From: an uncultured delta proteobacterium | GTDB taxonomy: Bacteria; Desulfobacterota; Binatia; Binatales; Binataceae | Direction: 5' to 3' | DNA length: 64,000 nucleotides | Assembly (NCBI GenBank): GCA_963710455.1 | Contig: CAVQAG010000005.1 | Span: forward strand, 24,020-88,019 | Part shown: in pieces, positions 1-64,000 of the stretch | Position numbering within the stretch: position 1 is the first letter of the stretch | How the letters are laid out: each line of letters starts with the position of its first letter | Notes under the pieces: model-generated | What the model was told of the DNA's origin: nothing | What the model saw: the letters and a program-made list of their open reading frames with translations, nothing else | The model's database searches: none | Made by a program: the position numbers and the translations under genes

Positions 1-8648: not shown

Positions 8649-9054
8649 ATGTCGTATCAAGCGCCGCATCGAGTCACGCCGCGGGCATCGCTATCGCCCG
8701 TAACTATCGAGGAGCTTCTCGCCGATCCCTCGCTGACAAGAGGAATGGTTCTCGAGTCCGTGCCCGAACTCTTGACCCAGCTTGCGTCGCGCGTCGCAGC
8801 GCTCAAGACGCTCGAGGGTGCGCTGCTCGCCCTGATGCTCAGCGAGCGCATCGCGAACAGCGACAGCAAGAGCCTTGGCAGCGCCGCTTCTGAGCGCACC
8901 CGACCTCGCCAAGCTCTTTGGAGTGCCGGAATCGTGGGTCAGGGAACAGGCTCGGCTGGGCAATCTGCCCTCGATCAAACTCGGTCACTACGTGCGTTTT
9001 AAGATTGAAGAAGTGCAACGCTTTCTGACCGCGCGCGCCAGCCAGGCCGCTTGA
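8649..9054 (+). CDS. excisionase-family HTH DNA-binding protein, apparently frameshifted
   Basis: The 3' part (frame open 8836-9054, possible TTG at 8875) encodes LLSAPDLAKLFGVPESWVREQARLGNLPSIKLGHYVRFKIEEVQRFL, a typical excisionase/HTH_17 domain. The 5' part (MSYQAPH...VTIEELLADPSL...LEGALLALMLSE) is in the frame of ORF 8532-9002. The frames switch near 8840-8890. Confidence 0.5.
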
Positions 9055-9071
9055 CTTTTCCGCTGGTCTTG

Positions 9072-9088
9072 CTATACGTTACGTATAG
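9072..9088. promoter_or_regulatory. 17-bp palindrome, candidate operator overlapping the RBS region of the XRE gene
   Basis: CTATACGT-T-ACGTATAG has perfect 8-bp arms and ends 2 nt before the ATG at 9091. Confidence 0.5.
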
Positions 9089-9090
9089 CG

Positions 9091-9423
9091 ATGACCGGCA
9101 AGGAAATTCGAGCACTCAGACGCAAGCTTGATTGGACTCAGGTGGCCTTGGCCGAGGCCGTCGGAGTAACCTCGAACACCGTGGCTCGCTGGGAGCGCGG
9201 CGAGATGGCAATCTCCGAACCCGCCGCCAGGCTGCTTAAGAAAATCGCCGCCGAGCACAAGGATCGGACTGAAGGAGCATTGAGGTATGGGGTGCATCAG
9301 GAAGACTGGAGCAGGGCCGATGGCGTGTCGATTTTCGCGACCAGACCGGAGCACGGCATCGCGCCACCTTCGACACGCGCAAGGCAGCGGAGAACGGGCT
9401 CGGGGACTTCCGCAGGCAGATAA
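9091..9423 (+). CDS. XRE-family helix-turn-helix transcriptional regulator
   Basis: MTGKEIRALRRKLDWTQVALAEAVGVTSNTVARWERGEMAISEPAARLL is a classic HTH_3 pattern. Only the first 60 aa or so look domain-like. The 3' tail overlaps the integrase N-terminal coding region. Confidence 0.75.
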   Translation: MTGKEIRALRRKLDWTQVALAEAVGVTSNTVARWERGEMAISEPAARLLKKIAAEHKDRTEGALRYGVHQEDWSRADGVSIFATRPEHGIAPPSTRARQRRTGSGTSAGR

Positions 9424-9437
9424 ACCAGGGAAGCTTT

Positions 9438-10526
9438 GTGGCGGCGAAGCAAGTGCCGCTCTTTCGTCAAGTTGCGGAGGAATGGTTCGCCGGCAAGCGT
9501 GAACATCGCCCATCGACGCAAGCTCAATGGCAGGCGCACATCGACCGCCATCTGCTCCCGCATATCGGAAATCTGAGGCTGGATCAGATCAACATTAGCG
9601 GGCTCGAAAAGCTCCGTGACGCTCTTCGTCGCGGCGGCCTCAGCCCACAAACGGTGAACAAGGTTCTGACGACCGCGACTGCGATCTTCAAGCTCGCGGT
9701 GCGCAGGAACTACTGGACCAACAATCCGGCAGCGAGTGCCGAGCGACTGCGCGTGACCACCGCCGAACTGGCTGAGGACGGTTCGCGTCCGGCACGAGAC
9801 GCGACCCTTCCGGTTCGTACCGAGGAAGTCCTGAGTCCACACGAGTTGCAGCGATTGGTCGCGGCCGGGGAGCCCGGTTTCTATCAGACGCTCTTCCTGA
9901 CCGCGGCGCTTACCGGGATGCGTCACGATGAACTGCTTGCGCTCCGCTGGTCCGACATCGATCTGCAAGCCGGGGAAATCTTCGTGCGACGCAGCTTGTC
10001 CTGGGCAAGGTTGAAGGGCGAAACAGGTCCTCCGCAACCGCGCTTCTATGAGCCCAAGACCAAGTCAGGAATCCGAACGCTTCCGGCTCCGCCCGAGCTT
10101 CTTTCCGCGCTGCGCATCTGGAAGCTGCAGTGTCCGAAAGGCGAGCTTGATTTAGTGTTCGCGGCGCCGACGGGTTTGCCGGCTCATCGGAGCAACGTGC
10201 TCCGTTACGGGCTCTACCGGGCGTTGCGCCGCGCGGGTCTCCGCCGCGTCGACATGCACTCGCTCCGACACAGCTTTGCCTCCGCGCTGATCATGGCGGG
10301 CGCGCCCGTCACAGAGGTCCAGTACCTCCTCGGACACTCCAGCCCGCAGACCACGCTCAAGGTCTACAGCCATTGGTTTGCGAACACCCAAAGCGGCTCG
10401 GTCCATCGTCTGTCGCGGACACTCGCCCGAAATTTTGGACACTTTTTGGACACTTTGGGCCGATCCGCGAGGGATCTGCCGGGAGCGGAGAAAGCGCCCA
10501 AGTATTTGATTTTACGAAGGAATTGA
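9438..10526 (+). CDS. int: tyrosine recombinase / phage-type integrase
   Basis: The core-binding domain reads LLPHIGNLRLDQI...LSPQTVNKVLTTATAIFKLAV. The catalytic domain reads TGMRHDELLALRWSDIDL...HSLRHSFASALIMAGAPV...LLGHSSPQTTLKVYSHW (R..HxxR..Y). The arm-binding N-terminus GRWRVDFRDQTGARHRATFDTRKAAE is encoded in-frame upstream (9318-9437) without a start codon. The natural start MGCIRKTGAG (ATG 9287) is one frame off. Confidence 0.9.
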   Translation: MAAKQVPLFRQVAEEWFAGKREHRPSTQAQWQAHIDRHLLPHIGNLRLDQINISGLEKLRDALRRGGLSPQTVNKVLTTATAIFKLAVRRNYWTNNPAASAERLRVTTAELAEDGSRPARDATLPVRTEEVLSPHELQRLVAAGEPGFYQTLFLTAALTGMRHDELLALRWSDIDLQAGEIFVRRSLSWARLKGETGPPQPRFYEPKTKSGIRTLPAPPELLSALRIWKLQCPKGELDLVFAAPTGLPAHRSNVLRYGLYRALRRAGLRRVDMHSLRHSFASALIMAGAPVTEVQYLLGHSSPQTTLKVYSHWFANTQSGSVHRLSRTLARNFGHFLDTLGRSARDLPGAEKAPKYLILRRN

Positions 10527-10603
10527 TGGCGCCCCCTGCGGGATTCGAACCCACGGCCCCAGGATTAGGAATCCTGTGCTCTATCCATCTGAGCTAAGGG
10601 GGC
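10527..10603 (-). tRNA. tRNA-Arg (anticodon CCT)
   Basis: The reverse complement is GCCCCCTTAGCTCAGATGGATAGAGCACAGGATTCCTAATCCTGGGGCCGTGGGTTCGAATCCCGCAGGGGGCGCCA. It folds as a cloverleaf with a 7-bp acceptor stem, a TTCCTAA anticodon loop, a GTTCGAATC T-loop and an encoded CCA. Confidence 0.95.
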
Positions 10604-10774
10604 GCCCCGGCGGAGTCACGACCTTAACTCCATCGCGCAGCAGGCTCAAGTTGGAATCGGTGCGTCGCGCGATCGAACAGGGAGGGCGGTCAGAATCTGC
10701 CGCAGACCCCTTCGGCCAAGGACGCGCCGCTCGGAGCGGCGGCGGCGGGCGATGCTCCGGCGATGCCGGCCAAC

Positions 10775-11284
10775 CTAAATCTCGGTTGGCTTTTGCGGTC
10801 GGTGGCAATCCCCCATATTCTCCCCGTTCATTGCATCACGCCAGCGTTCTAAACAGTTCACTTCCAAAGTAGCAAGGAGAAAGCCGATATTTTCGATCGC
10901 CATGGTAAATATATGCTCCGTGCTAATTGTCATAGGATCCATATTTTCGACCTTCATCCATTCTACCCAATTAACAGCCCCCCAATAGACAAAAGGGAAA
11001 ATAAATTCCTTTTCGGTGCTGCGATATCCCATCGACGCGCGGAGTTCGCGCACACGCCCCCAGAGGGCATGCATATCGAAACTACAGGTAAGGAATTCGG
11101 TTTCCGACAGATGCTTTTGATACCTGCTTTTCTCGCCGCTTACATTGGCATAGCCCAGAGGGTTCAGCACGGCATCGATAATTTGTTTGTTGGGGATTGC
11201 TTCATCCAGCCATGTATCATGCAAACGGCACACAATGCCGTCGATCTCGATACGAAGGCCATAATCCTCTGTCAGGCCTTCCAA
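10775..11284 (-). CDS. hypothetical protein (low-GC islet)
   Basis: 169-aa ORF with a TTG start in a 40-45% GC region. The same frame stays open and protein-like for about 60 more codons upstream (IKIFDAIPATLANKDYSRDQVTERFQRSKQRAIEKNRARL) with no canonical start. It may be fused by frameshift to ORF 11464-11793. Confidence 0.5.
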   Translation of the reverse strand: MEGLTEDYGLRIEIDGIVCRLHDTWLDEAIPNKQIIDAVLNPLGYANVSGEKSRYQKHLSETEFLTCSFDMHALWGRVRELRASMGYRSTEKEFIFPFVYWGAVNWVEWMKVENMDPMTISTEHIFTMAIENIGFLLATLEVNCLERWRDAMNGENMGDCHRPQKPTEI

Positions 11285-11463
11285 ATGATCATTGCCTTTT
11301 TTCCCCGCAGCTAATCTCGCCCGGTTCTTTTCAATCGCACGCTGCTTGGAACGTTGGAATCTTTCGGTAACCTGATCGCGGCTATAATCTTTGTTTGCCA
11401 GCGTCGCGGGTATCGCATCAAATATTTTAATGGAATCGATGGGAAAATAATCACATCCTTGAG

Positions 11464-11793
11464 CTAGTATAATTTCATGCGGGCCAAGTCCCTGACGGTT
11501 CCGCGAAACCAGTGGTGATCGAGTAAATCATATGGCAGCTTGCCCTCTCGGACGAGTGTACGCATATAGTCCGCCATAACCTCTTGAAGGTTGATCCGCA
11601 TCAGCACTTCTTGCGTCAAATCCTTCCCGCTGCGCTCGTCAATCACGATGAATTTCTCGCCCTGTTTCAAATATAGGCTTAAAATATTCAGCGTAGCGAA
11701 AGTGTTGAGCTTGGTATCGATAAGCTGTTCGCCGCGCTTTTTAATAACGACGCGAGCGTCGCCGATGCTGAAAGTAGAATCGGTCATGGCCAA
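11464..11793 (-). CDS. hypothetical protein (low-GC islet)
   Basis: 109-aa ORF with an ATG start and no recognisable motifs. Its GC content is lower than the backbone. Confidence 0.45.
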   Translation of the reverse strand: MAMTDSTFSIGDARVVIKKRGEQLIDTKLNTFATLNILSLYLKQGEKFIVIDERSGKDLTQEVLMRINLQEVMADYMRTLVREGKLPYDLLDHHWFRGTVRDLARMKLY

Positions 11794-11839
11794 ACTATTA
11801 CCGAGCGTGAAGCGGAAGCGGCCGCTGACGGCAACTTAA

Positions 11840-12361
11840 CTAGTACGGCCGCGTAAGCGGATATTTGAGCTGCGCGACGACGTCATTCAGCGAGTTCGCG
11901 CTATCGCCCGCGAGTTCAAGTTGGGCAAATCTCTGGATCGCGGATTCGTGCACCACCATCGATTGTGTCACCTCGCGCTCGGTCGCTGGAGACGCGGCCG
12001 CAATGGCGCGGAACTTCTCGAGATAGAAGGTCGTGATGCCGACGAGCTCTTCCATGTGCTCGCGCCATGACTTCGCGGCGAAGCTCTCGGCGAACTGCGC
12101 TACCTGCGACCTGACGTCCTTTTGCGCGATGCCGAGGCCAAGCTGCGTCAGGAAAGGTCGCAGCCGCGTCTTGGTTTCTGATTCGAGATGGAGCAGCGTT
12201 TCCCACTTGTGCCGACGCTCGGCGTCTTGCTCGAGGCGCACGTAGCAGTCGAGCACCGCCTCACCGAAAACTTCTCCTTGGTACATGAATTCGTTCACGC
12301 CGTTTAGGTATTCGGCTCTATCCACGATGCGCTCCTTTGACCGATGTTGGCGGGCGAGCAA
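11840..12361 (-). CDS. hypothetical helical protein
   Basis: 173-aa ORF with helix-rich composition and no family recognised. Confidence 0.5.
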   Translation of the reverse strand: MLARQHRSKERIVDRAEYLNGVNEFMYQGEVFGEAVLDCYVRLEQDAERRHKWETLLHLESETKTRLRPFLTQLGLGIAQKDVRSQVAQFAESFAAKSWREHMEELVGITTFYLEKFRAIAAASPATEREVTQSMVVHESAIQRFAQLELAGDSANSLNDVVAQLKYPLTRPY

Positions 12362-12445
12362 GCCGCGCCGCGCTGGCTAATCATACGCGCGTTGCGTCCT
12401 CGCGCCCATCGCTCGAATTGGACTGTCGCCCCACGCGGCGCGCGT

Positions 12446-13081
12446 CTAGCTATGCCGGGTTTCCGCCTCGATCAACGTTTCCGCCGCTCGCACCAGTGCG
12501 GAGGCGCGGCTCGCCGAGCGAGCAGCCTCCGCGCAAAGCCCTGATCCTTCGAGCAAGATGTCGAGCTGATCCGCAAGCCGCTGCGCATCGCGTGCGCCCG
12601 CGGCCTTGGCGAGCTCGCGCATCCGGGCTTGGCGCTCGGCCCTGAAACGGACGATGACCGCGCGCGCCGGATGGCCCTCCTCGGGGAACTCGACCAGAGT
12701 GTTGCCGAACGGGCATCCGCGGAAATTGTCCGAGGCCGCTTTATCGGCGGTCGCGACGAACAGTGCCCGCAACTGTTTGCGCGGCGCATGCGCGTGGGCC
12801 CCGATGACTTCGTCCCACCACAGCCAGTACTCGGCGGCTGAAGCTTCGAGGTATGCGCAGACTAGCTCGTCCTTGGAGCGAAAGCTGCGATAGAAGCTCA
12901 TCTTCGCCACGCCCGAGCGGGCAATCAGCGTGTCGACCCCGACTGCGCGAATGCCCTCGCGATAGAAGGAGTCGCGCGCGGTTTCCAGGATGCGCTCGCG
13001 CGCCGAGAGCACCTTGGGCTGAGTGCCGGGCGATCTTTCGCCTGCGCGCCGGGCGTCTGAACGTTGGGATTGATTAGCCAT
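12446..13081 (-). CDS. TetR/AcrR-family transcriptional regulator
   Basis: The N-terminal HTH reads RERILETARDSFYREGIRAVGVDTLIARSGVAKMSFYRSFRSKDELV. The ORF track extends to 13168, but the start at MANQSQ (13081) leaves the palindromic operator region upstream. Confidence 0.85.
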   Translation of the reverse strand: MANQSQRSDARRAGERSPGTQPKVLSARERILETARDSFYREGIRAVGVDTLIARSGVAKMSFYRSFRSKDELVCAYLEASAAEYWLWWDEVIGAHAHAPRKQLRALFVATADKAASDNFRGCPFGNTLVEFPEEGHPARAVIVRFRAERQARMRELAKAAGARDAQRLADQLDILLEGSGLCAEAARSASRASALVRAAETLIEAETRHS

Positions 13082-13154
13082 GGCCGTTGTCCCCGATCGA
13101 GTCGCCACCTTGGCCTGCTCGCCAAGTGACCGCCCCTTGACTGAGACAGACAGA

Positions 13155-13187
13155 CCTGTATCATGCATACAGAGCGGCCTGTATCAT
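13155..13187. promoter_or_regulatory. candidate TetR operator in a divergent promoter region
   Basis: CCTGTATCAT occurs twice (13155-13164 and 13178-13187). The inverted repeat CTGTAT-N5-ATACAG lies at 13156-13172. Confidence 0.45.
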
Positions 13188-13235
13188 CATTGCCAGAATA
13201 CCCGAACAGGCCGCGGAGCAAAAGAGGAAAAGATC

Positions 13236-13499
13236 ATGCTGAGCAACCGAATCAAATCCACAACCGTCGAAGCCGGACGCCCGAGGGTTAAGAGCGCGCG
13301 CGAGGCAGCAGCTAGGCGAGGGCTCCAGGCGAGCCGCAGCGCTCCTGCCGGGGCGCTACTATCTTGGCCGGCGCGAGCGCCAGCCAAATCGACCGATCGG
13401 CTTGGCACGGCATTTACCCTGTTGTTGGGCCTCGCGCTGGTGGCCGGAGGCGCGCTGATGATCGGACAGATCTGGGCCAACCTGGCTATGATTCGATAA
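13236..13499 (+). CDS. small hypothetical membrane-anchored protein
   Basis: ATG 13236 follows a GAGGAA SD. The C-terminal hydrophobic helix reads FTLLLGLALVAGGALMIGQIWANLAMI. Coding status is uncertain. Confidence 0.35.
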   Translation: MLSNRIKSTTVEAGRPRVKSAREAAARRGLQASRSAPAGALLSWPARAPAKSTDRLGTAFTLLLGLALVAGGALMIGQIWANLAMIR

Positions 13500-13678
13500 C
13501 GGCTGCGTGCGGCCTGCCTGGCCCACAGTGCCGATGGAAACGCTGCCATTGCGCAACCCGAGGCGGCCGGACTACTTGGTAAGGACTGGCTGGTTACGAA
13601 CGCCGCCGCCGCCGTTTTTGGACGGGCGCCGGCATCAACCAAAGCGATAAAGGCAAAGCGATAAAGGAGTTTAAAAAA

Positions 13679-14290
13679 ATGAAGCTGTATTTTTCACCGG
13701 GTGCGTGCTCGCTCTCGCCGCATATCGTTTTGCGCGAGGCCGGAATCAATGCCGACCTGGAGCAGGTCGATCTCAAGACCAAGAAAACCCAGAACGGCGC
13801 CGACTTCGCCGCAGTGAATCCGAAAGGCTATGTGCCGACGCTGGTGCTGGACAACGGCCAGACGCTGACCGAAGGCCCGGCGATCGTTCAGTATCTGGCC
13901 GATCAGAAGCCGCAATCAGGGCTGGCTCCGCAAGCCGGAACCTTCGAGCGCTACCGGTTGCAGGAGTGGCTCAATTTCATCACGGCGGAACTCCATAAAC
14001 CTTTCGGCGCGCTCTTCAGCTCAGCCACGCCCGAAGACTACAAACCTGTTGCAAAGGATACGTTGAGCGCACGCTTCGGTCATGTCGATCGGCATTTGGC
14101 GCGCGGCGGTCCTTTCCTGATGGGTGCGCAATTCACGGTCGCGGACGCGTACCTGTTCGTGATGACACTGTGGGCGAAGTTCCTGAAATTCGATCTCGAT
14201 CAATTCAGCAACGTAAAGGCTTATTCCGAACAGGTCGCGGCACGGCCCAAGGTTCACGAGGCGCTGAAAGAAGAGGGCCTCGCGAAGTAG
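13679..14290 (+). CDS. glutathione S-transferase (bacterial beta-class, GstA-like)
   Basis: MKLYFSPGACSLSPHIVLREAGI...VNPKGYVPTLVLDNGQTLTEGPAIVQYLAD is the characteristic N-terminal GST fold sequence. Confidence 0.9.
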   Translation: MKLYFSPGACSLSPHIVLREAGINADLEQVDLKTKKTQNGADFAAVNPKGYVPTLVLDNGQTLTEGPAIVQYLADQKPQSGLAPQAGTFERYRLQEWLNFITAELHKPFGALFSSATPEDYKPVAKDTLSARFGHVDRHLARGGPFLMGAQFTVADAYLFVMTLWAKFLKFDLDQFSNVKAYSEQVAARPKVHEALKEEGLAK

Positions 14291-14483
14291 CCGACGGAAT
14301 TCGCCTTCTCCTGACTGGCGGCCCCGGCCGACCGCGGGCCGCCATTATCGCCTCCCCAACTTCGTATTCGCGGCGCTTCCACCGGCCGCAGGCTTCGATT
14401 TTACTGAGAGTCGGTGGGGGATTGGATTGTTGGACAGCTAAACCAGGATTAGGCTGGGCGCATTCCTCGGCGTCTTCCTCGCG

Positions 14484-15263
14484 ATGGCGCTGTCGGAGGT
14501 CGTCGCGCCCCGCCGTCCACTGACGCTTGGTCGCTTCTGGCGCTGGCCCAACAATCTCGGCGTGACGGCGCTCAACGCGACACTGCTCCGAGTTCTGATA
14601 CCGGGGGCGGCAGTCGCAGTCGCCGCCGCCGGGGAAATCGGGCATTTGGGGCTTTTCAACAATCTCCCACCAGCGATCGGACGTCACTTACCGCGCGCCG
14701 CCGTCGCGCTGTTGGCGATGATACTTCTCGACCTTGTGATCTATCTGCAGCATGTGATGTTCCATGCGGTCCCGGCGCTCTGGCGTGTCCATCGGATGCA
14801 TCACGCGGATCTCGATTTCGACGTCACCACCGGAGCGCGATTCCATCCACTGGAAATAGGTATTTCGATGGTGATCAAGATAGCCGCCATCGCCGCGAGC
14901 GGTGCGTCGCCCGCGGCCGTGGTGATTTTCGAGGTCGCGCTCAACGCGACGTCGATGTTCAACCACAGCAACGTGCGAATTCCGCTCTTCGCCGACCGCG
15001 TGCTGCGATTCCTACTGGTCACTCCCGATATGCATCGCGTTCATCACTCGGTGATCCGCACCGAGACCAATAGCAACTTCGGTTTCAATCTCTCGTGGTG
15101 GGACCGCCTGTCGGGCACCTACCGCGCCGAGCCGCAGCGCGGCCATCTCGGGATGACGATTGGCCTGGATGAATTTCGCGATCCGGCCGAACTGAGGCTC
15201 GATCGGATGCTGTTGCAGCCGTGGCGTGCCGCTCCGGGCGCCTATCCGCTCGGCCGCGGGTAG
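14484..15263 (+). CDS. sterol desaturase / fatty-acid hydroxylase family protein
   Basis: Histidine boxes are present: HVMFH, HRMHHAD and HRVHHS. It has hydrophobic segments. The frame is open and sensible (RLGAFLGVFLA) for 14 codons upstream without a canonical start. Confidence 0.8.
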   Translation: MALSEVVAPRRPLTLGRFWRWPNNLGVTALNATLLRVLIPGAAVAVAAAGEIGHLGLFNNLPPAIGRHLPRAAVALLAMILLDLVIYLQHVMFHAVPALWRVHRMHHADLDFDVTTGARFHPLEIGISMVIKIAAIAASGASPAAVVIFEVALNATSMFNHSNVRIPLFADRVLRFLLVTPDMHRVHHSVIRTETNSNFGFNLSWWDRLSGTYRAEPQRGHLGMTIGLDEFRDPAELRLDRMLLQPWRAAPGAYPLGRG

Positions 15264-15345
15264 CGCGACCCGTTCTGGTGCGCGTTGCGATCGCGGTAAC
15301 GTTGCGCGCCGCGATTGGGCTATAGTGACGTCCCAAAGGTGTCCC

Positions 15346-16527
15346 ATGAGCGCATATCTTTACGAAGTGCTCGAACGTCTCGTTGCATTCGATACCGTCA
15401 GTTCCAACAGCGACGTTCCCGCGATGGAGTTCTTGGCCGCGCGCCTCGGCGCCCACGGCTTCAAAACTCATCTCCATCGCATCGAGGTTGCCGGCACGCC
15501 GCAGCTCAACCTCATCGCATGGGCCGGCCCGCCACGTCCGGACGGCCTTTCTATCTCCGGTCATCTTGACACGGTGCCATACGAGGGGCAGCCGGGATGG
15601 ACGCGGGATCCGCTCAAGCTCGGCGTCGACGCCGAGCGCGTATGGGGCCGTGGTACAACCGACATGAAGGGCTTCCTCGCCGAATGCGTAGCGGCGGCGG
15701 CTCTGCTCGATCTCCGCGCGCTCAAGCGTCCGCTGGTTTTCATCTTCACCAGCGACGAAGAAGTAGGATGTTTTGGGGCGCAGAGCATTTGCGGCGCGCT
15801 CAATTCGATCCTGGGAGAAATTCCCGCGCCGAAGCTGGTATGGATCGGCGAGCCGACTTCATGGCAGGTGCAGCACGCGCACAAGAGTATCGTACTCTTC
15901 AATGTTACGGTACGCGGAATCGGCGGACATAGCGGCGCGCCCGAGCAGGGCGTCAATGCGATCGCGGTGGCGGCCCGCGCGCTGGAGGCCATCGGTCATC
16001 TGCAGGCCGAACGGCGCAGGCCGAGCGAGAAGTTCATGCACGTCTTTCCCGATTCGCCCTACGACGTGCTCAACGTCGGGACGATAGCGGGCGGTATCGC
16101 GTCCAATATTATCGCCGAGGAGTGCCGCTTCGCGATTACTTACCGATCGCTGCCCGACGCCGATCCGCTGGAGCTATATCGCGAGGTCGAGCGGCGAATC
16201 GCCGTGCTCGATCCTTATGACTATGCATCGCACAACCATCGCGCGGCGATCGAGGTTGGGCCGCCGATGGTGGTGCCGCCGCTGCTCGCGCCGCGCGATA
16301 CTGCGCTCGAATGCGCGCTGCTCGAAGTCACGGGGACGCGCGAGGTCGGCGGCGCGTTATTCGGCACGGATGGGGGATGGTTCGCGCGGGCCGGGATGGT
16401 TCCGCTGATCTGCGGGCCAGGCGATCTCGATCAGGCGCACAAGCCCAACGAGAATGTTCGCCGCGCGGCGCTGGAGAGCGGCACGGAGAAGATACTCAAG
16501 GTCGTCGCGCGGCTGCTTCAGCAGTAA
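15346..16527 (+). CDS. M20-family metallohydrolase (acetylornithine deacetylase ArgE-like)
   Basis: LVAFDTVSSNS...SGHLDTVPYEG...WGRGTTDMKGFLA...FTSDEEVG...HKPNE. The start is taken at MSAYLYE (ATG 15346). Confidence 0.85.
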   Translation: MSAYLYEVLERLVAFDTVSSNSDVPAMEFLAARLGAHGFKTHLHRIEVAGTPQLNLIAWAGPPRPDGLSISGHLDTVPYEGQPGWTRDPLKLGVDAERVWGRGTTDMKGFLAECVAAAALLDLRALKRPLVFIFTSDEEVGCFGAQSICGALNSILGEIPAPKLVWIGEPTSWQVQHAHKSIVLFNVTVRGIGGHSGAPEQGVNAIAVAARALEAIGHLQAERRRPSEKFMHVFPDSPYDVLNVGTIAGGIASNIIAEECRFAITYRSLPDADPLELYREVERRIAVLDPYDYASHNHRAAIEVGPPMVVPPLLAPRDTALECALLEVTGTREVGGALFGTDGGWFARAGMVPLICGPGDLDQAHKPNENVRRAALESGTEKILKVVARLLQQ

Positions 16528-16564
16528 CTAGCAGTTAGTAACTATAGAAGACGAGAGGACTCGA

Positions 16565-17164
16565 CTACCCAAACGTCGCGGCCAGTTCACGCAGGCGATC
16601 CTTCGCGCCACTCAGGATCGATACCCCGTCGCCGACCAGCAGTGCGTCGAAATCGATCGTTAGCAAGCTCCGCACGCTCTCACGCAGGCGCGCCGGATCG
16701 TCCATCACCTGTTCGCGCAGCAGACCGCATCGCCCAGGCGGATTTCCAATCACCGCGTCACCCACGATCAGGATCCTTCGCTCCGGCCAGTGGAGGGCGA
16801 TCTCGCCCGGAGATTTGCCGGGCACCGCGACGACGCTGAGTGGGCCGACGCGTTCGCCCACGCGCAATTCGTCGTCGATAATCGCGCCCTGGCTGCGCGC
16901 GTACGCCGCGTCAGCCGGATGAATTGCGACTCGGGCGCCGGTGCGTTCGCGCACCAGGTTGGCGGCGCGCACGTGGTTGCGATTGGTGAGCAGCACGCGG
17001 GCGGGGCGGGCGCGTGCGATCTCTTCAAGATCTGCGGCGCTTGCCTCGACTGGGTCGATGCAGATATTTCCCTGCGGATGGGCGATCAGCAGGCCGTTGA
17101 AGTTGTAGCCATGGGGAGCCGAAAACCATGGCCACGTACGGATATGCGTTGCGATCGTTTCCAT
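16565..17164 (-). CDS. MBL-fold metallo-hydrolase family protein
   Basis: NFNGLLIAHPQGNICIDPVE...VLLTNRNHVR...AIHPADA...VVAVPGKSPGEIALHW...LIVGDAV matches the MBL-fold pattern, with a degenerate HxHxDH box. The start is taken at METIATH (17164). Confidence 0.7.
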   Translation of the reverse strand: METIATHIRTWPWFSAPHGYNFNGLLIAHPQGNICIDPVEASAADLEEIARARPARVLLTNRNHVRAANLVRERTGARVAIHPADAAYARSQGAIIDDELRVGERVGPLSVVAVPGKSPGEIALHWPERRILIVGDAVIGNPPGRCGLLREQVMDDPARLRESVRSLLTIDFDALLVGDGVSILSGAKDRLRELAATFG

Positions 17165-17321
17165 CGATGATCTTCCTATAATTTTGCCGATGATCTCGGA
17201 ATACTCTCGCCGAAAATGACTTTGCCGATGCTCTCGCCGCCGTCGAAACCGCTCCGATTCTAGCGCCACATCGATGCCGAATTTCAAGCCGCGCCGGCGC
17301 GCGCGAGTTAACCGCCAATGC

Positions 17322-17350
17322 TTGACTTTAGTTAAGAACTAAACTATTTA
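17322..17350 (+). promoter_or_regulatory. sigma-70-type promoter overlapped by a MarR-type palindromic operator
   Basis: TTGACT (17322-17327), a 17-nt spacer, then TATTTA (17345-17350). The perfect palindrome TTTAGTT-AAG-AACTAAA at 17327-17343 lies 40 nt upstream of the marR-like start. Confidence 0.55.
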
Positions 17351-17384
17351 TGGGTTTACTATCCTGGAGCGGAGTGATTACGCC

Positions 17385-17927
17385 ATGCCGAAAGATTCCG
17401 CAAACAGCGAACGCCGCGCGCTCGCAGCGCTGATGGCGCAGAAGCAGAAGCTGCCGCACGTGGCCGCGACGAAGTTGCTGATCAGGGCCGGGTTTCTCTT
17501 CACCAACGGCACCGTCCGCCCGTACCACAAGCTCGGCATGAACGTATCGCAGGTGGACGTGCTCGCCGCCCTCGCTCAATCTGAAAGCGCCAGCCTCAGC
17601 TGCTCGGAAATTGCCCAAGCAACCCTGATCACCAAGGGCGGTATAACCGGCATTCTCGATCGGCTCGAAGTCCGCGGATTGGTGCAGCGATTACCTTCGC
17701 GTGACGACCGCCGCAGTATCCGGATCCAGCTGACTGAGAAGGGCCTCGAATTCTGCCGCGCGCTCTTTCCGCAGCTCGCTGAGAGCAATGAGGAAATTTT
17801 CGCGCGAGCGCTGAAACCCGAACAGCTCAAACAATTGACCAAACTCCTCACCCTGCTCGTCCAGAGTATGGAGACTGATAGCGAAAGCGCATCGGAGCCG
17901 GCCTATAGACATGAACCAATTTCATAG
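17385..17927 (+). CDS. MarR-family transcriptional regulator
   Basis: The winged HTH reads VDVLAALAQSESASLSCSEIAQATLITKGGITGILDRLEVRGLVQRLPSRDDRRSIRIQLTEKG. Confidence 0.9.
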   Translation: MPKDSANSERRALAALMAQKQKLPHVAATKLLIRAGFLFTNGTVRPYHKLGMNVSQVDVLAALAQSESASLSCSEIAQATLITKGGITGILDRLEVRGLVQRLPSRDDRRSIRIQLTEKGLEFCRALFPQLAESNEEIFARALKPEQLKQLTKLLTLLVQSMETDSESASEPAYRHEPIS

Positions 17928-19143
17928 CGGTGAAAAGCTCCCGATCGGCGACTCAGGCCAGGGCGCTGAGCGGGAGACCTCCGTTCCCGAAGACACGGAT
18001 CTCGAAGACACGGATCTCCACGAGGAGATCGGAAGGTTGCGAATCCGATTGGAGCGGCTGGAAGCCTTCCAGCGATCGCCATGGTCGGATGAACCAGATT
18101 CGGCCGACGAAACGGCGGAAGAAGATCACCCCGATCAGCCGAGCGCTCCAGTAGAGCGCAATGAGCGGCGCCGACCGGGTCCGATGCGGCTGCTCTTCGT
18201 GGCGATTGTTGCCGCAATCCTCTGCGTTGGCGGATTTCGATTCTGGAGATATCTCGAATCGTATCAGAACACCGACGATGCGGAGGTCGATGGTTACCTC
18301 GATCCGATCAGCTCGCGGATCAACGGAACCGTCATTGCGGTCGACGTTGACAACAATCAAACCGTCAAAGCGGGCCAGCTGCTGGTCCAGCTCGATCCGC
18401 GCGACTATCAAGTCGCGGTCGAGCAGGCGCGGGCGCAGCTGGCGCAGGCGCAAGCCGATCTCAATTCTGCCCGCCAGAATTACGTGTCGGCCGTCGCGAC
18501 GATTCGCGAGGCCCAGGCGCAGAACTATCTCGCCCAGCGAAACGCGGAGCGCTATTCGCAGCTGATCAGGCAGAATGTCGTCTCGCAATCCGAGTTCGAT
18601 CAGTACTACTCGACCGCTCGCGCGCAGGCCGCAACGGTGAAGGTTGACGAAGCTGCGGCGGCGAGCGCGCAACGCACGATCGCGTCGAACGGGGCGCAGG
18701 TGCAGGCTGCCCAGGCCGCGCTCGATCAGGCGGAGCTCAATCTCACCTACACCCGAATCACCGCTCCTGCCGATGGGATTATCGGCAATCGCAGCGCAGA
18801 GCTCGGACAGCGCGTGCAGCCGGGACAGACCCTGATGGCGCTGACCCAGGTGAAAAATCTGTGGGTCACCGCGAACTTCAAGGAGACCCAGCTCGCGCGG
18901 ATGCGCCCGGGTCAGCCCGTGGTGATTCATGTCGATGCGCTCGGTCGTGACTTCAAGGGCCATGTCCAGGATATGCCGGGCGCGACCGGATCGCTTTACG
19001 ACCTGCTTCCACCGGAAAACGCAACCGGTAACTACGTCAAGATCGTTCAGCGCCTGCCTGTGCGAATTCTCTTCGACCGCGGGCAGGATCTCTCGCAGCT
19101 GCGGCCCGGAATGTCAGTTGAGCCAAAGGTATGGCTACGCTGA
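17911..19143 (+). CDS. emrA: HlyD/EmrA-family membrane fusion protein
   Basis: YQNTDDAEVDGY...VKAGQLLVQLDPRDYQVAVEQARAQLAQAQADL...LNLTYTRITAPADGIIG...NLWVTANFKETQL...NYVKIVQRLPVRI. Confidence 0.9.
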   Translation: MNQFHSGEKLPIGDSGQGAERETSVPEDTDLEDTDLHEEIGRLRIRLERLEAFQRSPWSDEPDSADETAEEDHPDQPSAPVERNERRRPGPMRLLFVAIVAAILCVGGFRFWRYLESYQNTDDAEVDGYLDPISSRINGTVIAVDVDNNQTVKAGQLLVQLDPRDYQVAVEQARAQLAQAQADLNSARQNYVSAVATIREAQAQNYLAQRNAERYSQLIRQNVVSQSEFDQYYSTARAQAATVKVDEAAAASAQRTIASNGAQVQAAQAALDQAELNLTYTRITAPADGIIGNRSAELGQRVQPGQTLMALTQVKNLWVTANFKETQLARMRPGQPVVIHVDALGRDFKGHVQDMPGATGSLYDLLPPENATGNYVKIVQRLPVRILFDRGQDLSQLRPGMSVEPKVWLR

Positions 19144-19303
19144 CTGACAAGGCTGCTTCATCTGCGCCGCCGCCGCCGCTACAGTTCGGGCGAATCGCGC
19201 GCCGCTGAAGGGGCGCACTTCCGATGCTTCGCGCCGGAACGTATCGGGTGCGACGCTGGCGCCTCAACTTCAGCTGCCCGAGCACAATCCATGGGCGATC
19301 GCG

Positions 19304-20833
19304 ATGACGGTGACGCTCGCCACCTTCATGGAGGTGCTCGACACCAGTATCGCGAACGTTGCCCTGCCGCATATCGCGGGGGCGCTTTCGGCGAGCGTCG
19401 ATGAGAGCACGTGGGTGCTCACCTCGTATCTCGTTTCCAACGCGATCGTGCTGCCGATGAGCGCGTGGCTTTCAACGAGAGTCGGACGCAAGCGCTTCTA
19501 TATGAGCTGCGTCGCGCTGTTCACCGTTAGTTCCTTTTTGTGCGGCATCGCTCCCAGCCTCGGCGCGCTGATTTTCTTCCGCGTGCTTCAAGGCGCGGGC
19601 GGAGGAGGTCTACAGCCGAGCGAGCAGAGTATTCTCGCCGACACTTTTTCGCCGGCGCAGCGTGGCATGGCGTTCGCGATCTATGGGATGGCGGTGGTGC
19701 TGGCGCCGGCGCTCGGCCCCACGCTGGGCGGATGGATCACCGACAATTACGAGTGGCGCTGGATTTTCTTCATCAACATTCCGGTCGGAATCATTTCGCT
19801 GCTGCTGACGCATCGGATGATCCAGGATCCGCCGCATCTGATCCGCGAGCAGCAGCAGGCCCGGCGCAATGGAGTGCGGATCGATTTCATTGGACTCGCA
19901 TTGCTCGCGCTGACCTTCGGCCCGCTCCAGGTAGTGCTGGACAAGGGCGAAGAGGACAACTGGTTTCAATCCCACTTCATCGTGGCGTTCGCGGCGATCG
20001 CAGTGGCGGCGTTCGTGATCGGGATTATTTGGGAGCTCTACCAGAAGCATCCCATTGTCAATCTGCGTCTTTATAAGAATCGCAATTTTGCGGTTGCGAG
20101 CGTGCTCATGTTCTTCTTCGGGTTCCTGCTTTACGGTACGACCGTGCTGCTGCCGGAATTTGTGCAGCTGTTGATGGGTTACACCGCCGAACTGGCAGGA
20201 ACGATGCTTTCGCCGGGTGCGCTGCTGATCATGGCGTTGATGCCTTTGGTGGGCGTCCTCATCGCGCGAGTGGACGCCCGATGGATACTCGGGGGCGGTT
20301 TTCTGCTGCTCTCCTTATCGCTATTCCACATGACCGGGATCGACCTCCAAATCAGTTGGTGGAACGCGATGATGCTTCGTACCTACCAGTCGATCGCAAT
20401 CGCATTTCTGTTCGTGCCTATCAACACGGTCACCTATACGCGCGTAAGACCCGAGCAGAACAACCAGGTATCAGGGCTGATCAATCTCATGCGTAATATC
20501 GGCGCCAGCACCGGAATCTCGCTGACGGGCGCGATGGTGACCGAGCGTGGACAATTCCATCAGGCGCTGCTCGCGCAAAGCGCCACATCCTACAGTTCGC
20601 ACCTGCAGGGGGCGGTTCAGAAGCTCACGAGCCAGCTGGGACCTGCCGGGCTCAGCACGCCCGACGCAACTCATCAGGCGTACGGGCGCATCTACGCGGG
20701 CCTGGTGGCACAGGCGCAAACGCTCGCTTTCATTGATACGTTCTGGGTCATGGCGATAATTACGCTCTGCCTTGTTCCGCTGGTCTTTTGTCTGGCACGG
20801 CCCGAACGGGGCAAGACGGTGGCGGCGCACTAG
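19304..20833 (+). CDS. emrB: DHA2/EmrB-QacA family MFS drug efflux transporter
   Basis: LATFMEVLDTSIANVALPHIAGAL...TWVLTSYLVSNAIVLPMSAWLS..GRKRFY is the EmrB signature, with about 14 TM segments. The 5' end is uncertain: an ATG at 19131 overlaps the emrA stop but is in a different frame. Confidence 0.9.
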   Translation: MTVTLATFMEVLDTSIANVALPHIAGALSASVDESTWVLTSYLVSNAIVLPMSAWLSTRVGRKRFYMSCVALFTVSSFLCGIAPSLGALIFFRVLQGAGGGGLQPSEQSILADTFSPAQRGMAFAIYGMAVVLAPALGPTLGGWITDNYEWRWIFFINIPVGIISLLLTHRMIQDPPHLIREQQQARRNGVRIDFIGLALLALTFGPLQVVLDKGEEDNWFQSHFIVAFAAIAVAAFVIGIIWELYQKHPIVNLRLYKNRNFAVASVLMFFFGFLLYGTTVLLPEFVQLLMGYTAELAGTMLSPGALLIMALMPLVGVLIARVDARWILGGGFLLLSLSLFHMTGIDLQISWWNAMMLRTYQSIAIAFLFVPINTVTYTRVRPEQNNQVSGLINLMRNIGASTGISLTGAMVTERGQFHQALLAQSATSYSSHLQGAVQKLTSQLGPAGLSTPDATHQAYGRIYAGLVAQAQTLAFIDTFWVMAIITLCLVPLVFCLARPERGKTVAAH

Positions 20834-20846
20834 AGAGGTTGCAGCC

Positions 20847-21380
20847 ATGAGCTACTGCGAAATCGCGCCCGGCCATCCGTTCCACGGCCCCTATCACGAT
20901 CGCGAATACGGCTTTCCCACGCGCGCCGAGAGCAAGTTGTTCGAGCGCCTGGTCCTCGAGATCAACCAGGCCGGGCTTTCGTGGCTGACCGTATTGCGCA
21001 AACGCGAGGCGTTCTCCAAGGCCTTCGACGGCTTCGACGTCGACCGCGTGGCCGCGTATGGAAAGCGCGAACGTGCCCGTTTGCTGGCCGACGCCGCAAT
21101 TGTGCGTAACCGCCTCAAGGTCGACGCCGCGATCGAGAACGCGCGGCGAATCGCAGCGATGCGCGAGAACCATGGCGGATTCGCGCGATGGCTGGCCGCG
21201 AATCATCCGCTCGACAAGACCGAGTGGGTGAAGCTGTTCAAGCGCACCTTTGTTTTCACCGGCGGCGAGATCACCGGCGAGTTTCTGATTAGCATCGGCT
21301 ACCTGCCGGGCTCGCACGACGAGAGCTGCCCGGTCTACGCGAAGATCGCGGGGCTGAAGCCTCCATGGATGAACAAGTGA
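20847..21380 (+). CDS. tag: DNA-3-methyladenine glycosylase I
   Basis: YHDREYGFP...LFERLVLEINQAGLSWLTVLRKREAFSKAF...IVRNRLKVDAAIENAR is the Tag signature. The start is taken at MSYCEI (ATG 20847). Confidence 0.9.
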   Translation: MSYCEIAPGHPFHGPYHDREYGFPTRAESKLFERLVLEINQAGLSWLTVLRKREAFSKAFDGFDVDRVAAYGKRERARLLADAAIVRNRLKVDAAIENARRIAAMRENHGGFARWLAANHPLDKTEWVKLFKRTFVFTGGEITGEFLISIGYLPGSHDESCPVYAKIAGLKPPWMNK

Positions 21381-21479
21381 GCCGGTAATCGAGGGCGCCA
21401 TAGAGAGCTGCCCTTGACAGGAGAGGCTGGGATATGGATATTGAGAATCGTTCTCAATATCACCGTGGAGGGACCCAAA

Positions 21480-21824
21480 GTGTCTGCTCGCAAATTGCTG
21501 GTTCCCGCGCTCGCGGTTTTCGGGTTCATCGGCATCGCAAACGCTGCCGCCAAGGCCGACAGCAAATCTATCGAGTTGCGTTACGAGAACCGTTGCTTTT
21601 CGCCGGCCAACCTTAATGTACCCGCTGGAGAAGCCCTGACGATCAAGGTCGTTAATACGAGCAACGAGACGATAGAATTCGAGAGCTTCCGGCTCAACCG
21701 GGAAAAGGCCGTCCAGCCCGGCGAGGCTATCGTCGTGCACCTGCCAGCGCTCAGTCCCGGCAGCTACGATTTCTACGATGACTTTCACCAGGACGTTCCG
21801 GAGGGCAGTATCGTCGCCAAGTAA
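21480..21824 (+). CDS. secreted cupredoxin-like domain protein
   Basis: GTG start after a GGAGGGA SD. The signal peptide reads VSARKLLVPALAVFGFIGIANAAA. The cupredoxin-like beta pattern reads FSPANLNVPAGEALTIKVVNTSNETIEFES...GSYDFYDDFH. Confidence 0.65.
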   Translation: MSARKLLVPALAVFGFIGIANAAAKADSKSIELRYENRCFSPANLNVPAGEALTIKVVNTSNETIEFESFRLNREKAVQPGEAIVVHLPALSPGSYDFYDDFHQDVPEGSIVAK

Positions 21825-21908
21825 CGAGGTGAGTGACTACTTCCCGATTCCGGCTTAGCGATTTGTTCGATTCTGGCAAGTTTTCAATCAGATGAAGTTC
21901 GATGAAAG

Positions 21909-22385
21909 ATGAGGAAGCCTGCGTTGGCGCTTCTGCTCGCACTAGCGGCCGCCGGCCTCGCGATGCAACTCATAATGGCCCGACGCATGACTCCGACGTC
22001 GCCGGGTTTGCCGCTATCCGATGACGATAACGTGGCACCGGCCCAAATCCAGGCGCTACTGAATCGCGCATGCTATGACTGCCATTCCAACCAGACCAGA
22101 TGGCCATGGTATAGCCGGGTCGTTCCGATTTCATGGCTGGTTGCGCGCGATGTGGCGTTAGGCCGCAAGGAACTCAACTTCTCGGAATGGGGCGCCTACT
22201 TCCCGCAAACGCGAATACGCAAGTTACAGTGGATGGGCCGCGTATTGCGCGAGCGCTCGATGCCGCCGGTGGCTTACCGCCTGATGCATCCGGGTGCGCG
22301 GCTCACTGCCGCCGAACGCGGGACGCTAGATCGATGGATCGAGTCTGAAATCTCGACCCTCACACCGCATACTGTCGCCAAATGA
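21909..22385 (+). CDS. haem-binding domain protein (CXXCH)
   Basis: It has a signal peptide and the motif NRACYDCHSNQTRWPWY (CXXCH). Confidence 0.75.
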   Translation: MRKPALALLLALAAAGLAMQLIMARRMTPTSPGLPLSDDDNVAPAQIQALLNRACYDCHSNQTRWPWYSRVVPISWLVARDVALGRKELNFSEWGAYFPQTRIRKLQWMGRVLRERSMPPVAYRLMHPGARLTAAERGTLDRWIESEISTLTPHTVAK

Positions 22386-23230
22386 CAAACCGCAGTCGAT
22401 CGGCTACTTGCGCTTCATTCCTGGTATTTGCCGTTATGCTGTTTTCCCATAGTGCGGCGGCACAAATCGATCCATGGGAATTTGAAGTTTATCCTTATGC
22501 GACGGAAGGGCGGGGAGTCCTCGAAATCGAAACCGACAACGCTGTAGTCGCCAATGGGCACAGCCAAGGTGGCAATGGAACCGCAAGTGGAACATTTCGA
22601 AGCCAGGGAATGTGGTACAACGGCAACGAATTCACATATGGGCTCACCGACCGGATCGAGGCCGCCGCGTATTTCGATTTTGCTCAACCCAGCGGCCATG
22701 GCTTCTGGTGGGCGGGTGACAAACTGCGTTTGCGTGGCAGGCTCTTCGATGAAGACGTGTTGCCCGTTAATCTTGGATGGTACGTTGAGCTTGAATGGCA
22801 CAAGACCCCGCAATTTGACGATGCGGACCTCGAACTCGAACTAAAGCCCATAGTTGAGAAAGACTTCGGGCGAGTCTCCCTGGTATTGAATCCACTTTTC
22901 GAGAAGCCTTTGTACGGGAGGGGGCACGATCTGGGCTTCGAGTTCGGCTATCGTAATGGCGCGTACTATCGTTGGATGCGCTACTTCTCGCCCGGAGTCG
23001 AGTTGTACGGCGGCGTTGGACTCATTGACGACAATGATCCACTCAGCGCGCAGCAGCATTACGTATTTCCCGTTGTATGGGGTCAGCTGCCCCATGGCCT
23101 CGAGTACAGCTTAGGTCCCGGGTTTGGGCTCACGCGCGGTTCCGACCGCGTGATCGTGAAATTCAACCTCGGAGTGGAAAAATTTGTCGGTACGCTCTTT
23201 AGTCACTCCGAAGCGAGCTGGGTTTTTTAG
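22382..23230 (+). CDS. putative outer-membrane beta-barrel protein
   Basis: The signal peptide ends AAAQ. The sequence has an alternating amphipathic pattern and a C-terminal aromatic residue (SWVF). Its start overlaps the previous stop (ATGA). Confidence 0.55.
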   Translation: MTNRSRSATCASFLVFAVMLFSHSAAAQIDPWEFEVYPYATEGRGVLEIETDNAVVANGHSQGGNGTASGTFRSQGMWYNGNEFTYGLTDRIEAAAYFDFAQPSGHGFWWAGDKLRLRGRLFDEDVLPVNLGWYVELEWHKTPQFDDADLELELKPIVEKDFGRVSLVLNPLFEKPLYGRGHDLGFEFGYRNGAYYRWMRYFSPGVELYGGVGLIDDNDPLSAQQHYVFPVVWGQLPHGLEYSLGPGFGLTRGSDRVIVKFNLGVEKFVGTLFSHSEASWVF

Positions 23231-23256
23231 AAGTCCAAAACCGGCATGGAGACCAC

Positions 23257-24132
23257 ATGAAAATTGGAGTGACTGCATTCCTTACCGAGAAATCTGGCAA
23301 TCCCGGAGTGATCGCGGCCACGGCCGAGCGCGTCGGATTCGAGTCGTTTTGGGTCGCCGAGCATCTGGTCATCCCGGCCGTTTACGCGACTTGCTATCCG
23401 CGCTCGGCCGACGGCAAGGTGCCCGAGTTTTACGCTCACCTGTCCGATCCGTTCGTCGCGCTGGCGGCGGCCGCGCAAGCCACCTCGCACATTCGCATCG
23501 GCACCAGCGTTTGTTTGCTGCCCGAACGCAATCCGATCGAAACCGCCAAGGCCGCCGCGACGCTGGATATGTATTCCGGTGGCCGGCTGATGTTGGGAGT
23601 TGGCGCGGGCTGGTTTCCCGAAGAGGCCGCGATCATGGGCGTCGACTTCAAGCGCCGCTGGCGTCATCTGCGCGAGTGCGTCGAGGCGATGCGCGAGCTA
23701 TGGGCCAAGCCCGAGGCGAGCTACGAGGGAGAGATCATCCGGTTCCCGCCAGTCAGGCTTTTTCCCAAGCCGATACAGAAGCCATATCCGCCAATTTTTC
23801 TCGGCGCGCACGATCCCGGGCCGGCTTTGAAACGGGTCGCGCGATGGGCGGACGGATGGATGCCGGGCGGGCTTAGCCCCGAGAAGGCCGAGGAGTGTAT
23901 ACCGCAGATCAAACGGATGGCGCGCGACAATGGACGCGACCCCGAGCGGATTGAGTTCTCGGTGATGCTCGGTATCGGCGCGCAGCAGGCACCGTCGGAC
24001 GACGCGCTCAAGCGTTATGCGGCAGCCGGCGTCAGCCGGGTGATAATCCTGGCGGGCGAGACTGCCGCGCGCGACGGCGTCGCTGTGGTCAAGGAACTGG
24101 CGCCGCTGGTTGAGCGTGCCGCGCGGATCTGA
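23257..24132 (+). CDS. LLM-class (luciferase-like) F420-dependent oxidoreductase
   Basis: AERVGFESFWVAEHLVIP...IRIGTSVCLLPERNPIETAKAAATLD..SGGRL.LGVGAGW...RWADGWMP. Confidence 0.8.
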   Translation: MKIGVTAFLTEKSGNPGVIAATAERVGFESFWVAEHLVIPAVYATCYPRSADGKVPEFYAHLSDPFVALAAAAQATSHIRIGTSVCLLPERNPIETAKAAATLDMYSGGRLMLGVGAGWFPEEAAIMGVDFKRRWRHLRECVEAMRELWAKPEASYEGEIIRFPPVRLFPKPIQKPYPPIFLGAHDPGPALKRVARWADGWMPGGLSPEKAEECIPQIKRMARDNGRDPERIEFSVMLGIGAQQAPSDDALKRYAAAGVSRVIILAGETAARDGVAVVKELAPLVERAARI

Positions 24133-24289
24133 GCGGCGGATTTTTCGCCCTTTCTAGCATCGATTTTCATGTGCTGCGGCGGCCTGATCGCGCGCGGCAC
24201 CCGGCCTTGTCGCGTCTTGCGGCCAGTGGCATAGTTGCCAAGAGAAATCTCCGCGCTTCAAAAAGCGCCTGCCCTCGGTATAGGAACAC

Positions 24290-24598
24290 TTGTCTATCGA
24301 AACGATCAAAATCGATCCGAACTCGGTTGTAGCCGCGGTTGCGGACCAGGTTTCCTGCGACCTCGAGGGCGAGGCTGCCGTCCTCAATCTCAAGACCGGC
24401 GTCTACTATGGACTCGACGACGTCGGGGCCTCGGTTTGGCGCATGCTCAATGAGCCGCGGCGCGTGGATGAACTGGTCGACGCGCTGCTCGGCGAGTACG
24501 AGGTGGATCGCGAGGAGTGCCAACGCGACGTGATCGCGTTGCTCGGCGAACTCGCCGTGCGCGGGCTGATCGAGATCAAGGACGGGGTCGAGGGCTGA
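24290..24598 (+). CDS. PqqD-family RiPP recognition element (lasso B1), copy 1
   Basis: VSCDLEGEAAVLNLKTGVYYGLDDVGASVWRMLNEPRRVDELVDALLGEYEVDREECQRDVIALLGELAVRGLI. The TTG start is the first start after the upstream stop. Confidence 0.85.
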   Translation: MSIETIKIDPNSVVAAVADQVSCDLEGEAAVLNLKTGVYYGLDDVGASVWRMLNEPRRVDELVDALLGEYEVDREECQRDVIALLGELAVRGLIEIKDGVEG

Positions 24599-24640
24599 GT
24601 GCTGATGTAACTCCAGTAACATCGATGTGGCGGAGGAGGT

Positions 24641-24949
24641 GTGATGGTGGTGGCGCAATTATCGCGAAACTCGGTCGTCGTGGCCTGCGAGGGCAACGCG
24701 TCGCGTGATCTGGAGGGCGAAGCCGGGGTTCTCATCTGCAAGGACGGCACGTACTACGGGCTCGAGGACGTCGGCGCGAAGATCTGGGCGCTCATTGCCG
24801 AGCCCCGCGCCGTAGGCGAGATCTGCGACACGCTGCTCGACGAATACGAAGTCGAGCCGGACGTCTGTGAACGCGACGTGATTGCGCTCGTCGGCGAACT
24901 TACCGCCAAGGGCCTCGCGCAGACCATAGATGCGGCACGCCTCAGTTGA
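24641..24949 (+). CDS. PqqD-family RiPP recognition element (lasso B1), copy 2
   Basis: ASRDLEGEAGVLICKDGTYYGLEDVGAKIWALIAEPRAVGEICDTLLDEYEVEPDVCERDVIALVGELTAKGL. A GGAGGAGG SD lies upstream. It is about 60% identical to copy 1 over the core. Confidence 0.85.
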   Translation: MMVVAQLSRNSVVVACEGNASRDLEGEAGVLICKDGTYYGLEDVGAKIWALIAEPRAVGEICDTLLDEYEVEPDVCERDVIALVGELTAKGLAQTIDAARLS

Positions 24950-24988
24950 TTTCTGCGGCGCTGCCTGGTCGGCGCGCCTGCGTGACTG

Positions 24989-26770
24989 ATGCGGGGCGGG
25001 CCATTGCGGGCCGGCGGAAACAGGCTTCGGCGGCCTGAAGACCAGTCAGCGAACAAGACCGCTGAGGGACAAGCTTCGGCGAGCGCGCTCGCGTCACTGA
25101 CGGTGTGCGTCGGTGCCGGTTTCGTCCTGGCGTTCACTCCGGTTCTCCTATGGCATCTTAAAACCGGTGACTGGGTCTGCCTAAGCGATTGGTTCAGCCT
25201 CTACTACCTGCGCTTCGTCGCACAAGCGTACTACCATCATGCTCTCTACATAGCCGACATCGTTATGCCGGGCGGCGCCACCACTTATCCGTGGCTTCAG
25301 TTCGTGCCGGCGACCTACGTTGCGCGAGTCTTGGGCGCGGGCCCATTCGCGGTCAACCTCATCTGGACTTTGCTGAGCGCAGTCGGACTCAGCGCAGGCC
25401 TCTATCTCGTTTTCCGGCATTTCCTCGGACGGCCCTGGGTGGCGGCTGGATGTACGATTCTCTGCATCTCAGACTATGGTTTCGCCGCCGCGCGTCCGCT
25501 CACGACTCAGCTTCAAATGCTCGCCTCAGCTCTTTGGCTCCATCCGCGGGGCTTCGTCACGATTCCGTGGGGGCTTCTGTTGCAGTGGCGCATTCCGGAT
25601 CCCGGCCTGAATCTTCCGTTCCTATTCTTTCAGATTGTCGCCCTTGCGCGAGCGCGCGAGCGGCCGACTCGCCTGAACCTGGGGTTTTCCGGACTGATGT
25701 TTGGACTGCTCTTCTACGTGTTTTTTTATTGCTGGACTATGGTGGCGGCCGGACTGGGTATCGCTTTCATGCTCGATCGCGGAGCGCGCAGAGTCTATGC
25801 CGCAACGTTATGCATAGGCGGTGTCATTGGCCTGCCGCAGTTGCTCTATGGCATTCACCTGAATCACCTGCTCTCGCCTGAAGCGATGAGGCGGTTCGGC
25901 CTGTTCACCCCGGCTCCCAGACTTTATGAGAACACTGTACCCACGCTTTCGCTCATTGCCCTGGCGGCGACTGCCTGGTGGATCCGGAAGTCCGAAAGAT
26001 TCGATCTGCTATACGCATGGAGCCTGGTCGCAGCAGGAATCCTGCTTAGCCGCAGCCGCATAGTCAGTGGAATATGTTTTCACGAGTATCACTATGATTG
26101 GCTATGGGCGCCGATTCGAGGCGCGCTGGTTCTGATCGTCGTGCTGAGTATCGTAAATCTGCGGTATCGATGGCGTCCGGCCATCGCCGCGACCTCCTGG
26201 GCGCTGCTGACGCTCTACTTCGCTAGCGGAGTCTACCTTGCCGCTATCTGCATTACCCGCACATCGTTCGGCGTGGCGCAGGTGGAGAATTACGTGCGAT
26301 ACAAGGCGCAGCGCATGTCCGGAGCGGTCGAGCCGCTCGTGCCCGGCGCGACGATCGCGGGCGACGACGGATTTTGCGAGGTGGCTGCGGTTGCCGAAGA
26401 CCAGTGGGTACTGAGCGGCGAGGCCGTTCCAAGAAGCCTGGTGGTTGACAACGATCAGTGGCAGTCGAGAGCGGCGCTCAACGCATACCTGTTGGGAACG
26501 GGCCGCGCGGAGTTTGAAAAGGCTGCGCAATCTGACGCCGAGCATTGGTTCTGGGAGAGACCCGAGCGCCAGCCCCAGGTGCTTGCTGCGTTCATGCGGA
26601 AATATGACGAAGTCGTCCATAACCCCGATCGATTTATCGTTCAATTCGGCGTCCGCTACGTGGCGCTGCCGGTGGACAAGGCCGAAAGTGTTTATGTACG
26701 CGAAGGTTGGACGATGTTTCAGCAGGGGCCCTATTGGCGGATCTGGGAGAGACGAAAATCCCGCCCCTGA
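24989..26770 (+). CDS. large polytopic membrane protein of unknown function, embedded in the lasso cluster
   Basis: 593 aa. Ten or more hydrophobic segments occupy the first 400 aa or so, followed by a roughly 190-aa soluble C-terminal domain. No family motif was recognised by eye. Confidence 0.7.
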   Translation: MRGGPLRAGGNRLRRPEDQSANKTAEGQASASALASLTVCVGAGFVLAFTPVLLWHLKTGDWVCLSDWFSLYYLRFVAQAYYHHALYIADIVMPGGATTYPWLQFVPATYVARVLGAGPFAVNLIWTLLSAVGLSAGLYLVFRHFLGRPWVAAGCTILCISDYGFAAARPLTTQLQMLASALWLHPRGFVTIPWGLLLQWRIPDPGLNLPFLFFQIVALARARERPTRLNLGFSGLMFGLLFYVFFYCWTMVAAGLGIAFMLDRGARRVYAATLCIGGVIGLPQLLYGIHLNHLLSPEAMRRFGLFTPAPRLYENTVPTLSLIALAATAWWIRKSERFDLLYAWSLVAAGILLSRSRIVSGICFHEYHYDWLWAPIRGALVLIVVLSIVNLRYRWRPAIAATSWALLTLYFASGVYLAAICITRTSFGVAQVENYVRYKAQRMSGAVEPLVPGATIAGDDGFCEVAAVAEDQWVLSGEAVPRSLVVDNDQWQSRAALNAYLLGTGRAEFEKAAQSDAEHWFWERPERQPQVLAAFMRKYDEVVHNPDRFIVQFGVRYVALPVDKAESVYVREGWTMFQQGPYWRIWERRKSRP

Positions 26771-26962
26771 TTCGCCGCGTCGTCCCGCGCTCCGGGATTC
26801 GCAATCTCACCATCGAACCTCCATTAGCCGTTCCACAGACGCGCATCCGTCTTGCGCTTGTTGCCTTCGCGCGGTTGCGCACACCGTTCGCAGACAAGAG
26901 TGCCAATAAAAGACGCGAAAGAGCAGGGCAGGAGCAGTTTAACTTTGAAACGACGCACAGCG

Positions 26963-27241
26963 AGGTATTTCGTGCTGAAACCAATGCATTCCGGCTTCTA
27001 TGCAACAACCCTCGAACTTCTTCTTGAGCATCTCCAGGTGAATACTCTGATTTTGACTGGCATCGCCAGCAATATCTGCGTTCTGTTCACCGCCAATGAC
27101 GCCTATATATGCGAGGTTACAAATTGTTCGTTCCGGCCGATTGTGTCGCCGCAAACAGCGCCAAAGAGACCGAGTATTCATTGTTGCAAATGAAGAACGT
27201 TTTGAAGGCAGATATTCGCGAAAGCGGCGAGATCGATTTCG
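26963..27241 (+). pseudogene. isochorismatase/cysteine-hydrolase family relic (C-terminal half only, frameshifted)
   Basis: RYFVLKPMHSGFYATTLELLLEHLQVNTLILTGIASNICVLFTANDAY lies in one frame. MRGYKLFVPADCVAANSAKETEYSLLQMKNVL lies in another. They are joined at a TATATATG dinucleotide repeat (about 27100-27110). No N-terminal half was recognisable. The local GC content drops. Confidence 0.7.
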
Positions 27242-27519
27242 ATGTTTTCGCGGCTACGGATCGTGACGGTCGCAGTCGTGCCCGCCCCGCTACGATGCGA
27301 CGACTTTATACTTTCAAGCGGAGCGCTCTCGAAACCGGTCGAAAACAGGAAAATCCGGCGACCAAATCGCAGGGCCGGCGCGTCGAGCATCGTATCCCGC
27401 AGGCGTCTGCGCGACCGCTCCAAAGACTCATATTGGATTCACGATCGTGCTGGTGTTAGTGTTGTGCGTCATGCTCGAGTACGCACATGCTAAACAGATG
27501 AGCGCCAGCAAGAACCGGG

Positions 27520-27975
27520 ATGGCGCGCCGGCTCGCTAGATTTTTCCATCTCCCATTTCCGGATCAGCGCCTGCTGATGCGGGCTGCGCTGGCCGTGGTC
27601 GGTGCGAAGCTGGCGGTCAGAACTTTGCCCTTGCCCGCCGCGCGTGCGGCTGTTTCTCGCCTGCAACGCCTGGGATGGATAGTCACGCCCACGCCCGCCG
27701 ATCGAATCGTGTGGGCGGTTGAGGCCGCGGGCCGCGCTATCCCCGGCATGAAGAACTGCCTGGTGCAGGCGGTCGCGGCGGAAGCGATGCTCGCCCGCGC
27801 GGGCCATCCGTGCGAGCTGCGAATCGGAGCTGCCAAGAGTGGGCCCAGCGAATTGATCGCACACGCGTGGCTGGAGAACGAGGGTAGAGTGCTCATCGGC
27901 GAGTTCGAGTTCGAGCGTTATACTCCGCTGATCCCGCCTCACCTCCGGCGCGGCACGCCGCCCTCGCAGCCGTAG
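27520..27975 (+). CDS. lasso peptide biosynthesis B2 protein (transglutaminase-like leader peptidase)
   Basis: GMKNCLVQAVAAEAMLARAGHPCELRIGAAK......IAHAWLENEGRVLIGE carries the conserved Cys and His of the B2 family. Confidence 0.9.
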   Translation: MARRLARFFHLPFPDQRLLMRAALAVVGAKLAVRTLPLPAARAAVSRLQRLGWIVTPTPADRIVWAVEAAGRAIPGMKNCLVQAVAAEAMLARAGHPCELRIGAAKSGPSELIAHAWLENEGRVLIGEFEFERYTPLIPPHLRRGTPPSQP

Positions 27976-28002
27976 ACCGGACCTCCCAATTACGGTCATT
28001 CG

Positions 28003-29919
28003 ATGAGCGGAATCGCCGCAGTTTACCATCTTGATGGGCGGCCCGTGGCGCGGGGGCTGGTCGCCGCGATGCTCGACGCGGTCGCCTACCGCGGACCCGA
28101 CGGTCTCGATTCGTGGATCGATGGCCCGGTCGGCCTTGGCCACGCGATGCTGCGCACCACGCCGGAAGCGATGCGCGACAGCCAGCCGCTGGTCGATGAG
28201 CAAAGTGGTCTCGCGCTTACGATGGATGGCCGGGTCGACAATCGCGATGAACTCGCGGCGCTGTTGGAGCGCCAGGGATTGCGGCTCGCCGTCGGCACGG
28301 ATGCGGAAATCGTGCTACGCGCGTACCAATGCTGGGGCGAGGAGGCGCCGGCGAAAATTCTAGGAGATTTTGCTTTCGCCCTGTGGGACAGGCGCAAGCG
28401 CCAGCTCTTCTGCGCGCGCGACTTTGCGAGCGTGCAGCCCTTGTTCTACTACAGCGATGGCCGCAGCTTCATCTGCGCTTCCGAGTTGCATCAGATACTT
28501 GCCGATCCGGAGGTGCCGCGCGAGCCCGACGAGCACGTGGTCGGTATGTACCTGACCGGGATGCTGCTCGATCCGGTCGCCACGCTCTATCGCGACATCC
28601 GCAGACTCGAGGGCGGCTGTTCGATCACGGTGCGGCCGGGCAAGATCGATCGGCGCCGCTACTTCGACATCGATCCTGCAAAGAGAATCCGCTATCGCAC
28701 CGACGCGGAGTACGCGGAGCATTTCGAGTCGATACTCAAGGAAGCGGTGCGATGCAGGCTGCGCAACGTCGACGGTGTGGCGGCGGAACTGAGCGGCGGT
28801 CTCGACTCTTCGCTGATCGTCGGAAACATACGGCGCCTGTTGCGGGAAGGCGCGGCACCCGCTCCGCGGTTCGAAACCTTTTCGATCAAGTTCGACGATC
28901 CGCAGGCCGACGAGCGGAGCTTCATCGAGGACGTGGCCGCGCAGTGGGGGTTGCAGACCAACTGGAGTCCGCCATTCTTCGCGAAGTTTTCCGATTTTAT
29001 GGCGGACATCAGGCGCTATCGCTCCTTCGCCGCCCGCCCGAACTCGGTCATGGACACCTTGATGCATCGCGCGATACGCGAACGGGGATTCCGCGTGGTC
29101 CTGACCGGCCAGGGCGGTGACCAATGGTTCGGCGGCAGTGCGGATTGCTTCGCCGAATTGCTGCGCGGGTTTCGGTTCGTCGAGCTTTTCAGACTGCTGC
29201 GCGAAGAAGCGGCTCATCCGACGCGAGTGCGGCCCGGGCAGGCACCGCTGGCGTTGCTGCTGCGCCGCGCCCTGTGGCCGTTGGTGCCGCCGCGGCCCAG
29301 GCTTTTTATCAACCGCCTGCGTGGCTTGAGATTGGTTCCGCCATTCGCCAACCCCGAGTTCACGCGCAGGCTGGACCTCGAGCGCGCGCGAAACGCTCCG
29401 ACCCGCCGGCTTCGCGGCCTCAGCTTCACGCAGCGAACCATGTATCAGGTTCTCAACCTGGGAATCTCGATTCATTTTGCCGAATTGAACGAACGTGAAT
29501 GTGCGCTCGCAGGTATCGAGGGAAGACATCCGTTCTACGACCGCCGCGTGATCGAATTCGCTTTCGCGATTCCTGAAGATCAGCGATGCCGCCCGGGCGC
29601 AACCAAATACATTTTTCGACAGCCGGGCCGCGGACTGCTACCGGAATCGGTTCGCCAGCGCCGGGATAAGGCTGAATTCTCAAGCCTGCTTGTTCATGGA
29701 TTGAAGGATGTGCTCGAAGCTCTCGGCGGCGAGGACGCCTTCGGCTCGTTCAACGTTGTGCAACGAGGCTGGGTGGATCCGGAACAATTTCGCCTCGTGT
29801 ATCGCGAGCGAATGCGTAACATCGGGTCGGCCAACCTATGGCCTTTGTGGTCGGTGCTGGAGCTTGAGATGTGGTCGAGAGAATGTATGGGTTTCCCCGC
29901 CAGGGCGAAGTCAGACTAG
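28003..29919 (+). CDS. lasso cyclase (asparagine synthetase B-like, C protein)
   Basis: MSGIAAVY has Ser in place of the glutaminase Cys2. GLGHAMLRTTPE, GRVDNRDEL, AEIVLRAY..WGE, GDFAFALWD and the PP-loop ELSGGLDSS are all present. Confidence 0.95.
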   Translation: MSGIAAVYHLDGRPVARGLVAAMLDAVAYRGPDGLDSWIDGPVGLGHAMLRTTPEAMRDSQPLVDEQSGLALTMDGRVDNRDELAALLERQGLRLAVGTDAEIVLRAYQCWGEEAPAKILGDFAFALWDRRKRQLFCARDFASVQPLFYYSDGRSFICASELHQILADPEVPREPDEHVVGMYLTGMLLDPVATLYRDIRRLEGGCSITVRPGKIDRRRYFDIDPAKRIRYRTDAEYAEHFESILKEAVRCRLRNVDGVAAELSGGLDSSLIVGNIRRLLREGAAPAPRFETFSIKFDDPQADERSFIEDVAAQWGLQTNWSPPFFAKFSDFMADIRRYRSFAARPNSVMDTLMHRAIRERGFRVVLTGQGGDQWFGGSADCFAELLRGFRFVELFRLLREEAAHPTRVRPGQAPLALLLRRALWPLVPPRPRLFINRLRGLRLVPPFANPEFTRRLDLERARNAPTRRLRGLSFTQRTMYQVLNLGISIHFAELNERECALAGIEGRHPFYDRRVIEFAFAIPEDQRCRPGATKYIFRQPGRGLLPESVRQRRDKAEFSSLLVHGLKDVLEALGGEDAFGSFNVVQRGWVDPEQFRLVYRERMRNIGSANLWPLWSVLELEMWSRECMGFPARAKSD

Positions 29920-29965
29920 AATCTTATCTTCTTAGAATCTTATCTTCTTAAGAATCTTATCTTCG
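29917..29965. repeat. three tandem 16-17-bp direct repeats starting at the cyclase stop codon
   Basis: TAGAATCTTATCTTCT (29917-29932), TAGAATCTTATCTTCT (29933-29948) and TAAGAATCTTATCTTCG (29949-29965). They are followed by an AT-rich segment up to the precursor SD. Confidence 0.9.
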
Positions 29966-30132
29966 CGAAACTGTCCGTAAAACCTAGCCTTTTTCGTTTC
30001 ATCCTTGATGCCATTTGCTCGTCTTATTTATTTCTTGTTATATCTTGACTCCTCAGCGAAGTTTAAGCATTCTTAGTTAGGCCAACGTTGTCAAAGCTAT
30101 CAGATGACGATGGTAACTATGGAGGAGCCACG

Positions 30133-30303
30133 ATGAGCAAGAAAAGCGAAGGTGCGGCTGCGGAAGTTCGTACGCCGATACGCAAAAAGCCCTACCGCAC
30201 GCCGCGTCTTACCGAGTTCGGTCACGTTGCGAAACTGACCGCCGGAACCGCAGGCACGCATACTGATAAAGGGCATATGTCTAACGAACACGGACAGGGC
30301 TAA
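30133..30303 (+). CDS. lasso peptide precursor (A), 56 aa
   Basis: A GGAGGAG SD lies 5 nt before ATG 30133. The peptide is MSKKSEGAAAEVRTPIRKKPYRTPRLTEFGHVAKLTA/GTAGTHTDKGHMSNEHGQG. The leader matches YxxPxLx3Gx5TxG, with Thr at -2. The core starts with Gly1 and has Asp8 available for an 8-residue macrolactam. The ORF track lists the longer 30088 start. Confidence 0.85.
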   Translation: MSKKSEGAAAEVRTPIRKKPYRTPRLTEFGHVAKLTAGTAGTHTDKGHMSNEHGQG

Positions 30304-30324
30304 TGAGGCTTTGCGGCGCCTCAT
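30303..30324 (+). promoter_or_regulatory. stem-loop immediately after the precursor stop (possible attenuator or mRNA stabiliser)
   Basis: ATGAGGC-tttgcggc-GCCTCAT forms a 7-bp stem overlapping the TAA stop. No U-tract follows. Confidence 0.45.
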
Positions 30325-30850
30325 CCTGTCTCTGGTCCTGAATAAAAACCTGCGGGAGGAGCTACAATTTGTCGTAATCCGGAGAGGCATTGTCTAGAGG
30401 CATTGGTGGCTGCCGCCTCTCGGAACAGCCGAGGAAATTGTCGGAACCGGACGCTCGGGTTGAAATCGGGCGTCCGAACTCGTTGAGGTTGCGCTTCTTC
30501 GTCGCGCTCGAGACTCTCTAGAACGTCCCAATCATCTCTTTAACCATTTATTCTCGCCTCTAGTTTGCGGAGGAACGGAGAGGGGGAGTGGCCATCTACT
30601 GATTACGGGCATATCCCCTCTGAAAGCCACCACCACCGTCGCCAACCAGCCATGGCAGCGGTCGACGAACAGATCTCCAGAAATCCCCGCCTGTTCCTTG
30701 ATCTTTCCCGAGAGTGTAGAATTGCCGTCTGAATCCAGCTAGCGGGTCTGAACGCCCGTAAGCTGAAAGGGCTGCAGGCGGCGCACAATCAAAGCTTCCC
30801 CACAGGCGCGTTCCCGACAGCCACTGCGGTTCCATTACGTCGCCTATGGG

Positions 30851-31825
30851 TTGGCGATCGACTCGGATGTTCCGCTGCCCGAGCTGGAAACCACACAACG
30901 CAAATCATTGCCACTTTTTTCGGGACGTCTGCGGATACGGATGGAGCGCCCGTTAGGGGCGAGCCTGCGCGAGCCGCACGATTGGCTGCTTCAGACAAGC
31001 CTGCCTGACGGGCGGCCGTGGATGTGGGCGGCGCGCCAGGAGCAGGGATTCTTGCTGCGCTACGTCGGTCTTGCCGACTTCGCAGTGAATCCGCGCGGCA
31101 CCGAAATGGTTTTGTTGCACGCCGCGCCGGAGAGCTCGCGCGATACGCTCGGCCACTTGTTGCTCGATCAGGCGCTCCCGATGGTCTTGGGTTTGCACGG
31201 AATTCCTACGCTGCATGCTTCCACCGTGGTGACTCCGCGTGGTGTGTGCGCGTTCCTCGGGCCGGCCGGAGCAGGCAAATCGACATTGGCCGCGAGCTTT
31301 GCGAGCGTTGGCTACCCGGCGCTGGGTGACGACTGCCTCGCAATAAAAGAAGACCGTGGATTATTTGCCATCCCGGCGTACCCGGGCCTGCGTCTGTGGA
31401 CCGATTCAGCCGAATCGCTGTCGACGGATTGGTCCAATGCTCCTGCCGTTGCGCACTACACACGCAAGCGGCGCATCCTGAATGCGCCGGCGGCGCAAAA
31501 GTTTCCCACACGGCCGGTGCGCCTGGCGGCCATCTACTGCATCGCGCGCGAGGCGAGCGAGGACGGGCCAAGCACGACGCCGGTGATCGAATCGCTGCGG
31601 CCCAACGAAGTCTTCCTGCAACTGCTCTCCGCCAGTTTCATGCTCGATATCACCGATCGCTCGGTGCTCACCCGCAACCTGCGCTTCATCGAACGCCTGT
31701 TAAATGCGGTGCCGGTCCGGCGGCTGAGGGTTCCTGACGGGTTTTCGTCGCTGCCCAAGGTACGCGAAGCGGTCCTTAAGGACCTCGGTGCATCGAACCT
31801 TGCCGTCAGTCTCGGCGAAAGATAG
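30851..31825 (+). CDS. HPr kinase/phosphorylase-like serine kinase (lasso-associated kinase)
   Basis: LHASTVVTPRGVCAFLGPAGAGKSTLAASF...LGDDCLAI (P-loop plus GDD). The family-typical N-terminus HYVAYGLAIDSDVPLPEL extends in-frame upstream of the TTG at 30851, with no canonical start back to the stop at 30764-30766. Confidence 0.8.
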   Translation: MAIDSDVPLPELETTQRKSLPLFSGRLRIRMERPLGASLREPHDWLLQTSLPDGRPWMWAARQEQGFLLRYVGLADFAVNPRGTEMVLLHAAPESSRDTLGHLLLDQALPMVLGLHGIPTLHASTVVTPRGVCAFLGPAGAGKSTLAASFASVGYPALGDDCLAIKEDRGLFAIPAYPGLRLWTDSAESLSTDWSNAPAVAHYTRKRRILNAPAAQKFPTRPVRLAAIYCIAREASEDGPSTTPVIESLRPNEVFLQLLSASFMLDITDRSVLTRNLRFIERLLNAVPVRRLRVPDGFSSLPKVREAVLKDLGASNLAVSLGER

Positions 31826-33151
31826 GTGGGCGGCCGAGCGCGGATCGCTAAAGGCGCCGGCGATGCCTTCGTGAATTCCATCGCATCCGTACTCAAATCC
31901 AGCCCGGCCCCGAGCCGCGAAGCTGAGCTTCTGATCTGTTGTGCTACTTCGGTTGCAACGCCCGAGCGCAGCGCACGCGCGCGCGCGATCGTGGATAAGG
32001 GCGTCGATTGGGAGCGCGTCTCGCATATGGCGTCGGTGCAGGCGGTGATGCCGCTGGTTTATCGCTATCTGACCTCCGAACTCGGCGGCACGCTGCCGGC
32101 CGAAGCGACAAGCGGGCTCCGCCGGGCCTTTTACGGCAATTCGGTGCGTAACCTCCATCTCGCACGCGAACTGGTGCGCCTGACAACGCTACTCGAACAG
32201 GGAGGCGTCGAACCGCTGGCGCTCAAAGGGCCGGCGCTGGCGATGGCCGCCTACGGCGCTGTTACGATGCGCCAGTTTAACGACCTCGATCTCCTGGTGC
32301 GCAAAGGCGAAGTCCGGCGAGCGGCCGATATCCTGCTCGCCGCGGGCTATGCGCCGCGCGCCGGATACCGTGTTGCTGACCTGGACCGGCCGGGCGCGTA
32401 TGAAATCGCGATGACGCGGGCGGGCGCCCTGATGGAAATCGATCTTCACTGGCGGCTCATTCCGCCCTATTTTCCACTCGCGCTGGACAGCGAAGATCTG
32501 TGGCGGCGCGCGGTGCGGATCGAGGTTGAAGGTGCCCCCGTGCACACGCTCGCACCTGCCGACCATCTGCTCTATCTCTGCGCGCACGGAGCTAAGCACG
32601 GATGGCAGGCGCTCGGTGGGATCTGCGATCTCGCCGAACTGATTCGCGCGACGTCGCGCGCTTCGGCCCCAACTTCATCGCAATCCTCCTTGCAAGTTCC
32701 CGGTATAGACTGGGATGAGCTCTCGGCGAGGGCCGAGCAGGCGGCTGCGCATCGTGCGCTCGAACTCGGGGTACTACTCGCACACGAACTGCTCGATGCC
32801 GCAGTGCCGTCCGCCATACTGGCGGCGGCGCGCCGCGAGCGCGCGGTGGTGCGCGCCGCCCGGAGCTTCGTCGCTTACGCCAGCGACCCTATCGACGACG
32901 GCCCGGGGTTTTACCAGCGATGGGTGGTGCCGTTGGGCGTGATCGCTGGACCAGGAGCGCGGCTGCGCTATCTTGCCGCACGGGCATTATTGCCGAGCGC
33001 CGACGATCACGAGTTTCTGCGGCTGCCGCTGGCGCTTTATCCACTGTACTATCTGCTGCGGCCGGTGCGGGTGGCGCTGAAGGAGGGTCCTGCCGTCGTG
33101 CGCAGGCTGATGCGTTCGGCGCCGCATCCGGCGGATCATTCATCGCGGTGA
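31826..33151 (+). CDS. nucleotidyltransferase-family protein (uncharacterised NTP_transf type, lasso-associated)
   Basis: LALKGPALAMAAYG....RQFNDLDLLVRKGEVRRAADILLAAGY...EIDLHWRL. The GTG start directly follows the kinase TAG. Confidence 0.75.
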   Translation: MGGRARIAKGAGDAFVNSIASVLKSSPAPSREAELLICCATSVATPERSARARAIVDKGVDWERVSHMASVQAVMPLVYRYLTSELGGTLPAEATSGLRRAFYGNSVRNLHLARELVRLTTLLEQGGVEPLALKGPALAMAAYGAVTMRQFNDLDLLVRKGEVRRAADILLAAGYAPRAGYRVADLDRPGAYEIAMTRAGALMEIDLHWRLIPPYFPLALDSEDLWRRAVRIEVEGAPVHTLAPADHLLYLCAHGAKHGWQALGGICDLAELIRATSRASAPTSSQSSLQVPGIDWDELSARAEQAAAHRALELGVLLAHELLDAAVPSAILAAARRERAVVRAARSFVAYASDPIDDGPGFYQRWVVPLGVIAGPGARLRYLAARALLPSADDHEFLRLPLALYPLYYLLRPVRVALKEGPAVVRRLMRSAPHPADHSSR

Positions 33152-34125
33152 GGAAAGCCCTGGGCAGCTTTATTCACGCGCTGTTCGAGGTGGGTCGCCT
33201 GCGGATCGCCGGCGCGATCGGCTTGATGTTGCTCTTTTCGCTCAGCGAGGGTATGGGGGTCGCACTGCTGCTGCCCATTCTGCAGATCTCCGGCTTCAAT
33301 CTCGGTGGGCAGGGTCCGGTCGGCCGGTATGCCGACGCCATCGCCGCCGCCTTCGAAGCCGTCGGCCTGCATCCGAGCCTGCTGCTGCTACTCATGGTAT
33401 TCGCGGGGCTGGTCGGGACGCGGGCGCTGCTGGGGCGCTGGCAGTCAGTCGCGATGTTCTCGGTGCAACAGAATTTCGGCGCCCGGCTGCGCGATCGCCT
33501 GTACCACGCGATCTCCAACGCCAGCTGGCTTGCGCTTTCGCGGATGCGCTCCTCCGACCTGACTCATGCGCTGACCTCCGAGATCGATCGGGTCGAAGTC
33601 GCCGCCTTCGAGGCGATGATTCTCGCCTCCACCGCGCTGCTGTTCCTGCTCTACCTCGGGATCGCGCTGGCTGTCTCACCCTCAATGACAGCGCTCGCGT
33701 TCGGTTGTGGAATCGTCCTGGTCGCGATGCTGCGCGGGCGCACCGCGCTTTTGCGCGGCTCCGGCGCCGAGCTCTCCGAGCGGATCAAGGCACTCTATGC
33801 CGCAACGGTCGAGCATCTGCAGAGCCTCAAAGCGGCCAAGATGTATGGGGTGCAGCAGCGTAATGCCGACGCCTACGCGGCGCTCAGCCACGAGGTCGCC
33901 CGCGTTAACGTCAATATTGAGCGCCAGCAGGCCGCCACCAATTCGCTGTTCGAGATCGGTTCGGTGATCATTCTGGCCCTCGTGCTTTACGTTTCGATCC
34001 GCGTGCTGGGGGTTTCTCCGATAGCCGTGCTGCTGCTGCTCGCGATGTTTGCGCGAGTGATGCCGCGGGTGGATGACGTGCCATCAACTGTACCAGGAAT
34101 GCCTGCACGCGTTGCCCGCGTTTGA
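33148..34125 (+). CDS. ABC exporter, transmembrane-domain portion (lasso D), separated from the ATPase portion by a frameshift
   Basis: GTG 33148 overlaps the upstream TGA (GTGA). It has six hydrophobic segments (IAGAIGLMLLFSLSEGMGVALLLPIL and others). The frame ends at 34125, whereas homology continues in the frame of ORF 34073. Confidence 0.8.
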   Translation: MRKALGSFIHALFEVGRLRIAGAIGLMLLFSLSEGMGVALLLPILQISGFNLGGQGPVGRYADAIAAAFEAVGLHPSLLLLLMVFAGLVGTRALLGRWQSVAMFSVQQNFGARLRDRLYHAISNASWLALSRMRSSDLTHALTSEIDRVEVAAFEAMILASTALLFLLYLGIALAVSPSMTALAFGCGIVLVAMLRGRTALLRGSGAELSERIKALYAATVEHLQSLKAAKMYGVQQRNADAYAALSHEVARVNVNIERQQAATNSLFEIGSVIILALVLYVSIRVLGVSPIAVLLLLAMFARVMPRVDDVPSTVPGMPARVARV

Positions 34126-35065
34126 AAATGTAATGGCCCTGGCCGCGCGCTGCACGTCGGCGGCCGAGCCGGCGAATGCTCCCGTGCAGACGCTCGAATT
34201 TGGAAACTCGCTCCGCATGGAATCCGTCTCGTTCTCCTATCAGCGCGCGAACGGGGCGGCGCCTGGGAAACAGCCCGGCCGATCCATCGCTGACCGGTCG
34301 CCGTCTGATCACTTTTGGGACCTCCCGCAACGGTCGCCAGCGGTGCACGACCTCGACCTCACCGTTGCGGTGGGCGAGGTGGTGGCGCTGGTCGGGCCGT
34401 CGGGCGCCGGCAAAAGCACGATTGCGGATTTGATGACCGGCTTGCTCGCCCCCGATTCCGGGCGGATCACGATCGACGGGGTCGCGTTGGACGAGACGCA
34501 CGCGCGGGCCTGGCGCGAGCAGATCGGGTACGTCTCCCAGGACACGTACCTGTTCCACGATTCGGTGCGCGCGAACCTGTTGTGGACCCGGCCGGGCGCG
34601 AGCGAGGCCGAGGTGCACCAGGCGCTCGCGATGGCCGCGGCAGAGCAATTCGTCGACGCGCTGCCGGCCGGGCTCGACACCGTGATTGGCGATCGCGGGG
34701 CGACGATTTCGCACGGCGAACGTCAGCGCATCGCGCTCGCGCGCGCGTTGCTGCGCCGTCCACGCCTGCTAATTCTGGACGAGGCGACCAACAGCCTCGA
34801 CGCGCACAACGAGCAGCGGATTCTCGAAGCGATCGAACGGCTGCGGGGCGATCTCACGATCGTGACTATTGCGCATCGGATTGCCGCGGTACGACGAGCC
34901 GATCACATCTACGTCATCGAGGGCGGCACGATCATGGAATCGGGAACCTGGGATGAGCTGTGCGCGCGGGAGCACGGACGCTTTCGCGCGCTATGCGAGA
35001 GCCAGGGAATCGCGCCCGCGCCGACCGCTCCGGCGCGGCAGGCGGCATCTCGCCGGCTCGCTTAG
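34073..35065 (+). CDS. ABC exporter, ATP-binding portion (lasso D)
   Basis: Walker A is LVGPSGAGKST. The Q-loop is YVSQD. The signature is ISHGERQR (a variant of LSGGQ). Walker B is LLILDEAT. The H-loop is TIAHR. The preceding QLYQECLHALPAFENV is the end of the TMD. Confidence 0.9.
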   Translation: MTCHQLYQECLHALPAFENVMALAARCTSAAEPANAPVQTLEFGNSLRMESVSFSYQRANGAAPGKQPGRSIADRSPSDHFWDLPQRSPAVHDLDLTVAVGEVVALVGPSGAGKSTIADLMTGLLAPDSGRITIDGVALDETHARAWREQIGYVSQDTYLFHDSVRANLLWTRPGASEAEVHQALAMAAAEQFVDALPAGLDTVIGDRGATISHGERQRIALARALLRRPRLLILDEATNSLDAHNEQRILEAIERLRGDLTIVTIAHRIAAVRRADHIYVIEGGTIMESGTWDELCAREHGRFRALCESQGIAPAPTAPARQAASRRLA

Positions 35066-35090
35066 CGCGCCGCGCTTTCTGCGTACGAAC

Positions 35091-35708
35091 TCATAACGAG
35101 TGCATGAATGCGGTCACGTGGGCGATCGCTTGCGCGATATTGTCCGCTTCGGTGCGGCCCGAGCGGACGCGTGGCCTGAACGAATGGTCGCCGTCTTCCA
35201 GCCACTCGATCCGGATCGCGCGCGCGAGTTTGTATTTGCTGACTTCCTCGGGTTTGCCAAAGGGATCGCGAGTGCCCTGCACGATCAATGCGGGCGTGCG
35301 CAGTTGCTCGAGATGGCGGGTCCGCGTTTGCTCGGGCTTGCCGGGGGGATGAAAGGGATAGCCGAGGCAAACGAGGCCGCGCACGCCGGCTTCATCGGCG
35401 ATCATGCTCGCGATACGGCCGCCGAGCGACTTGCCGCCGATCACCAGCCGCCGAGCGTCGCCGAGCTCAGCTATCGTGTCGCGCCAGGATTGCATCAGCA
35501 CCGTTCCCGGGTCGGGTGCGCCGCCCCTGCCAGTTTCGCGCCGCCGCCGCATGTAGGGGAATTCGAATCGCGCGACCCGCAGGCCAGCTCGCGCGACTCC
35601 TTCAGCGATCGTCTCCATGAACGGCGAATCCATCGGGCCTCCCGCGCCGTGTGCGAGAACCAAAGTGGTCGCCGCAGTCTTTGGTCCGTTGAACTGGAAC
35701 TCGGCCAT
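35091..35708 (-). CDS. alpha/beta hydrolase (dienelactone-hydrolase/KANL3-like)
   Basis: LVLAHGAGGPMDSPFM, the nucleophile elbow GGKSLGG, GYPFHPPGKP and LIVQGTRDPFG. The start is taken at MAEFQF (35708). The longer track ORF runs into the tRNA. Confidence 0.8.
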   Translation of the reverse strand: MAEFQFNGPKTAATTLVLAHGAGGPMDSPFMETIAEGVARAGLRVARFEFPYMRRRRETGRGGAPDPGTVLMQSWRDTIAELGDARRLVIGGKSLGGRIASMIADEAGVRGLVCLGYPFHPPGKPEQTRTRHLEQLRTPALIVQGTRDPFGKPEEVSKYKLARAIRIEWLEDGDHSFRPRVRSGRTEADNIAQAIAHVTAFMHSL

Positions 35709-35750
35709 GTTCGTCCGTGAATACAAGGCACGCGACAGATCTTCGGAGGT

Positions 35751-35831
35751 TGCGAGAGGGGGGACTTGAACCCCCACGCCTTGCGGCACCGGATCCTAAG
35801 TCCGGCGCGTCTGCCGTTCCGCCACTCTCGC
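35751..35831 (-). tRNA. tRNA-Leu (anticodon TAG)
   Basis: The reverse complement is GCGAGAGTGGCGGAACGGCAGACGCGCCGGACTTAGGATCCGGTGCCGCAAGGCGTGGGGGTTCAAGTCCCCCCTCTCGCA. It has a perfect 7-bp acceptor stem, a CTTAGGA anticodon loop and a long variable arm. CCA is not encoded. Confidence 0.9.
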
Positions 35832-36052
35832 GCAATTCCGCATTTCTCAGGACTGACGGCCATCAATATAGGAAATTCAGCAGTCGATTGGCAGCGTATG
35901 TAAAAACGCGCCGGCGGCACCCCAGTCGCAGACGACTGGAAGGAATGGTAGGCTTGTCCGGATCGAGCTTAGGCCAGTACCTGACAAAAAGGGGACCAAA
36001 AGTTTAAGTGCGTAAACAGATCATAAATAGTGTGCATGACGCGACTCCGACG

Positions 36053-37138
36053 ATGACAGTGCGGCCCCGCGGCTGTATCTTTTTAAGCGCGGCGCTGATC
36101 GCATCCACCACGGCGCTGGTGGCCGTTGCGCTCGCGCTCACGAACCCCGCGCGCGCCGCGGCGGCAACGGGCTCCGATCCAGTGCTCGCGCAGATCGGCA
36201 GCCATAAAATCACCCAGCAGGAAGTCGATTCGAAGATAAAGGTCCAGCTGTACGACGCACGCAAGGAAGCGCTGGACCAGATGGTCGACGATTACCTGCT
36301 CCAGCGGGCCGCCAAAAAAGAAAACCTCAGCGTCAACGACTACGTCAAGCGCGAGGTCAACGACAAGGCCGCCGCCGAGATCAATGACGCGACGGCCAAG
36401 AAGTTTTACGACGAAAACAAGGACAAGATTCCGGCGCTCAAGACCGCCGGCTCGTACGACAAGATCAAGGACCGCTTGATCTCCGCGCTGCGCCAGCGCG
36501 ACGCTCAGGAACAGCACGAGCAACTGATGGCCCGGCTGCGCAAGGACGGGGACGCCAAGATTCTGCTCGAGCCGCCGCGCCTCAATGTGGACCTAAGCGG
36601 CGCCGCCGGCCATCCCACGCTCGGTCCGAAAAACGCGCCGGTCACGGTAATCGAATTCGGCGACTTTCAATGCCCGTTCTGCAAGCGCTCCGAGGACGCG
36701 GTGAAAGCGATCCATGAGAAGTATGGCGATCGGATCAGGCTGGTGTTCATGGATTTTCCGTTGAGCTTCCATCCGCATGCGATGCCGGCCGCCAACGCGG
36801 CACGCTGCGCCAACGCGCAAGGCAAGTTCTGGCAATATCATGACGCGCTGTTTGCCGATCAGTCCAAGCTCGAGCCCGCCGATCTCAAGGCCACCGCCAA
36901 GAAGCTCGGGCTCGACACGGCCAAGTTCGACGCCTGCTTCGACAAGAACCAGTATGGCGACGCGATCGAGAAAGACCTGGAAGAGGGGCACAAACTCAAT
37001 GTGACCGGTACACCGACTTTCTTTATCGACGGGCGCGAAATCGTAGGCGCGCAACCTACGGACAACTTCGTCAGCATCATCGATCAGGAACTGGCTAAGA
37101 GCGGCGATCACAACAAGAAGACCGCGTCCGCTGACTAG
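36053..37138 (+). CDS. DsbA-family thiol:disulfide oxidoreductase with an N-terminal chaperone-like domain
   Basis: It has a signal/anchor sequence (IFLSAALIASTTALVAVALAL) and the thioredoxin motif EFGDFQCPFCKR. The C-terminal pattern GTPTFFIDGREIVGAQP follows. The ORF track start is GTG 36008. Confidence 0.85.
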   Translation: MTVRPRGCIFLSAALIASTTALVAVALALTNPARAAAATGSDPVLAQIGSHKITQQEVDSKIKVQLYDARKEALDQMVDDYLLQRAAKKENLSVNDYVKREVNDKAAAEINDATAKKFYDENKDKIPALKTAGSYDKIKDRLISALRQRDAQEQHEQLMARLRKDGDAKILLEPPRLNVDLSGAAGHPTLGPKNAPVTVIEFGDFQCPFCKRSEDAVKAIHEKYGDRIRLVFMDFPLSFHPHAMPAANAARCANAQGKFWQYHDALFADQSKLEPADLKATAKKLGLDTAKFDACFDKNQYGDAIEKDLEEGHKLNVTGTPTFFIDGREIVGAQPTDNFVSIIDQELAKSGDHNKKTASAD

Positions 37139-37164
37139 CGGAAATTCCCTGGAGTGAAATCTGG

Positions 37165-37204
37165 AACCGCCGGCCGCGACACGCGGCCGGCGGTTGTTTA
37201 TTTT
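37165..37204 (+). terminator. rho-independent terminator
   Basis: AACCGCCGGCCGCG-aca-CGCGGCCGGCGGTT forms a 14-bp perfect stem followed by GTTTATTTT. Confidence 0.85.
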
Positions 37205-37233
37205 GGCACAGGGCCTCCTTCGGTCATCCTGAG

Positions 37234-38699
37234 AGTTTGTGAATATTTGGATTTTTGCGATGGCATCGGCGCGTTGCGAGCGACAGTCACTGATTGGACG
37301 AGGTCAGGTTGTTTAGGCAAAGAGCGCCTGAGGAAGCTGGCGATAGTGGAAGCCTCACAACCAGCCCATTTTGATCGAGCGCATCAGGTTGTAAACCAGC
37401 GCCGACCAGGTCGCGACGATCAGCACCTTGCTGATGCCGCGGACCAGCAAGCGGTCGAGGCCGCGCCAGGTTTTGAGATCGGCGTTGACGGTTTCGGCGG
37501 TGGCGGCCCGCTCCAGGTAGATGCGCTGGCCCTGCGGCGAGCCCATGCGTTTTCGATACTCGGCGATCGCCGCACTGTCGCGGGGCTGCGGGGTGAGCGG
37601 ATCGATGTGATAGGTGCGGTTCTCGCGCGGCGGCACGAACACCTCCACCCCGCGTGCCGCGGCGCGCTCGACCGCGGCAAAGTTCATATAGCCGCCGTCG
37701 GCGAGATGCTGCCTGGGGAGCGCGCCGGTCCGCCGCTCGATCTCATCGAGCATCGGCGCCAACTGCTGGCTGTCGGTCCCAGAGTTGCTCGCCTCGACGC
37801 CCACGATGATCCGGCTTTCGGTGTCAGTAGCGAACTGCAGATTGTAAGCGGGACGGAATCCGCCATCGGCCATCTTCATCACCCGCGCCTCGGGATCAGT
37901 GGTCGAGATGCGGGTTTCAGTTTTGCGCTGCGGATGGTTTTTGGCCTCGGCCTTGTGCGCGCCGAGTTCGCCCAGCCGCGCCACCGCCCGCTGGCAACGC
38001 TCCTCATACTCGCGCGCGGCGCGCAGTTCGGCCGCGCGCTGGCGCGCGCTGCCCTGGGTCGGATCCTGCGCGGCCTCCGCGTCGAGCCGCTCCAGATGCG
38101 CGCGCGCCGCACGCACGCAGGCCTTGAGCCGGGCCTTGCGCCGAAACGACGCCGCCCCCGCGCTCGCCCGCACCCGGGTCCCATCCTGCGCCACCCGGTA
38201 AAGCGTGATCAGATGCTGGTCCAGCAGCAGGCCCAGCACCTGGCTGAACAACTCGTCCAGCGCTGCGCCATGTCGGCTGCGAAAGTCGCTCAGCGTATGA
38301 TAGTTGATGCTCACCCCGGCGCAGATCCAGCGATAGGCCGCGTGCTCGGCGCTGAGCCGCGCGATCTCGCGCGCACTGTTCACGCCTTCGCTCAACCCAT
38401 ACAGCCACAGCGCCAGCAGCATCCGCGGGTCAGTCGCATCGCGTCCCGGGCCGTTCTCGCGCGCCTTGATCGGCGCACAGAACCGGCTCAGGTCGAGCCC
38501 TTCCAGTACCCGCCAAATCGCGCGCACCGGATGCTCGGCACCGGCCAGCTTCTCGTAATCCACGGTTTGCAATATCAACTGCTTACGATCGGGTTCCCGC
38601 AGCCGCACCTCTTCGCCCATCACCTCACCTCCGCCTCTCCACCATCATCCACTTCCCATCCCTCAAAGCGATCCCTGTCCGCAAATAAATTCACAAACT
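37234..38699 (-). mobile_element. IS1182-like insertion sequence (about 1.47 kb) with terminal inverted repeats and a 5-bp target duplication
   Basis: The IR AGTTTGTGAAT lies at 37234-37244, and its reverse complement ATTCACAAACT lies at 38689-38699. The direct repeat CTGAG lies at 37229-37233 and 38700-38704. A single intact transposase ORF lies inside. Confidence 0.8.
37355..38623 (-). CDS. IS1182/IS5-type DDE transposase
   Basis: REPDRKQLILQTVDYEKL...HPVRAIWRVLEGLDLS...GRDATDPRMLLALWLYGLSEGVNSAREIARL...YRWICAGVSINYHTLSDFR...DGTRVRASA...HLADGGY...LYNLMR. The 560-aa + strand ORF 37154-38836 is its antisense shadow. Confidence 0.85.
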   Translation of the reverse strand: MMGEEVRLREPDRKQLILQTVDYEKLAGAEHPVRAIWRVLEGLDLSRFCAPIKARENGPGRDATDPRMLLALWLYGLSEGVNSAREIARLSAEHAAYRWICAGVSINYHTLSDFRSRHGAALDELFSQVLGLLLDQHLITLYRVAQDGTRVRASAGAASFRRKARLKACVRAARAHLERLDAEAAQDPTQGSARQRAAELRAAREYEERCQRAVARLGELGAHKAEAKNHPQRKTETRISTTDPEARVMKMADGGFRPAYNLQFATDTESRIIVGVEASNSGTDSQQLAPMLDEIERRTGALPRQHLADGGYMNFAAVERAAARGVEVFVPPRENRTYHIDPLTPQPRDSAAIAEYRKRMGSPQGQRIYLERAATAETVNADLKTWRGLDRLLVRGISKVLIVATWSALVYNLMRSIKMGWL

Positions 38700-38737
38700 C
38701 TGAGCGAAGGCTGCCGGAGTCGAAGGACCTCGCGCGG
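38700..38737 (+). repeat. REP-like element copy A (right part; the left part 37223-37233 is separated by the IS)
   Basis: With the IS removed, the sequence reads GTCATCCTGAGCGAAGGCTGCCGGAGTCGAAGGACCTCGCGCGG. Confidence 0.7.
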
Positions 38738-38847
38738 TCCTGCGCGCGTAATCGACGACTTCCGGATTTTAACGATTATTCAGATCGGCCCATGCTGCTC
38801 TCGGATCGTCGGTTGGCCTGCGATCATCGCGTTTGACGCGCGGGAGA

Positions 38848-38900
38848 CCGCGCGAGATCCTTCGCCTGCGCTCGGAGACTCGCTTCGCTTAGGATGACAG
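38848..38900 (-). repeat. REP-like element copy B (inverted relative to copy A)
   Basis: The reverse complement reads GTCATCCTAAGCGAAGCGAGTCTCCGAGCGCAGGCGAAGGATCTCGCGCGG. It shares both termini with copy A. Confidence 0.7.
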
Positions 38901-39031
38901 AAGAAGCCTCCGCGGCCTTGCCTGCCGGCTCCTTCTGAATAAATTAAACCAAATCCAAAGCCAAAGCGTAAAGCGCAAGAAGGATAGCCAGCGCGATGCG
39001 CTAGTTAAATTACTCAGCACCGCCGGATTAG

Positions 39032-40342
39032 TCAGTACGGATAGAACACGAAGAACAGCGTCGACAGGATGTTCAACACCCAAAGCCCCGGGCGGATCTC
39101 CCGACCGCGGCCGGCCGCGACCTTGAACCACGGATACAGCACGAAACCGGCCGTGATGCCGGCCCCGATATTGTAGGTGAAACTCATCAGCGCGATTATC
39201 GCAAACGCCGGCAGCAGTTCGGTGTAATCGTCGAAGTCTATTTTTCTGATTGGCGCAATCATCATCGCGCCCACTACCACCAGCGCCGGGCCATAAGCCT
39301 GCGCTGGAATCGCCGTTACCGTCGGCGCAAAGAACAAGGACACGCCGAACAGCATCGCTGTCACCACCGCGGTCATCCCCGTGCGTCCGCCGACGCTCAC
39401 GCCGGCGGCGGATTCGATGTACGCCCCAGCGGTGGTCGTGCCCACGAGGGCGGCAAACGTGGTCGCGAGCGCGTCGGCCATCATCGGCCGCTCGATTTGT
39501 GGCAAATGACCCTGCTCGTCGAGCAGGCCGGCGCGCTCCGAAACCCCGACCAGCGTACCCATCGTATCGACCAGCGCCATCACGAAGATCGTCAGCAGCA
39601 CGCCGAAAAAACCCCATCCCAATGCCGCGCTCAAATCAAGCTTGAAAAGAATTGGCGCGGGACTGGGCGGCGCGCTTACCCATCGGGGCGGCAAGCTGGC
39701 GACGCCGAGCGCGAACGCCGCGGCCGAGGCCAGCAGGATGCCAATCAGGATCGCGCCTGGGACGCGCCACAGCGTAAGCATCGCGATCGCTAAGAAACCG
39801 AAGATCGCGACCATCGCCGGCGCCGAGTTGAGCGCGCCGAGCCTGACCGGTGCGCCGGCTACGCCCAGCGTCACCAGGCCCGCCTCGTTGAGCCCGATGA
39901 AAGCGAGGAACAGCCCGATCCCGGCAGCGAAGCTGAAGCGCAGCCCTGGCGGCACCGACTCGACTATCCATTGCCGAATGCGCGCAACCGTCAGCAGCGT
40001 GAATAACAAGCCCGCGACGAAAACCGCGCCCAGCGCCGCCTGCCAGCGAAAACCCAGCACGCGCACCACCGTGTACGCGATGAAGGCGTTTTCTCCCATG
40101 TAGGGCGCGATCGCGAACGGACGGTTGGCGTACAGCCCCATCACCAGCGTGCCGAATATCGCGGTCATAACGGTCGCGACCATCGAGGGCCCCTCCGGGA
40201 TGCCGGCCGCTTTCAAGATCGCCGGGTTGACCGCGACAATGTAGGCCATGGTGACAAAAGTGGTGATTCCCGCCAGCACTTCGCGGCGCAGGTTGGTACC
40301 GGCTGCCTCGAAACCGAAGAACGCGGCGAGTTTTTGCTCCAT
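39032..40342 (-). CDS. NCS2-family purine (adenine/guanine/hypoxanthine) permease, AzgA-like
   Basis: FFGFEAAGTNLRREVLAGITTFVTMAYIVAVNPAIL...GTLVMGLYANRPFAIAPYMGENAFIAY. The start is taken at MEQKLAAFF (40342). Confidence 0.9.
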   Translation of the reverse strand: MEQKLAAFFGFEAAGTNLRREVLAGITTFVTMAYIVAVNPAILKAAGIPEGPSMVATVMTAIFGTLVMGLYANRPFAIAPYMGENAFIAYTVVRVLGFRWQAALGAVFVAGLLFTLLTVARIRQWIVESVPPGLRFSFAAGIGLFLAFIGLNEAGLVTLGVAGAPVRLGALNSAPAMVAIFGFLAIAMLTLWRVPGAILIGILLASAAAFALGVASLPPRWVSAPPSPAPILFKLDLSAALGWGFFGVLLTIFVMALVDTMGTLVGVSERAGLLDEQGHLPQIERPMMADALATTFAALVGTTTAGAYIESAAGVSVGGRTGMTAVVTAMLFGVSLFFAPTVTAIPAQAYGPALVVVGAMMIAPIRKIDFDDYTELLPAFAIIALMSFTYNIGAGITAGFVLYPWFKVAAGRGREIRPGLWVLNILSTLFFVFYPY

Positions 40343-40488
40343 CAATGGCGCTCCTTCCATCGCGCGCTGCGCTGGGATGCGTGGCCGCGCGCCCAGCGTA
40401 TATCCCGCAAAGCCGGGTTCAATCAACGCTGGCAGCGCGGCGCGGATGGTGCGAGAATCGCGCCGGAGAAATCTCGGGAGCAATATCG

Positions 40489-41322
40489 ATGGAGACTCCG
40501 AAGCCGACATCGGCGCCGCCGCGCGCCCCTCGCCGCTCACAGAAAAAGGCGCCGCGCACGCTTTGCGTCGATATCGGCGGCACCGGCATCAAAGCCGTGC
40601 TGCTCGACGAGCGCGGCCGCCCGCTTACCGATCGCGCGCGCGTCCCGACCCCGAAGGGCGCGACACCGCACCAGGTAATCGCGATCATTCGCAAGCTGGC
40701 GGCCGGCGAGGGCGGTTTCGATCGCGTCTCGGTGGGATTTCCAGGGGTGACCAAGAATGGCGTCATCTATACCGCGCCCAATTTGGGCAAGGGTTGGAAC
40801 AATTTTGCGCTCGAGCAGAAGCTGCTGCGCGTGCTGAAACGCCCGGTGCGGATCGCCAACGACGCCGACGTGCAAGGTCTCGGCAGCATCGCCGGTCACG
40901 GTATCGAATTGGTTATCACGCTCGGCACCGGCGTGGGCTCGGTGGTTTTCGTCGACGGCACTCGCATCCATCTTGAGCTCGGACATCATCCGTTTCATAA
41001 GGGCAAGACCTACGAGGATGAGCTGGGCCATCAAATGCTGCTCAAGAAGGGCAAGAAGTGGTGGAACAAGCGGTTGCGCGAGGCAATCGAGGATCTGAAA
41101 ATCACATTCAACTATGACCAGCTTTATATCGGCGGTGGTGACAGCAAGTTCATTCGCTTCGAGCCGCCGGAGAACGTGAAGATCGTGAGCAACGTGGAGG
41201 GGCTGCTTGGCGGAATCAAGCTCTGGCAGGACCTAGACGCGAAAGCGGCTCTGGGAGCGGGCGTGGAAAAGCCGCGTCGCGTTACGCGCCGGCGCAAGCG
41301 GCGGGTCGCGCAGCAACCTTAG
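40489..41322 (+). CDS. ppgK: ROK-family polyphosphate glucokinase
   Basis: LCVDIGGTGIKAVLLDERG...VGFPGVTKNGVIYTAPNLG.GW....L.....RPVRIANDADVQG...ITLGTGVGS...LELGHHPF. The start is taken at METPKP (40489). Confidence 0.8.
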   Translation: METPKPTSAPPRAPRRSQKKAPRTLCVDIGGTGIKAVLLDERGRPLTDRARVPTPKGATPHQVIAIIRKLAAGEGGFDRVSVGFPGVTKNGVIYTAPNLGKGWNNFALEQKLLRVLKRPVRIANDADVQGLGSIAGHGIELVITLGTGVGSVVFVDGTRIHLELGHHPFHKGKTYEDELGHQMLLKKGKKWWNKRLREAIEDLKITFNYDQLYIGGGDSKFIRFEPPENVKIVSNVEGLLGGIKLWQDLDAKAALGAGVEKPRRVTRRRKRRVAQQP

Positions 41323-41468
41323 CTCTGAAACCGCCCGCGTTCGCCGGCGCCGTGCAACCATCCGATGCGGCTTCCCATCGGCGGCGCATCGGCGATAGAC
41401 TCGCGCTAAAATCAGGCCGATCCGGCGCAAAGTTTGAACATCGGTAATAGTCCAGGAGAGAAAGACCA

Positions 41469-43142
41469 ATGGCCGAAAAGCTGCGCAGCAAACTGATAAC
41501 CGAGGGGATGCAGCGCGCGCCGAACCGCTCGATGCTTCGCGCGGTGGGGTTTCGCGACAGCGACTTCAACAAGCCGATCATCGGCATCGCCAATGGCTAC
41601 AGCACGATTACGCCCTGCAACATGGGACTCGACACGCTGGCCAAGCGGGCCGAAGCCGCGGTGCGCGGCGCCGGCGCGATGCCGCAGACCTTCGGCACGA
41701 TAACGGTCAGTGATGGGATCGCGATGGGCACCGAGGGAATGAAATACTCGCTGGTCTCCCGCGAAGTCATCGCGGACTCGATCGAAACCGCGTGCGGCGC
41801 GCAATCGATGGACGGCGTGGTCGCGGTCGGCGGCTGCGACAAGAACATGCCGGGCGCGATGATCGCAATCGCGCGGATGAACATCCCGGCGATCTTCGTT
41901 TACGGCGGCACCATCAAGCCCGGCCATCTTAATGGCCGCGACCTCACGATCGTCAGTGCCTTCGAGGCGGTCGGTGAGTATAGTGCTCACAAGATCAGCG
42001 AGGCCGAGTTGCTCGAAGTCGAGCGCCACGCTTGCCCGGGCGCGGGCTCGTGCGGCGGGATGTATACAGCCAACACGATGTCGTCGGCGATCGAGGCGAT
42101 GGGGATGAGCCTGCCGTATTCCTCCACCATGGCCGCCGAGGATGCCGAAAAATCCGAGAGCGCCGCACGCTCGGGCGAAGTGCTGGTCGAGGCCGTGCAT
42201 CGCGAACTGCTGCCGCTCCAGATCATGACGCGCAAGGCGTTCGAGAACGCGATCGCGGTGGTGATGGCGGCAGGCGGGTCGACCAACGCTGTGCTGCATC
42301 TGCTCGCGATCGCGCACGCCGCCAACGTCCCGCTCACGATCGACGACTTCGAGACCATCCGCCAGCGCACTCCGGTGTTGTGCGATCTCAAGCCGTCGGG
42401 ACGCTACGTGACTACCGAATTTCATCGCGCCGGTGGCGTGCCTCAAGTGATGAAGATGCTGCTCGCGCACGGAATCCTCCATGGCGGCGAAAAGACCATC
42501 ACTGGGCGCACCATCGCCGAGACCCTGGCCGAGGTTCCCGAAGCGCCGCGCAAGGACCAGAACGTCATTCGCCAGTGGGACAACCCGATGTACGCCGAGG
42601 GCCATCTGGCAATCCTGCGAGGTAACCTCGCGACTGAAGGCGCGGTGGCAAAGGTCACCGGGATCAAGCATCAGGAGATCACCGGACCGGCGCGGGTGTT
42701 CGATCGCGAAGAGGATACGCTCGCCGCAATCCTCGCGGGCAAGATCAAAAAAGGCGACGTGCTCGTGATCCGCTACGAAGGGCCCAAGGGCGGACCCGGC
42801 ATGCGCGAGATGCTGTCGCCGACCTCGGCTATCATCGGCGCGGGACTCGGCGACTCGGTCGGACTGATCACGGACGGACGGTTCTCGGGCGGAACCTACG
42901 GACTGGTGGTGGGCCACGTCGCGCCCGAGGCCGCGGTGGGCGGGTTGATTGCGCTCGTGAAGGAAGGCGACTCGATAACAATCGACGGGCACAAGCGACT
43001 CTTGCGACTCAACGTGGCCGAGGACGAGATCGCACGCCGTCGCGCGGCCTGGAAGCCGCCGGCCTCGCGTTACACGCGCGGCGTGCTGGCCAAGTACGCG
43101 GCGCAGGTGTCTTCAGCCTCTGTCGGAGCCGTGACCGACTGA
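41469..43142 (+). CDS. ilvD: dihydroxy-acid dehydratase
   Basis: [37 protein letters not shown]...[31 protein letters not shown]...GCDKNMPG...[16 protein letters not shown]...[10 protein letters not shown]. Confidence 0.97.
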
Positions 43143-43280
43143 GGATATAATGGCGGCGGCGTCGCGCGGGGTCTTTAGCCCATGTCGCTACGGCGCTTAA
43201 CTTGACTTGCTCGAAGGCCGGTCAGTATAAATCGGGTGCCCGGAACAGTTCGGCGAAGAGAAATTCCAGCGGAGGACCGG

Positions 43281-44489
43281 ATGGTGACTGGCTTACGGCG
43301 GCGACTACTTCAACTGGCTCCACTGTGCGCGCTGCTGGCTGCGCCGGCTTTCGCCCAGGTTCCCAGCAGCCCCACGCTGCAGTTTCCATACACTCAGCCG
43401 CCCGCCGAGGGCGTGGGAGTCCGCAAGATGCCACCGCCCAATCCGCATTGGGTGCTGATCAACGCGCCGCTCTTCGGCAACTTTATCGTATCGCAGGTTT
43501 ACGTGGTCGACGGCGATTCGAGGAAAATCATCGGCATGCTCACGACCGGGATGATCGCGACCGCCGCGATATCGCCCGATCATAGCCGTATCTTCACCGG
43601 CGACACGTTTTTCACGCGCGGCACACGCGGCAGCAGGACCGACGTCATCACTTTCTACGACACGAGCAGCCTTGAGCCGGTGAGCGAGGTCGTAATCCCG
43701 CCCAAGCGCCAGCTTGCCGGCCCCGACAATCTGCAGCTCGGCGCAACCTCGGACGGGCATCTGTTGCTGGTAGCTAACATGACCCCGGCGACTTCGGTAA
43801 CGGTGATCGATATCGCGGCGTCCAAGGTGCTCGGGGAGATTCCGATAACCGGATGCGCCGAATTCCAGCTGACCGGCAATCGGCAGTTCGCTTCACTGTG
43901 CGGCGACGGCTCGCTTCTGAAAGTTAATTTCGACGATAGTGGAAAGTCGACGGGCGAAAAGCGCAGCCCCGTATTCTTCGAGCCCGAGAAAGATCCGGTC
44001 TACGCGGCGCCGGCGATCATCAAAAACGAAAACTACTACGTCACCTATCATGGAGTGGTGCATCCGGTTGATATGTCGGCCGATCCACCGGCCCCCGGTT
44101 CGACCTGGTCGCTAACCACGGATCAGGAACGGGCCGCGGGATGGAGACCCGGCGGCAGCCAGCCAATCTGGGGTCATGCCTCCGACGGTCTCCTGTATGC
44201 ACTGATGCATCAGGGCGGCGAGTGGACGCACAAACAGCCCGGCTCCGAGATCTGGGTATTCAATGCAAAGGATGGCAAGAGAATCGAGCGGCTTACGCTT
44301 CCCGAGCCGGCGGCCGCGATTTTCGTATCACCGGACGACAAGCCGCTGATCTTTGCCGCGACCTCCACTGATATTTTGCAGATTGGAGCGGCGCCATGGT
44401 CGCTCCAGATACTATCGGCGGATAACGGCAGATATCTGGGAAAAATCGATCAGTTGGGCGGCTTTCCCGCCAACATGTTTGGTCTCTAA
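43281..44489 (+). CDS. mauB: amine (methylamine-type) dehydrogenase heavy chain, beta-propeller
   Basis: It has a signal peptide. VYVVDGDSRKIIGML......ISPDHSRIF..DTFF.RGTRG.RTDVITFYD..SL....EVVIPPKR... is typical of MADH/AADH large subunits. A GGAGGA SD precedes ATG 43281. Confidence 0.8.
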   Translation: MVTGLRRRLLQLAPLCALLAAPAFAQVPSSPTLQFPYTQPPAEGVGVRKMPPPNPHWVLINAPLFGNFIVSQVYVVDGDSRKIIGMLTTGMIATAAISPDHSRIFTGDTFFTRGTRGSRTDVITFYDTSSLEPVSEVVIPPKRQLAGPDNLQLGATSDGHLLLVANMTPATSVTVIDIAASKVLGEIPITGCAEFQLTGNRQFASLCGDGSLLKVNFDDSGKSTGEKRSPVFFEPEKDPVYAAPAIIKNENYYVTYHGVVHPVDMSADPPAPGSTWSLTTDQERAAGWRPGGSQPIWGHASDGLLYALMHQGGEWTHKQPGSEIWVFNAKDGKRIERLTLPEPAAAIFVSPDDKPLIFAATSTDILQIGAAPWSLQILSADNGRYLGKIDQLGGFPANMFGL

Positions 44490-44521
44490 TCGGACGTGAG
44501 TAATCGCAGGAGGACTGGATA

Positions 44522-45031
44522 ATGGATGACCTGGTGGAACGGCTGGCGCGTAAGCTTGCGGCGCATACTTCCCGCCGGCGCCTGCTGGGGATGCTCGGAA
44601 CGGCGCTCCTCGGCGGCGTGGCGCTCCCGCTCCTGCCGGTTCAGCGCATCGCGCGATCAGCCGAGGCCGCGGATCCAGCCAACGAGCCGGGCGACCAGAT
44701 GAGCTGCGACTACTGGCGTTACTGCGGCTTCGACGGGAATCTTTGCGGATGCTGCGGCGGCACGCTCACCGAGTGCCCGGCGGGATCGATCATGTCGCCC
44801 ACCGGATGGGTTGGCACTTGCCGGCATCCAGTCGACGGCAAGGACTACATAATCGCGTATCGCGACTGCTGCGGAAAAGAGTATTGCGGCCGCTGCGCCT
44901 GCCACGGCGACAAGGGCGACCTGCCAATCTACCGCACCCAACTCGACAACGAAGTGCTGTGGTGCTTCGGAGTGAAAAGCGGATGGGCGGTGAATTGCAC
45001 CACCGCGGTGAACCTGGGAGTCAAGTCGTAA
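44522..45031 (+). CDS. mauA: amine dehydrogenase light chain (TTQ-bearing subunit) with a Tat signal
   Basis: It has a twin-arginine signal (SRRRLLGMLG). The Cys-rich core reads CDYWRYCGFDGNLCGCCGGTLTECPAG...GWVGTC...YIIAYRDCCGK..CGRCAC...VLWCFG. The two TTQ Trp positions (GWVGTC and LWCFG) are conserved. Confidence 0.85.
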   Translation: MDDLVERLARKLAAHTSRRRLLGMLGTALLGGVALPLLPVQRIARSAEAADPANEPGDQMSCDYWRYCGFDGNLCGCCGGTLTECPAGSIMSPTGWVGTCRHPVDGKDYIIAYRDCCGKEYCGRCACHGDKGDLPIYRTQLDNEVLWCFGVKSGWAVNCTTAVNLGVKS

Positions 45032-45083
45032 GGACAAGCCTTCAACGCGATAATGGTACTTGCCGGATAGCGATATAGGACAC

Positions 45084-45118
45084 GGCCTGCGAGAGTACCG
45101 CGGGCCGTTTTCCTTTTC
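45084..45118 (+). terminator. rho-independent terminator after the light-chain gene
   Basis: GGCCTGCG-agagtac-CGCGGGCC forms an 8-bp stem with one G-U pair. It is followed by GTTTTCCTTTTCG. Confidence 0.75.
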
Positions 45119-45402
45119 GTTTGCGAACAGGGCTCAACAGAGCTCTAACGGCTGAAAACATTCCCTCCTAATGGTCTCAATTTCCCGGGACCTTCGTTTA
45201 ATGGCCTCCTTGGTCTGGTCGCAATCTATTCGGACCAGTGTCATTTCAGCGCACACTATGGCATCCGGTGAAGGAGTAGGGAGGACGTTCGAGACGCGCC
45301 GGCGGCAGTTGGGGTGAAGATTTCGTCGCTAGCGAGTGTAGCAGGTACTTTCCGCCTGACGGCGGCGCCGCTAACTTTATGGATGATCCGATGCGCAAGC
45401 AC

Positions 45403-45492
45403 GGAGGGGTGGCCGAGCGGTTGAAGGCACCGGTCTTGAAAACCGGCAGCGGCGGAAGTCGCTCGTGGGTTCGAATCCCACCCCCTCCGCCA
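45403..45492 (+). tRNA. tRNA-Ser (anticodon TGA)
   Basis: GGAGGGGTGGCCGAGCGGTTGAAGGCACCGGTCTTGAAAACCGGCAGCGGCGGAAGTCGCTCGTGGGTTCGAATCCCACCCCCTCCGCCA. It has a long variable arm, a CTTGAAA anticodon loop and an encoded CCA. Confidence 0.95.
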
Positions 45493-45735
45493 ATAATTTT
45501 CCGCGTGACTGAAAGGTTGGTCCCCACTAGGAGCTCAGTCGAAGATAGAAACCGCGCACGCGCGCCCGCCGCTTAAGTTGCGAGCTGTTTCTGGATTCAT
45601 GCGCGAACGTTTCGCGCGCGAGCGTTCCAACTTCGTTGTAGCGGCGGGCGACGCCCGTGCGTGGACCGTCCTCTACACGGCTGTGGCAACGGCCGCGCCT
45701 TTCACAGCACGTGTCACGTGCAGTCTTCGCGCAAA

Positions 45736-46077
45736 CTACATGGGCGCGAGATAGTTCCCCGGATTCGCCAGGAAGTCGTCTTTGATGTCCGGGTGCTGTT
45801 CGAAAAACTGCGCAAGCTCCGCATGTTTTTTCAGAAATCGCGGGTTGTTAGCGAGCCTGGGGTTATGGCTCAGCATCTTCACAACATCCGGATGATCATT
45901 GGTGAACTCGTCGAACGTTTTGTAACGATCGATCGGTATGTCGGCCGGGCTCGCAGGCTCAAAGACAATTTCCGTATTTCCTCTGTGGACCACCGGCTCC
46001 TGCCCAAGGACGGGAGGCGCCAGCACGGCCATCGACATGCCAAAACTCAGCGCCAACGGCAAAGTTAATCGTTTCAT
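45736..46077 (-). CDS. small secreted hypothetical protein
   Basis: The signal peptide reads MKRLTLPLALSFGMSMAVLAPPVLGQ. No family was recognised. Confidence 0.5.
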   Translation of the reverse strand: MKRLTLPLALSFGMSMAVLAPPVLGQEPVVHRGNTEIVFEPASPADIPIDRYKTFDEFTNDHPDVVKMLSHNPRLANNPRFLKKHAELAQFFEQHPDIKDDFLANPGNYLAPM

Positions 46078-46225
46078 AGCTAACCTCCTATTTGTCGGTG
46101 CATCGATGATCGGGCAAAGACCGCGCCGAAGTTTGGGTCGAAGAGGGATGGCATAACAGGATTTCGCCAGCAAAACTTAGCTTTGCCAATGGTCAGACTT
46201 ACAAACGTGCAATAAACTCGCGCTC

Positions 46226-47170
46226 GTGGGTGCTACGAAGAGGCGAGAACATATCCCGTTCCGGGTGCGTCCGATGCTCGCCAGGTTGGTCCCGGAGCCA
46301 TTTCATAGAGCTGGATGGGTCTACGAAGAGAAGTATGACGGAGAGCGTATCCTTGCCTATAAAGAAGGTGCCGAGGTCCATCTCCTGTCGAGAAATGCGA
46401 AGGATAACACCGCTCGATTTCCAGAAATCGCGGCCGCGATCGCGGGCTTGTCTGCTCGTACGCTGCTACTTGACGGAGAGGTAATTGCGCTCGACCGTCA
46501 AGGGGTCTCGCGCTTTCAATTGCTTCAGCGCGGAGCTGCCAAGCCGATTTATGCCGTGTTCGACTACCTGTACCAGGATGGGAGCGATTTGCGCGGCGAT
46601 TCGCTGAGCGCCAGGCGTGGCGTGCTGGAATCTGCGTTCGGAACGAGTGGAACTTTATTTGTCTCGCGGCGGCTTGCGCAAAATGGACTTGACGCTTATC
46701 GAATCGCGAAGCGGCGCGGCTTCGAAGGGGGGGGCGCCAAGGATTCGTCGGCGCCCTACATTGCAGGCCGCTCTACGAAATGGCTAAAGGTAAAAGTGCG
46801 GCAAGAGGAGGAGTTCGTGGTTGCGGGTTACACGGCGCCCTCCGGCTCGCGCAAGCATTTTGGCGCGTTATTACTCGGCGGATATCGTGGCCGCGAACTT
46901 CACTATGTCGGCAAAGTGGGAACTGGATTTACAGAAACGATCCTGGCCGCGCTCTTCAAAAGCTTTCAATCGTCGGTCCTGCAGAAGCCTTCTCTGGCAG
47001 ATCCGCCGCGCGAAAAGCACGTCACCTACATTGCGCCGCGACTCGTGGCCCAGATCGCATTCCAGGAGTGGACAGGCGACGGAAAGCTTCGCCAGCCGGT
47101 ATTTCTAGGTTTGCGTGACGACAAAAATCCTCGTGAATGCGTGCTACCGGATAGATGGCCGCTCTTCTGA
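46226..47170 (+). CDS. ATP-dependent DNA ligase (LigD-type ligase domain)
   Basis: PMLARLV...WVYEEKYDGERILAY contains motif I KxDG, with the adenylation Lys. LLLDGEVIAL, FDYLY.DG.DLR, KWLKVK and the OB-fold tail FQEWTGDGKLRQPVFLGLRDDK follow. Confidence 0.85.
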   Translation: MGATKRREHIPFRVRPMLARLVPEPFHRAGWVYEEKYDGERILAYKEGAEVHLLSRNAKDNTARFPEIAAAIAGLSARTLLLDGEVIALDRQGVSRFQLLQRGAAKPIYAVFDYLYQDGSDLRGDSLSARRGVLESAFGTSGTLFVSRRLAQNGLDAYRIAKRRGFEGGGAKDSSAPYIAGRSTKWLKVKVRQEEEFVVAGYTAPSGSRKHFGALLLGGYRGRELHYVGKVGTGFTETILAALFKSFQSSVLQKPSLADPPREKHVTYIAPRLVAQIAFQEWTGDGKLRQPVFLGLRDDKNPRECVLPDRWPLF

Positions 47171-47409
47171 TCGGCAACTGATTGCGTCTCAATCCGGCAT
47201 CCTCAGCAACCACCTTTGCAAATCATATGGTCCGCCGCGCACTGATCCCGGTGGCCTGGTACGCAATATTCGAGATTACCGCCGATGATAAAGATACCGC
47301 GCACGCTTTCCAGCATGCTGTTTGCCGGTTAACGCATGCAATAGCGCATTTATTCGATATCGGCCTCGCTTCGCCAGCGGGCGCTCCGTGAGATGCGTCA
47401 ATCGGCCCT

Positions 47410-48225
47410 TTACTGAGCCTGCGCCACCGTTTTCCAGAACGGATGGTTCGCGATATGAAGAAGATTTTTCGGATCGAAGAGATCCGGAGGGATTTTTTTG
47501 TTCCGAATCACTTTTGTCACGTCAATCTCGGAACTCCCGCCCGACTGGACATTTTTCATCACGAGCTTCGTGATCGTCGGAACGCCGTCGACGGTGTCGA
47601 TCGTGCAGAGCTCAGTCTTGAAGAGGTTGCCGGCCCGATCGTAAAAGTCGCGCTCCACGGGCATCAATGAATCAGTCGCCACGTAACTTATAACTTTCGA
47701 ATAGTAAGGATGATTGATGGGATGGTCTTCGAGTTTGTAGACCTGCTTGCCGTCGCGGGTTTCAGTTCCAACCAGTTTCTCGCCTCCGCCGCCGAGAAGC
47801 ACGAAACCGAGATCCTGATAACTGAAGTCGGTAGCGAAGAAGGCGTCGTAGCCCTGCACCGGACTGAACTCGAGCACGCGCTTGGTCGCCGGAAGGTAAG
47901 CGTACTTGACGGTCGACGTGGAACTCGTCGCTTCCTTGTCCAGGAACGCTATTCCCCTCGCGTCGGGCGGGGCCAGCACCACCGTCAGTATCCAGTGGGC
48001 GCCATTGGCATCCCCGTTCGCTTGAACCATCTTCCAGTTAACGGCCGGGGTGCCATTGTTGATCACCTTGAGCTCCATAATCCGCACGGCGTTGTCCGGA
48101 CCTTGGAGGGCACGTTTCATCTGCCTGACGATTGTTTGCACATCAGGCCCGGCCGCGATTGCCGAGGCGGTAGCACACGCAACTATAAAAAGAAGGGTGG
48201 CGAGTAGTGGGAGTGCGCGCTTCAT
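47410..48225 (-). CDS. outer-membrane lipoprotein-sorting (LolA-like) family protein
   Basis: The signal peptide reads MKRALPLLATLLFIVACATASA. YAYLPATKRVLEFSP......FFATDFSYQDLGF is typical of the family. The ORF track start is TTG 48240. Confidence 0.7.
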   Translation of the reverse strand: MKRALPLLATLLFIVACATASAIAAGPDVQTIVRQMKRALQGPDNAVRIMELKVINNGTPAVNWKMVQANGDANGAHWILTVVLAPPDARGIAFLDKEATSSTSTVKYAYLPATKRVLEFSPVQGYDAFFATDFSYQDLGFVLLGGGGEKLVGTETRDGKQVYKLEDHPINHPYYSKVISYVATDSLMPVERDFYDRAGNLFKTELCTIDTVDGVPTITKLVMKNVQSGGSSEIDVTKVIRNKKIPPDLFDPKNLLHIANHPFWKTVAQAQ

Positions 48226-48342
48226 GCCGGTCATCCTCAATTTCGTTTAGATTTGTAAGTCTATATATACCGCAGCAGCTTCGCAGACGAAAACTGAAAA
48301 AAAACGATGATCAGTAGATAACGCCGATATTCGTCGGCTCTG

Positions 48343-49859
48343 TTGGAGGAGCGTGTGGCGGGTTATGATGCGCCGATGAATCGAGTCACTGCGCCCTGTC
48401 GAAATCAGCTGAACAGCATCGCGCGACGAGCGATGCTCGAACGAGGCCTGCTGCCGGACTTCTCCGCCGCGGTCCTGGCAGAGACCGGCTCGATCGCGGC
48501 GGCAGCCGTTCCGTCCGATCCATCACTGAGAGACCTTCGGCGCCTGCTGTGGGCATCGATCGACAACGATGATTCGCTCGACCTCGATCAGCTTTCGGTC
48601 GCGGAGCAACTGCCCGGAGGCGTGGTAAAGATTTTGGTTGCGGTAGCGGACGTCGACGCGATCGTTAAAAAAGGTTCGGCGATCGACGACCACGCGCGGA
48701 CCAATACCACCTCGGTTTATACCGCCGCCGAAATCTTTCCGATGCTGCCGGAGAAGCTCTCGACCGACCTCACGTCGCTTGCCGAGGGCAAGGAACGGCT
48801 GGCGATCGTGATCGAGATGGAGGTTGGCGCCGACGGCGCAGTGGGGAAATCCGACATCTATCGGGCGGTGGTGGTGAATCGTGCGAAGCTCGCCTACAAC
48901 GGGGTCGCCGCGTGGCTGGACGGAACCGCGCCCGCGCCCGGCGCCGATATCCGCAGTTCCGGGCCTTGACCAGAATCTGCGCATCCAGGATCGGGTCGCG
49001 CAGGCGATGAAAGCGCGGCGGCATCAACACGGCGCGTTGACGCTGGAAACTATCGAGGCCCGCCCCGTGTTCGACGGCGATTCGCTGAGCGATCTGCAAG
49101 CAGACCAGAAAAATCGCGCTACCGAGCTGATCGAAGACTTCATGATAGCGGCGAACGGCGTGACCGCGAGATACCTCGAGCAGAAAGGGTTTCCCGCGCT
49201 GCGACGGGTTCTGCGCTCGCCCGAGCGTTGGGCGCGAATCGTCGAGCTGGCAAGGGACTTGGGCGAGCGTCTGCCGCCGAACCCGAGTTGCCAGGCGCTG
49301 CAGGAGTTCCTTGAGAAGCGCCGGCAGGCCGATCCCGCGCGCTTTCCCGACCTGTCGCTTGTCGGTCGTCAAGCTGCTGGGCCGCGGCGAATACGTGCTC
49401 GAACTATCCCGGGCAGCCGGTGGCTGGACATTTCGGGCTTGCGGTGAAGGATTACACTCATTCGACGGCGCCGAACCGGCGCTTCCCGGATCTGGTCACC
49501 CAGCGCCTGTTGAAGGCGGCGCTTTCCGGACGCGCCGGCGCCGTACCGCGACGACGAGCTTGGCGAATTGGCGCGGCACTGCACGGAGCAGGAGGACAAC
49601 GCGACCAAGGTGGAGCGGCAGGTGCGAAAGTCGGCGGCCGCGCTGCTGCTGGAGTCGCGGGTGGGCGAGCGGTTCGACGGGATCGTGACCGGCGCTTCGC
49701 GCGAAGGGGACCTGGGTCCGAATCGCCCATCCCGCCGCGGAAGGAAAAGTCGTGCGAGGGTACAAGGGCCTCGATGTGGGAGATCATGTTGCCGTCGAGC
49801 TGGTCGACACCGACGTCGAGCGCGGCTTCGTCGATTTCGCGCGGGTCGGAAGATCATGA
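48343..49859 (+). pseudogene. RNB-domain ribonuclease (RNase II/R family) broken by five or more frame changes
   Basis: RNB motifs are spread over successive frames:
- WASIDNDDSLDLDQ...VAVADV...HARTNTTSVYT (ORF 48343)
- GALTLET...ELIEDFMIAANGVTARYL (ORF 48881)
- [11 protein letters not shown] (ORF 49311)
- [30 protein letters not shown] (ORF 49420)
- [41 protein letters not shown] (ORF 49568)
- then [34 protein letters not shown]. Confidence 0.85.
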
Positions 49860-50652
49860 AATCGCGCAAACCGGATCCGCCGGCCAATCCACCGCTCGCT
49901 TACAAGGACGAGAAGTTTCTCGATAGCGACGAAGCCCGTCCAATACGGATTCTTGCGGAATATCTCGAGCCGCTTCGGATCCTTTGCCGCGAGCAGGTAC
50001 ACGAGACAATCGTGTTCTTCGGCTCGGCGAGGATTACGCCCGACGGTCCGCTCGGACGCTACTACCAGGAGGCCCGCGAGCTTGCGCGACTTGATCACGA
50101 CCTGGTCGAAGAGTCTTCCGTCCGGATGCTCACCGATACGTGGTCTGCTCGGGAGGCGGTCCGGGAATCATGGAGGCCGCCAATCGCGGCGCTTCCGAGG
50201 CCGGCGGAAGAACTATTGGGTTCAACATCGGGTTGCCGCACGAGCAGCGGCCCAATCCCTACATCACGCGCGAGCTCTCCTTCGAGTTTCACTACTTCTT
50301 CATGCGCAAGCTGTGGTTCGCGCATCTCGCGCGCGCGCTGGTGGTCTTTCCCGGAGGCTTCGGCACGCTCGACGAAATGGCGGAGATACTTACGCTGCAG
50401 CAAACGCAAAAGCTGGATCGCGCGATCACGGTTCTTCTCTACGGCTCGCAATACTGGAAAGAGATCATCAACTTCGACGCGCTGGTGCGCCACGGCATGA
50501 TCAGCCCCGAAGATCTCAAACTGTTCAGCTTTGCCGACGATCCAGCCACAGCGCTTGGCCTGCTGCAGGAAGGGCTGAGGGCGCAGCCCGAGGAAACGCC
50601 GCCGGCCTTTGCGCATTCGTGCACGCCTCAACGTCGACGCCAAAGCGGCTGA
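49856..50652 (+). pseudogene. LOG-family (TIGR00730-type) nucleotide hydrolase with about two frame changes
   Basis: MKSRKP...ILAEYLEPL....ETIVFFGSARI is in the frame of ORF 49568. LITTWSKSLPSG is in the frame of ORF 49953. VCSGGGPGIMEAANRGASEAGGRTIGFNIGLPHEQ.PNPY....L.F.YFFMRK...ALVVFPGGFGTLDEMAEILTLQQT is in ORF 50140-50652. Its ATG overlaps the upstream TGA (ATGA). Confidence 0.8.
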
Positions 50653-50898
50653 AAGCCTTCACTCGGCCTGGGTTGCCCGCTCCGCCGCGGCACATGCCGC
50701 GGCGATGAAACATTTCATCAGTAATCAGCCTCGCGCAGCTGATGAAAATTTCTGCCACTGTAGGCATGACGTCCTTCCTTAATTTAGGTTCGCGGCAGTG
50801 GGACCCTGTATTTCGATGGCACAACGTGAGAGGCTACGGCGCCCAAGGCTCCGCGTTGGATTGTCACAGGCGTAAGGCGACCCTTAAAGTAACAGCCG

Positions 50899-53191
50899 AT
50901 GGCCGGTCTCGCAAAAGCTGAGTTCCGTCTCCCGCAGCCGTCCGTTTGGTTCGATCAGCTTGCCGCGTTGCTTGCTCGGGAGCTTGCGCCCAGCTCACGA
51001 AAATTGCGCACTGCGCTTCGCATGACCACGATTGCCACGCTCGGCGCCGGCCTGATCACGATCTGCCACGTCAACAACCAGCTTGGCACTTACATCGTGT
51101 GGCTGCTGGTGGGCGCGGGACCAATGATGTCTTTTCGCAAGGCAGGTGCGTTTCTGATCGCGGAAGCGCTCGCGCTTGCTGCCTCGGTGGTGATGGCGCG
51201 GGATATTGGTGGAAACGCCGTGGCTAATGCTTCCGTTTCTCTTCGCGGTGATTTCCTTTTCGACCTACCTGGGAGCGATTCGCAACCTCGGCGCCGGACT
51301 TCTCCTGATCGAGGTGGTTTGTCTCGATACCTTCTACGGTGTCGTGTTTGCGCCTGGAGAAATCGGTTGGGGCGCGGCAGGCGCATTCGGTGGCAGCGTG
51401 ATCGCCTTCGGCACGATCGTGCTGTTCGACAACTGGCTGTGGCCCGACCGCGGCGAAGCGATTTTGCTGGAATCGCTGGGAGCGAGCGTCGCGCGCGATC
51501 GCTCGCGGCTGCTCGCGGCTGCAAATTTTTATCTGGGTCGCCCAGGTGCAGCCGCGGCCGCCGATGCCTCCGCCGACTTCGGATCTTCCCGCGCACATGG
51601 ATCTTCTGGATCGAGCGGTCGCCGAGGGCGTGTCCGAGCATCGGCATGCGATTCTGCTTGCAGCTATCACTCGCGTGGCGCGCATCGGTCTCGAAGTGGA
51701 TCGCCTGATCTTTGCGGCGCGCGCAGAACGTACCGCGAGAAATTCGCGGCTATGGTCCGGCTCGAAATCCAGGCGACGGTGGATGCGATTGCGGCGGTAT
51801 TGGACGAGATCTCCCACGAACTGCCGACGCACATCGCTGTCGGCGCCGACCAGACGCCTCCCGCCTCGCGGACGCGCGCAAGGTCCATGCTGGACGCTCT
51901 CAGTGCTCGCATCATCCAGGTCAGACCAACATATATCCGCAACGCGAGTTCCGCGGAGATCGAGAATTTCGCGACCTTCACCGATTCGCTGGCTGCGCTG
52001 ACCGGACATATCGAGCGTCTGCTCGACGAGCCTCCGCAGCCACCCGCCACGGCTCCGGCGAAGCAGTGCTGTTTCGCGATTGACTGACGCTCCGGATCCT
52101 GCGCTCGTCCGCTTTTCCCTGAAGGTTGGTCTCTGCGTGGTGATCGGCTATGCGATCGGCATCTTTACGCAGCGCGGCGATCTATCTACGATTTTGACGA
52201 CGGTACTAATAACCGCGCTTCCCACTTATGGCGCGGCTCTGCGCAAGATGATATCTGCGGATCGTCGGAGCGATAATCGGCGGGACGATTTCTCTTCTGG
52301 CAATCATCATCGTCACGCCCAATTTCGAAACTCTTCCGGCTTATCTGCTCGCTGTCTTCGTAGTCTTCTATCTCTCCGCGTATTCCTCTCTGAGCAGCGG
52401 ACGTGTTGCCTACGCAGGAAAGCAGATCGGTACGACCTTCGCGCTGGTGTTCGCTGGATTGAGCCCTGCCCTCGACGTCTATGAGCCGCTATGGCGCATC
52501 TGGGGAATTTTGCTTGGCACGCTTGTCGTGGCAATCGTCACTTTCCTGTTGTGGCCGGAATACGCCGGTGATTCCTTATTGCCGAGGCTGCGTAAAGTCA
52601 TTCGCGACACGCTTGCGCTGGCGCCCGGAGGTTCCGCCGCGAACACTGAGGATGCGATCCAGCAGGCTAACTCGAGGACCATGCGCGCGCTCGCCGAAAT
52701 TCTGGAGGTCGCGGATGACGCGCAAGTGGAGGGCCGCACCAGCACGGTCAACCATAACGCGATCGTCGAAGCGGCCGGCACGCTGCGGCGCATCGCGAAC
52801 CGACTGGCCTCAATAGCAACCGGGCGCATCGTCACTCCCATGCCGCAACTGGATCCGGTGACCGAATCGGCACGCGAGGCCGTGTTCGACGCAATTCGTC
52901 GGCACCTTCAGTCCTGGCTCGACTTCTTCAGCAGCGCTGACAGCCTCAGCGCTGCGGCCGCGCAAGCAATCGCGCGAGCACAATCACCCGATGATCTGGA
53001 ACTGCCTCTCGAGCAGTTCAGTTCGCGGCTGGAGGAGCGGGAATTCGCGCGAATCGGATCGTGGACGTCTCGAGCAGCGGCGCGCGGTCCTGGCCGAATT
53101 GCACTCGATGCGCCGTCTTGACTACCTGTTCTCCGATTTGAATCGATGGCTCGCGCAAATTCCCGGCTCTGCGTCGAGCCGCGCACGCTGA
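50899..53191 (+). pseudogene. FUSC-family (fusaric-acid-resistance/aromatic-acid exporter-like) membrane protein with five or more frame changes
   Basis: Plausible FUSC sequence hops between ORFs 50899, 51206, 51546, 51206 again, 52080, the frame of 52447, and 52991. One example is LRTALRMTTIATLGAGLITI. Another is the join of KVGLCVVIGYAIGIFTQRGDLSTILTTVLI with LLAIIIVTPNF...GKQIGTTFALVFAG....WRIWGILLGTLVV. Confidence 0.75.
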
Positions 53192-53216
53192 GCGCGCCCG
53201 CGGCTGACGGCAACCG

Positions 53217-53726
53217 CTAACGTTCGGTAACGATCTCCGACAAAAACCAGGTTCGGCGCTCGGTCTCGTCGATCCAGTTCTCGATCAGGCTGGCGGTGGC
53301 GACGTCCTCATGCTTCTCGCAGAGTTTATGGGTAGAACGTAGCTCGCGTGTAAGCTGCCGGTTGTCGTCTCGTAGCTCGAGCAGCATCTCTTTGGGCGCG
53401 ACGAACTCGGCATTATTGTCATTCAGACGTTGATGCCTTGAGATGTCGCTGATCGAGCGGATCGTTGTCCCGCCGATCTTCCGCGCGCGCTCAGCGATAT
53501 CGTCGGTCATCGCGAAGATTTGGGCTGCCTGCTCATCCAGCAGCAGATGGTAGTCGCGGAAATGCTTACCGCTCATGTGCCAGTGAAAGTTCTTGGTCTT
53601 GAGGTAAAGCGTGAACACGTCGGCGAGCAATTTGCGAAGCGAGTCCGTGAGGACCGCTGTCTCGCCGCTGAGATCGATCGCCGTTTTAGAAACGGCCGTC
53701 ATTTGGGGTGCTGCGTTGCTTTTCAT
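53217..53726 (-). CDS. dps: Dps (DNA starvation/stationary-phase protection protein)
   Basis: LADVFTLYLKTKNFHWHMSGKHFRDYHLLLDEQA..IFAMTDDIAERARKIGG. Confidence 0.95.
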   Translation of the reverse strand: MKSNAAPQMTAVSKTAIDLSGETAVLTDSLRKLLADVFTLYLKTKNFHWHMSGKHFRDYHLLLDEQAAQIFAMTDDIAERARKIGGTTIRSISDISRHQRLNDNNAEFVAPKEMLLELRDDNRQLTRELRSTHKLCEKHEDVATASLIENWIDETERRTWFLSEIVTER

Positions 53727-53772
53727 TTCCTTTTCTCCCTTGTGAGTCGCGCAATCTTCTAAACTTCACTCA

Positions 53773-54379
53773 CTACGCACGCTTTTTCACGGTTACTGGG
53801 TTGGTTGTTTCCGGGTCCCTCGGGCGTGACGTCCGGCGCCTTGCCAGGGCCGCTGCTAGCTTGTCGCCATACTCCCCGTCGGCTCGGCGAAAGTTCAAAA
53901 GTGAACGTTGGACAATGTTCTCTCGGCTGACTCGCGAAAGGCTGGCCACAATGTTCGTGACGAGTCTTTGTTTCTCGGATTCGCTCATCTGGATGTTCGT
54001 GTATGGGTCGCGCTTTTGCGAGTGGATGAAATCAGGAAATTTAAGTGGATCGCGGATGAAGAACACGGGAGTGTTGTTGCCACCAGGTTCGCTGGCCGAC
54101 CGGGGAAAGAAACCTGGCCTTGGTCCATCGGGTCACATCGGCCAGCACTTCGAAATAGCCGTGAGCGCCCGAGCCCTTGGCGTGCACGACGCGCTCGGGA
54201 ATCCGCTCACGGTCGAAGTGCGCGAGTTTTTCGAGCAGGTGGCTATCCTCGAGCAATACCGGGCCGCCGTGCCCGGCAGTACGCGAGTTCTGATTGTCTG
54301 TAACCGGGGCTCCACTGTCGGAAGTCAGCATCTTCTTGGCTTCCATCATTTTTTTCGCTTCGGTTTTCATCGCTTCCAC
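53773..54379 (-). pseudogene. catalase relic with large internal deletions
   Basis: The N-terminal piece reads [57 protein letters not shown]. The next catalase segment, [26 protein letters not shown], is in another frame. It is fused in-frame to the extreme C-terminal region ([12 protein letters not shown]...[13 protein letters not shown]). Only about 0.6 kb remains of an expected 1.45 kb or so. Confidence 0.85.
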
Positions 54380-54483
54380 AATTCAGGCGTGAAAAACGAC
54401 CGCACAAAAAGAGCGCCTTCCGCGCAGAAGCGTATTTTCCGCTCAAAAGGCGACTGCCTGCCCAGAAACTCCATCAGGATAGG

Positions 54484-55530
54484 TTAAGCCCTGGCCGCGG
54501 CATCGGGCTTACCAGGTATACGCCGACGCTGGTCGACCGGCTGGGTGCGGGCTGGCGGCGCCATGAATTCCGGTCCCACGGGATCCTTGATGGTGTCGCG
54601 AACGATCCGATCGATCTCACGAAACGTGCCGCCTTCGAGCTTCCATCCCATCACGTCGCCAACCGGATCGAGCTGCCCGGGACGCCGTGCGCCCCATAGC
54701 GCGCAGGTGATGCCCGGCTGATCGAGAACCCATCTGAGCGCCAGGTGTATGACTCGTTTCCCGTAATTCTGCTGCGCGAATCGATCCAGCAAACGAACCG
54801 CTTCCAGGTACTGTCCAAATCGCGGCTGGAGGAATTTGGGGTCAGTTGTGCGGAGATCGTCGCTTTCGAACCTGGTGTCCGCAGTCATCCGGCCGCTAAG
54901 CAATCCGCGGCAAATCGAGCCGTATGCCAGAACCGCGATGCCTTCCGAGGCGCAGTGCGGCAGGACACCGTATTCAATATCGCGCTCGAAAAGATTATAG
55001 GGAGGCTGCGCGGAATGAATCGGGGCGATCCAACCGAATCCGTTCATCTGTTGCGGAGAAAAGTTGCTTACACCAATCGCACGGATCTTGCCTTGCTTCA
55101 GAAGATTCGCCATCGCGTCGGCGGTCTCGTCAATCGGAGTCATCGGATCTGGCCAGTGCACCTGGTAGATATCGATGACGTCGGTTCGGAGCCGCTTCAG
55201 CGAGGCGTCGATCTCGGCGAAGATTCGCTCACGGGTCGCGTTGCGAAAGGGCTCGCCATTGGCCCAGTCAAGCCCGACTTTGGTGGCGATGGTCACTCGT
55301 CGTCTCCGGCCGCCTTCTGCGAGCGCTTTTCCGACGATCTCTTCCGACTTACCGAAACCATACACAGGTGCTGTATCGATCAGCGTAATCCCGCGATCGA
55401 TCGCGGCGTGTATAGTGCGGATCGATTCCTGTTCATCGGTGCCGCCCCACATCCATCCGCCCATCGCCCACGTGCCCAGACCGATGCGCGAAAACTGAAG
55501 ATTCGCACTGGGTATTCTCGAGGTTTCCAT
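54484..55530 (-). CDS. aldo/keto reductase
   Basis: IGLGTWAMGGWMWGGTDEQESIRTIHAAIDRGITLIDTAPVYGFGKSEEIVGKAL...YQVHWPD...IRAIGVSNF. Confidence 0.92.
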   Translation of the reverse strand: METSRIPSANLQFSRIGLGTWAMGGWMWGGTDEQESIRTIHAAIDRGITLIDTAPVYGFGKSEEIVGKALAEGGRRRRVTIATKVGLDWANGEPFRNATRERIFAEIDASLKRLRTDVIDIYQVHWPDPMTPIDETADAMANLLKQGKIRAIGVSNFSPQQMNGFGWIAPIHSAQPPYNLFERDIEYGVLPHCASEGIAVLAYGSICRGLLSGRMTADTRFESDDLRTTDPKFLQPRFGQYLEAVRLLDRFAQQNYGKRVIHLALRWVLDQPGITCALWGARRPGQLDPVGDVMGWKLEGGTFREIDRIVRDTIKDPVGPEFMAPPARTQPVDQRRRIPGKPDAAARA

Positions 55531-55582
55531 TTTTTTCTTCCTTTGCGCTGACGCTTTGTCTCGTAAAGCGCCGCGATGTTAT

Positions 55583-56764
55583 TTACGAATTGCCGGGGTT
55601 CGACCTTACGGGCTGGACGGCTTCGCCGTCGTTCACTGCCTGGCCAACGCTCATCGCAACCAGATCGCCGTCGTGAACGTCACCTGACACCACCACGTCG
55701 ATGCCGTTGTCGTGTCCTAAATGAACATTAGCCAGATGAAGCCGGTTATCGCGGACGATCGGGAGATAAACTTTATCGTCCTGAAACACGAGCGAATCGT
55801 CCGGCGCGACCAGACCGCCCGTCGTTGGAGCTGTCGTCAGGCGCAGCTTGCCGTACATCCCGGGCATCAGCTTCAGGTCGCGATTTGGCAGATCGACTTC
55901 GACCAGCATCGTACGCGATGCCTCGTCGAGCGCCTCTGGATGACGGGTTACCGTGCCTTCGAATTCCTGACCGGGATATTCATCGACGGATACCAACGCG
56001 CGGTCGCCGTCGTGAATGAGCGGCGTCAGTGGTTGCGGTGCATAGGCATAGATCCGCAACGGCTGCAGCGTCGCCATCGCCACAATCGGCGACGAGGTGG
56101 TATTAGTCGGGAAACCCGGGCTGGCCGTGGCAGAGACAGGAGTCGTCGCCGCCGGAATCATTGCGCCCTGGTCGAAGTATCGGGCGGTGATGATTCCATC
56201 GATCGGCGCACGTACTACTTCGTAGGCCTGCATCGCCAGGTTCTCCTGGTAGAACGCCTGCGCTTGCAGCATCGATGCGCGCCAGTTGTCCGCGGTCTGT
56301 TGAGGTACGACCTGTTCTTTCAGTAGGTACTTGTAGCGGTCGTAGGTGATTTGCTGCAGTTTGTAGCTAGCCAGCGCGTCGGCGACCTCTTTATCGGTTT
56401 CAGGCGATTCGATTATCGCGATCACCTGTCCCTTCTTCACGCGGTCGCCTTTGTCCACGTAGATAGTCTTCAAGTAGCCGGCGATCTTCGCGTAGACCGG
56501 GGTTTCGACGTAGCCGCGAATCGTGACCGGAATATCGTACTCACGCGCGCTTTCGCTCGGATGAATCGGTTCCACCAGCACGCGTGGTCCCCGGTCGACC
56601 TGGGCATCAAGCTGCCCGGTTTGCCGCTGCAGCCTCATCTGAAAGGCGAGCACCATTCCGGCCGAGACGGCGCAAACGATAACGACCCCGATCGCGCTGG
56701 CGACGACGAAACGCCAGCGGCCGCGGCTTTCTTTATTCTGCGTTTTCATATTTTCTTTTTTCAT
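55583..56764 (-). CDS. RND efflux periplasmic adaptor (membrane fusion) subunit
   Basis: It has an N-terminal anchor. VYAKIAGYLKTIYVDKGDRVKKGQVIAIIESPE...VRAPIDGIITARYFDQGAMI...MPGMYGKLRL. Confidence 0.9.
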   Translation of the reverse strand: MKKENMKTQNKESRGRWRFVVASAIGVVIVCAVSAGMVLAFQMRLQRQTGQLDAQVDRGPRVLVEPIHPSESAREYDIPVTIRGYVETPVYAKIAGYLKTIYVDKGDRVKKGQVIAIIESPETDKEVADALASYKLQQITYDRYKYLLKEQVVPQQTADNWRASMLQAQAFYQENLAMQAYEVVRAPIDGIITARYFDQGAMIPAATTPVSATASPGFPTNTTSSPIVAMATLQPLRIYAYAPQPLTPLIHDGDRALVSVDEYPGQEFEGTVTRHPEALDEASRTMLVEVDLPNRDLKLMPGMYGKLRLTTAPTTGGLVAPDDSLVFQDDKVYLPIVRDNRLHLANVHLGHDNGIDVVVSGDVHDGDLVAMSVGQAVNDGEAVQPVRSNPGNS

Positions 56765-56778
56765 TGGTGGTCCTCGAC

Positions 56779-59700
56779 CTACGCACCCGGCATCGTGATC
56801 GCTTCGATCCTTGCGTCGCGTTGCTGTTTCGTGATGAGCGTGCGGCCAAAAATCGAGTAGACCGCCGGCACTACGAACAAAGTCATCAGCGTGGCCGCTA
56901 ACAGCCCACCGATCACGGCGCGGCCAAGCGGCGCGTTTTGCGCAGAGCCCGCGCCGAGCGCCAGCGCCATCGGCAGCATGCCCAGTATCATCGCCAGCGC
57001 CGTCATGATGATCGGCCTAAAGCGGATGCGTCCCGCTTCGATCGCGCTCGCGACCGAGTCACGCCCTTCCTCGTGCACCTCGTTAGCGAAAGTGATGAGC
57101 AGATTTCCGTTGGCGACGCCGACACCCACTGCCATGATCGTGCCCATCAATGACTCGACGTTGATCGTCGTGCCTGTCAGGACCAGCATCCAAAGGACCC
57201 CCGCGAGAGCTCCTGGAATTGCCATCGTGATGATGAAAGGCTCGAGCCATGACTGAAAGTTTGCCGCCATCAGCAGGTAGACCAGGACGATTGCGAGCCC
57301 GATACCGCCGCCGAGGGTCTCGAACGAGCTGCGCATCGCCTGGCTCTGGCCGCGTATATTGATGAGGGTGCCGGTCGGCAGTTTTCCTAGCGAAGCGATC
57401 TGACGCTCGACCGCTTTGGTCGCGCTTCCAAGGTCGCGTCCCGATACTGCGCAATCCAGATCGATCACGCGCTGGACTGAGTAATGATCGACGACCGCGG
57501 GATCGACGTCATGCCTGATCGATGCGACGTTGGATAACAGTTGCGCGGAACCATAGGGATTGTTCACGGCGCCGGCGGTAATCGGCGTATTCGAGATTGC
57601 ATCGACCGAATGCATTAAGTGATATGGCGCCTGAACGATAACGCTGTAATTGACGCCGTTTTTCGGATTGAGCCAGAAATTCGGCTGGAGCAGGGTAGCG
57701 CCATAGAGTTCGGCGAGGAGGCTGGACGCAACCTGCTGTTCGGTTACGCCCACCTCGAGGGCTTTGGTGCGATCGACGTCGACCTTGAACGCCGGATAGT
57801 CCAGCGGTTCCGCGATCCTGAGATCGGCCAGTCCGGGAATGCGGCTCAGCTTGTTCTTGAGCCTAGCGGCCAATGCGTAGTCCGAGCGCAGGTCGTATCC
57901 GGAAACCTGCACGTCGATCATCGCGGGAAGACCGAAATTCAAAACCTGGCTGACGATATCGGCGGCCTGAAAGTAGCCGACCACCTGGGGAAACTTGACC
58001 GGCAGCATTCGCCGAATCTGATTCTCGTACGTCGCGGTTGGGCGATGCTTCGGCTTGAGCTGTATCAGTACGTCAGCGTCCTGCGCCGCGACGCTATCTG
58101 TCTGATAGTACGCAAGGTCGTAAGAGGTCGGGACGCCGATGTTGTCGCTGATGCTTTCGAGCTCGTCGGGCGGGATGATCTTGCGGATCGAGAGTTCCAC
58201 GCCCTCCACGATTTGTTCGGTGCGCTCGATTCGAGTGCCGCTCGGCGCGCGCACGTGCAGGCGCATCATGCCCGCGTCTACGCTCGGGAAGAAGTCTTCG
58301 CCGACGATTGACATGAGCGGAAGTGTCCCGAGGATCATCAACGCGACCGCGGTCAATCCAATGGTGCGATGGGTCACGAAGGTTTCGAGAGCGGATGCGT
58401 AGGTTTCGCGCAGGCGTTCGAAACGCGCTTCGAATCCGCTGAGGAACCGGCCGACGAAAGTAATGGGGTTGGGCTGTTGGTGCTTTTCGGGCAGCAAGTA
58501 GGAAGCCATCGTCGGCACCAGCGTCCGCGACAGCAGATATGACGTAAGCATCGCGTACACGACCGACAATGCCAGCGGGGTGAATAGAAACCGCGCCACG
58601 CCGCTTAGCAACACGACGGGAAAGAAGACGATGCAAATCGACAGCGTACCAACCAGCGTGGGCGTGGCGATCTGATGCGCGCCGTCGAGAATCGCCACCA
58701 GCAACGGCTTGTTCATCACGTGGTTACGATGGATATTTTCGACCTCAACGGTGGCGTCATCGACCAGCATTCCGATCGCGAGTGCGATGCCGCCCAGGGT
58801 CATCGTGTTGATCGTCTGGCCCGACAGCTTGAGGCCGACAATCGCGGTCAGAATCGCGAGCGGGATCGAAGTGACGACGATCGCCATGCTGCGCGCGGAA
58901 CCGACGAACACCAGCACCATCAGGGCTACCAGCACGGCTGCGATTACGGCCTCACGCACGACCTCGACCAAAGCTTCGCGGACGAAGGTTGACTGATCGA
59001 AAGTGAGCGCGACCTTTATTCCCTTGGGCGCGGTGGCCCGGATGAACGGCAGGCGAGCCTTCACTGCGTCCACCACCGCCAAAGTTGATGCTGCCGCGTG
59101 CCTGATTACCATCAGGTACGTTGCAGGCTTTCCATCGACTCTGACCACGTTGGCCTGGGGTTGGTGACTATCAGTGACCGAAGCAACGTCTCCGAGCAGC
59201 ACCGGCGCACCATTTACGATCTTGAGAGGCAGGGTGTTGAAGTCGGCAACCCTGGTCGGGCTCATGTTGATGTCGACGTTGTACTCGAAATGGCCCATGC
59301 GGGCGGTGCCGGACGGAATGATCACATTCGAGGTAGCGAGTGAGTTGCCGAGGTCATTCGCCGAGACGTTGTTGGCGTACAATTCCGTCGGATCGATATT
59401 CACCATCACCGCTCGGTTCACACCGCCCAGAGGGGCAGGGGACGAGAAGCCCGGTATAGTGAACAGCTGCAGCCGCATAAAATTGAATGCATAGTCGAAC
59501 AGTTGCGATACCGACTTGGTATCGCTGGAGACGTTAAGCTGCGCGACCGGGACGTCGGCCGCGTTGTAGGAGATAATTTGCGGAGGTTCGGTGCCGCGGG
59601 CCATATTGGAAAGAATGGTCTCGGACACTGCGTTGATCTGCGCGATCGCGCTAGCGATATCTGCCCCGGGCTGGAAATAAACTTTTAGCAGACCCACCCC

Positions 59701-59964
59701 CAGCATCGATTCGGACTCGATGTGCTCGATCCCGTTTACGGTGGTCGAGTAGGCGCGCTCGCTGATGAAGACCATGCGGCGTTCCATATCCAGGGAGGCC
59801 ATCCCGGGATAGTTCCAGACCACCATCACCACCGGCACGTTGATTGCCGGAAAGATGTCAATGTTCATCAGGAAAAACGACAGCGTGCCGAGAACCAGCA
59901 TCAGCAACGCCATCACCGCGACTGAAATAGGGCGTCGAAGGGCGAGGCGTACCAGCCACATCAT
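56779..59964 (-). CDS. RND efflux transporter permease (AcrB/HAE family), 1061 aa
   Basis: ALRRPISVAVMALLMLVLGTLSFFLMNIDIFPAINVPVVMVVWNYPGMA... It has 12 TM segments and two large periplasmic loops, and the frame is uninterrupted. Confidence 0.95.
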   Translation of the reverse strand: MMWLVRLALRRPISVAVMALLMLVLGTLSFFLMNIDIFPAINVPVVMVVWNYPGMASLDMERRMVFISERAYSTTVNGIEHIESESMLGVGLLKVYFQPGADIASAIAQINAVSETILSNMARGTEPPQIISYNAADVPVAQLNVSSDTKSVSQLFDYAFNFMRLQLFTIPGFSSPAPLGGVNRAVMVNIDPTELYANNVSANDLGNSLATSNVIIPSGTARMGHFEYNVDINMSPTRVADFNTLPLKIVNGAPVLLGDVASVTDSHQPQANVVRVDGKPATYLMVIRHAAASTLAVVDAVKARLPFIRATAPKGIKVALTFDQSTFVREALVEVVREAVIAAVLVALMVLVFVGSARSMAIVVTSIPLAILTAIVGLKLSGQTINTMTLGGIALAIGMLVDDATVEVENIHRNHVMNKPLLVAILDGAHQIATPTLVGTLSICIVFFPVVLLSGVARFLFTPLALSVVYAMLTSYLLSRTLVPTMASYLLPEKHQQPNPITFVGRFLSGFEARFERLRETYASALETFVTHRTIGLTAVALMILGTLPLMSIVGEDFFPSVDAGMMRLHVRAPSGTRIERTEQIVEGVELSIRKIIPPDELESISDNIGVPTSYDLAYYQTDSVAAQDADVLIQLKPKHRPTATYENQIRRMLPVKFPQVVGYFQAADIVSQVLNFGLPAMIDVQVSGYDLRSDYALAARLKNKLSRIPGLADLRIAEPLDYPAFKVDVDRTKALEVGVTEQQVASSLLAELYGATLLQPNFWLNPKNGVNYSVIVQAPYHLMHSVDAISNTPITAGAVNNPYGSAQLLSNVASIRHDVDPAVVDHYSVQRVIDLDCAVSGRDLGSATKAVERQIASLGKLPTGTLINIRGQSQAMRSSFETLGGGIGLAIVLVYLLMAANFQSWLEPFIITMAIPGALAGVLWMLVLTGTTINVESLMGTIMAVGVGVANGNLLITFANEVHEEGRDSVASAIEAGRIRFRPIIMTALAMILGMLPMALALGAGSAQNAPLGRAVIGGLLAATLMTLFVVPAVYSIFGRTLITKQQRDARIEAITMPGA

Positions 59965-60047
59965 GATTGAAATCCCTCGGCGGCCGCGCTCAATTGCGCA
60001 TGAGCAATGGCGCAGCTATTGGGAGGGCGAAGCGTCATGGCGCGAAT

Positions 60048-60092
60048 CTCTGAAGGCTCCAAAGCCTCTGAAGGGCTCAAAACCTGAAAAGG
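60048..60092. repeat. imperfect 18-bp tandem repeat (about 2.5 copies) in the RND/STAND divergent intergenic region
   Basis: CTCTGAAGGCTCCAAAGC (60048-60065), CTCTGAAGGGCTCAAAAC (60066-60083) and CTGAAAAGG (60084-60092). Confidence 0.7.
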
Positions 60093-60589
60093 TTGCGAAG
60101 TCATTTCGGTTGGTCTTCCTGCCTCAAGGGCGTGAACCGGAGGCTCACGGGGCGTGCGACCCGTTTTCACAGGTCTTAAACCCAGCCTTTTTGCAGGGTT
60201 TTTCAGCCGGACCGCGAACGAAGCCCCTGTTTGCGGGAGCGCAGCCGGTAAAACCAATCCAATGAATCCAGACGAAGCGAGAAAGGCCGTCCCGCGTGCG
60301 CGATGTGCTGCCTTGAAGGCGCAACCCGAACCAACCGCGTTCGTATCGATCTGAAAATCCCGTCGGCACATGCGAGGGCCGATCGAAAAAGCTCTTACGT
60401 AATTAGAGGAATTTTGAAGGGCGGGGTGGTGTCTCTTCGTGCGCAGCGCACATGTCCATGCCGCCGATACCGTACCTCGCGATCGACAGACGTGAATTAA
60501 GGATTGCACTCGAGCGTGTATGCCGCGGGTAATCTAGATGGTACGATCTCGTAGTCCTCACATTTCAGCGAAAGGCCACAAAATCTCAG

Positions 60590-63500
60590 ATGGCACGTGA
60601 GACGCAGAGCGCTCGATCTGGCCCGGCTGATCTCGGCAGCCCGGGGGCGCATATTCCTTCTTCGCGAAAAGGGATGTTCCGCAAAGAGGGCGAGTACTGG
60701 AGCATCGGGTATGGTAGTGAAGCCTTTCGCCTGAAGGACACCAAGGGGCTCGGGTATCTCGCGCATCTGTTGCGCCATCCCGCGGCTGAATTCCACGTGC
60801 TGGACCTGGTGGGTGGAATCGCGAGCGGCCGCGCGGAGGACGAAAGCGGTTCGTCGGGGGATGGCTTGCCTCGGCGCGATGAGGACTTCGAAAAGGCGGG
60901 AATCCATATCACGCGACTGGGTGACGCGGGCGAGATGCTCGACGACCAGGCCAAAGCCTCTTATAGACGCCGGCTCTCCGAGTTGCGGGAGGAACTGGAA
61001 GAAGCCAAAGAACTCGGAGATGTCGAGCGCGCCGAGCGGGCAGAAGAGGAAGTCGATGCGCTGACGAAGGAACTGTCGCGCGCCGTGGGACTGGGTGGAC
61101 GTAGCCGGCGAGCGGCGTCAGCTTCGGAACGAGCCCGCCAGAGCATCACCAAGACGATCAAGGCCGTGGTCGAAAGAATAGCGCAGAGCGATGCGGCACT
61201 GGGAGATATGTTCGCGCGATGCATCAAGACGGGCGCGTTTTGCTCCTATCAGCCTGATCCTGATTTCCCGATTACGTGGGAATTTGGCGCGAAGGAAGCA
61301 AGTTCGAGTATCGAGTCCGCAGATCGACCGCTGATAGATGATGCTTCTGCTCCAGCGCACACCGATCGCGTGCAGGCCTCGGCAGTGGTGCTCGAGGTGT
61401 CTCCGTTCTCCCTCGCGGAGAGAACCGCCTTTGCCGGTCGTGAAACCGAACGTCGCGCGATTCTCGCGGCGATCGACCTCGCGCTTGGTGGCCGCGGCTC
61501 GCTAATCATGCTCGGGGGCGGCCCCGGCGTGGGAAAGAGCCGCCTGGCAATGGAGATGGCGGAATACGCATCGCGTGTCGGCTTCAGATGCCTTGTTGGG
61601 CACTGCTATGAAAGAGAGGAACCCTTTCCCTATCTACCTTTCGTCGAGATCATTGAAAGCAGTCTGGCACAGGCGGCGAGCCTCGACGATTTCCGGCGCC
61701 ATATGGGAGACAATGCGCCCGAGCTTGCGCAGATCGCTCCAAGGCTTCGACGAGTGTTCCCGGATATTCCGCAACCACCGGACCTGCCCCCGACCCAGAA
61801 GCGTCGTTACCTCATCCAAAGTGTCGCGGAGGCGCTGGGGCGCGCGACTCAAACCCGTTCATATCTGTACATACTGGAGGACCTTCATTGGTCCGATGAA
61901 TCCACTTTGGCGCTGCTGAACTATCTAGCCAATCGTGTTGCCCAACTGCCGCTGGTAATCGTCGGCACCTATCGCGAGGGATTTTCGGATGATAACCCGG
62001 CTTTAGCCAGAACTCTGGAGGAGCTGATTCGGATCGGTATCCGTCCGGTAAAGCTCGGCGGTCTGGCAAAAGATGCCGTCGCGCAGATGATGCATGGGTT
62101 AGCCCAACGCCAGGCGCCGGAAAGCCTGGTGAATCTGATCTTCGAAGAAAGCCAGGGGAATCCATTCTTTGTCGAGGAGATGTACAGGCATCTGATCGAG
62201 GATGGCAAAGTCTTCGATGAGGCCGGACGCTTCCGCACGGACATCGAGATCGACGAGATCGACGTTCCGGAAAATGTGCGCCTGATCATCGGCCGCCGCC
62301 TCGAACGCCTCGATGAGAATGAAACGCGAGCGCTGGCGGCCGCCGCGGTGCTCGGGCGCAGCTTCAGCTTTCAACTGCTGGCTGCGATTATTCAAATCGA
62401 CGTCGACGATCTCTTCACCATCATCGAAAAGGCGCAGCAGATGGGAGTGATCGTGCCGAGTTCCGAGGGGCCCGAGAAGCCGTTCACCTTTGCCCATGAA
62501 CTGGTGCGTCAGACACTCCTTGCCGGCATTTCCACTCCGCGCCGGCAACGCTTGCACGCCGTCGTCGCTGATGCGATCGAGCGGCTCGATCCCGGTGCCG
62601 TCGAGCGCGCAGGCGAGATCGCCGACCATCTGCTCAGGGCAGGATTGTTCGCCGATCGCCAAAGATTCGTCCGCTGGCTTACCCTTGCAGGCCGGAACGC
62701 ACTCGAGGCCGCGGCGTATAAGGAGGCGCGGCGCAGTTTCCGGTCGGCCCTGTCAAATCCAGGCGCAGTCGGCGCGCGCGAAAGGGCGGACTTGCTGGCG
62801 AGCCTTGCGCTGGCCGAGCGAGGTCTTGAAGGATGGGACGCGGCGCTCACCAATCTCCGTGAAGCACTGGATATTTATATCAATCTCGATGATCGCAAGA
62901 TGATCGGTAAGGGCTTCATCGAATTGACTGATGCTTTTATTTGGGCTGGCCGCTTCCGCGAAGCGGTCGAAACAGCACGCCGCGGACTCACCTATCTTGG
63001 GGACGATGTCAGCGCGGACCGGGTAAGTCTGCTGGCTGCCCTCGGGCACGCTTGCGCACCCGCGGAAGGCTATGCGCCGGCGCATGAGGCGCTGCGGGAA
63101 GCACTGAACATTGCTTCGGAGATCTCCGATCCAAAACTTGTGGCAAGAGTGCTAGGTGCGCGGTCGGTAGCGAATTTCCACTATTTTCGGCTGTCGGAGG
63201 CCGCCGCCGACGGGCTTTTGGCCGAGCAATTGGCCGGTGCCACAGCTTCTCCCTGGTTGCGCGCAATTCATCTGCGAATTCTGTATCAGACGCTGCTCTG
63301 CCTCGGACGCTTGGAAGAGGCGGCAAGAATCGCGGACGAGCTCGAACCACTGGCCAGGAAGATAGGGCAGTCCTACTCGGTCGCACTGTGCCTCGACATG
63401 CGAGCCTGGATCGAATTCGGAAAAGCGCCCGATTTGGCCAAACTCGAAGCCGACCTCCGGAATTTCTCAAACGCCGCGCAAATCGCCCGCTTCTCTCTAT

Positions 63501-64000
63501 GGAGAGCGCTCTCCGGGGTACAGCAAAGTCTGGTGGACTTCTTTCGCGGAAATTGGGATGGCGCTCTTTCGCACGCCCGAGCCTGCGTTCGCCCCGAGCC
63601 GGGAAGCTCCATTGAAGGGTTCGGGGTCGGAACGCTTTTTCGACAGATGGCTTACGCGGGCGATCGCGACGGCGCATTGGCAATCCTGGATGAAAAGCGC
63701 GCGTGGCTGCCGCATGGCGGTCAACCCAACACCAGGGGCTCGTGGCTGATGCTCGCGCTGGTCATTGAGGGCCTTGTCATGTTCGGCGATCATCCGCAAG
63801 CTGGACAGCTCTACCCATTGGTAAGCGAGTTGGTCAGCACTGGAGCGGTCGCGCTTTTGCCGATCTGCCGCTTTACCAATACGATCGCGGGAATCGCCGC
63901 CGCGGCAGCGCGTCGTTGGGAAGCCGCCGAAGACCACTTTCAGACCGCGCTGCGGCAGGCGGAGTCTTTCCCCCACCGCCTCGAACAAGCGGAGATACGC
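60590..64000 (+). CDS. large STAND-type ATPase regulator (AAA_16 P-loop plus TPR-like helical repeats), 3'-partial
   Basis: Hand translation from ATG 60590 gives 1137 codons with no stop up to the window end, which explains its absence from the ORF track. Motifs seen:
- N-terminal FRKEGEYWSIGYGSEAFRLKDTKGLGYLAHLLRHPAAEFHVLDLV
- a coiled-coil segment
- Walker A LGGGPGVGKSRLAMEM
- Walker B YLYILEDLHWSDESTLALL
- GNPFFVEE
- long helical repeats. Confidence 0.85.
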   Translation, partial: MARETQSARSGPADLGSPGAHIPSSRKGMFRKEGEYWSIGYGSEAFRLKDTKGLGYLAHLLRHPAAEFHVLDLVGGIASGRAEDESGSSGDGLPRRDEDFEKAGIHITRLGDAGEMLDDQAKASYRRRLSELREELEEAKELGDVERAERAEEEVDALTKELSRAVGLGGRSRRAASASERARQSITKTIKAVVERIAQSDAALGDMFARCIKTGAFCSYQPDPDFPITWEFGAKEASSSIESADRPLIDDASAPAHTDRVQASAVVLEVSPFSLAERTAFAGRETERRAILAAIDLALGGRGSLIMLGGGPGVGKSRLAMEMAEYASRVGFRCLVGHCYEREEPFPYLPFVEIIESSLAQAASLDDFRRHMGDNAPELAQIAPRLRRVFPDIPQPPDLPPTQKRRYLIQSVAEALGRATQTRSYLYILEDLHWSDESTLALLNYLANRVAQLPLVIVGTYREGFSDDNPALARTLEELIRIGIRPVKLGGLAKDAVAQMMHGLAQRQAPESLVNLIFEESQGNPFFVEEMYRHLIEDGKVFDEAGRFRTDIEIDEIDVPENVRLIIGRRLERLDENETRALAAAAVLGRSFSFQLLAAIIQIDVDDLFTIIEKAQQMGVIVPSSEGPEKPFTFAHELVRQTLLAGISTPRRQRLHAVVADAIERLDPGAVERAGEIADHLLRAGLFADRQRFVRWLTLAGRNALEAAAYKEARRSFRSALSNPGAVGARERADLLASLALAERGLEGWDAALTNLREALDIYINLDDRKMIGKGFIELTDAFIWAGRFREAVETARRGLTYLGDDVSADRVSLLAALGHACAPAEGYAPAHEALREALNIASEISDPKLVARVLGARSVANFHYFRLSEAAADGLLAEQLAGATASPWLRAIHLRILYQTLLCLGRLEEAARIADELEPLARKIGQSYSVALCLDMRAWIEFGKAPDLAKLEADLRNFSNAAQIARFSLWRALSGVQQSLVDFFRGNWDGALSHARACVRPEPGSSIEGFGVGTLFRQMAYAGDRDGALAILDEKRAWLPHGGQPNTRGSWLMLALVIEGLVMFGDHPQAGQLYPLVSELVSTGAVALLPICRFTNTIAGIAAAAARRWEAAEDHFQTALRQAESFPHRLEQAEIR

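What the first reader, a model, noticed from the sequence alone, without database searches (positions are those of the whole stretch)
24290..35065. Lasso-peptide BGC with kinase, nucleotidyltransferase, duplicated RRE and an embedded giant membrane protein
Seen in sequence, all on the + strand with coupled junctions:
- PqqD x2
- a B2 Cys protease (NCLVQA...AHAWLE)
- an Asn-synthetase-like cyclase (MSGI..., SGGLDSS)
- a precursor with the YxxPxLx3Gx5TxG leader
- an HPrK-like kinase (GPAGAGKST...GDD)
- a nucleotidyltransferase
- an ABC exporter

Established knowledge: the B1/B2/C/A/D set defines lasso clusters. Kinase-containing clusters are known from Firmicutes (paeninodin, pseudomycoidin), where the product is phosphorylated and, in pseudomycoidin, further glycosylated.

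Inference: this high-GC Gram-negative-type cluster differs from the described examples in its gene order (A between C and K), its two RREs and its 593-aa membrane protein. It may make a new tailored lasso peptide.
Basis: partly seen in the sequence, partly recalled or inferred. Interest (0 to 1): 0.8.

Follow-up and report, generated by a model that had tools for sequence, protein, structure and literature searches.

The report
Lasso-peptide cluster with membrane glycosyltransferase-like enzyme
This is a real gene cluster for a knotted "lasso" peptide from an uncultured soil bacterium (Binataceae). Its unusual feature is a large membrane protein with the fold of a lipid-linked-sugar transferase, a kind of enzyme not found described for this peptide class in the papers searched.

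Summary
Window 24290-35065 (+) encodes two PqqD/RRE proteins, a 593-aa membrane protein, B2 protease, lasso cyclase, a 56-aa precursor, an HPr-kinase-like kinase, a PF14907 nucleotidyltransferase and an ABC exporter.

New findings:
- **Membrane protein:** it has no Pfam family. Its AlphaFold model matches only GT-C glycosyltransferases (PglB/STT3, AftA, DPY19, ArnT).
- **Linkage:** its homologues sit inside kinase/nucleotidyltransferase lasso clusters of Binataceae in at least four gene orders, down to 36% identity. More distant kinase-type lasso clusters lack it.
- **Precursor:** the core is GTAGTHTDKGHMSNEHGQG, with a predicted Gly1-Asp8 ring. It lacks the C-terminal Ser that all characterised lasso kinases phosphorylate, so the paeninodin/pseudomycoidin chemistry cannot simply be transferred.
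- **Two RREs:** PqqD1 is lost together with B2 in related clusters, so it is B1. PqqD2 is a second RRE. In relatives it follows a methyltransferase that this window has lost, and it evolves under relaxed constraint here.
- **Damage:** one extra G splits the ABC gene, and an isochorismatase pseudogene fragment lies between the membrane protein gene and B2. The other genes are under purifying selection.

Verdict: a new variant of a known kind, of moderate interest. The product chemistry is inferred, not shown.

The parts
24290..24598 (+). PqqD1: RRE / B1 leader-binding chaperone, partner of B2
   Evidence: PF05402 E 3.8e-21; NF033536 E 1e-20. It is 88-100% identical in close relatives, with dN/dS 0.03. 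It is missing together with B2 in L035 and L041. The PqqD next to B2 in L018 is 57% identical to it.
24641..24949 (+). PqqD2: second, diverged RRE paralogue, always directly upstream of the GT-C gene
   Evidence: PF05402 E 9.7e-18. It is about 50% identical to PqqD1. It is the only RRE kept in the B2-less clusters L035 and L041. dN/dS is 0.47-0.66 in pairs that lack the methyltransferase and 0.175 in a pair that has it.
24989..26770 (+). 593-aa GT-C-fold membrane protein (glycosyltransferase-like): 13 predicted TM helices plus a C-terminal soluble domain
   Evidence: No Pfam, NCBIfam or PDB sequence match. AF2 model pLDDT 82.5, pTM 0.84. The 23 best Foldseek PDB matches are all GT-C enzymes, for example PglB 5ogl at E 7e-7 and AftA 8if8 at TM 0.50. 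Asp90 in the first external loop and Asp263 are invariant, Asp162 is nearly so, and an H-E-Y-H-Y-x-W-L-W motif lies at 365-373. dN/dS 0.18.
26852..27459 (+). Isochorismatase-family gene fragment (C-terminal half, frameshifted): a pseudogene relic, not part of the pathway
   Evidence: PF00857 positions 82-136 in one frame and 137-165 in the next. Relics of it occur in L037, L038 and L039. L033 carries a full-length copy inside a 3-kb insertion; L034, which has the same insertion, shows only a short match.
27520..27975 (+). B2 leader peptidase (transglutaminase-like Cys protease)
   Evidence: NF033537, 82.2 bits (cut-off 33); PF13471 E 4.8e-20. Cys in NCLVQA (aa 79-84) and His in AHAWLE (aa 114-119).
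28003..29919 (+). C: lasso cyclase (asparagine-synthetase-like, forms the isopeptide bond)
   Evidence: PF00733 E 7.7e-47; GATase_7 E 8e-29; NF033535 460 bits, E 1e-137, below its 525-bit cut-off. SGGLDSS at aa 264. dN/dS 0.12.
29917..29964 (.). 16-nt tandem repeat (TAGAATCTTATCTTCT, 2.9 copies) in the AT-rich C-A spacer; possible operator, specific to this genome
   Evidence: TRF score 87, 96% matches. The first 70-90 nt of the spacer have no match in relatives.
30133..30303 (+). A: 56-aa precursor, with a 37-aa leader and the 19-aa core GTAGTHTDKGHMSNEHGQG
   Evidence: NF033521, 22.3 bits (cut-off 19). The motif Y-RT-P-R-L-TEF-G-HVAKL-T-A-G puts Thr at -2 and Gly at core position 1. GGAGGAG lies 5 nt upstream of the ATG. 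Orthologues in L001, L004, L024, L034, L035, L038, L040 and L041 conserve G1, T2, G4, S/T5, D8, K9, G10, H16, G17 and G19. dN/dS 0.13.
30304..30323 (+). Small hairpin (TGAGGC-N8-GCCTCA) immediately after the precursor stop codon
   Evidence: Read directly from the sequence. Not found by the terminator scan because it has no T-run. Function is inferred only.
30690..30850 (+). Conserved non-coding element upstream of K: TGTAGAAT (extended -10-like box) followed by a hairpin
   Evidence: 69-87% identical across L001, L004, L024, L033, L034, L038, L040 and L041, while the rest of the A-K spacer is not conserved. The hairpin stem has 4 pairs with changes on both sides. No Rfam match.
30851..31825 (+). 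K: HPr-kinase-like peptide kinase. The start is uncertain: TTG here, CTG in most relatives.
   Evidence: A profile of 9 homologues hits HPr(Ser) kinase 3tqf at E 4.6e-8, and also 1jb1, 2qmh and 1ko7. PF07475 is hit by 4 of 9 homologues, best E 3.6e-7. His122, Gly142-Lys143-Ser144 and Asp160-Asp161 are invariant. This matches the His-Lys-Asp-Asp motif reported for lasso kinases (PMC9266682).
31826..33151 (+). N: PF14907 nucleotidyltransferase-fold protein
   Evidence: PF14907 E 7.9e-61. A G-x(n)-D-L-D motif lies at aa 153-155. dN/dS 0.20. It is present in all but one (L016, whose contig ends nearby) of the GT-C-linked lasso clusters whose contigs reach beyond the kinase gene.
33148..35065 (+). 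D: ABC exporter (TMD+NBD), reading frame broken by one extra G near 34072
   Evidence: PF00664 and PF00005 lie in two frames. tblastn of the L024 orthologue switches frame between 34071 and 34073. The window reads CGGGTGGATG where L033 reads CGGGT-GATG. The gene is intact at 614 aa in L038. The GTG start overlaps the N stop codon as GTGA.

Best explanation
This is a lasso-peptide biosynthetic gene cluster of an uncultured Binataceae bacterium (phylum Binatota). It belongs to the kinase/nucleotidyltransferase-tailored type and carries a lineage-specific addition: a GT-C-fold membrane glycosyltransferase homologue.

Shown by computation:
- All core genes are present and under purifying selection.
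- The membrane protein has a GT-C fold and invariant loop aspartates.
- Its gene is linked to lasso genes across deep divergence and in several gene orders.

Inferred mechanism:
1. The 56-aa precursor is bound through its leader by PqqD1 (B1).
2. B2 cuts after Ala37, with Thr at -2.
3. C activates the Asp8 side chain and joins it to the Gly1 amine. This gives an 8-residue ring threaded by an 11-residue tail.
4. K phosphorylates a hydroxyl on the linear precursor. There is no C-terminal Ser, so the target is most likely one of the conserved ring Ser/Thr residues (Thr2, Ser/Thr5, Thr7).
5. N elaborates the phosphate, by analogy with PsmN.
6. PqqD2 presents the leader to tailoring enzymes. Originally these included a PRMT-like methyltransferase that this genome has lost.
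7. The ABC transporter exports the peptide.
8. The GT-C enzyme most likely then adds sugar from a polyprenyl-phosphate donor to the peptide. In known GT-C enzymes the active site faces the periplasm.

In this copy the ABC gene is split by a 1-nt insertion, so export may be impaired unless that is a sequencing error.
For: - **Core genes:** searches give B1, B2, C, the precursor leader, N and the ABC exporter. Searches give K.
- **Selection:** dN/dS is 0.03-0.20 for PqqD1, GT-C, B2, C, A, K and N against L038.
- **GT-C fold:** AF2 pLDDT 82.5, pTM 0.84. The 23 top PDB matches are all GT-C enzymes. Several act on peptides: PglB/STT3 and DPY19.
- **Predicted topology:** a basic N-terminus, 13 helices and a C-terminal domain, as in PglB. 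Asp90 in the first external loop is invariant, including in non-lasso homologues.
- **Linkage:**
  - GT-C homologues sit inside K+N lasso clusters in L001, L004, L024, L035, L038 and L041 (64-82% identical).
  - The same holds in L002, L006 and L011 (47-48%), L012 (45%), L015 (38%), L016 (36%; no N found on the short flank) and L018, L032 (36%).
  - These clusters show at least four different gene orders.
- **Family context:** the most distant sequenced homologue lies in a GT2/GT4/WecA-type glycan cluster, as expected for a sugar-transfer family.
- **Precedent:** glycosyltransferases recur in kinase-type lasso clusters. Examples are Butyrivibrio GT2 (PMC7533575) and a cyanobacterial cluster. 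PsmN-dependent hexosylation is documented (PMC6993621).
- **Precursor:** Ser/Thr-rich rings are conserved and the C-terminal Ser is absent.
- **RREs:** PqqD1 is lost together with B2 in L035 and L041.
Against: - No experiment exists. The product, the phosphorylation site, the reaction of N and any sugar transfer are all inferred.
- The GT-C assignment rests on a predicted fold, with TM-scores of only 0.4-0.5. There is no sequence match to any Pfam family or PDB chain.
- The cluster has no gene for a polyprenyl-phosphate sugar synthase.
- Relatives L001, L002 and L035 keep the GT-C gene but have no ABC gene next to it. The export-then-glycosylate order is therefore not enforced by gene content, although L002 and L012 have an MFS transporter instead.
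- In close relatives the GT-C gene is fragmented (L024) or deleted (L033, L034), so it is dispensable for the host.
- This copy has a broken ABC gene.
Confidence: 0.5

Rival explanations
1. The GT-C protein is a self-protection or envelope-remodelling factor. It would modify a lipid or glycan of the producer's own envelope (ArnT-like) so that the exported lasso peptide does not harm the producer. It would not touch the peptide.
For: - ArnT, Emb and Aft enzymes, which modify envelope lipids and glycans, are among the fold matches.
- Paralogues of the same family sit in housekeeping (obg/proB/L21-L27) and glycan-cluster neighbourhoods. The family therefore has envelope roles outside lasso clusters.
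- Relatives that lost the GT-C gene (L034) keep B2, C, A, K and N.
Against: - The mature core is near neutral, not cationic (Lys9, Glu15 and the C-terminal carboxylate; read). The usual charge-based logic for lipid modification is therefore weak.
- The gene sits in the middle of the biosynthetic operon, directly after an RRE, and stays there in B2-less variants.
- The best fold matches are peptide-acting GT-Cs.
Confidence: 0.2
2. In this genome the cluster is a decaying remnant that no longer makes or exports a product.
For: - The ABC gene is frameshifted.
- An isochorismatase pseudogene fragment is inserted in the operon.
- The methyltransferase present in L001, L004, L014 and L035 is missing.
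- PqqD2 evolves under relaxed constraint.
- Sister genomes show clear decay:
  - L033 has lost most of B2, all of C and most of the GT-C gene.
  - L034 has lost the GT-C gene.
  - L024 has a fragmented GT-C gene.
- An IS transposase and a tRNA gene lie nearby.
Against: - Every other gene is intact with dN/dS 0.03-0.26, including against a 97%-identical relative.
- The same architecture without the methyltransferase has an intact 614-aa ABC gene in L038.
- The frameshift is a single base in a GG run and could be a sequencing error.
Confidence: 0.25
3. One reading: a paeninodin/pseudomycoidin-like product, phosphorylated and then hexosylated on the C-terminal Ser. The membrane protein would be an unrelated passenger.
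For: K has the His-Lys-Asp-Asp signature and an HPr-kinase match. N is PF14907, the 'uncharacterised nucleotidyltransferase' type described for PsmN (PMC6993621).
Against: - No C-terminal Ser occurs in the precursor or in any orthologue; the ends are ...HGQG...KKPG...PTRR and ...GDKT. Ser13 is Ala in several orthologues.
- A passenger gene would not stay linked across 36-97% identity and four gene orders.
Confidence: 0.07

Closest known systems
Pseudomycoidin cluster (psmCAKB1B2ND, Bacillus pseudomycoides; PMC6993621)
   Same: Lasso core genes plus an HPr-kinase-like K, a nucleotidyltransferase-fold N and an ABC exporter. Glycosylation is part of the tailoring.
   Different: - PsmA ends in Ser, the site of phosphorylation and hexosylation. 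This precursor ends in Gly.
- The psm cluster has no membrane glycosyltransferase, one RRE, a different gene order and a Firmicute host.
- Sequence relatedness of N to PsmN was not tested here.
Paeninodin, ThcoK and SyanK kinase-type lasso clusters (Zhu et al. 2016, as reviewed in PMC9266682 and PMC8498205)
   Same: [quoted passage not shown] They occur in Gram-negative bacteria too (Sphingobium).
   Different: The characterised kinases recognise a C-terminal Ser, described as the conserved hallmark of their precursors. That residue is absent here and in other environmental K-linked precursors.
GT-C glycosyltransferases that act on peptides (PglB/STT3 oligosaccharyltransferases, DPY19 C-mannosyltransferase, PMT)
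   Same: Predicted 13-TM fold with a C-terminal extracytoplasmic domain, and an invariant acidic residue in the first external loop.
   Different: - No detectable sequence similarity.
- The core has no N-x-S/T sequon.
- Donor and acceptor are unknown.
- No paper in the searched library links a GT-C enzyme to lasso peptides. To my knowledge, none is known to tailor any RiPP.
RiPP clusters with more than one RRE
   Same: Separate PqqD-like leader-binding proteins or domains serve different modifying enzymes. This is established knowledge of RRE biology and was not tested here.
   Different: Characterised lasso clusters, as described in the reviews read here, have one B1. Here a second free-standing PqqD travels with the methyltransferase and GT-C genes, and it persists when B1 and B2 are lost.

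Membership tests
Lasso peptide biosynthetic gene cluster (RiPP class) | Precursor with a leader ending in Thr at -2, a small residue at core position 1 and Asp or Glu at core position 7-9 | tested here: met
   ...KLT-A | G-TAGTHT-D8...; NF033521 22.3 bits against a cut-off of 19.
Lasso peptide biosynthetic gene cluster (RiPP class) | B1 (PqqD-like RRE) and B2 (transglutaminase-like Cys protease) | tested here: met
   PF05402 E 3.8e-21. NF033537 82 bits against a cut-off of 33. Cys and His motifs are present.
Lasso peptide biosynthetic gene cluster (RiPP class) | Asn-synthetase-like lasso cyclase (C) | tested here: met
   PF00733 E 7.7e-47. The best NCBIfam model is the lasso cyclase NF033535 (E 1e-137), but 460 bits is below its 525-bit cut-off.
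Lasso peptide biosynthetic gene cluster (RiPP class) | Threaded, isopeptide-closed product | not testable with these tools
   Needs MS, NMR and carboxypeptidase or heat tests.
Phosphorylated / phosphoglycosylated lasso peptides (paeninodin, pseudomycoidin type) | HPr-kinase homologue with a His-Lys-Asp-Asp catalytic motif | tested here: met
   Profile hit to 3tqf at E 4.6e-8. H122, K143, D160 and D161 are invariant.
Phosphorylated / phosphoglycosylated lasso peptides (paeninodin, pseudomycoidin type) | Precursor ends in Ser, the phosphorylation site (PMC9266682, PMC8498205) | tested here: not met
   The core ends ...EHGQG. No orthologue ends in Ser.
Phosphorylated / phosphoglycosylated lasso peptides (paeninodin, pseudomycoidin type) | PsmN-like nucleotidyltransferase-fold protein | tested here: inconclusive
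   PF14907 E 7.9e-61 with a D-x-D motif. No direct comparison with the PsmN sequence was possible.
GT-C glycosyltransferase superfamily | Multi-TM GT-C fold with a long first external loop and, in the PglB/STT3 type, a C-terminal extracytoplasmic domain | tested here: met
   AF2 pTM 0.84. The 23 top PDB matches are all GT-C, probability 1.0, TM 0.34-0.50.
GT-C glycosyltransferase superfamily | Conserved acidic catalytic residue in the first external loop | tested here: inconclusive
   Asp90 is invariant in 18 of 18 sequences and lies between TM1 and TM2. Its catalytic role and sidedness are not testable here.
GT-C glycosyltransferase superfamily | Sequence membership in a described GT-C family (STT3, PMT, ArnT/GT83, GT87, etc.) | tested here: not met
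   No Pfam hit for any of 18 members. No PDB sequence hit.
McjD-type ABC exporter of lasso clusters | Fused TMD-NBD half-transporter encoded in the cluster | tested here: inconclusive
   Both domains are present (PF00664, PF00005), but a 1-nt insertion splits them. The gene is intact in L038.

The most novel reading that the evidence does not exclude
The GT-C-fold protein is a dedicated RiPP-tailoring enzyme. It would glycosylate the exported lasso peptide, or its phosphorylated form, on the periplasmic face using a polyprenyl-phosphate-linked sugar. That would be the first lipid-linked-donor, extracytoplasmic glycosylation of a ribosomal natural product. The kinase would act on ring Ser/Thr instead of the canonical C-terminal Ser.
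Probability: 0.3. Interest if true: 0.8.

Novelty: new variant of a known kind. Interest (0 to 1): 0.55.

Why it matters
**New tailoring compartment.** Lasso peptides are valued as stable scaffolds, and their tailoring chemistry is still a short list. A conserved GT-C enzyme inside a lasso operon points to a tailoring step outside the cytoplasm, using lipid-linked sugars. None of the RiPP literature searched here describes this.

**Kinase specificity.** These precursors lack the C-terminal Ser. The substrate rule derived from paeninodin, ThcoK, SyanK and PsmK therefore does not cover all lasso-associated HPr-kinase homologues.

**Which RRE serves which enzyme.** The paired RREs show co-loss (PqqD1 with B2) and relaxed constraint (PqqD2 where the methyltransferase is gone). 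This is a natural experiment on RRE-enzyme pairing.

**Access to an uncultured phylum.** The cluster family comes from the uncultured phylum Binatota. The literature searches returned no paper linking it to lasso peptides.

Tried and rejected
- **Source contig:** an exact-sequence look-up of the cyclase found nothing.
- **Sequence-based naming of the membrane protein:** Pfam and NCBIfam on the single protein and on 18 homologues gave only noise (TctB, RbsU). A profile search of PDB sequences gave nothing.
- **Luciferase-like monooxygenase, haem-binding protein and porin-like genes upstream (21909-24132):** considered as cluster members and rejected. They are syntenic only in close relatives and are absent next to the L002, L012, L018 and L035 clusters.
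- **Isochorismatase fragment:** considered as a tailoring gene and rejected. It is a truncated, frameshifted relic of a 3-kb insertion seen whole in L033.
- **Ser13 as the kinase target:** rejected because it is Ala in L004, L024, L034, L035 and L041.
- **N-glycosylation sequon for a PglB-like enzyme:** none is present in the core.
- **Riboswitch or known RNA in the spacers:** Rfam found only a tRNA at 35751-35831 (-).
- **Sigma-70 promoter and terminator scans:** no enrichment.
- **First metagenome scan with the 9-sequence kinase alignment:** It was repeated with 6 sequences.
- **Literature searches:** lasso+Binat* returned no papers, and lasso+GT-C returned one unrelated review.

Full report

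Yes. On the + strand between 24290 and 35065 the window encodes the following.

| Gene | Coordinates | Evidence |
|---|---|---|
| PqqD1 | 24290-24598 | PF05402, E 3.8e-21 |
| PqqD2 | 24641-24949 | PF05402, E 9.7e-18 |
| Membrane protein, 593 aa | 24989-26770 | no Pfam or NCBIfam family |
| B2 protease | 27520-27975 | NF033537, 82 bits (cut-off 33) |
| Lasso cyclase C | 28003-29919 | PF00733, E 7.7e-47; NF033535, E 1e-137 but below that model's cut-off |
| Precursor A | 30133-30303 | NF033521, 22.3 bits (cut-off 19) |
| Kinase-like K | 30851-31825 | see below |
| Nucleotidyltransferase N | 31826-33151 | PF14907, E 7.9e-61 |
| ABC exporter D | 33148-35065 | membrane and ATP-binding halves in different frames |

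The precursor is best read from ATG 30133, which follows a GGAGGAG ribosome-binding site. Its sequence is MSKKSEGAAAEVRTPIRKKPYRTPRLTEFGHVAKLTA|GTAGTHTDKGHMSNEHGQG.

As a single sequence, the kinase assignment was weak. An alignment of nine homologues makes it solid:
- His122, Gly142-Lys143-Ser144 and Asp160-Asp161 are invariant.
- The profile matches the HPr(Ser) kinase structure 3tqf at E 4.6e-8 across exactly that segment. It also matches 1jb1, 2qmh and 1ko7.
- Four of the nine homologues hit Pfam Hpr_kinase_C.
- This is the His-Lys-Asp-Asp signature reported for lasso kinases (PMC9266682).

The description 'coupled junctions' is only partly right. Five junctions are tight or overlapping. 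Three spacers are long:
- 749 nt between the membrane protein gene and B2.
- 213 nt between C and A.
- 547 nt between A and K.

**2. Where does it come from, and is the architecture conserved?**

Homologues of the membrane protein are nearly all unnamed metagenome proteins. The one named hit is from Candidatus Binataceae. The species-representative genomes that carry relatives are Binataceae or 'uncultured delta proteobacterium' MAGs. The family belongs to the candidate phylum Binatota.

Independent contigs share the window's architecture:
- L037 (membrane protein 97% identical) matches as far as the contig reaches.
- L038 and L039 (82%) match gene for gene. In L038 the ABC gene is intact at 614 aa.

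Between the window and L038, dN/dS is 0.03-0.20 for PqqD1, the membrane protein, B2, C, A, K and N. These are functional genes, or were until very recently.

**3. What is the 'giant membrane protein'?**

*Fold.*
- Sequence methods give nothing.
- An AlphaFold2 model built on 18 homologues is confident: mean pLDDT 82.5, pTM 0.84.
- It shows 13 long helices, a long first loop with two short helices, and a C-terminal alpha/beta domain at about residues 445-590.
- Against the PDB, the 23 best Foldseek matches are all GT-C glycosyltransferases. They include bacterial PglB (5ogl, E 7e-7), eukaryotic STT3, AftA (8if8, TM 0.50), DPY19, ALG9/ALG12, AftD, ArnT and EmbA/B. Unrelated transporters appear only below them, at probabilities of 0.15 or less.
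- TM-scores are moderate, 0.34-0.50.

*Conserved residues.* Asp90 in the first external loop and Asp263 are invariant. Asp162 is nearly invariant. An H-E-Y-H-Y-x-W-L-W motif lies at 365-373. All of these hold in homologues that are not in lasso clusters as well.

*Family size.* The family is small: 814 representatives at E <= 1e-3 among 1.84 billion.

I therefore call it a GT-C-fold, glycosyltransferase-like protein. This rests on fold. Membership of a described sequence family was tested and not met.

**4. Does it belong to the cluster?**

The comparative evidence says yes.

*Linkage in species-representative genomes.* Among 31 such loci and further contigs, homologues lie inside lasso clusters that also carry K, and N wherever the contig extends far enough (L016 is the exception). 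This holds at four levels of divergence, each with a different gene order:
- The window type: L001, L004, L014 (contig ends inside the membrane protein gene), L024, L035, L037-L039 and L041, at 64-97% identity.
- L002, L006 and L011, at 47-48% identity. The order is N, K and A on the opposite strand, then the GT-C gene, then C, PqqD and B2.
- L012, at 45% identity. The order is A, PqqD, B2, a TPR protein, C, GT-C, K, MFS.
- L015, L016, L018 and L032, at 36-38% identity.

*Paralogues elsewhere.*
- Some lie in a housekeeping neighbourhood (proB, obg, L27, L21).
- The most distant one sampled lies in a GT2/GT4/WecA-type glycan cluster.
- Homologues from other phyla are not next to lasso genes.
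- A neighbour-joining tree without bootstrap places the lasso-linked copies as a paraphyletic Binatia group, with the housekeeping paralogues nested inside it.

*The converse test.* I searched metagenomes for homologues of K. Of 19 contigs of at least 6 kb, most carried lasso genes. Only the close relative L041 carried the GT-C gene.

So the GT-C gene is a lineage-specific addition to a widespread kinase-type lasso cluster.

**5. The precursor and the kinase problem.**

Orthologous cores are:
- GTAGTHTDKGHMSNEHGQG (window)
- GTTGSSTDKGTLSNVHGMG
- GTTGSHTDKGSHAGIHGQG
- GTSGTHTDKGHLANRHGEG
- GTTGTSTDKGHMANMHGQG
- GTTGSASDKGTMANHHGMG
- GTTGSHTDKGTMANAHGNG

Conserved positions are G1, T2, G4, S/T5, D8, K9, G10, H16, G17 and G19.

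The more distant GT-C-linked clusters have these cores:
- SGGSHTPTDGAALKKPG
- GETGSKADPGHTAPTRR
- HLTTGMAEDHFSPGPGDKT

The predicted ring is Gly1-Asp8, with an 11-residue tail.

None of these ends in Ser. Two reviews state that the characterised kinases (PadeK, ThcoK, SyanK, PsmK) phosphorylate the C-terminal Ser. They also call that residue the conserved feature of kinase-type precursors in both Firmicutes and Proteobacteria (PMC9266682, PMC8498205). That defining feature is not met here.

What is conserved across all four cluster types is Ser/Thr inside the ring. I infer that this is the likely target, but nothing here tests it. Other environmental K-linked precursors also lack a terminal Ser, so this gap in knowledge is wider than this one cluster.

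**6. The two RREs.**

PqqD1 and PqqD2 are about 50% identical.

*PqqD1 is B1.*
- It is very conserved (96% identical to its L038 orthologue, dN/dS 0.03).
- The PqqD beside B2 in L018 resembles it most closely, at 57%.
- In L035 and L041, PqqD1 and B2 are missing together while PqqD2, GT-C, C, A and K remain; N is also present in L035, and the L041 contig ends inside K.

*PqqD2 is a second RRE.*
- In L001, L004, L014 and L035, a 379-aa PRMT/PrmA-like methyltransferase lies just upstream of PqqD2. L018 and L032 carry a 30%-identical homologue.
- L024 and L033 keep only fragments of that methyltransferase. The window, L034, L037 and L038 have none.
- PqqD2 has dN/dS 0.175 in the pair that has the methyltransferase. 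It has 0.47-0.66 in pairs that lack it.
- This fits a second RRE that partly served the lost methyltransferase. It remains an inference.

**7. Damage in this copy.**

- The ABC gene is interrupted by one extra G. The window reads CGGGTGGATG where relatives read CGGGT-GATG. The frame switches between 34071 and 34073. Whether this is a mutation or a sequencing error cannot be decided here.
- Between the GT-C gene and B2 lies the C-terminal half of an isochorismatase gene, itself frameshifted. Relics of it occur in L037-L039. In L033 and L034 a 3-kb insertion, which in L033 includes a full isochorismatase gene, sits where the GT-C gene has been deleted.
- L033 has also lost most of B2, all of C and part of A.
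- The locus is therefore unstable across the clade.

**8. Most likely mechanism.**

Steps 1-3 and 7 follow the established lasso pathway. Steps 4-6 and 8 are inferred.

1. The leader is bound by PqqD1.
2. B2 cleaves after Ala37.
3. C forms the Gly1-Asp8 isopeptide bond.
4. K phosphorylates a Ser/Thr hydroxyl of the linear precursor. Known lasso kinases act on the linear peptide.
5. N elaborates the phosphate, as PsmN does in pseudomycoidin (PMC6993621).
6. PqqD2 recruits tailoring enzymes.
7. The ABC transporter exports the peptide.
8. The GT-C enzyme adds sugar at the periplasmic face.

Glycosyltransferases recur in kinase-type lasso clusters. Examples are GT2 in Butyrivibrio (PMC7533575) and a cyanobacterial case noted in PMC6993621. 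This makes a tailoring role more likely than an immunity role, but both remain open.

**9. Comparison with what is known, and novelty.**

The closest described systems are pseudomycoidin and the paeninodin/SyanK type. The cluster works like them in outline. It fails their defining C-terminal-Ser feature, and it adds a GT-C-fold protein and a second RRE.

Literature searches gave nothing relevant. Lasso+Binat* found no papers, and lasso+GT-C found one unrelated review. Broader searches on glycosylated lasso peptides showed only pseudomycoidin-type chemistry.

I rate it a new variant of a known kind. It would interest RiPP specialists, and it is testable by heterologous expression. It is not categorically new, and this copy is slightly degraded.

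Noticed in passing
window 26852-27459: C-terminal half of an isochorismatase-family gene, split by a frameshift, lies between the GT-C gene and B2. It is a relic shared with L037, L038 and L039. L033 carries the full gene.
   Followed up: yes
L033 10306-13805; L034 10189-13186: A 3-kb insertion sits where the GT-C gene has been internally deleted. It encodes a small DUF883-like membrane protein and a ~750-aa protein, plus a full isochorismatase in L033. L033 has also lost most of B2, all of C and part of the precursor.
   Followed up: partly
window 29917-29964: A 16-nt tandem repeat (TAGAATCTTATCTTCT, 2.9 copies) lies in the AT-rich spacer upstream of the precursor gene. It is absent from relatives and could be an operator or insertion scar.
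   Followed up: partly
window 30690-30850: About 160 nt upstream of K are conserved in eight relatives, while the rest of the spacer is not. The element contains TGTAGAAT (extended -10-like box) and a hairpin with some compensatory changes. It has no Rfam match.
   Followed up: partly
window 30851: The annotated TTG start of K aligns with CTG in L001, L004, L033 and L034, yet the following 30 residues are conserved. The true start codon is uncertain; it may be a rare CTG start or the internal ATG at 30941.
   Followed up: no
window 35751-35831 (-) and 37355-38623 (-): A tRNA gene (58.7 bits) and a DDE transposase (DUF772 + DDE_Tnp_1) lie just downstream of the cluster. L038 has a phage-type integrase at the equivalent place. 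This suggests a recombination-prone region.
   Followed up: no
L035 6466-14672; L041 1209-8347: These are cluster variants without B2 or PqqD1. In L035 the order is methyltransferase, PqqD2, GT-C, C, A, K, N. How the leader is removed there is unknown; compare B-independent pseudomycoidin synthesis (PMC6993621).
   Followed up: partly
L012 6454-8040 and 12786-14018; L015 8990-9745; L016 1114-2673 and 5789-7504; L018 11713-13155 and 17789-18979: The divergent GT-C-linked lasso clusters carry extra genes: JmjC and 2OG-Fe(II) oxygenases, methyltransferases, ~520-aa TPR proteins, a multicopper oxidase and an MFS transporter.
   Followed up: partly
L004 19421-21609: A second lasso cluster (PqqD, then a cyclase 41% identical to C) begins directly after the ABC gene of the first one in this relative.
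   Followed up: no
L036 8001-9671; L007-L010, L013: A paralogue of the GT-C-fold protein is conserved in a housekeeping neighbourhood (proB, obg, rpmA, rplU) in Binataceae. This implies an unknown core envelope function for the family.
   Followed up: partly
L042-L097: Many environmental precursors next to K homologues also lack a C-terminal Ser. Three end in Cys-Leu. The C-terminal-Ser rule for lasso kinases may be a sampling artefact of the characterised examples.
   Followed up: partly

What the first reader, a model, noticed from the sequence alone, without database searches (positions are those of the whole stretch)
30133..30303. Predicted core peptide GTAGTHTDKGHMSNEHGQG (Gly1-Asp8 ring), a polar His/Gly/Thr-rich lasso core
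A GGAGGAG SD and ATG 30133 give a 56-aa precursor. The leader contains Y21-x-x-P24-x-L26 and Thr at -2 (KLT-A/G), the known recognition features for RRE binding and B2 cleavage.

Cleavage before Gly38 yields a 19-aa core with Asp at position 8, which is consistent with the allowed 7-9-residue macrolactam. The tail (KGHMSNEHGQG) lacks the usual bulky aromatic plug residues, so His11/Met12 or a tailoring group might act as the plug. The core has three His residues, suggesting possible metal binding.
Basis: partly seen in the sequence, partly recalled or inferred. Interest (0 to 1): 0.75.

Follow-up and report, generated by a model that had tools for sequence, protein, structure and literature searches.

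The report
Lasso peptide precursor gene, uncharacterised subfamily
This small gene very probably encodes the precursor of a knotted "lasso" peptide, made by the enzymes encoded around it; it is a new member of a known class, and the tailoring enzymes in its cluster lack their usual target residues.

Summary
ATG 30133 to TAA 30303, with GGAGGAG five bases upstream, encodes the 56-aa peptide quoted. It passes NCBI's lasso-leader model (22.9 bits, cut-off 19) and lies 214 nt downstream of a lasso cyclase on the same strand. The window also encodes a B2 peptidase, two PqqD recognition proteins, an HPr-kinase-like kinase, a PF14907 nucleotidyltransferase and an ABC exporter.

Fifteen close homologues keep Tyr21, Pro24, Thr36, Gly38 (core 1) and Asp45 (core 8) invariant; Leu26 is nearly invariant. 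Glu52 (core 15) varies freely. dN/dS is 0.07-0.15. About 30 related loci carry the same kind of small ORF just after their cyclase.

It is a new member of a known kind. The closest characterised system is the Bradymonas bsf cluster (Gly1-Asp8 ring, kinase acting on core Ser3). This peptide has neither of the two known phospho-acceptors: its C-terminus is an invariant Gly and position 3 is Ala. The kinase target is therefore unknown; I suggest a ring Thr.

Outside the finding, a GT-C-fold membrane glycosyltransferase sits inside the cluster, and I found no described precedent for that among lasso peptides. No product has been observed.

The parts
23257..24132 (+). Luciferase-like monooxygenase (LLM family); possibly part of the cluster as a tailoring enzyme
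   Evidence: PF00296, E 9e-59. It lies directly upstream of B1a. LLM genes also sit next to the recognition-protein gene in distant loci L018 and L031, and next to the GT-C gene in lasso locus L045. Association is suggestive only.
24290..24598 (+). B1a: PqqD-like RiPP recognition element (RRE)
   Evidence: PF05402, E 3.8e-21. Found by tblastn with the B1 of locus L004. It is 93-98% identical in L001-L003, the best conserved protein of the cluster.
24641..24949 (+). B1b: second PqqD-like RRE, a paralogue of B1a (59% identity)
   Evidence: PF05402, E 9.7e-18; paralogy.
24989..26770 (+). 593-aa polytopic membrane protein with a GT-C glycosyltransferase fold
   Evidence: No Pfam hit. The AlphaFold2 model has pLDDT 86 and pTM 0.87. 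Foldseek best matches are AftA, PglB, STT3, DPY19, ALG9 and ArnT (E down to 1.6e-7, TM about 0.5). Asp90 in the first loop is invariant. Homologues occur in two differently arranged lasso clusters.
27520..27975 (+). B2: leader peptidase (transglutaminase-like Cys protease)
   Evidence: NF033537 lasso_biosyn_B2, 82 bits against a cut-off of 33; PF13471, E 4.8e-20.
28003..29919 (+). C: lasso macrolactam synthetase (asparagine-synthetase-like)
   Evidence: PF00733, E 7.7e-47. NF033535 lasso cyclase model E 1.4e-137 (460 bits, below that model's cut-off of 525). The SGGLDSS PP-loop is visible in the translation.
30044..30095 (+). Conserved intergenic block upstream of the precursor gene (CTTGACTCCT...TTTAAGCAT...GGCCAAC); probable dedicated promoter or leader region
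   Evidence: Invariant columns in the alignment with L001-L003 although the flanking intergenic DNA diverges. The simple sigma-70 scan found no consensus site.
30121..30127 (+). Shine-Dalgarno sequence GGAGGAG, 5 nt before the ATG
   Evidence: Read directly. GGAGGAG is also present in L001; L002 and L003 carry shorter variants (GGAG and GGGG) at that position.
30133..30243 (+). Leader peptide (37 aa) of precursor A, with Y21-x-x-P24-x-L26-x3-G30-x5-T36-A37
   Evidence: Strongest purifying selection over residues 18-37.
30244..30303 (+). Core peptide GTAGTHTDKGHMSNEHGQG (19 aa) plus stop codon. Predicted Gly1-Asp8 isopeptide ring with an 11-residue tail
   Evidence: Gly1, Gly4, Thr5, Asp8, Gly10, Gly17 and Gly19 are invariant. 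Thr7, Lys9, His11, Asn14 and His16 are nearly invariant. Glu15 is variable. Family statistics.
30303..30324 (+). Hairpin overlapping the stop codon (AUGAGGC-N8-GCCUCAU)
   Evidence: -17.3 kcal/mol, z = -2.0. Not conserved in L001, so weak evidence.
30690..30787 (+). Conserved non-coding block ahead of the kinase gene, including a hairpin at 30736-30765
   Evidence: Conserved at DNA level in L001-L003. The hairpin scores -18 kcal/mol, z = -2.4, with compensatory changes visible (GCGGGC/GCCCGC, GCGAGC/GCTCGC, CGGTT/AACCG).
30788..31825 (+). K: HPr-kinase-like lasso peptide kinase. The mechanical ORF starts at TTG 30851, but conserved protein sequence extends upstream, possibly from ATC 30788
   Evidence: H-x14-G-x2-G-x-G-K-S-x15-D-D is invariant in 34 homologues, with the same spacing as the catalytic motif of BsfK (PMC10368454). 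Weak TIGR04352 hit. The model has pLDDT 88.8 and matches the PEPCK P-loop kinase fold. Start-codon problem.
31826..33151 (+). N: PF14907 nucleotidyltransferase
   Evidence: PF14907, E 7.9e-61. This is the family reported to add hexose to the phospho-Ser of pseudomycoidin (review PMC8498205).
33148..35065 (+). D: ABC exporter (membrane domain plus ATPase), interrupted by a single-base insertion near 34070
   Evidence: PF00664 and PF00005 fall on two overlapping ORFs. The gene is continuous in L002 and L003, and the window has one extra base. A GTG start at 33148 overlaps the stop codon of N (GTGA).

Best explanation
The ORF 30133-30303 is the precursor gene (A) of a class II lasso peptide, that is, one without disulfides. 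The cluster runs from about 24290, perhaps 23257, to 35065.

Inferred mechanism, by analogy with characterised lasso systems:
1. A PqqD-like recognition protein (B1a and/or B1b) binds the leader through Tyr21, Pro24 and Leu26.
2. It presents the leader to the B2 cysteine protease, which uses Thr36 at -2 and cuts between Ala37 and Gly38.
3. The ATP-dependent cyclase C joins the new Gly1 amine to the Asp8 side chain. This gives an 8-residue macrolactam around the 11-residue tail KGHMSNEHGQG (calculated monoisotopic mass 1902.80 Da).
4. The ABC transporter D exports the product.

The cluster's HPr-kinase-like enzyme K and the PF14907 nucleotidyltransferase N probably decorate the precursor before cleavage. 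The two known acceptor sites, a C-terminal Ser and core Ser3, are both absent here. My guess for the target is a ring threonine: Thr5 is invariant in the subfamily, and Thr2 is the alternative.

What is shown: the gene, its conservation, the leader motif, the invariance of Gly1 and Asp8, and the enzyme set. What is inferred: cleavage, ring, threading, tailoring and export.
For: - The ORF, Shine-Dalgarno sequence and translation are as described.
- The leader matches the lasso model above its cut-off (NF033521, 22.9 against 19 bits).
- B2 (NF033537), the cyclase (PF00733, NF033535), two PqqD proteins (PF05402), PF14907 and the ABC transporter are all present on the same strand.
- Among 15 homologues, Y21, P24, G30, K34-L35-T36-A37-G38, G41, T42 and D45 are invariant. 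L26 is nearly invariant and E52 is variable.
- dN/dS is 0.07-0.15.
- About 30 of 40 loci found through the cyclase carry a small ORF with the same motif just downstream of the cyclase, and most also encode B2, K and the nucleotidyltransferase nearby, in varying order.
- A profile search finds 408 representatives. Of 155 parsed precursors, 81% have Gly1 and 92% have Asp or Glu at position 8.
- The kinase catalytic motif is invariant and spaced exactly as in BsfK (PMC10368454). BsfK phosphorylates a ring residue of a Gly1-Asp8 precursor.
Against: - No product has been observed for this peptide or for any close relative. Even the characterised bsf cluster never yielded a mature lasso peptide (PMC10368454).
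- The tail has no aromatic residue, so stable threading is not guaranteed.
- The exporter gene carries a one-base insertion.
- The kinase gene has no canonical start codon at its conserved N-terminus.
- A fragment of an isochorismatase gene lies between the GT-C gene and B2. The cluster in this genome could therefore be partly damaged, or the assembly may carry indel errors.
- The recognition proteins are 3 kb from B2 rather than adjacent.
- The kinase target is a guess: position 3 is Ala here, and across the family no single ring position always carries Ser or Thr.
Confidence: 0.85

Rival explanations
1. The gene is a true lasso-type precursor, but in this organism the pathway is crippled or diverted. 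The peptide would then end up as a linear, phosphorylated or glycosylated peptide, or nothing would be exported.
For: - One-base insertion in the ABC exporter relative to L002 and L003.
- No ATG, GTG or TTG at the conserved start of the kinase.
- A gene remnant lies inside the cluster.
- In L001 the exporter is largely deleted, and in L001 and L002 the GT-C gene is fragmented.
- Linear polyphosphorylated peptides made by a recognition protein, an HprK-like kinase, an NTP transferase and an exporter do exist in Bacillota (PMC13381572).
Against: - B2 and the cyclase are full-length, with their motifs intact.
- The precursor, B1a, the kinase and the cyclase are strongly conserved across species.
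- Gly1 and Asp8, which matter only for cyclisation, are invariant.
- The related genomes are metagenome assemblies, so the single-base indels could be assembly errors; I could not check this.
- The linear-peptide systems use a signal-peptidase-like leader peptidase, which is absent here.
Confidence: 0.1
2. The peptide is a lasso precursor, but the ring or the cleavage site differs from the prediction. For example, cleavage after Thr36 would give Ala1 with Asp at position 9, or another carboxylate could be used.
For: Ala1-Asp9 rings exist (paeninodin; my own knowledge). Nine-membered Asp rings are allowed. Nine of 155 family members have their only acidic residue at position 9.
Against: [quoted passage not shown]
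- Thr at -2 is invariant here.
- Gly at +1 is found in 81% of the family.
- Glu15 lies outside the 7-9 window and is not conserved.
Confidence: 0.04
3. The ORF is a chance open frame in an intergenic region and is not translated.
For: The leader motif alone turns up by chance about 0.23 times per shuffled window. No sigma-70 consensus promoter or intrinsic terminator was found by the simple scans.
Against: - Strong Shine-Dalgarno sequence and an ATG.
- Protein-level conservation with dN/dS of 0.07-0.15.
- Fifteen homologous protein clusters.
- The same position next to the cyclase in about 30 loci.
- The curated model cut-off is passed.
Confidence: 0.01

Closest known systems
bsf lasso cluster of Bradymonas sediminis FA350 (BsfA, B1, B2, C, D, K, N; Duan et al. 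2023, PMC10368454)
   Same: The gene set is the same: precursor, discrete PqqD recognition protein, B2, cyclase, ABC exporter, HprK-like kinase and a predicted nucleotidyltransferase. Both have a YxxPxL leader motif and a predicted Gly1-Asp8 ring. In both, the C-terminal residue is not Ser. The kinase motif H-G-G-G-K-S-D-D has identical spacing. BsfA's core begins with Gly1-Thr2-Ser3 (residues named in the paper's supplement), like the GT(S/T)G consensus of this subfamily.
   Different: - The -2 residue is Thr here and Ile in BsfA.
- The BsfK acceptor Ser3 is Ala in this peptide.
- There are two recognition-protein paralogues instead of one.
- This cluster has an extra GT-C membrane protein and an LLM gene.
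- The gene order differs.
Paeninodin-type phosphorylated lasso peptides of Firmicutes and Proteobacteria, and phosphoglycosylated pseudomycoidin (Zhu et al. 2016; Zyubko et al. 2019; as summarised in PMC8498205)
   Same: A lasso cluster with split B1 and B2, an HPr-kinase homologue, a PF14907-type nucleotidyltransferase and an ABC exporter. The kinase acts on the linear precursor before cleavage.
   Different: [quoted passage not shown] Here the C-terminus is an invariant Gly, and only 6 of 155 family members end in Ser. Paeninodin has an Ala1-Asp9 ring (my own knowledge), whereas Gly1-Asp8 is predicted here.
Actinobacterial Gly1-Asp8 class II lasso peptides (for example lassomycin, chaxapeptin, sungsanpin; from my own knowledge, not checked here)
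   Same: An 8-residue Gly1-Asp8 macrolactam, no cysteines, and split B1 and B2.
   Different: Those peptides mostly have hydrophobic or aromatic tails that supply the plugs. This core is polar, rich in Gly, Thr and His, has no aromatic residue, and ends in a conserved HGxG motif. The tailoring enzymes and the phylum are also different.
Davasins: lasso peptides glycosylated on Ser by the soluble glycosyltransferase IgtG (PMC11912497)
   Same: They set a precedent for sugar decoration of lasso peptides, including modification of the mature, already threaded peptide.
   Different: IgtG was assayed in vitro on the mature lasso peptide (section headings). The candidate here is a polytopic membrane protein of the GT-C fold. 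By what is generally known of that fold, it would use a lipid-linked sugar donor on the outer face of the membrane.

Membership tests
Lasso peptide precursor (class II) | Leader carries the recognition motif YxxPxL-x3-G-x5-T-x, with Thr at -2 | tested here: met
   Y21, P24, L26, G30 and T36. NF033521 scores 22.9 bits against a cut-off of 19. All are invariant in 16 sequences except L26, which is nearly invariant.
Lasso peptide precursor (class II) | Core starts with a small residue (usually Gly) and has Asp or Glu at position 7-9 to form the isopeptide ring | tested here: met
   Gly38 is core 1 and Asp45 is core 8; both are invariant. Across the family, 81% have Gly1 and 92% have an acidic residue at position 8.
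Lasso peptide precursor (class II) | Encoded next to a B2 or B protease, a PqqD-type recognition element and an asparagine-synthetase-like cyclase | tested here: met
   B2 at 27520-27975 and the cyclase at 28003-29919. Two PqqD genes at 24290-24949. The arrangement is syntenic in L001-L003, and the same genes recur in distant loci.
Lasso peptide precursor (class II) | No disulfide bonds (distinguishes class II from classes I, III and IV) | tested here: met
   The core contains no Cys.
Lasso peptide precursor (class II) | The mature product has an isopeptide macrolactam with the tail threaded through it and held by plug residues | not testable with these tools
   This needs MS/MS, NMR, or carboxypeptidase and heat stability assays. 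The tail has no F, W or Y. His11, Leu/Met12, Asn14 and His16 are the conserved bulky candidates.
Paeninodin/pseudomycoidin-type C-terminally phosphorylated lasso peptides | An HPr-kinase homologue with an intact catalytic motif is encoded in the cluster | tested here: met
   H143, G158, G161, G163, K164, S165, D181 and D182 are invariant in 34 homologues. The spacing equals BsfK's H148...D187 (PMC10368454). The fold matches P-loop PEPCK-type kinases. The TIGR04352 hit is weak.
Paeninodin/pseudomycoidin-type C-terminally phosphorylated lasso peptides | The C-terminal residue of the core is Ser, which is the phospho-acceptor | tested here: not met
   The C-terminus is Gly, invariant in 16 of 16 sequences. 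Only 6 of 155 family members end in Ser.
Bsf-type ring-phosphorylated lasso precursors (Bradymonadales) | Ser or Thr at core position 3, which is the BsfK acceptor | tested here: not met
   Position 3 is Ala in this peptide, in P0001 and in P0013. It is Ser or Thr in the other 13 of 16 close homologues.
Bsf-type ring-phosphorylated lasso precursors (Bradymonadales) | Ile or Val at the penultimate leader position | tested here: not met
   Thr36 is invariant.
Bsf-type ring-phosphorylated lasso precursors (Bradymonadales) | Gly1-Asp8 ring with a cluster of A, B1, B2, C, D, K and N | tested here: met
   compared with the cluster description in PMC10368454.
GT-C glycosyltransferases (for the 593-aa neighbour, not for the finding itself) | Polytopic membrane fold of the GT-C superfamily, with a conserved acidic residue in the first extracytoplasmic loop | tested here: inconclusive
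   The model is confident (pLDDT 86). The top 26 Foldseek matches are all GT-C enzymes, but TM is only about 0.5. Asp90 is invariant. There is no Pfam or sequence-level match. Loop topology and activity were not tested.

The most novel reading that the evidence does not exclude
This reading is not excluded by the evidence. The mature product would be a lasso peptide modified in ways not yet described. The HprK-like kinase would phosphorylate a ring threonine (Thr5 or Thr2), rather than a C-terminal Ser or Ser3. The PF14907 enzyme would extend that phosphate. After export, the cluster-encoded GT-C membrane glycosyltransferase would glycosylate the peptide, possibly on the conserved C-terminal N-x-H-G-x-G motif, using a lipid-linked sugar. 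That would be the first GT-C enzyme known to tailor a ribosomally made natural product. The bulky decorations, rather than aromatic side chains, might then hold the tail in the ring. The two recognition-protein paralogues might divide the work between the kinase and the peptidase.
Probability: 0.2. Interest if true: 0.7.

Novelty: new member of a known kind. Interest (0 to 1): 0.4.

Why it matters
The finding is a clean, testable lasso peptide candidate from an uncultured soil lineage, probably Binataceae. No natural product has, to my knowledge, been characterised from that lineage. It stands for a family of at least 400 sequence clusters with the ring motif G-x-x-G-(T/S)-x-x-D.

Most of the related clusters examined here encode an HPr-kinase-like enzyme, yet most members lack the C-terminal Ser on which all but one of the characterised lasso kinases act. 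Working out where the kinase and the nucleotidyltransferase act on this peptide would extend the rules for lasso peptide tailoring.

If the cluster's GT-C membrane glycosyltransferase really acts on the peptide, that would add a new enzyme class to the chemistry of ribosomally made peptides. On present evidence the precursor itself is an ordinary, well-supported prediction.

Tried and rejected
- A recognition protein next to B2 or in the A-K gap. None is there. ORFs 27242-27493 and 27109-27459 have no PqqD match, and the second contains an isochorismatase remnant. The recognition proteins were found 3 kb upstream by tblastn with the B1 of locus L004.
- A second precursor in the window. A relaxed motif scan ([YWF]..P.[LVIMFA]...G.....[TIVA].) finds only this ORF.
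- The longer start TTG 30088 (71 aa). Rejected because 13 of 15 homologues are called at the MSKK/MNKN start, and the Shine-Dalgarno sequence precedes ATG 30133.
- Glu15 as ring acceptor. Rejected because it is not conserved and lies outside positions 7-9.
- Sequence search of the kinase against solved structures gave only P-loop matches. No lasso kinase or HPr kinase appeared in the top 50 structural matches, which were all PEP carboxykinases. The HprK assignment therefore rests on the motif and on a weak TIGR04352 hit.
- Consensus promoter and terminator scans around the gene found nothing.
- Rfam found only a tRNA at 35751-35831.
- The JBC paeninodin paper (PMC4919450) is not held. BsfA and BsfK sequences are only in figure images, so no direct alignment with them was possible.
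- A literature search for lasso peptides in Binatia returned only LASSO-regression papers.
- The multi-repeat proteins P0143 and P0144 that hit the precursor profile are a repetitive protein and a repeat protein with an unrelated C-terminal region, not precursors.
Full report
**1. The observation**

The sequence is as described. GGAGGAG lies at 30121-30127, ATG at 30133 and TAA at 30301-30303. The translation is MSKKSEGAAAEVRTPIRKKPYRTPRLTEFGHVAKLTAGTAGTHTDKGHMSNEHGQG.

The leader also fits the longer lasso consensus Y-x2-P-x-L-x3-G-x5-T-x, with G30 as the conserved Gly. NCBI's curated model NF033521 (lasso RiPP family leader) scores 22.9 bits over residues 21-39 against a cut-off of 19.

The motif alone is not rare. 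Locally shuffled versions of the window give 0.23 matches on average, and 0.027 when an acidic residue at core 7-9 is also required. The case therefore rests on context and conservation.

**2. Context in the window**

All of the following lie on the + strand:
- B2 leader peptidase, 27520-27975 (NF033537, 82 bits; PF13471).
- Asparagine-synthetase-like lasso cyclase, 28003-29919 (PF00733; NF033535 E 1e-137). It ends 214 nt before the ATG of the finding.
- P-loop protein, 30851-31825, with a weak HprK-related hit.
- PF14907 nucleotidyltransferase, 31826-33151.
- ABC exporter, split over two overlapping ORFs to 35065.

No recognition protein lies next to B2. Using the B1 of a distant relative (L004) as a tblastn query, I found two PqqD genes at 24290-24598 and 24641-24949. 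Pfam confirmed both (E 4e-21 and 1e-17). Between them and B2 lie a 593-aa membrane protein (24989-26770) and a roughly 750-nt stretch holding a frameshifted fragment of an isochorismatase-family gene.

**3. Conservation of the small ORF**

A search of 5.8 billion proteins returned 15 clusters at 63-98% identity. All come from metagenomes and none is named.

In the alignment, the following are invariant: M1, K3, K18-K19-P20-Y21, P24, G30-H31, K34-L35-T36-A37-G38, G41-T42, D45, G47, G54 and G56. L26, T44, K46, H48, N51 and H53 are nearly invariant. E52 is E/Q/R/A/P/S/M/V, so Asp8 is the only conserved carboxylate in the core.

Against the orthologues in L001-L003, Nei-Gojobori dN/dS is 0.07-0.15 overall. 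It is lowest (0.03-0.15) over leader residues 18-37. This is a translated gene under selection.

An exact copy of the peptide is on a short contig assembled from run ERR11718638.

**4. Related loci**

Forty loci were found through the cyclase. They come from metagenome-assembled genomes labelled delta proteobacterium, Binataceae, Terriglobia/Acidobacteriota, Burkholderiales, Methylomirabilota and Nitrospirota.

In about 30 of them, a small ORF with the same leader motif starts within a few hundred bases downstream of the cyclase on the same strand. The order B2-C-A-K-N-D is kept in the closest three (76-89% protein identity). B2, K and N recur, in varying order, in most of the others.

Homologous clusters conserve this ORF and not a different one.

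**5. The wider family**

A profile of the 16 sequences, searched against 1.84 billion representatives, found 408 proteins at E <= 1e-3, almost all 45-80 aa long. I could parse 155 of them:

| Feature | Share of 155 |
|---|---|
| Core position 1 is Gly | 81% |
| Position 4 is Gly | 81% |
| Position 5 is Ser or Thr | 74% |
| Position 8 is Asp or Glu | 92% |
| Core ends in Cys-Leu | 32% |
| Core ends in Gly | 24% |
| Core ends in Ser | 4% |
| Tail has F, W or Y | 25% |

The modal core length is 19. Twenty-four members end in H-G-x-G like this one.

**6. Mechanism**

The steps below are inferred from characterised lasso systems, as summarised in PMC10368454 and PMC8498205:
- B2 cuts after the residue that follows Thr(-2).
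- The cyclase adenylates Asp8 and closes the ring on Gly1 around the tail.

For this peptide the product would be a 19-mer of 1902.80 Da with an 8-residue ring. Which residues lock the tail cannot be told from sequence. His11 with Leu/Met12, or Asn14 with His16, are the conserved bulky candidates.

**7. The tailoring enzymes and their missing acceptor**

The kinase-like protein has H-x14-G-x2-G-x-G-K-S-x15-D-D invariant in 34 homologues. This is exactly the spacing of H148-G163-G166-G168-K169-S170-D186-D187, the residues shown by mutagenesis to matter in BsfK (PMC10368454).

Its AlphaFold2 model (pLDDT 88.8) matches PEP carboxykinases best. That fits a P-loop kinase of the PEPCK/HprK type. No HPr kinase itself was in the top 50 matches.

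Characterised lasso kinases phosphorylate either the C-terminal Ser (paeninodin, the Sphingobium cluster, pseudomycoidin; PMC8498205) or core Ser3 (BsfK; PMC10368454). This peptide ends in an invariant Gly and has Ala at position 3. Thirteen of the 16 close homologues, including the window, have Ser or Thr at position 3. Ser13 is Ser or Ala in homologues. The invariant hydroxyl residue is Thr5. Thr7 is nearly invariant, and position 2 is Thr, Ser or Ala.

Every kinase-containing locus whose precursor I could read has at least one Ser or Thr in the ring, but at no fixed position. I therefore suggest a ring threonine as the target. This is an inference, not a result.

PF14907 enzymes add hexose to the phosphate in pseudomycoidin (PMC8498205). 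The function of BsfN is unknown (PMC10368454).

**8. Comparison and membership**

The peptide meets every testable criterion for a class II lasso precursor. It does not meet the defining acceptor feature of the paeninodin type (C-terminal Ser). It also fails two features of the Bsf type (Ser/Thr3 and Ile at -2), although it shares that system's gene set and its Gly1-Asp8 ring.

It is best filed as a new member of the kinase- and nucleotidyltransferase-associated lasso peptides, in an uncharacterised subfamily. No member of the subfamily has a name or a product in the sources searched.

**9. Things seen on the way**

(a) The 593-aa membrane protein. It has no Pfam or PDB sequence match. Its model (pLDDT 86) matches only GT-C glycosyltransferases at the top of the list: AftA, PglB, STT3, DPY19, ALG9, ArnT and Emb (E down to 1.6e-7, TM about 0.5). 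Asp90 is invariant in the first loop.
- Homologues at 47% and 53% identity sit in two differently arranged lasso clusters (L042; L045). In L045 the homologue is next to a luciferase-like monooxygenase.
- Paralogues at about 46% identity sit among housekeeping genes (L044, L046). One at 34% sits in a polysaccharide locus (L043).
- The protein may tailor the exported peptide. It may instead modify the envelope for self-protection, as ArnT does for lipid A. I found no described GT-C enzyme in a lasso cluster; the glycosylated davasins use a different glycosyltransferase, IgtG, which works in vitro on the mature lasso peptide (PMC11912497).

(b) The two recognition proteins. They are 59% identical paralogues. 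B1a is 93-98% identical across species, more than any other cluster protein. In Burkholderiales-type loci, a second PqqD gene directly follows the kinase. This hints at one recognition protein for the kinase and one for the peptidase.

(c) The kinase start. The kinase's conserved N-terminus (RRRTIKAS.QARSR.PLRFHYVAYG) lies upstream of the first canonical start, TTG 30851, which is CTG in L001 and L003. A conserved ATC at 30788, preceded by AGGCGG, may be the start. Upstream of it is a block conserved at DNA level, with a hairpin that shows compensatory changes.

(d) The exporter. It has one extra base near 34070 relative to L002 and L003. Its likely GTG start at 33148 overlaps the stop codon of N.

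(e) A 16-bp unit, AGAATCTTATCTTCTT, is repeated three times at 29918-29966, between the cyclase and the precursor. It occurs only in this genome.

(f) About a third of the wider family ends in Cys-Leu. Four of the loci examined that carry such cores (L004, L008, L009, L011) have an arginine-methyltransferase-like gene between A and K.

**10. Verdict**

It is a good genome-mining target but not a surprise. I score interest at 0.4. What could lift it are the unknown site of phosphorylation and the possible GT-C tailoring, and both need experiments.

Noticed in passing
window 24989-26770 (+): A 593-aa membrane protein with no Pfam hit lies between the recognition-protein genes and B2. Its AlphaFold2 model matches GT-C glycosyltransferases (AftA, PglB, STT3, DPY19, ArnT). 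Homologues recur in two differently arranged lasso clusters (L042, L045), but paralogues also occur outside such clusters. It may be a new kind of lasso tailoring enzyme or an immunity enzyme.
   Followed up: partly
window 24290-24598 and 24641-24949 (+): Two paralogous PqqD-type recognition proteins (59% identical) lie 3 kb upstream of B2. B1a is 93-98% identical across species, the best conserved protein of the cluster. In some distant loci (L008, L013, L015, L021, L032) a second PqqD gene directly follows the kinase gene.
   Followed up: partly
window 30764-30851 (+): The kinase gene has no ATG, GTG or TTG at its conserved N-terminus. The conserved protein sequence (RRRTIKAS...PLRFHYVAYG) runs upstream of TTG 30851, which is CTG in L001 and L003. 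ATC 30788, preceded by AGGCGG, is conserved in all four genomes and may be a non-canonical start.
   Followed up: partly
window 30690-30787 (+): A block conserved at DNA level lies upstream of the kinase gene. It includes a hairpin (30736-30765; -18 kcal/mol, z = -2.4) whose stem shows compensatory changes in L001, L002 and L003. It may be a regulatory RNA or an operator. There is no Rfam match.
   Followed up: partly
window about 34070 (+), within 33148-35065: The ABC exporter gene has one extra base relative to L002 and L003, which splits it into two ORFs. This is either a sequencing or assembly indel or a real frameshift. In L001 most of the gene is deleted. Its probable GTG start at 33148 overlaps the TGA stop of the nucleotidyltransferase gene (GTGA).
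   Followed up: partly
window 29918-29966 (+): Three tandem copies of the 16-bp unit AGAATCTTATCTTCTT lie between the cyclase stop codon and the precursor's upstream region. Chance expectation is 0.02 matches. The repeat is absent from the orthologous position in L001-L003.
   Followed up: partly
window 26852-27459 (+): A frameshifted C-terminal fragment of an isochorismatase-family gene sits in a lower-GC stretch of about 750 nt between the GT-C gene and B2. The same gap is only about 220 nt in L003. This looks like a remnant of an insertion or rearrangement inside the cluster.
   Followed up: no
window 23257-24132 (+); also L018 7903-8517, L031 7915-8685, L045 2202-3086: A luciferase-like monooxygenase gene lies directly upstream of the recognition-protein genes. 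LLM genes also adjoin lasso genes in three distant loci, so it may be a further tailoring enzyme.
   Followed up: no
L004, L005, L008-L010, L012, L014, L018, L025, L031; P0153, P0156: About a third of the wider precursor family (50 of 155) ends in Cys-Leu. In L004, L008, L009 and L011 a roughly 387-aa arginine-methyltransferase-like gene sits between the precursor and the kinase. The conserved C-terminal Cys-Leu suggests an unrecognised C-terminal modification.
   Followed up: no
window 35751-35831 (-) and 37355-38623 (-): A tRNA gene (Rfam, 58.7 bits) lies just downstream of the cluster. A 422-aa ORF that looks like a transposase by eye lies beyond it; I did not test this. Together they may mark the cluster boundary.
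   Followed up: no

What the first reader, a model, noticed from the sequence alone, without database searches (positions are those of the whole stretch)
30851..33151. Kinase plus nucleotidyltransferase pair, but the precursor does not end in Ser
Established knowledge: in the characterised kinase-type lasso clusters the HPrK-like kinase phosphorylates the C-terminal Ser of the precursor. In pseudomycoidin the nucleotidyltransferase-family enzyme then decorates that phosphate with hexose.

Seen in sequence: this precursor ends ...NEHGQG. The only hydroxyl residues in the core are Thr2, Thr5, Thr7 and Ser13.

Inference: the kinase must either target an internal Ser/Thr, target the leader, or act on something else. 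That would be a new regiochemistry for this tailoring pair. The kinase also lacks a canonical start codon for its conserved N-terminus (HYVAYGLAIDSDVPLPEL begins upstream of TTG 30851).
Basis: partly seen in the sequence, partly recalled or inferred. Interest (0 to 1): 0.7.

Follow-up and report, generated by a model that had tools for sequence, protein, structure and literature searches.

The report
Lasso cluster with ring-directed kinase

Summary
The window holds a complete split-B lasso cluster. It includes a kinase with an HPrK/PEPCK-like fold, a PF14907 nucleotidyltransferase, and a precursor whose core GTAGTHTDKGHMSNEHGQG ends in Gly.

The missing C-terminal Ser is real and typical of this kinase clade. 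Of 66 precursors next to kinase homologues, one ends in Ser.

The "new regiochemistry" claim is out of date. BsfK, from a Bradymonas cluster with the same gene set, phosphorylates ring Ser3 (Duan 2023). Ser3 lies five residues before the ring-closing Asp. That position is Ser/Thr in 76% of kinase-linked cores and in 4% of kinase-less lasso peptides.

This window carries Ala at that position, and the allele recurs in independent contigs. Thr5 is the only hydroxyl invariant in about 30 orthologues. The actual site (Thr5, Thr2 or none) is open.

The missing start codon is a clade-wide feature, not an assembly error. An invariant ATC (30788) follows a Shine-Dalgarno-like block and a covarying hairpin.

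Two further points. The cluster's unannotated 593-aa membrane protein is predicted to be a GT-C glycosyltransferase. The ABC exporter carries a frameshift.

Verdict: a new variant of a known kind, of moderate interest.

The parts
24290..24598 (+). PqqD-family RRE (B1 copy 1). It is kept next to the luciferase-like oxidoreductase in every orthologous locus, including the reduced ones.
   Evidence: PF05402 at E 4e-21; NF033536 lasso_PqqD at 74 bits. Synteny.
24641..24949 (+). Second PqqD-family RRE (B1 copy 2), 54% identical to copy 1. It is present only in the full clusters.
   Evidence: PF05402 at E 1e-17.
24989..26770 (+). 593-aa polytopic membrane protein, predicted to be a GT-C-fold glycosyltransferase.
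   Evidence: No Pfam hit. AF2 model pLDDT 87.7. The top 25 Foldseek hits in the PDB are all GT-C enzymes: AftA, STT3, PglB, AglB, DPY19, ArnT and others, E down to 3e-7. D90, D162 and D263 are near-invariant. In L010 the homologue overlaps the kinase start.
27520..27975 (+). Lasso leader peptidase B2.
   Evidence: PF13471 at E 5e-20; NF033537 at 82 bits against a cut-off of 33.
28003..29919 (+). Lasso cyclase C (Asn-synthetase-like).
   Evidence: PF00733 at E 8e-47; NF033535 at 460 bits.
30133..30303 (+). Precursor peptide A: 37-aa leader plus 19-aa core GTAGTHTDKGHMSNEHGQG. The predicted ring is G1-D8. Ala3 is codon 30250-30252 and Thr5 is codon 30256-30258.
30303..30326 (+). Hairpin directly after the precursor stop codon; a possible attenuator or 3' stabiliser.
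   Evidence: -10.5 kcal/mol, z = -2.4. Not conserved in position in the orthologues.
30737..30764 (+). Conserved covarying RNA hairpin upstream of the kinase.
   Evidence: Across 21 orthologues 92.6% of cells are paired, 6 of 9 pairs show compensatory changes, and 0 of 500 shuffles reach this. No Rfam match.
30774..30793 (+). Invariant block GCAGGCGGCGCACAATCAAA. It contains a Shine-Dalgarno-like AGGCGG, a 6-nt spacer and ATC (30788-30790), the proposed non-canonical start of the kinase.
   Evidence: The frame upstream is not conserved, and an in-frame TGA sits at 30764.
30788..31825 (+).
   Evidence: 1389 homologues. H143, G158, G161, G163, K164, S165, D181 and D182 are invariant. AF2 pLDDT 89 and a PEPCK/HPrK-type fold. 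BLASTP to BsfK gives E 8e-11.
31826..33151 (+). PF14907 (NTP_transf_5) nucleotidyltransferase-fold protein N. Its GTG start abuts the kinase stop codon.
   Evidence: PF14907 at E 8e-61. The DLD motif (D153, D155) is conserved in 78 of 79 loci. N accompanies K in 62 of 80 genome loci.
33148..35065 (+). ABC exporter D. Its GTG start overlaps the stop of N. One extra base near 34069-34072 splits it into a transmembrane ORF and a nucleotide-binding ORF.

Best explanation
The window holds a split-B lasso peptide cluster from a Binataceae-like uncultured bacterium. The gene order is B1, B1', GT-C, B2, C, A, K, N, D.

**Proposed pathway.**
1. K is an HPrK/PEPCK-fold peptide kinase. With the help of a PqqD-type RRE bound to the YxxPxL leader, it phosphorylates a Ser/Thr inside the future macrolactam ring of the linear precursor. 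This happens before leader removal and cyclisation, as shown for BsfK on Ser3. It does not act on a C-terminal Ser.
2. N then further modifies that phosphate, by analogy with PsmN, which is needed for hexose addition.
3. D exports the product.

**The site in this allele.** The family-typical position, five residues before the ring Asp, is Ala3 here. The acceptor is therefore most likely Thr5, the only hydroxyl invariant in the clade, or neighbouring Thr2.

**Kinase expression.** The kinase is translated from a conserved non-canonical AUC codon at 30788.

**Shown here:** gene identities, fold, catalytic motifs, precursor statistics, and conservation of the start region.

**Inferred:** kinase activity, the site, the chemistry of N, and AUC initiation.
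For: **Cluster identity.** PqqD twice, B2, C, an NF033521-type leader and an ABC exporter are all present.

**Kinase.**
- The His/P-loop Lys-Ser/Asp-Asp motif needed for BsfK and PadeK activity is invariant in 64 homologues.
- The AF2 model has pLDDT 89, and its best PDB matches are PEPCK at E 3e-7.
- It is homologous to BsfK and to kinases of clusters whose precursors end in Ser.

**No C-terminal Ser.** Only 1 of 66 kinase-linked cores ends in Ser, and none of about 30 orthologues does.

**Precedent.** BsfK, from a cluster with K, N, B1, B2, C and D, phosphorylates ring Ser3 of GTSGNEVD.... The reaction is stimulated by B1 and needs the leader.

**Site statistics.**
- Ser/Thr at acceptor -5, the BsfA Ser3 position, occurs in 50 of 66 kinase-linked cores.
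- It occurs in 2 of 51 characterised kinase-less lasso peptides (Fisher p = 3e-16). After collapsing related rings the count is 25 of 39 (p = 3e-10).
- It occurs in 0 of 4 cores that end in Ser.
- Position -3 is also enriched, 47% against 10%.
- Residue 5 is Ser/Thr in every orthologue.

**No sign of decay in K.** Lineage-specific substitutions are 2.3% in K, against 2.2-3.1% in B2, C and N.

**N.** It matches PF14907, its DxD motif is conserved in 78 of 79 loci, and it accompanies K in 62 of 80 loci.

**Start codon.** ATC is invariant in all orthologues. The CTG at 30824 is not conserved. Indels upstream of the conserved block are not multiples of three. An SD-like AGGCGG lies 6 nt upstream. 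The model's first strand (residues 15-19) lies upstream of TTG 30851.
Against: - The family-typical site is Ala in this window. BsfK was strictly specific for residue 3: the S3A variant stayed unmodified and Thr2 was never used.
- The window kinase is no closer to BsfK (26% identity) than to kinases of clusters whose precursors end in Ser (27-29%). Kinase homology therefore does not predict the site.
- No mature product of any ring-phosphorylating cluster has been seen, and the role of N on a ring phosphate is unknown.
- AUC initiation is rare and inefficient in bacteria (my own knowledge). It is inferred here from conservation only.
- The exporter is frameshifted in this assembly.
- Close relatives keep K, and often N and D, without any local cyclase or precursor.
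Confidence: 0.62

Rival explanations
1. The regiochemistry is as strict as in BsfK. The kinase only accepts the residue five positions before the ring Asp. The Ala3 allele of this window therefore yields an unphosphorylated lasso peptide, and K and N are idle or on their way to loss in this strain.
For: BsfA S3A is not phosphorylated and Thr2 is never used. Most orthologues have Ser/Thr3. Position -5 is the most enriched hydroxyl position in the family. The exporter is frameshifted here.
Against: - Ala3 recurs in independent contigs and in a second lineage (P0121 from 3 contigs; P0133).
- Other intact kinase clusters combine Ala, Gly or Lys at -5 with Ser/Thr at -3 (L012, L016, L020, L038, L052, L058).
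- K and N show no excess of lineage-specific changes, and all catalytic residues are intact.
Confidence: 0.2
2. K, with N and D, serves a substrate encoded elsewhere. This could be a precursor from another lasso cluster with a near-identical leader, or a non-lasso target, with K acting in trans through the RRE.
For: - Reduced loci read LLM-PqqD1-B2-K-N-D (L005, L095, L110, L116) or LLM-PqqD1-K (L096, L099, L102, L104). They keep full-length K without a local cyclase or precursor.
- Leaders of different clusters in these genomes are very similar.
- Several clusters can sit on one contig: L005 and L079 share one, and L004 has two precursors.
Against: In 56 of 80 genome loci a precursor lies next to K on the same strand, with C in 65 and N in 62. 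None of those precursors, and nothing else in the window, offers a C-terminal Ser either.
Confidence: 0.1
3. The kinase gene is a pseudogene, or the odd features (no start codon, Gly terminus, Ala3) are assembly errors. The true system would then be a PadeK-type C-terminal Ser kinase.
For: - There is no ATG, GTG or TTG before the conserved N-terminus.
- The exporter has a one-base frameshift.
- The published PsmA sequence once wrongly ended in Asn instead of Ser because of a single-base error.
Against: - The start-less configuration, with its invariant ATC and block, occurs in 26 orthologous loci from independent assemblies.
- The ...HGxG end is conserved in about 30 orthologues.
- The ORF is intact with all catalytic residues, and the model is confident.
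- Ala3 is seen in other contigs.
Confidence: 0.04

Closest known systems
bsf lasso cluster of Bradymonas sediminis FA350 (BsfK/BsfN; Duan et al. 2023, PMC10368454)
   Same: - The gene set is the same (A, B1, B2, C, D, K, N).
- Neither precursor ends in Ser.
- The cores start alike: GTSG... in BsfA, GT[ST]G... in the orthologues, GTAG... here, all with a G1-D8 ring.
- The kinase catalytic motif is the same.
- The mapped site, Ser3 (acceptor -5), is the most conserved hydroxyl position in the window's kinase family.
   Different: - The kinases share only 26% identity.
- The leader has Thr(-2) here, not Ile(-2).
- Residue 3 is Ala in this window.
- This cluster adds a second RRE and a predicted GT-C glycosyltransferase.
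- The kinase has no canonical start codon.
- The host lineage differs (Binataceae-like).
- No mature product is known for either cluster.
Paeninodin, pseudomycoidin and SyanA systems (PadeK, ThcoK, PsmK, SyanK; PsmN)
   Same: They have an HPrK-like precursor kinase with the His-Lys-Asp-Asp motif acting on the linear precursor. PsmN belongs to the same broad family of uncharacterised nucleotidyltransferases, and it is required for hexose addition to the phosphate.
   Different: Their defining substrate feature, a conserved C-terminal Ser, is absent here and throughout this clade.
Davasins / IgtG (PMC11912497)
   Same: A lasso peptide glycosylated on a Ser by a membrane-bound glycosyltransferase encoded in the cluster.
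   Different: IgtG is a GT2-family enzyme that uses UDP-glucose and acts on the mature lasso peptide. The protein here is predicted to have a GT-C fold, whose known members use polyprenyl-phosphate sugars outside the cytoplasm. It sits alongside a kinase and PF14907 pair.
HPr-rel-A system (TIGR04352 HprK-related kinase A, TIGR04353 PqqD-like chaperone)
   Same: It combines an HPrK-related kinase with a PqqD-family chaperone.
   Different: Scores fall far below the family cut-offs (19.4 against 200, and 22.3 against 35). That system has no lasso B2, C or A genes.

Membership tests
Lasso peptide biosynthetic cluster (split-B type) | Precursor with a YxxPxL...T(-2) leader, a small N-terminal core residue, and Asp/Glu at core position 7-9. 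| tested here: met
   Y(-17), P(-14), L(-12) and T(-2) are present, with G1 and D8. NF033521 scores 22.9 bits against a cut-off of 19.
Lasso peptide biosynthetic cluster (split-B type) | A PqqD-type RRE, a transglutaminase-like B2 peptidase and an Asn-synthetase-like cyclase. | tested here: met
   PF05402 (twice), PF13471/NF033537 and PF00733/NF033535.
Lasso precursor kinases (HPrK-like: PadeK, ThcoK, SyanK, PsmK, BsfK) | Conserved His, G-x-x-G-x-G-K-S P-loop and Asp-Asp motif. | tested here: met
   H143, G158, G161, G163, K164, S165, D181 and D182 are invariant in a 64-sequence alignment.
Lasso precursor kinases (HPrK-like: PadeK, ThcoK, SyanK, PsmK, BsfK) | HPr-kinase/PEPCK-type P-loop fold. 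| tested here: met
   AF2 pLDDT 89 and pTM 0.88. Foldseek top hits are PEPCK at E 3e-7 with probability 1.0. A profile search of PDB sequences finds the PEPCK P-loop region at E 0.003 and HPr(Ser) kinase 3tqf at E 0.65. That HPrK/P shares this fold with PEPCK is my own knowledge.
Lasso precursor kinases (HPrK-like: PadeK, ThcoK, SyanK, PsmK, BsfK) | Sequence homology to a characterised member. | tested here: met
   BLASTP to BsfK gives E 8e-11 at 26% identity. Kinases of clusters whose precursors end in Ser give E 1e-16 to 1e-17.
Lasso precursor kinases (HPrK-like: PadeK, ThcoK, SyanK, PsmK, BsfK) | ATP-dependent phosphorylation of the precursor peptide. | not testable with these tools
   This needs an enzyme assay.
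PadeK/PsmK-type C-terminal Ser phosphorylation | The precursor ends in a conserved Ser. | tested here: not met
   The core ends ...HGQG followed by TAA TGA. None of about 30 orthologues ends in Ser, and 1 of 66 family cores does.
BsfK-type ring phosphorylation | The precursor has no C-terminal Ser, and the cluster contains K, B1, B2, C and D (with or without N). | tested here: met
BsfK-type ring phosphorylation | Ser/Thr at the mapped site (core residue 3 of an 8-residue ring, i.e. acceptor -5). | tested here: not met
   The window has Ala3 (GCA, 30250-30252). Most orthologues have Ser/Thr3, and 76% of the family has Ser/Thr at -5.
PF14907 NTP_transf_5 (PsmN-like tailoring protein) | Pfam model match and a nucleotidyltransferase Asp-x-Asp metal motif. 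| tested here: met
   206 bits against a cut-off of 31.2. The DLD motif at 153-155 is conserved in 78 of 79 loci. PsmN D134/D136 are essential. Whether these two motifs are equivalent was not checked by alignment.
PF14907 NTP_transf_5 (PsmN-like tailoring protein) | Adds hexose to the peptide phosphate. | not testable with these tools
   This needs MS of products with and without N.
GT-C glycosyltransferases (for the 593-aa membrane protein) | A polytopic GT-C fold with a conserved acidic residue in the first extracytoplasmic loop. | tested here: inconclusive
   The fold is met: the top 25 Foldseek hits are all GT-C enzymes at probability 1.0 and TM about 0.5. D90 is present in 40 of 41 sequences in the first long loop. 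Topology and catalytic role were not verified, and there is no Pfam match.
HPr-rel-A system (TIGR04352/TIGR04353) | Scores above the NCBIfam cut-offs. | tested here: not met
   19.4 bits against 200 for the kinase, and 22.3 against 35 for PqqD1.

The most novel reading that the evidence does not exclude
The cluster makes a lasso peptide whose Thr-rich ring is phosphorylated at a position other than the one mapped for BsfK (Thr5, acceptor -3, or several ring hydroxyls). The phosphate is then built into a phosphoglycosyl decoration by the PF14907 protein together with a cluster-encoded GT-C-fold glycosyltransferase. This would be the first RiPP pathway to recruit a lipid-linked-sugar, extracytoplasmic type of glycosyltransferase. 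In addition, kinase output would be deliberately throttled by a conserved AUC start codon behind a structured 5' leader.
Probability: 0.2. Interest if true: 0.7.

Novelty: new variant of a known kind. Interest (0 to 1): 0.45.

Why it matters
Only one ring-phosphorylating lasso kinase has been studied. Its final product, and the role of the accompanying nucleotidyltransferase, are still unknown.

- **Scale.** The same logic applies to a large uncultured clade, with over 1,300 kinase homologues, mostly from Binataceae and Nitrospira.
- **A testable rule.** The analysis gives a sequence rule for the site: a hydroxyl five residues, or three, before the ring Asp.
- **Natural variants.** Ala3 alleles occur naturally and could discriminate between candidate sites.
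- **A possible glycosyltransferase.** If the predicted GT-C enzyme and the PF14907 protein act on the phosphorylated ring, the product would be a new type of decorated lasso peptide.
- **Annotation.** The conserved ATC start matters in practice. Gene callers truncate or miss this kinase; many database entries are 289-295 aa rather than about 345.

Tried and rejected
- **CTG 30824 as the start.** It aligns with the ATG of homologue P0007, but the codon is CTA, CTT, CCA, GCG, ACT, AGT or AAT in orthologues. Rejected.
- **TTG 30851 as the start.** It would delete the first beta-strand of a confident model. Rejected.
- **Predicting the site from kinase phylogeny.** The window kinase, BsfK and the kinases of clusters whose precursors end in Ser are all about equally distant, 24-30% identity. 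Uninformative.
- **Gene-specific decay of K or N in the window lineage.** None was found.
- **Rfam search of the A-K spacer.** No match.
- **Promoter and terminator scan of 29850-30900.** Nothing was found. A conserved TGTAAAAT-like stretch upstream of the hairpin was not pursued.
- **Sequence searches for the 593-aa membrane protein.** Pfam, NCBIfam and PDB sequence searches gave nothing. Only the structure comparison was informative.
- **PDB sequence search for N.** Nothing was found.
- **The contig of the 97%-identical membrane-protein homologue.** L126 ends before the precursor, so it could not confirm the Ala3 or exporter sequence.
- **A second precursor in the window.** The only extra regex hit, at 45182, is spurious.
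Full report
**1. What is at the coordinates**

The region 24.3-35.1 kb is a single plus-strand operon-like cluster. In order, it contains:
- two PqqD-family RREs (24290-24598 and 24641-24949);
- a 593-aa membrane protein (24989-26770);
- the B2 leader peptidase (27520-27975);
- the Asn-synthetase-like cyclase (28003-29919);
- a 56-aa precursor (30133-30303);
- the kinase-like ORF;
- a PF14907 nucleotidyltransferase (31826-33151, E 8e-61);
- an ABC exporter (33148-35065).

The precursor leader has Tyr(-17), Pro(-14), Leu(-12) and Thr(-2), so the core is GTAGTHTDKGHMSNEHGQG with a predicted G1-D8 ring. The kinase frame is open from 30767. It holds no ATG, GTG or TTG before TTG 30851, which lies inside the conserved YGLAIDSD motif.

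**2. Source and relatives**

The kinase has 1389 homologues at E <= 1e-5 among the candidates scored. A scan of one genome per species returned 80 loci. Nearly all come from Binataceae/"delta proteobacterium" MAGs and from Nitrospira, and the best three are 88-89% identical. A metagenome scan added 42 closer loci. In these loci the kinase sits with a cyclase in 65 of 80, a PqqD protein in 55 of 80 and the PF14907 protein in 62 of 80. The K plus N pair inside a lasso cluster is therefore the rule for this clade.

**3. The kinase is a real, intact member of the lasso precursor kinase family**

The catalytic set shown by mutagenesis to matter in BsfK and PadeK is a His, the G-x-x-G-x-G-K-S P-loop and Asp-Asp. 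It is invariant in a 64-sequence alignment as H143, G158, G161, G163, K164, S165, D181 and D182, numbered from ATC 30788.

An AlphaFold model built on that alignment is confident (pLDDT 89, pTM 0.88). Its best PDB matches are PEP carboxykinases (E 3e-7, probability 1.0), the fold that HPr kinase shares (my own knowledge). A profile search of PDB sequences hits the PEPCK P-loop region and, weakly, HPr(Ser) kinase.

BLASTP links it to BsfK (E 8e-11, 26% identity). It also links to kinases from a Paracoccus plasmid cluster and a Paenibacillus cellulosilyticus cluster, both with precursors that end in Ser (E about 1e-17). All of these are roughly equidistant, so kinase similarity does not indicate the phosphorylation site.

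**4. The missing C-terminal Ser is real and is the norm here**

I extracted precursors next to kinase homologues using the leader motif. Of 66 cores only one (L067) ends in Ser. Twenty-six end in Leu (almost all as Cys-Leu) and 21 in Gly. About 30 orthologues of this window's precursor all end ...HG-x-G, or ...HGQ in one case.

The pseudomycoidin paper records that PsmA was once mis-sequenced as ending in Asn. Conservation across independent assemblies rules out that explanation here. No other precursor-like ORF is present in the 64-kb window.

**5. The "new regiochemistry" is already published**

Duan et al. 2023 (PMC10368454) studied the bsf cluster of Bradymonas sediminis, which has the same gene set (A, B1, B2, C, D, K, N). 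Its precursor ends in Asp. BsfK phosphorylates core Ser3 of GTSGNEVDGSTPADRGNNPGD. The reaction needs the leader and is strongly stimulated by the RRE BsfB1. S3T is accepted, but S3A is not modified and Thr2 is never used. The mature product and the role of BsfN were not determined. A search for later work on BsfK found nothing further.

**6. A family-wide rule, and where this window departs from it**

BsfA Ser3 lies five residues before the ring-closing Asp.

| Set of cores | Ser/Thr at acceptor -5 |
|---|---|
| Kinase-linked, this family | 50 of 66 (76%) |
| Same, one per distinct first four residues | 25 of 39 |
| Characterised lasso peptides without a kinase (table in PMC12427821) | 2 of 51 (4%) |
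| Cores that end in Ser | 0 of 4 |

Fisher's test gives p = 3e-16 for the full set and p = 3e-10 for the collapsed set. Position -3 is the second most enriched, 47% against 10%. The sequences are phylogenetically related, so these p-values overstate independence, but the contrast is large.

In the window's own orthologue group the ring reads G-T-[ST]-G-[ST]-x-[ST]-D. The window has Ala at residue 3 (GCA, 30250-30252). This is not an isolated error. P0121 is 98% identical, comes from three contigs, and has the same GTAG. P0133, a different lineage, has GTAGTSMD. P0122 has GASG.

Across all orthologues only residue 5 is invariantly Ser/Thr, and at least one of residues 2 and 3 is always Ser/Thr. 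Other intact kinase clusters also combine a non-hydroxyl residue at -5 with Ser/Thr at -3: L012 GGAGT, L016 GRAGS, and L020, L038, L052 and L058.

My reading is that the kinase targets a ring hydroxyl. In this allele Thr5, or Thr2, is the likely acceptor. The rival is a strictly residue-3-specific kinase facing an unphosphorylatable natural variant. It remains credible, and I give it about 0.2.

**7. The start-codon problem**

Of 107 kinase loci that could be evaluated, 30 have no canonical start between the upstream stop and the conserved N-terminal strand. Twenty-six of those are this window's orthologues. The evidence for ATC 30788 as the start is as follows:
- An ATC is invariant 19-20 codons before the Tyr of YGLAIDSD (window 30788-30790). 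It sits inside an invariant 20-nt block, GCAGGCGGCGCACAATCAAA, with an SD-like AGGCGG 6 nt upstream.
- The CTG at 30824 corresponds to the ATG of one homologue, but it is not conserved.
- Upstream of the block, indels are not multiples of three and in-frame stops occur. Downstream, indels are whole codons.
- The model's first beta-strand (residues 15-19, FHYVA) lies upstream of TTG 30851.

Just upstream is a hairpin (30737-30764) with strong covariation: 92.6% of cells are paired, 6 of 9 pairs carry compensatory changes, and 0 of 500 shuffles reach this. It has no Rfam match.

The simplest reading is initiation at AUC behind a structured leader, which would give low kinase output. This is inference from conservation only. 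A second kinase sub-clade shows a similar conserved ATC/ATA without a consistent canonical start. Many database entries for this kinase are 289-295 aa because gene callers picked internal starts.

**8. No sign of kinase decay, but the cluster is evolutionarily unstable**

Lineage-specific amino-acid changes in the window are similar in B2, C, K and N, at 2.2-3.1%.

The exporter carries one extra base near 34069-34072 relative to L001. This splits the transmembrane and ATPase halves. Whether it is real or a long-read error cannot be decided here.

Close relatives show a deletion series: LLM-PqqD1-B2-K-N-D, and LLM-PqqD1-K, without cyclase or precursor but with full-length K. This keeps a trans-acting role for K on the table.

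**9. The nucleotidyltransferase**

N matches PF14907, and its Asp-x-Asp motif (D153, D155) is conserved in 78 of 79 loci. In pseudomycoidin, PsmN is a member of a family of uncharacterised nucleotidyltransferases. It is required for one or two hexoses on the Ser phosphate, and a double Asp mutant is inactive. By analogy N would decorate the ring phosphate. This has not been tested in any ring-type cluster.

**10. An unexpected cluster member**

The 593-aa membrane protein has no family match and only 59 homologues. A confident model (pLDDT 87.7) matches only GT-C-fold glycosyltransferases among its top 25 hits. These include AftA, STT3/OST, AglB, PglB, DPY19, AftD, ALG9 and ArnT, with E down to 3e-7. 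Near-invariant acidic residues include D90 in the first long loop.

In the divergent locus L010 its homologue overlaps the kinase start. I found no report of a GT-C enzyme in a lasso or RiPP cluster. The known lasso glycosyltransferase IgtG is a GT2 enzyme that uses UDP-glucose.

This raises the possibility that the hydroxyl-rich ring is glycosylated or phosphoglycosylated. That is speculative.

**11. Verdict**

The inference of an internal target is well supported. The novelty claim is not, because ring phosphorylation by a K plus N lasso cluster was shown in 2023.

The window holds an uncharacterised variant of that kind, with four distinctive features:
- Ala at the family-typical site;
- an invariant Thr5;
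- a conserved non-canonical start region for the kinase;
- a predicted GT-C partner.

I rate interest as moderate.

Noticed in passing
window 24989-26770 (+): The unannotated 593-aa membrane protein of the cluster is predicted to have a GT-C glycosyltransferase fold. Its best matches are AftA, STT3, PglB, DPY19 and ArnT. I found no report of a GT-C enzyme in a lasso or RiPP cluster.
   Followed up: yes
window 30737-30793 (+); same element in L001-L006 and L081-L119: A covarying hairpin is followed by the invariant 20-nt block GCAGGCGGCGCACAATCAAA, which holds an invariant ATC. This is a likely non-canonical start and 5' regulatory leader for the kinase. There is no Rfam family for it.
   Followed up: partly
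window 34065-34075 (+): One extra base relative to L001 splits the ABC exporter into a transmembrane ORF (to 34125) and an ATPase ORF (from ATG 34073). It could be a real frameshift or an assembly error.
   Followed up: partly
L005, L095, L110, L116 (LLM-PqqD1-B2-K-N-D); L096, L099, L102, L104 (LLM-PqqD1-K): Close relatives keep a full-length kinase, here with a canonical GTG or ATG start, but have lost the cyclase, the precursor, the second PqqD and the GT-C gene. This could be a deletion series or trans-acting modules.
   Followed up: partly
L012, L019, L022, L027, L028, L032, L033, L036, L039, L043, L048, L049, L051-L053, L060, L062, L065, L068, L077-L080: About 25 kinase-linked lasso cores from Nitrospira and Binataceae end in a conserved Cys-Leu, often after a Met/Gly-rich tail. 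This suggests a further, undescribed C-terminal feature or modification.
   Followed up: no
L123 (Bacillus thuringiensis plasmid pBT62A, NZ_CP044979.1) 3287-7824: Three tandem precursor genes have Cys-rich cores ending in Cys. They lie next to a kinase homologue, a thioredoxin-like ORF and a MauE/DoxX protein, upstream of PqqD, B2 and C. This is another kinase-linked lasso cluster without a C-terminal Ser.
   Followed up: no
window 26852-27459 (+): Two overlapping short ORFs carry fragments of an isochorismatase-family domain between the GT-C gene and B2. They look like a frameshifted remnant inserted in the cluster.
   Followed up: no
window 24290-24949 (+): There are two tandem PqqD/RRE genes, 54% identical. 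Only the first is retained in the reduced loci. The second travels with the GT-C, cyclase and precursor module, which hints at separate partners for the two RREs.
   Followed up: no
window 30304-30736 (+): The precursor-kinase spacer is about 460 nt here and in L001 and L003, against about 100 nt in other orthologues. The extra sequence is not conserved between them.
   Followed up: partly
window 37355-38623 (-): A DDE transposase (IS element) lies 2.3 kb downstream of the cluster.
   Followed up: no
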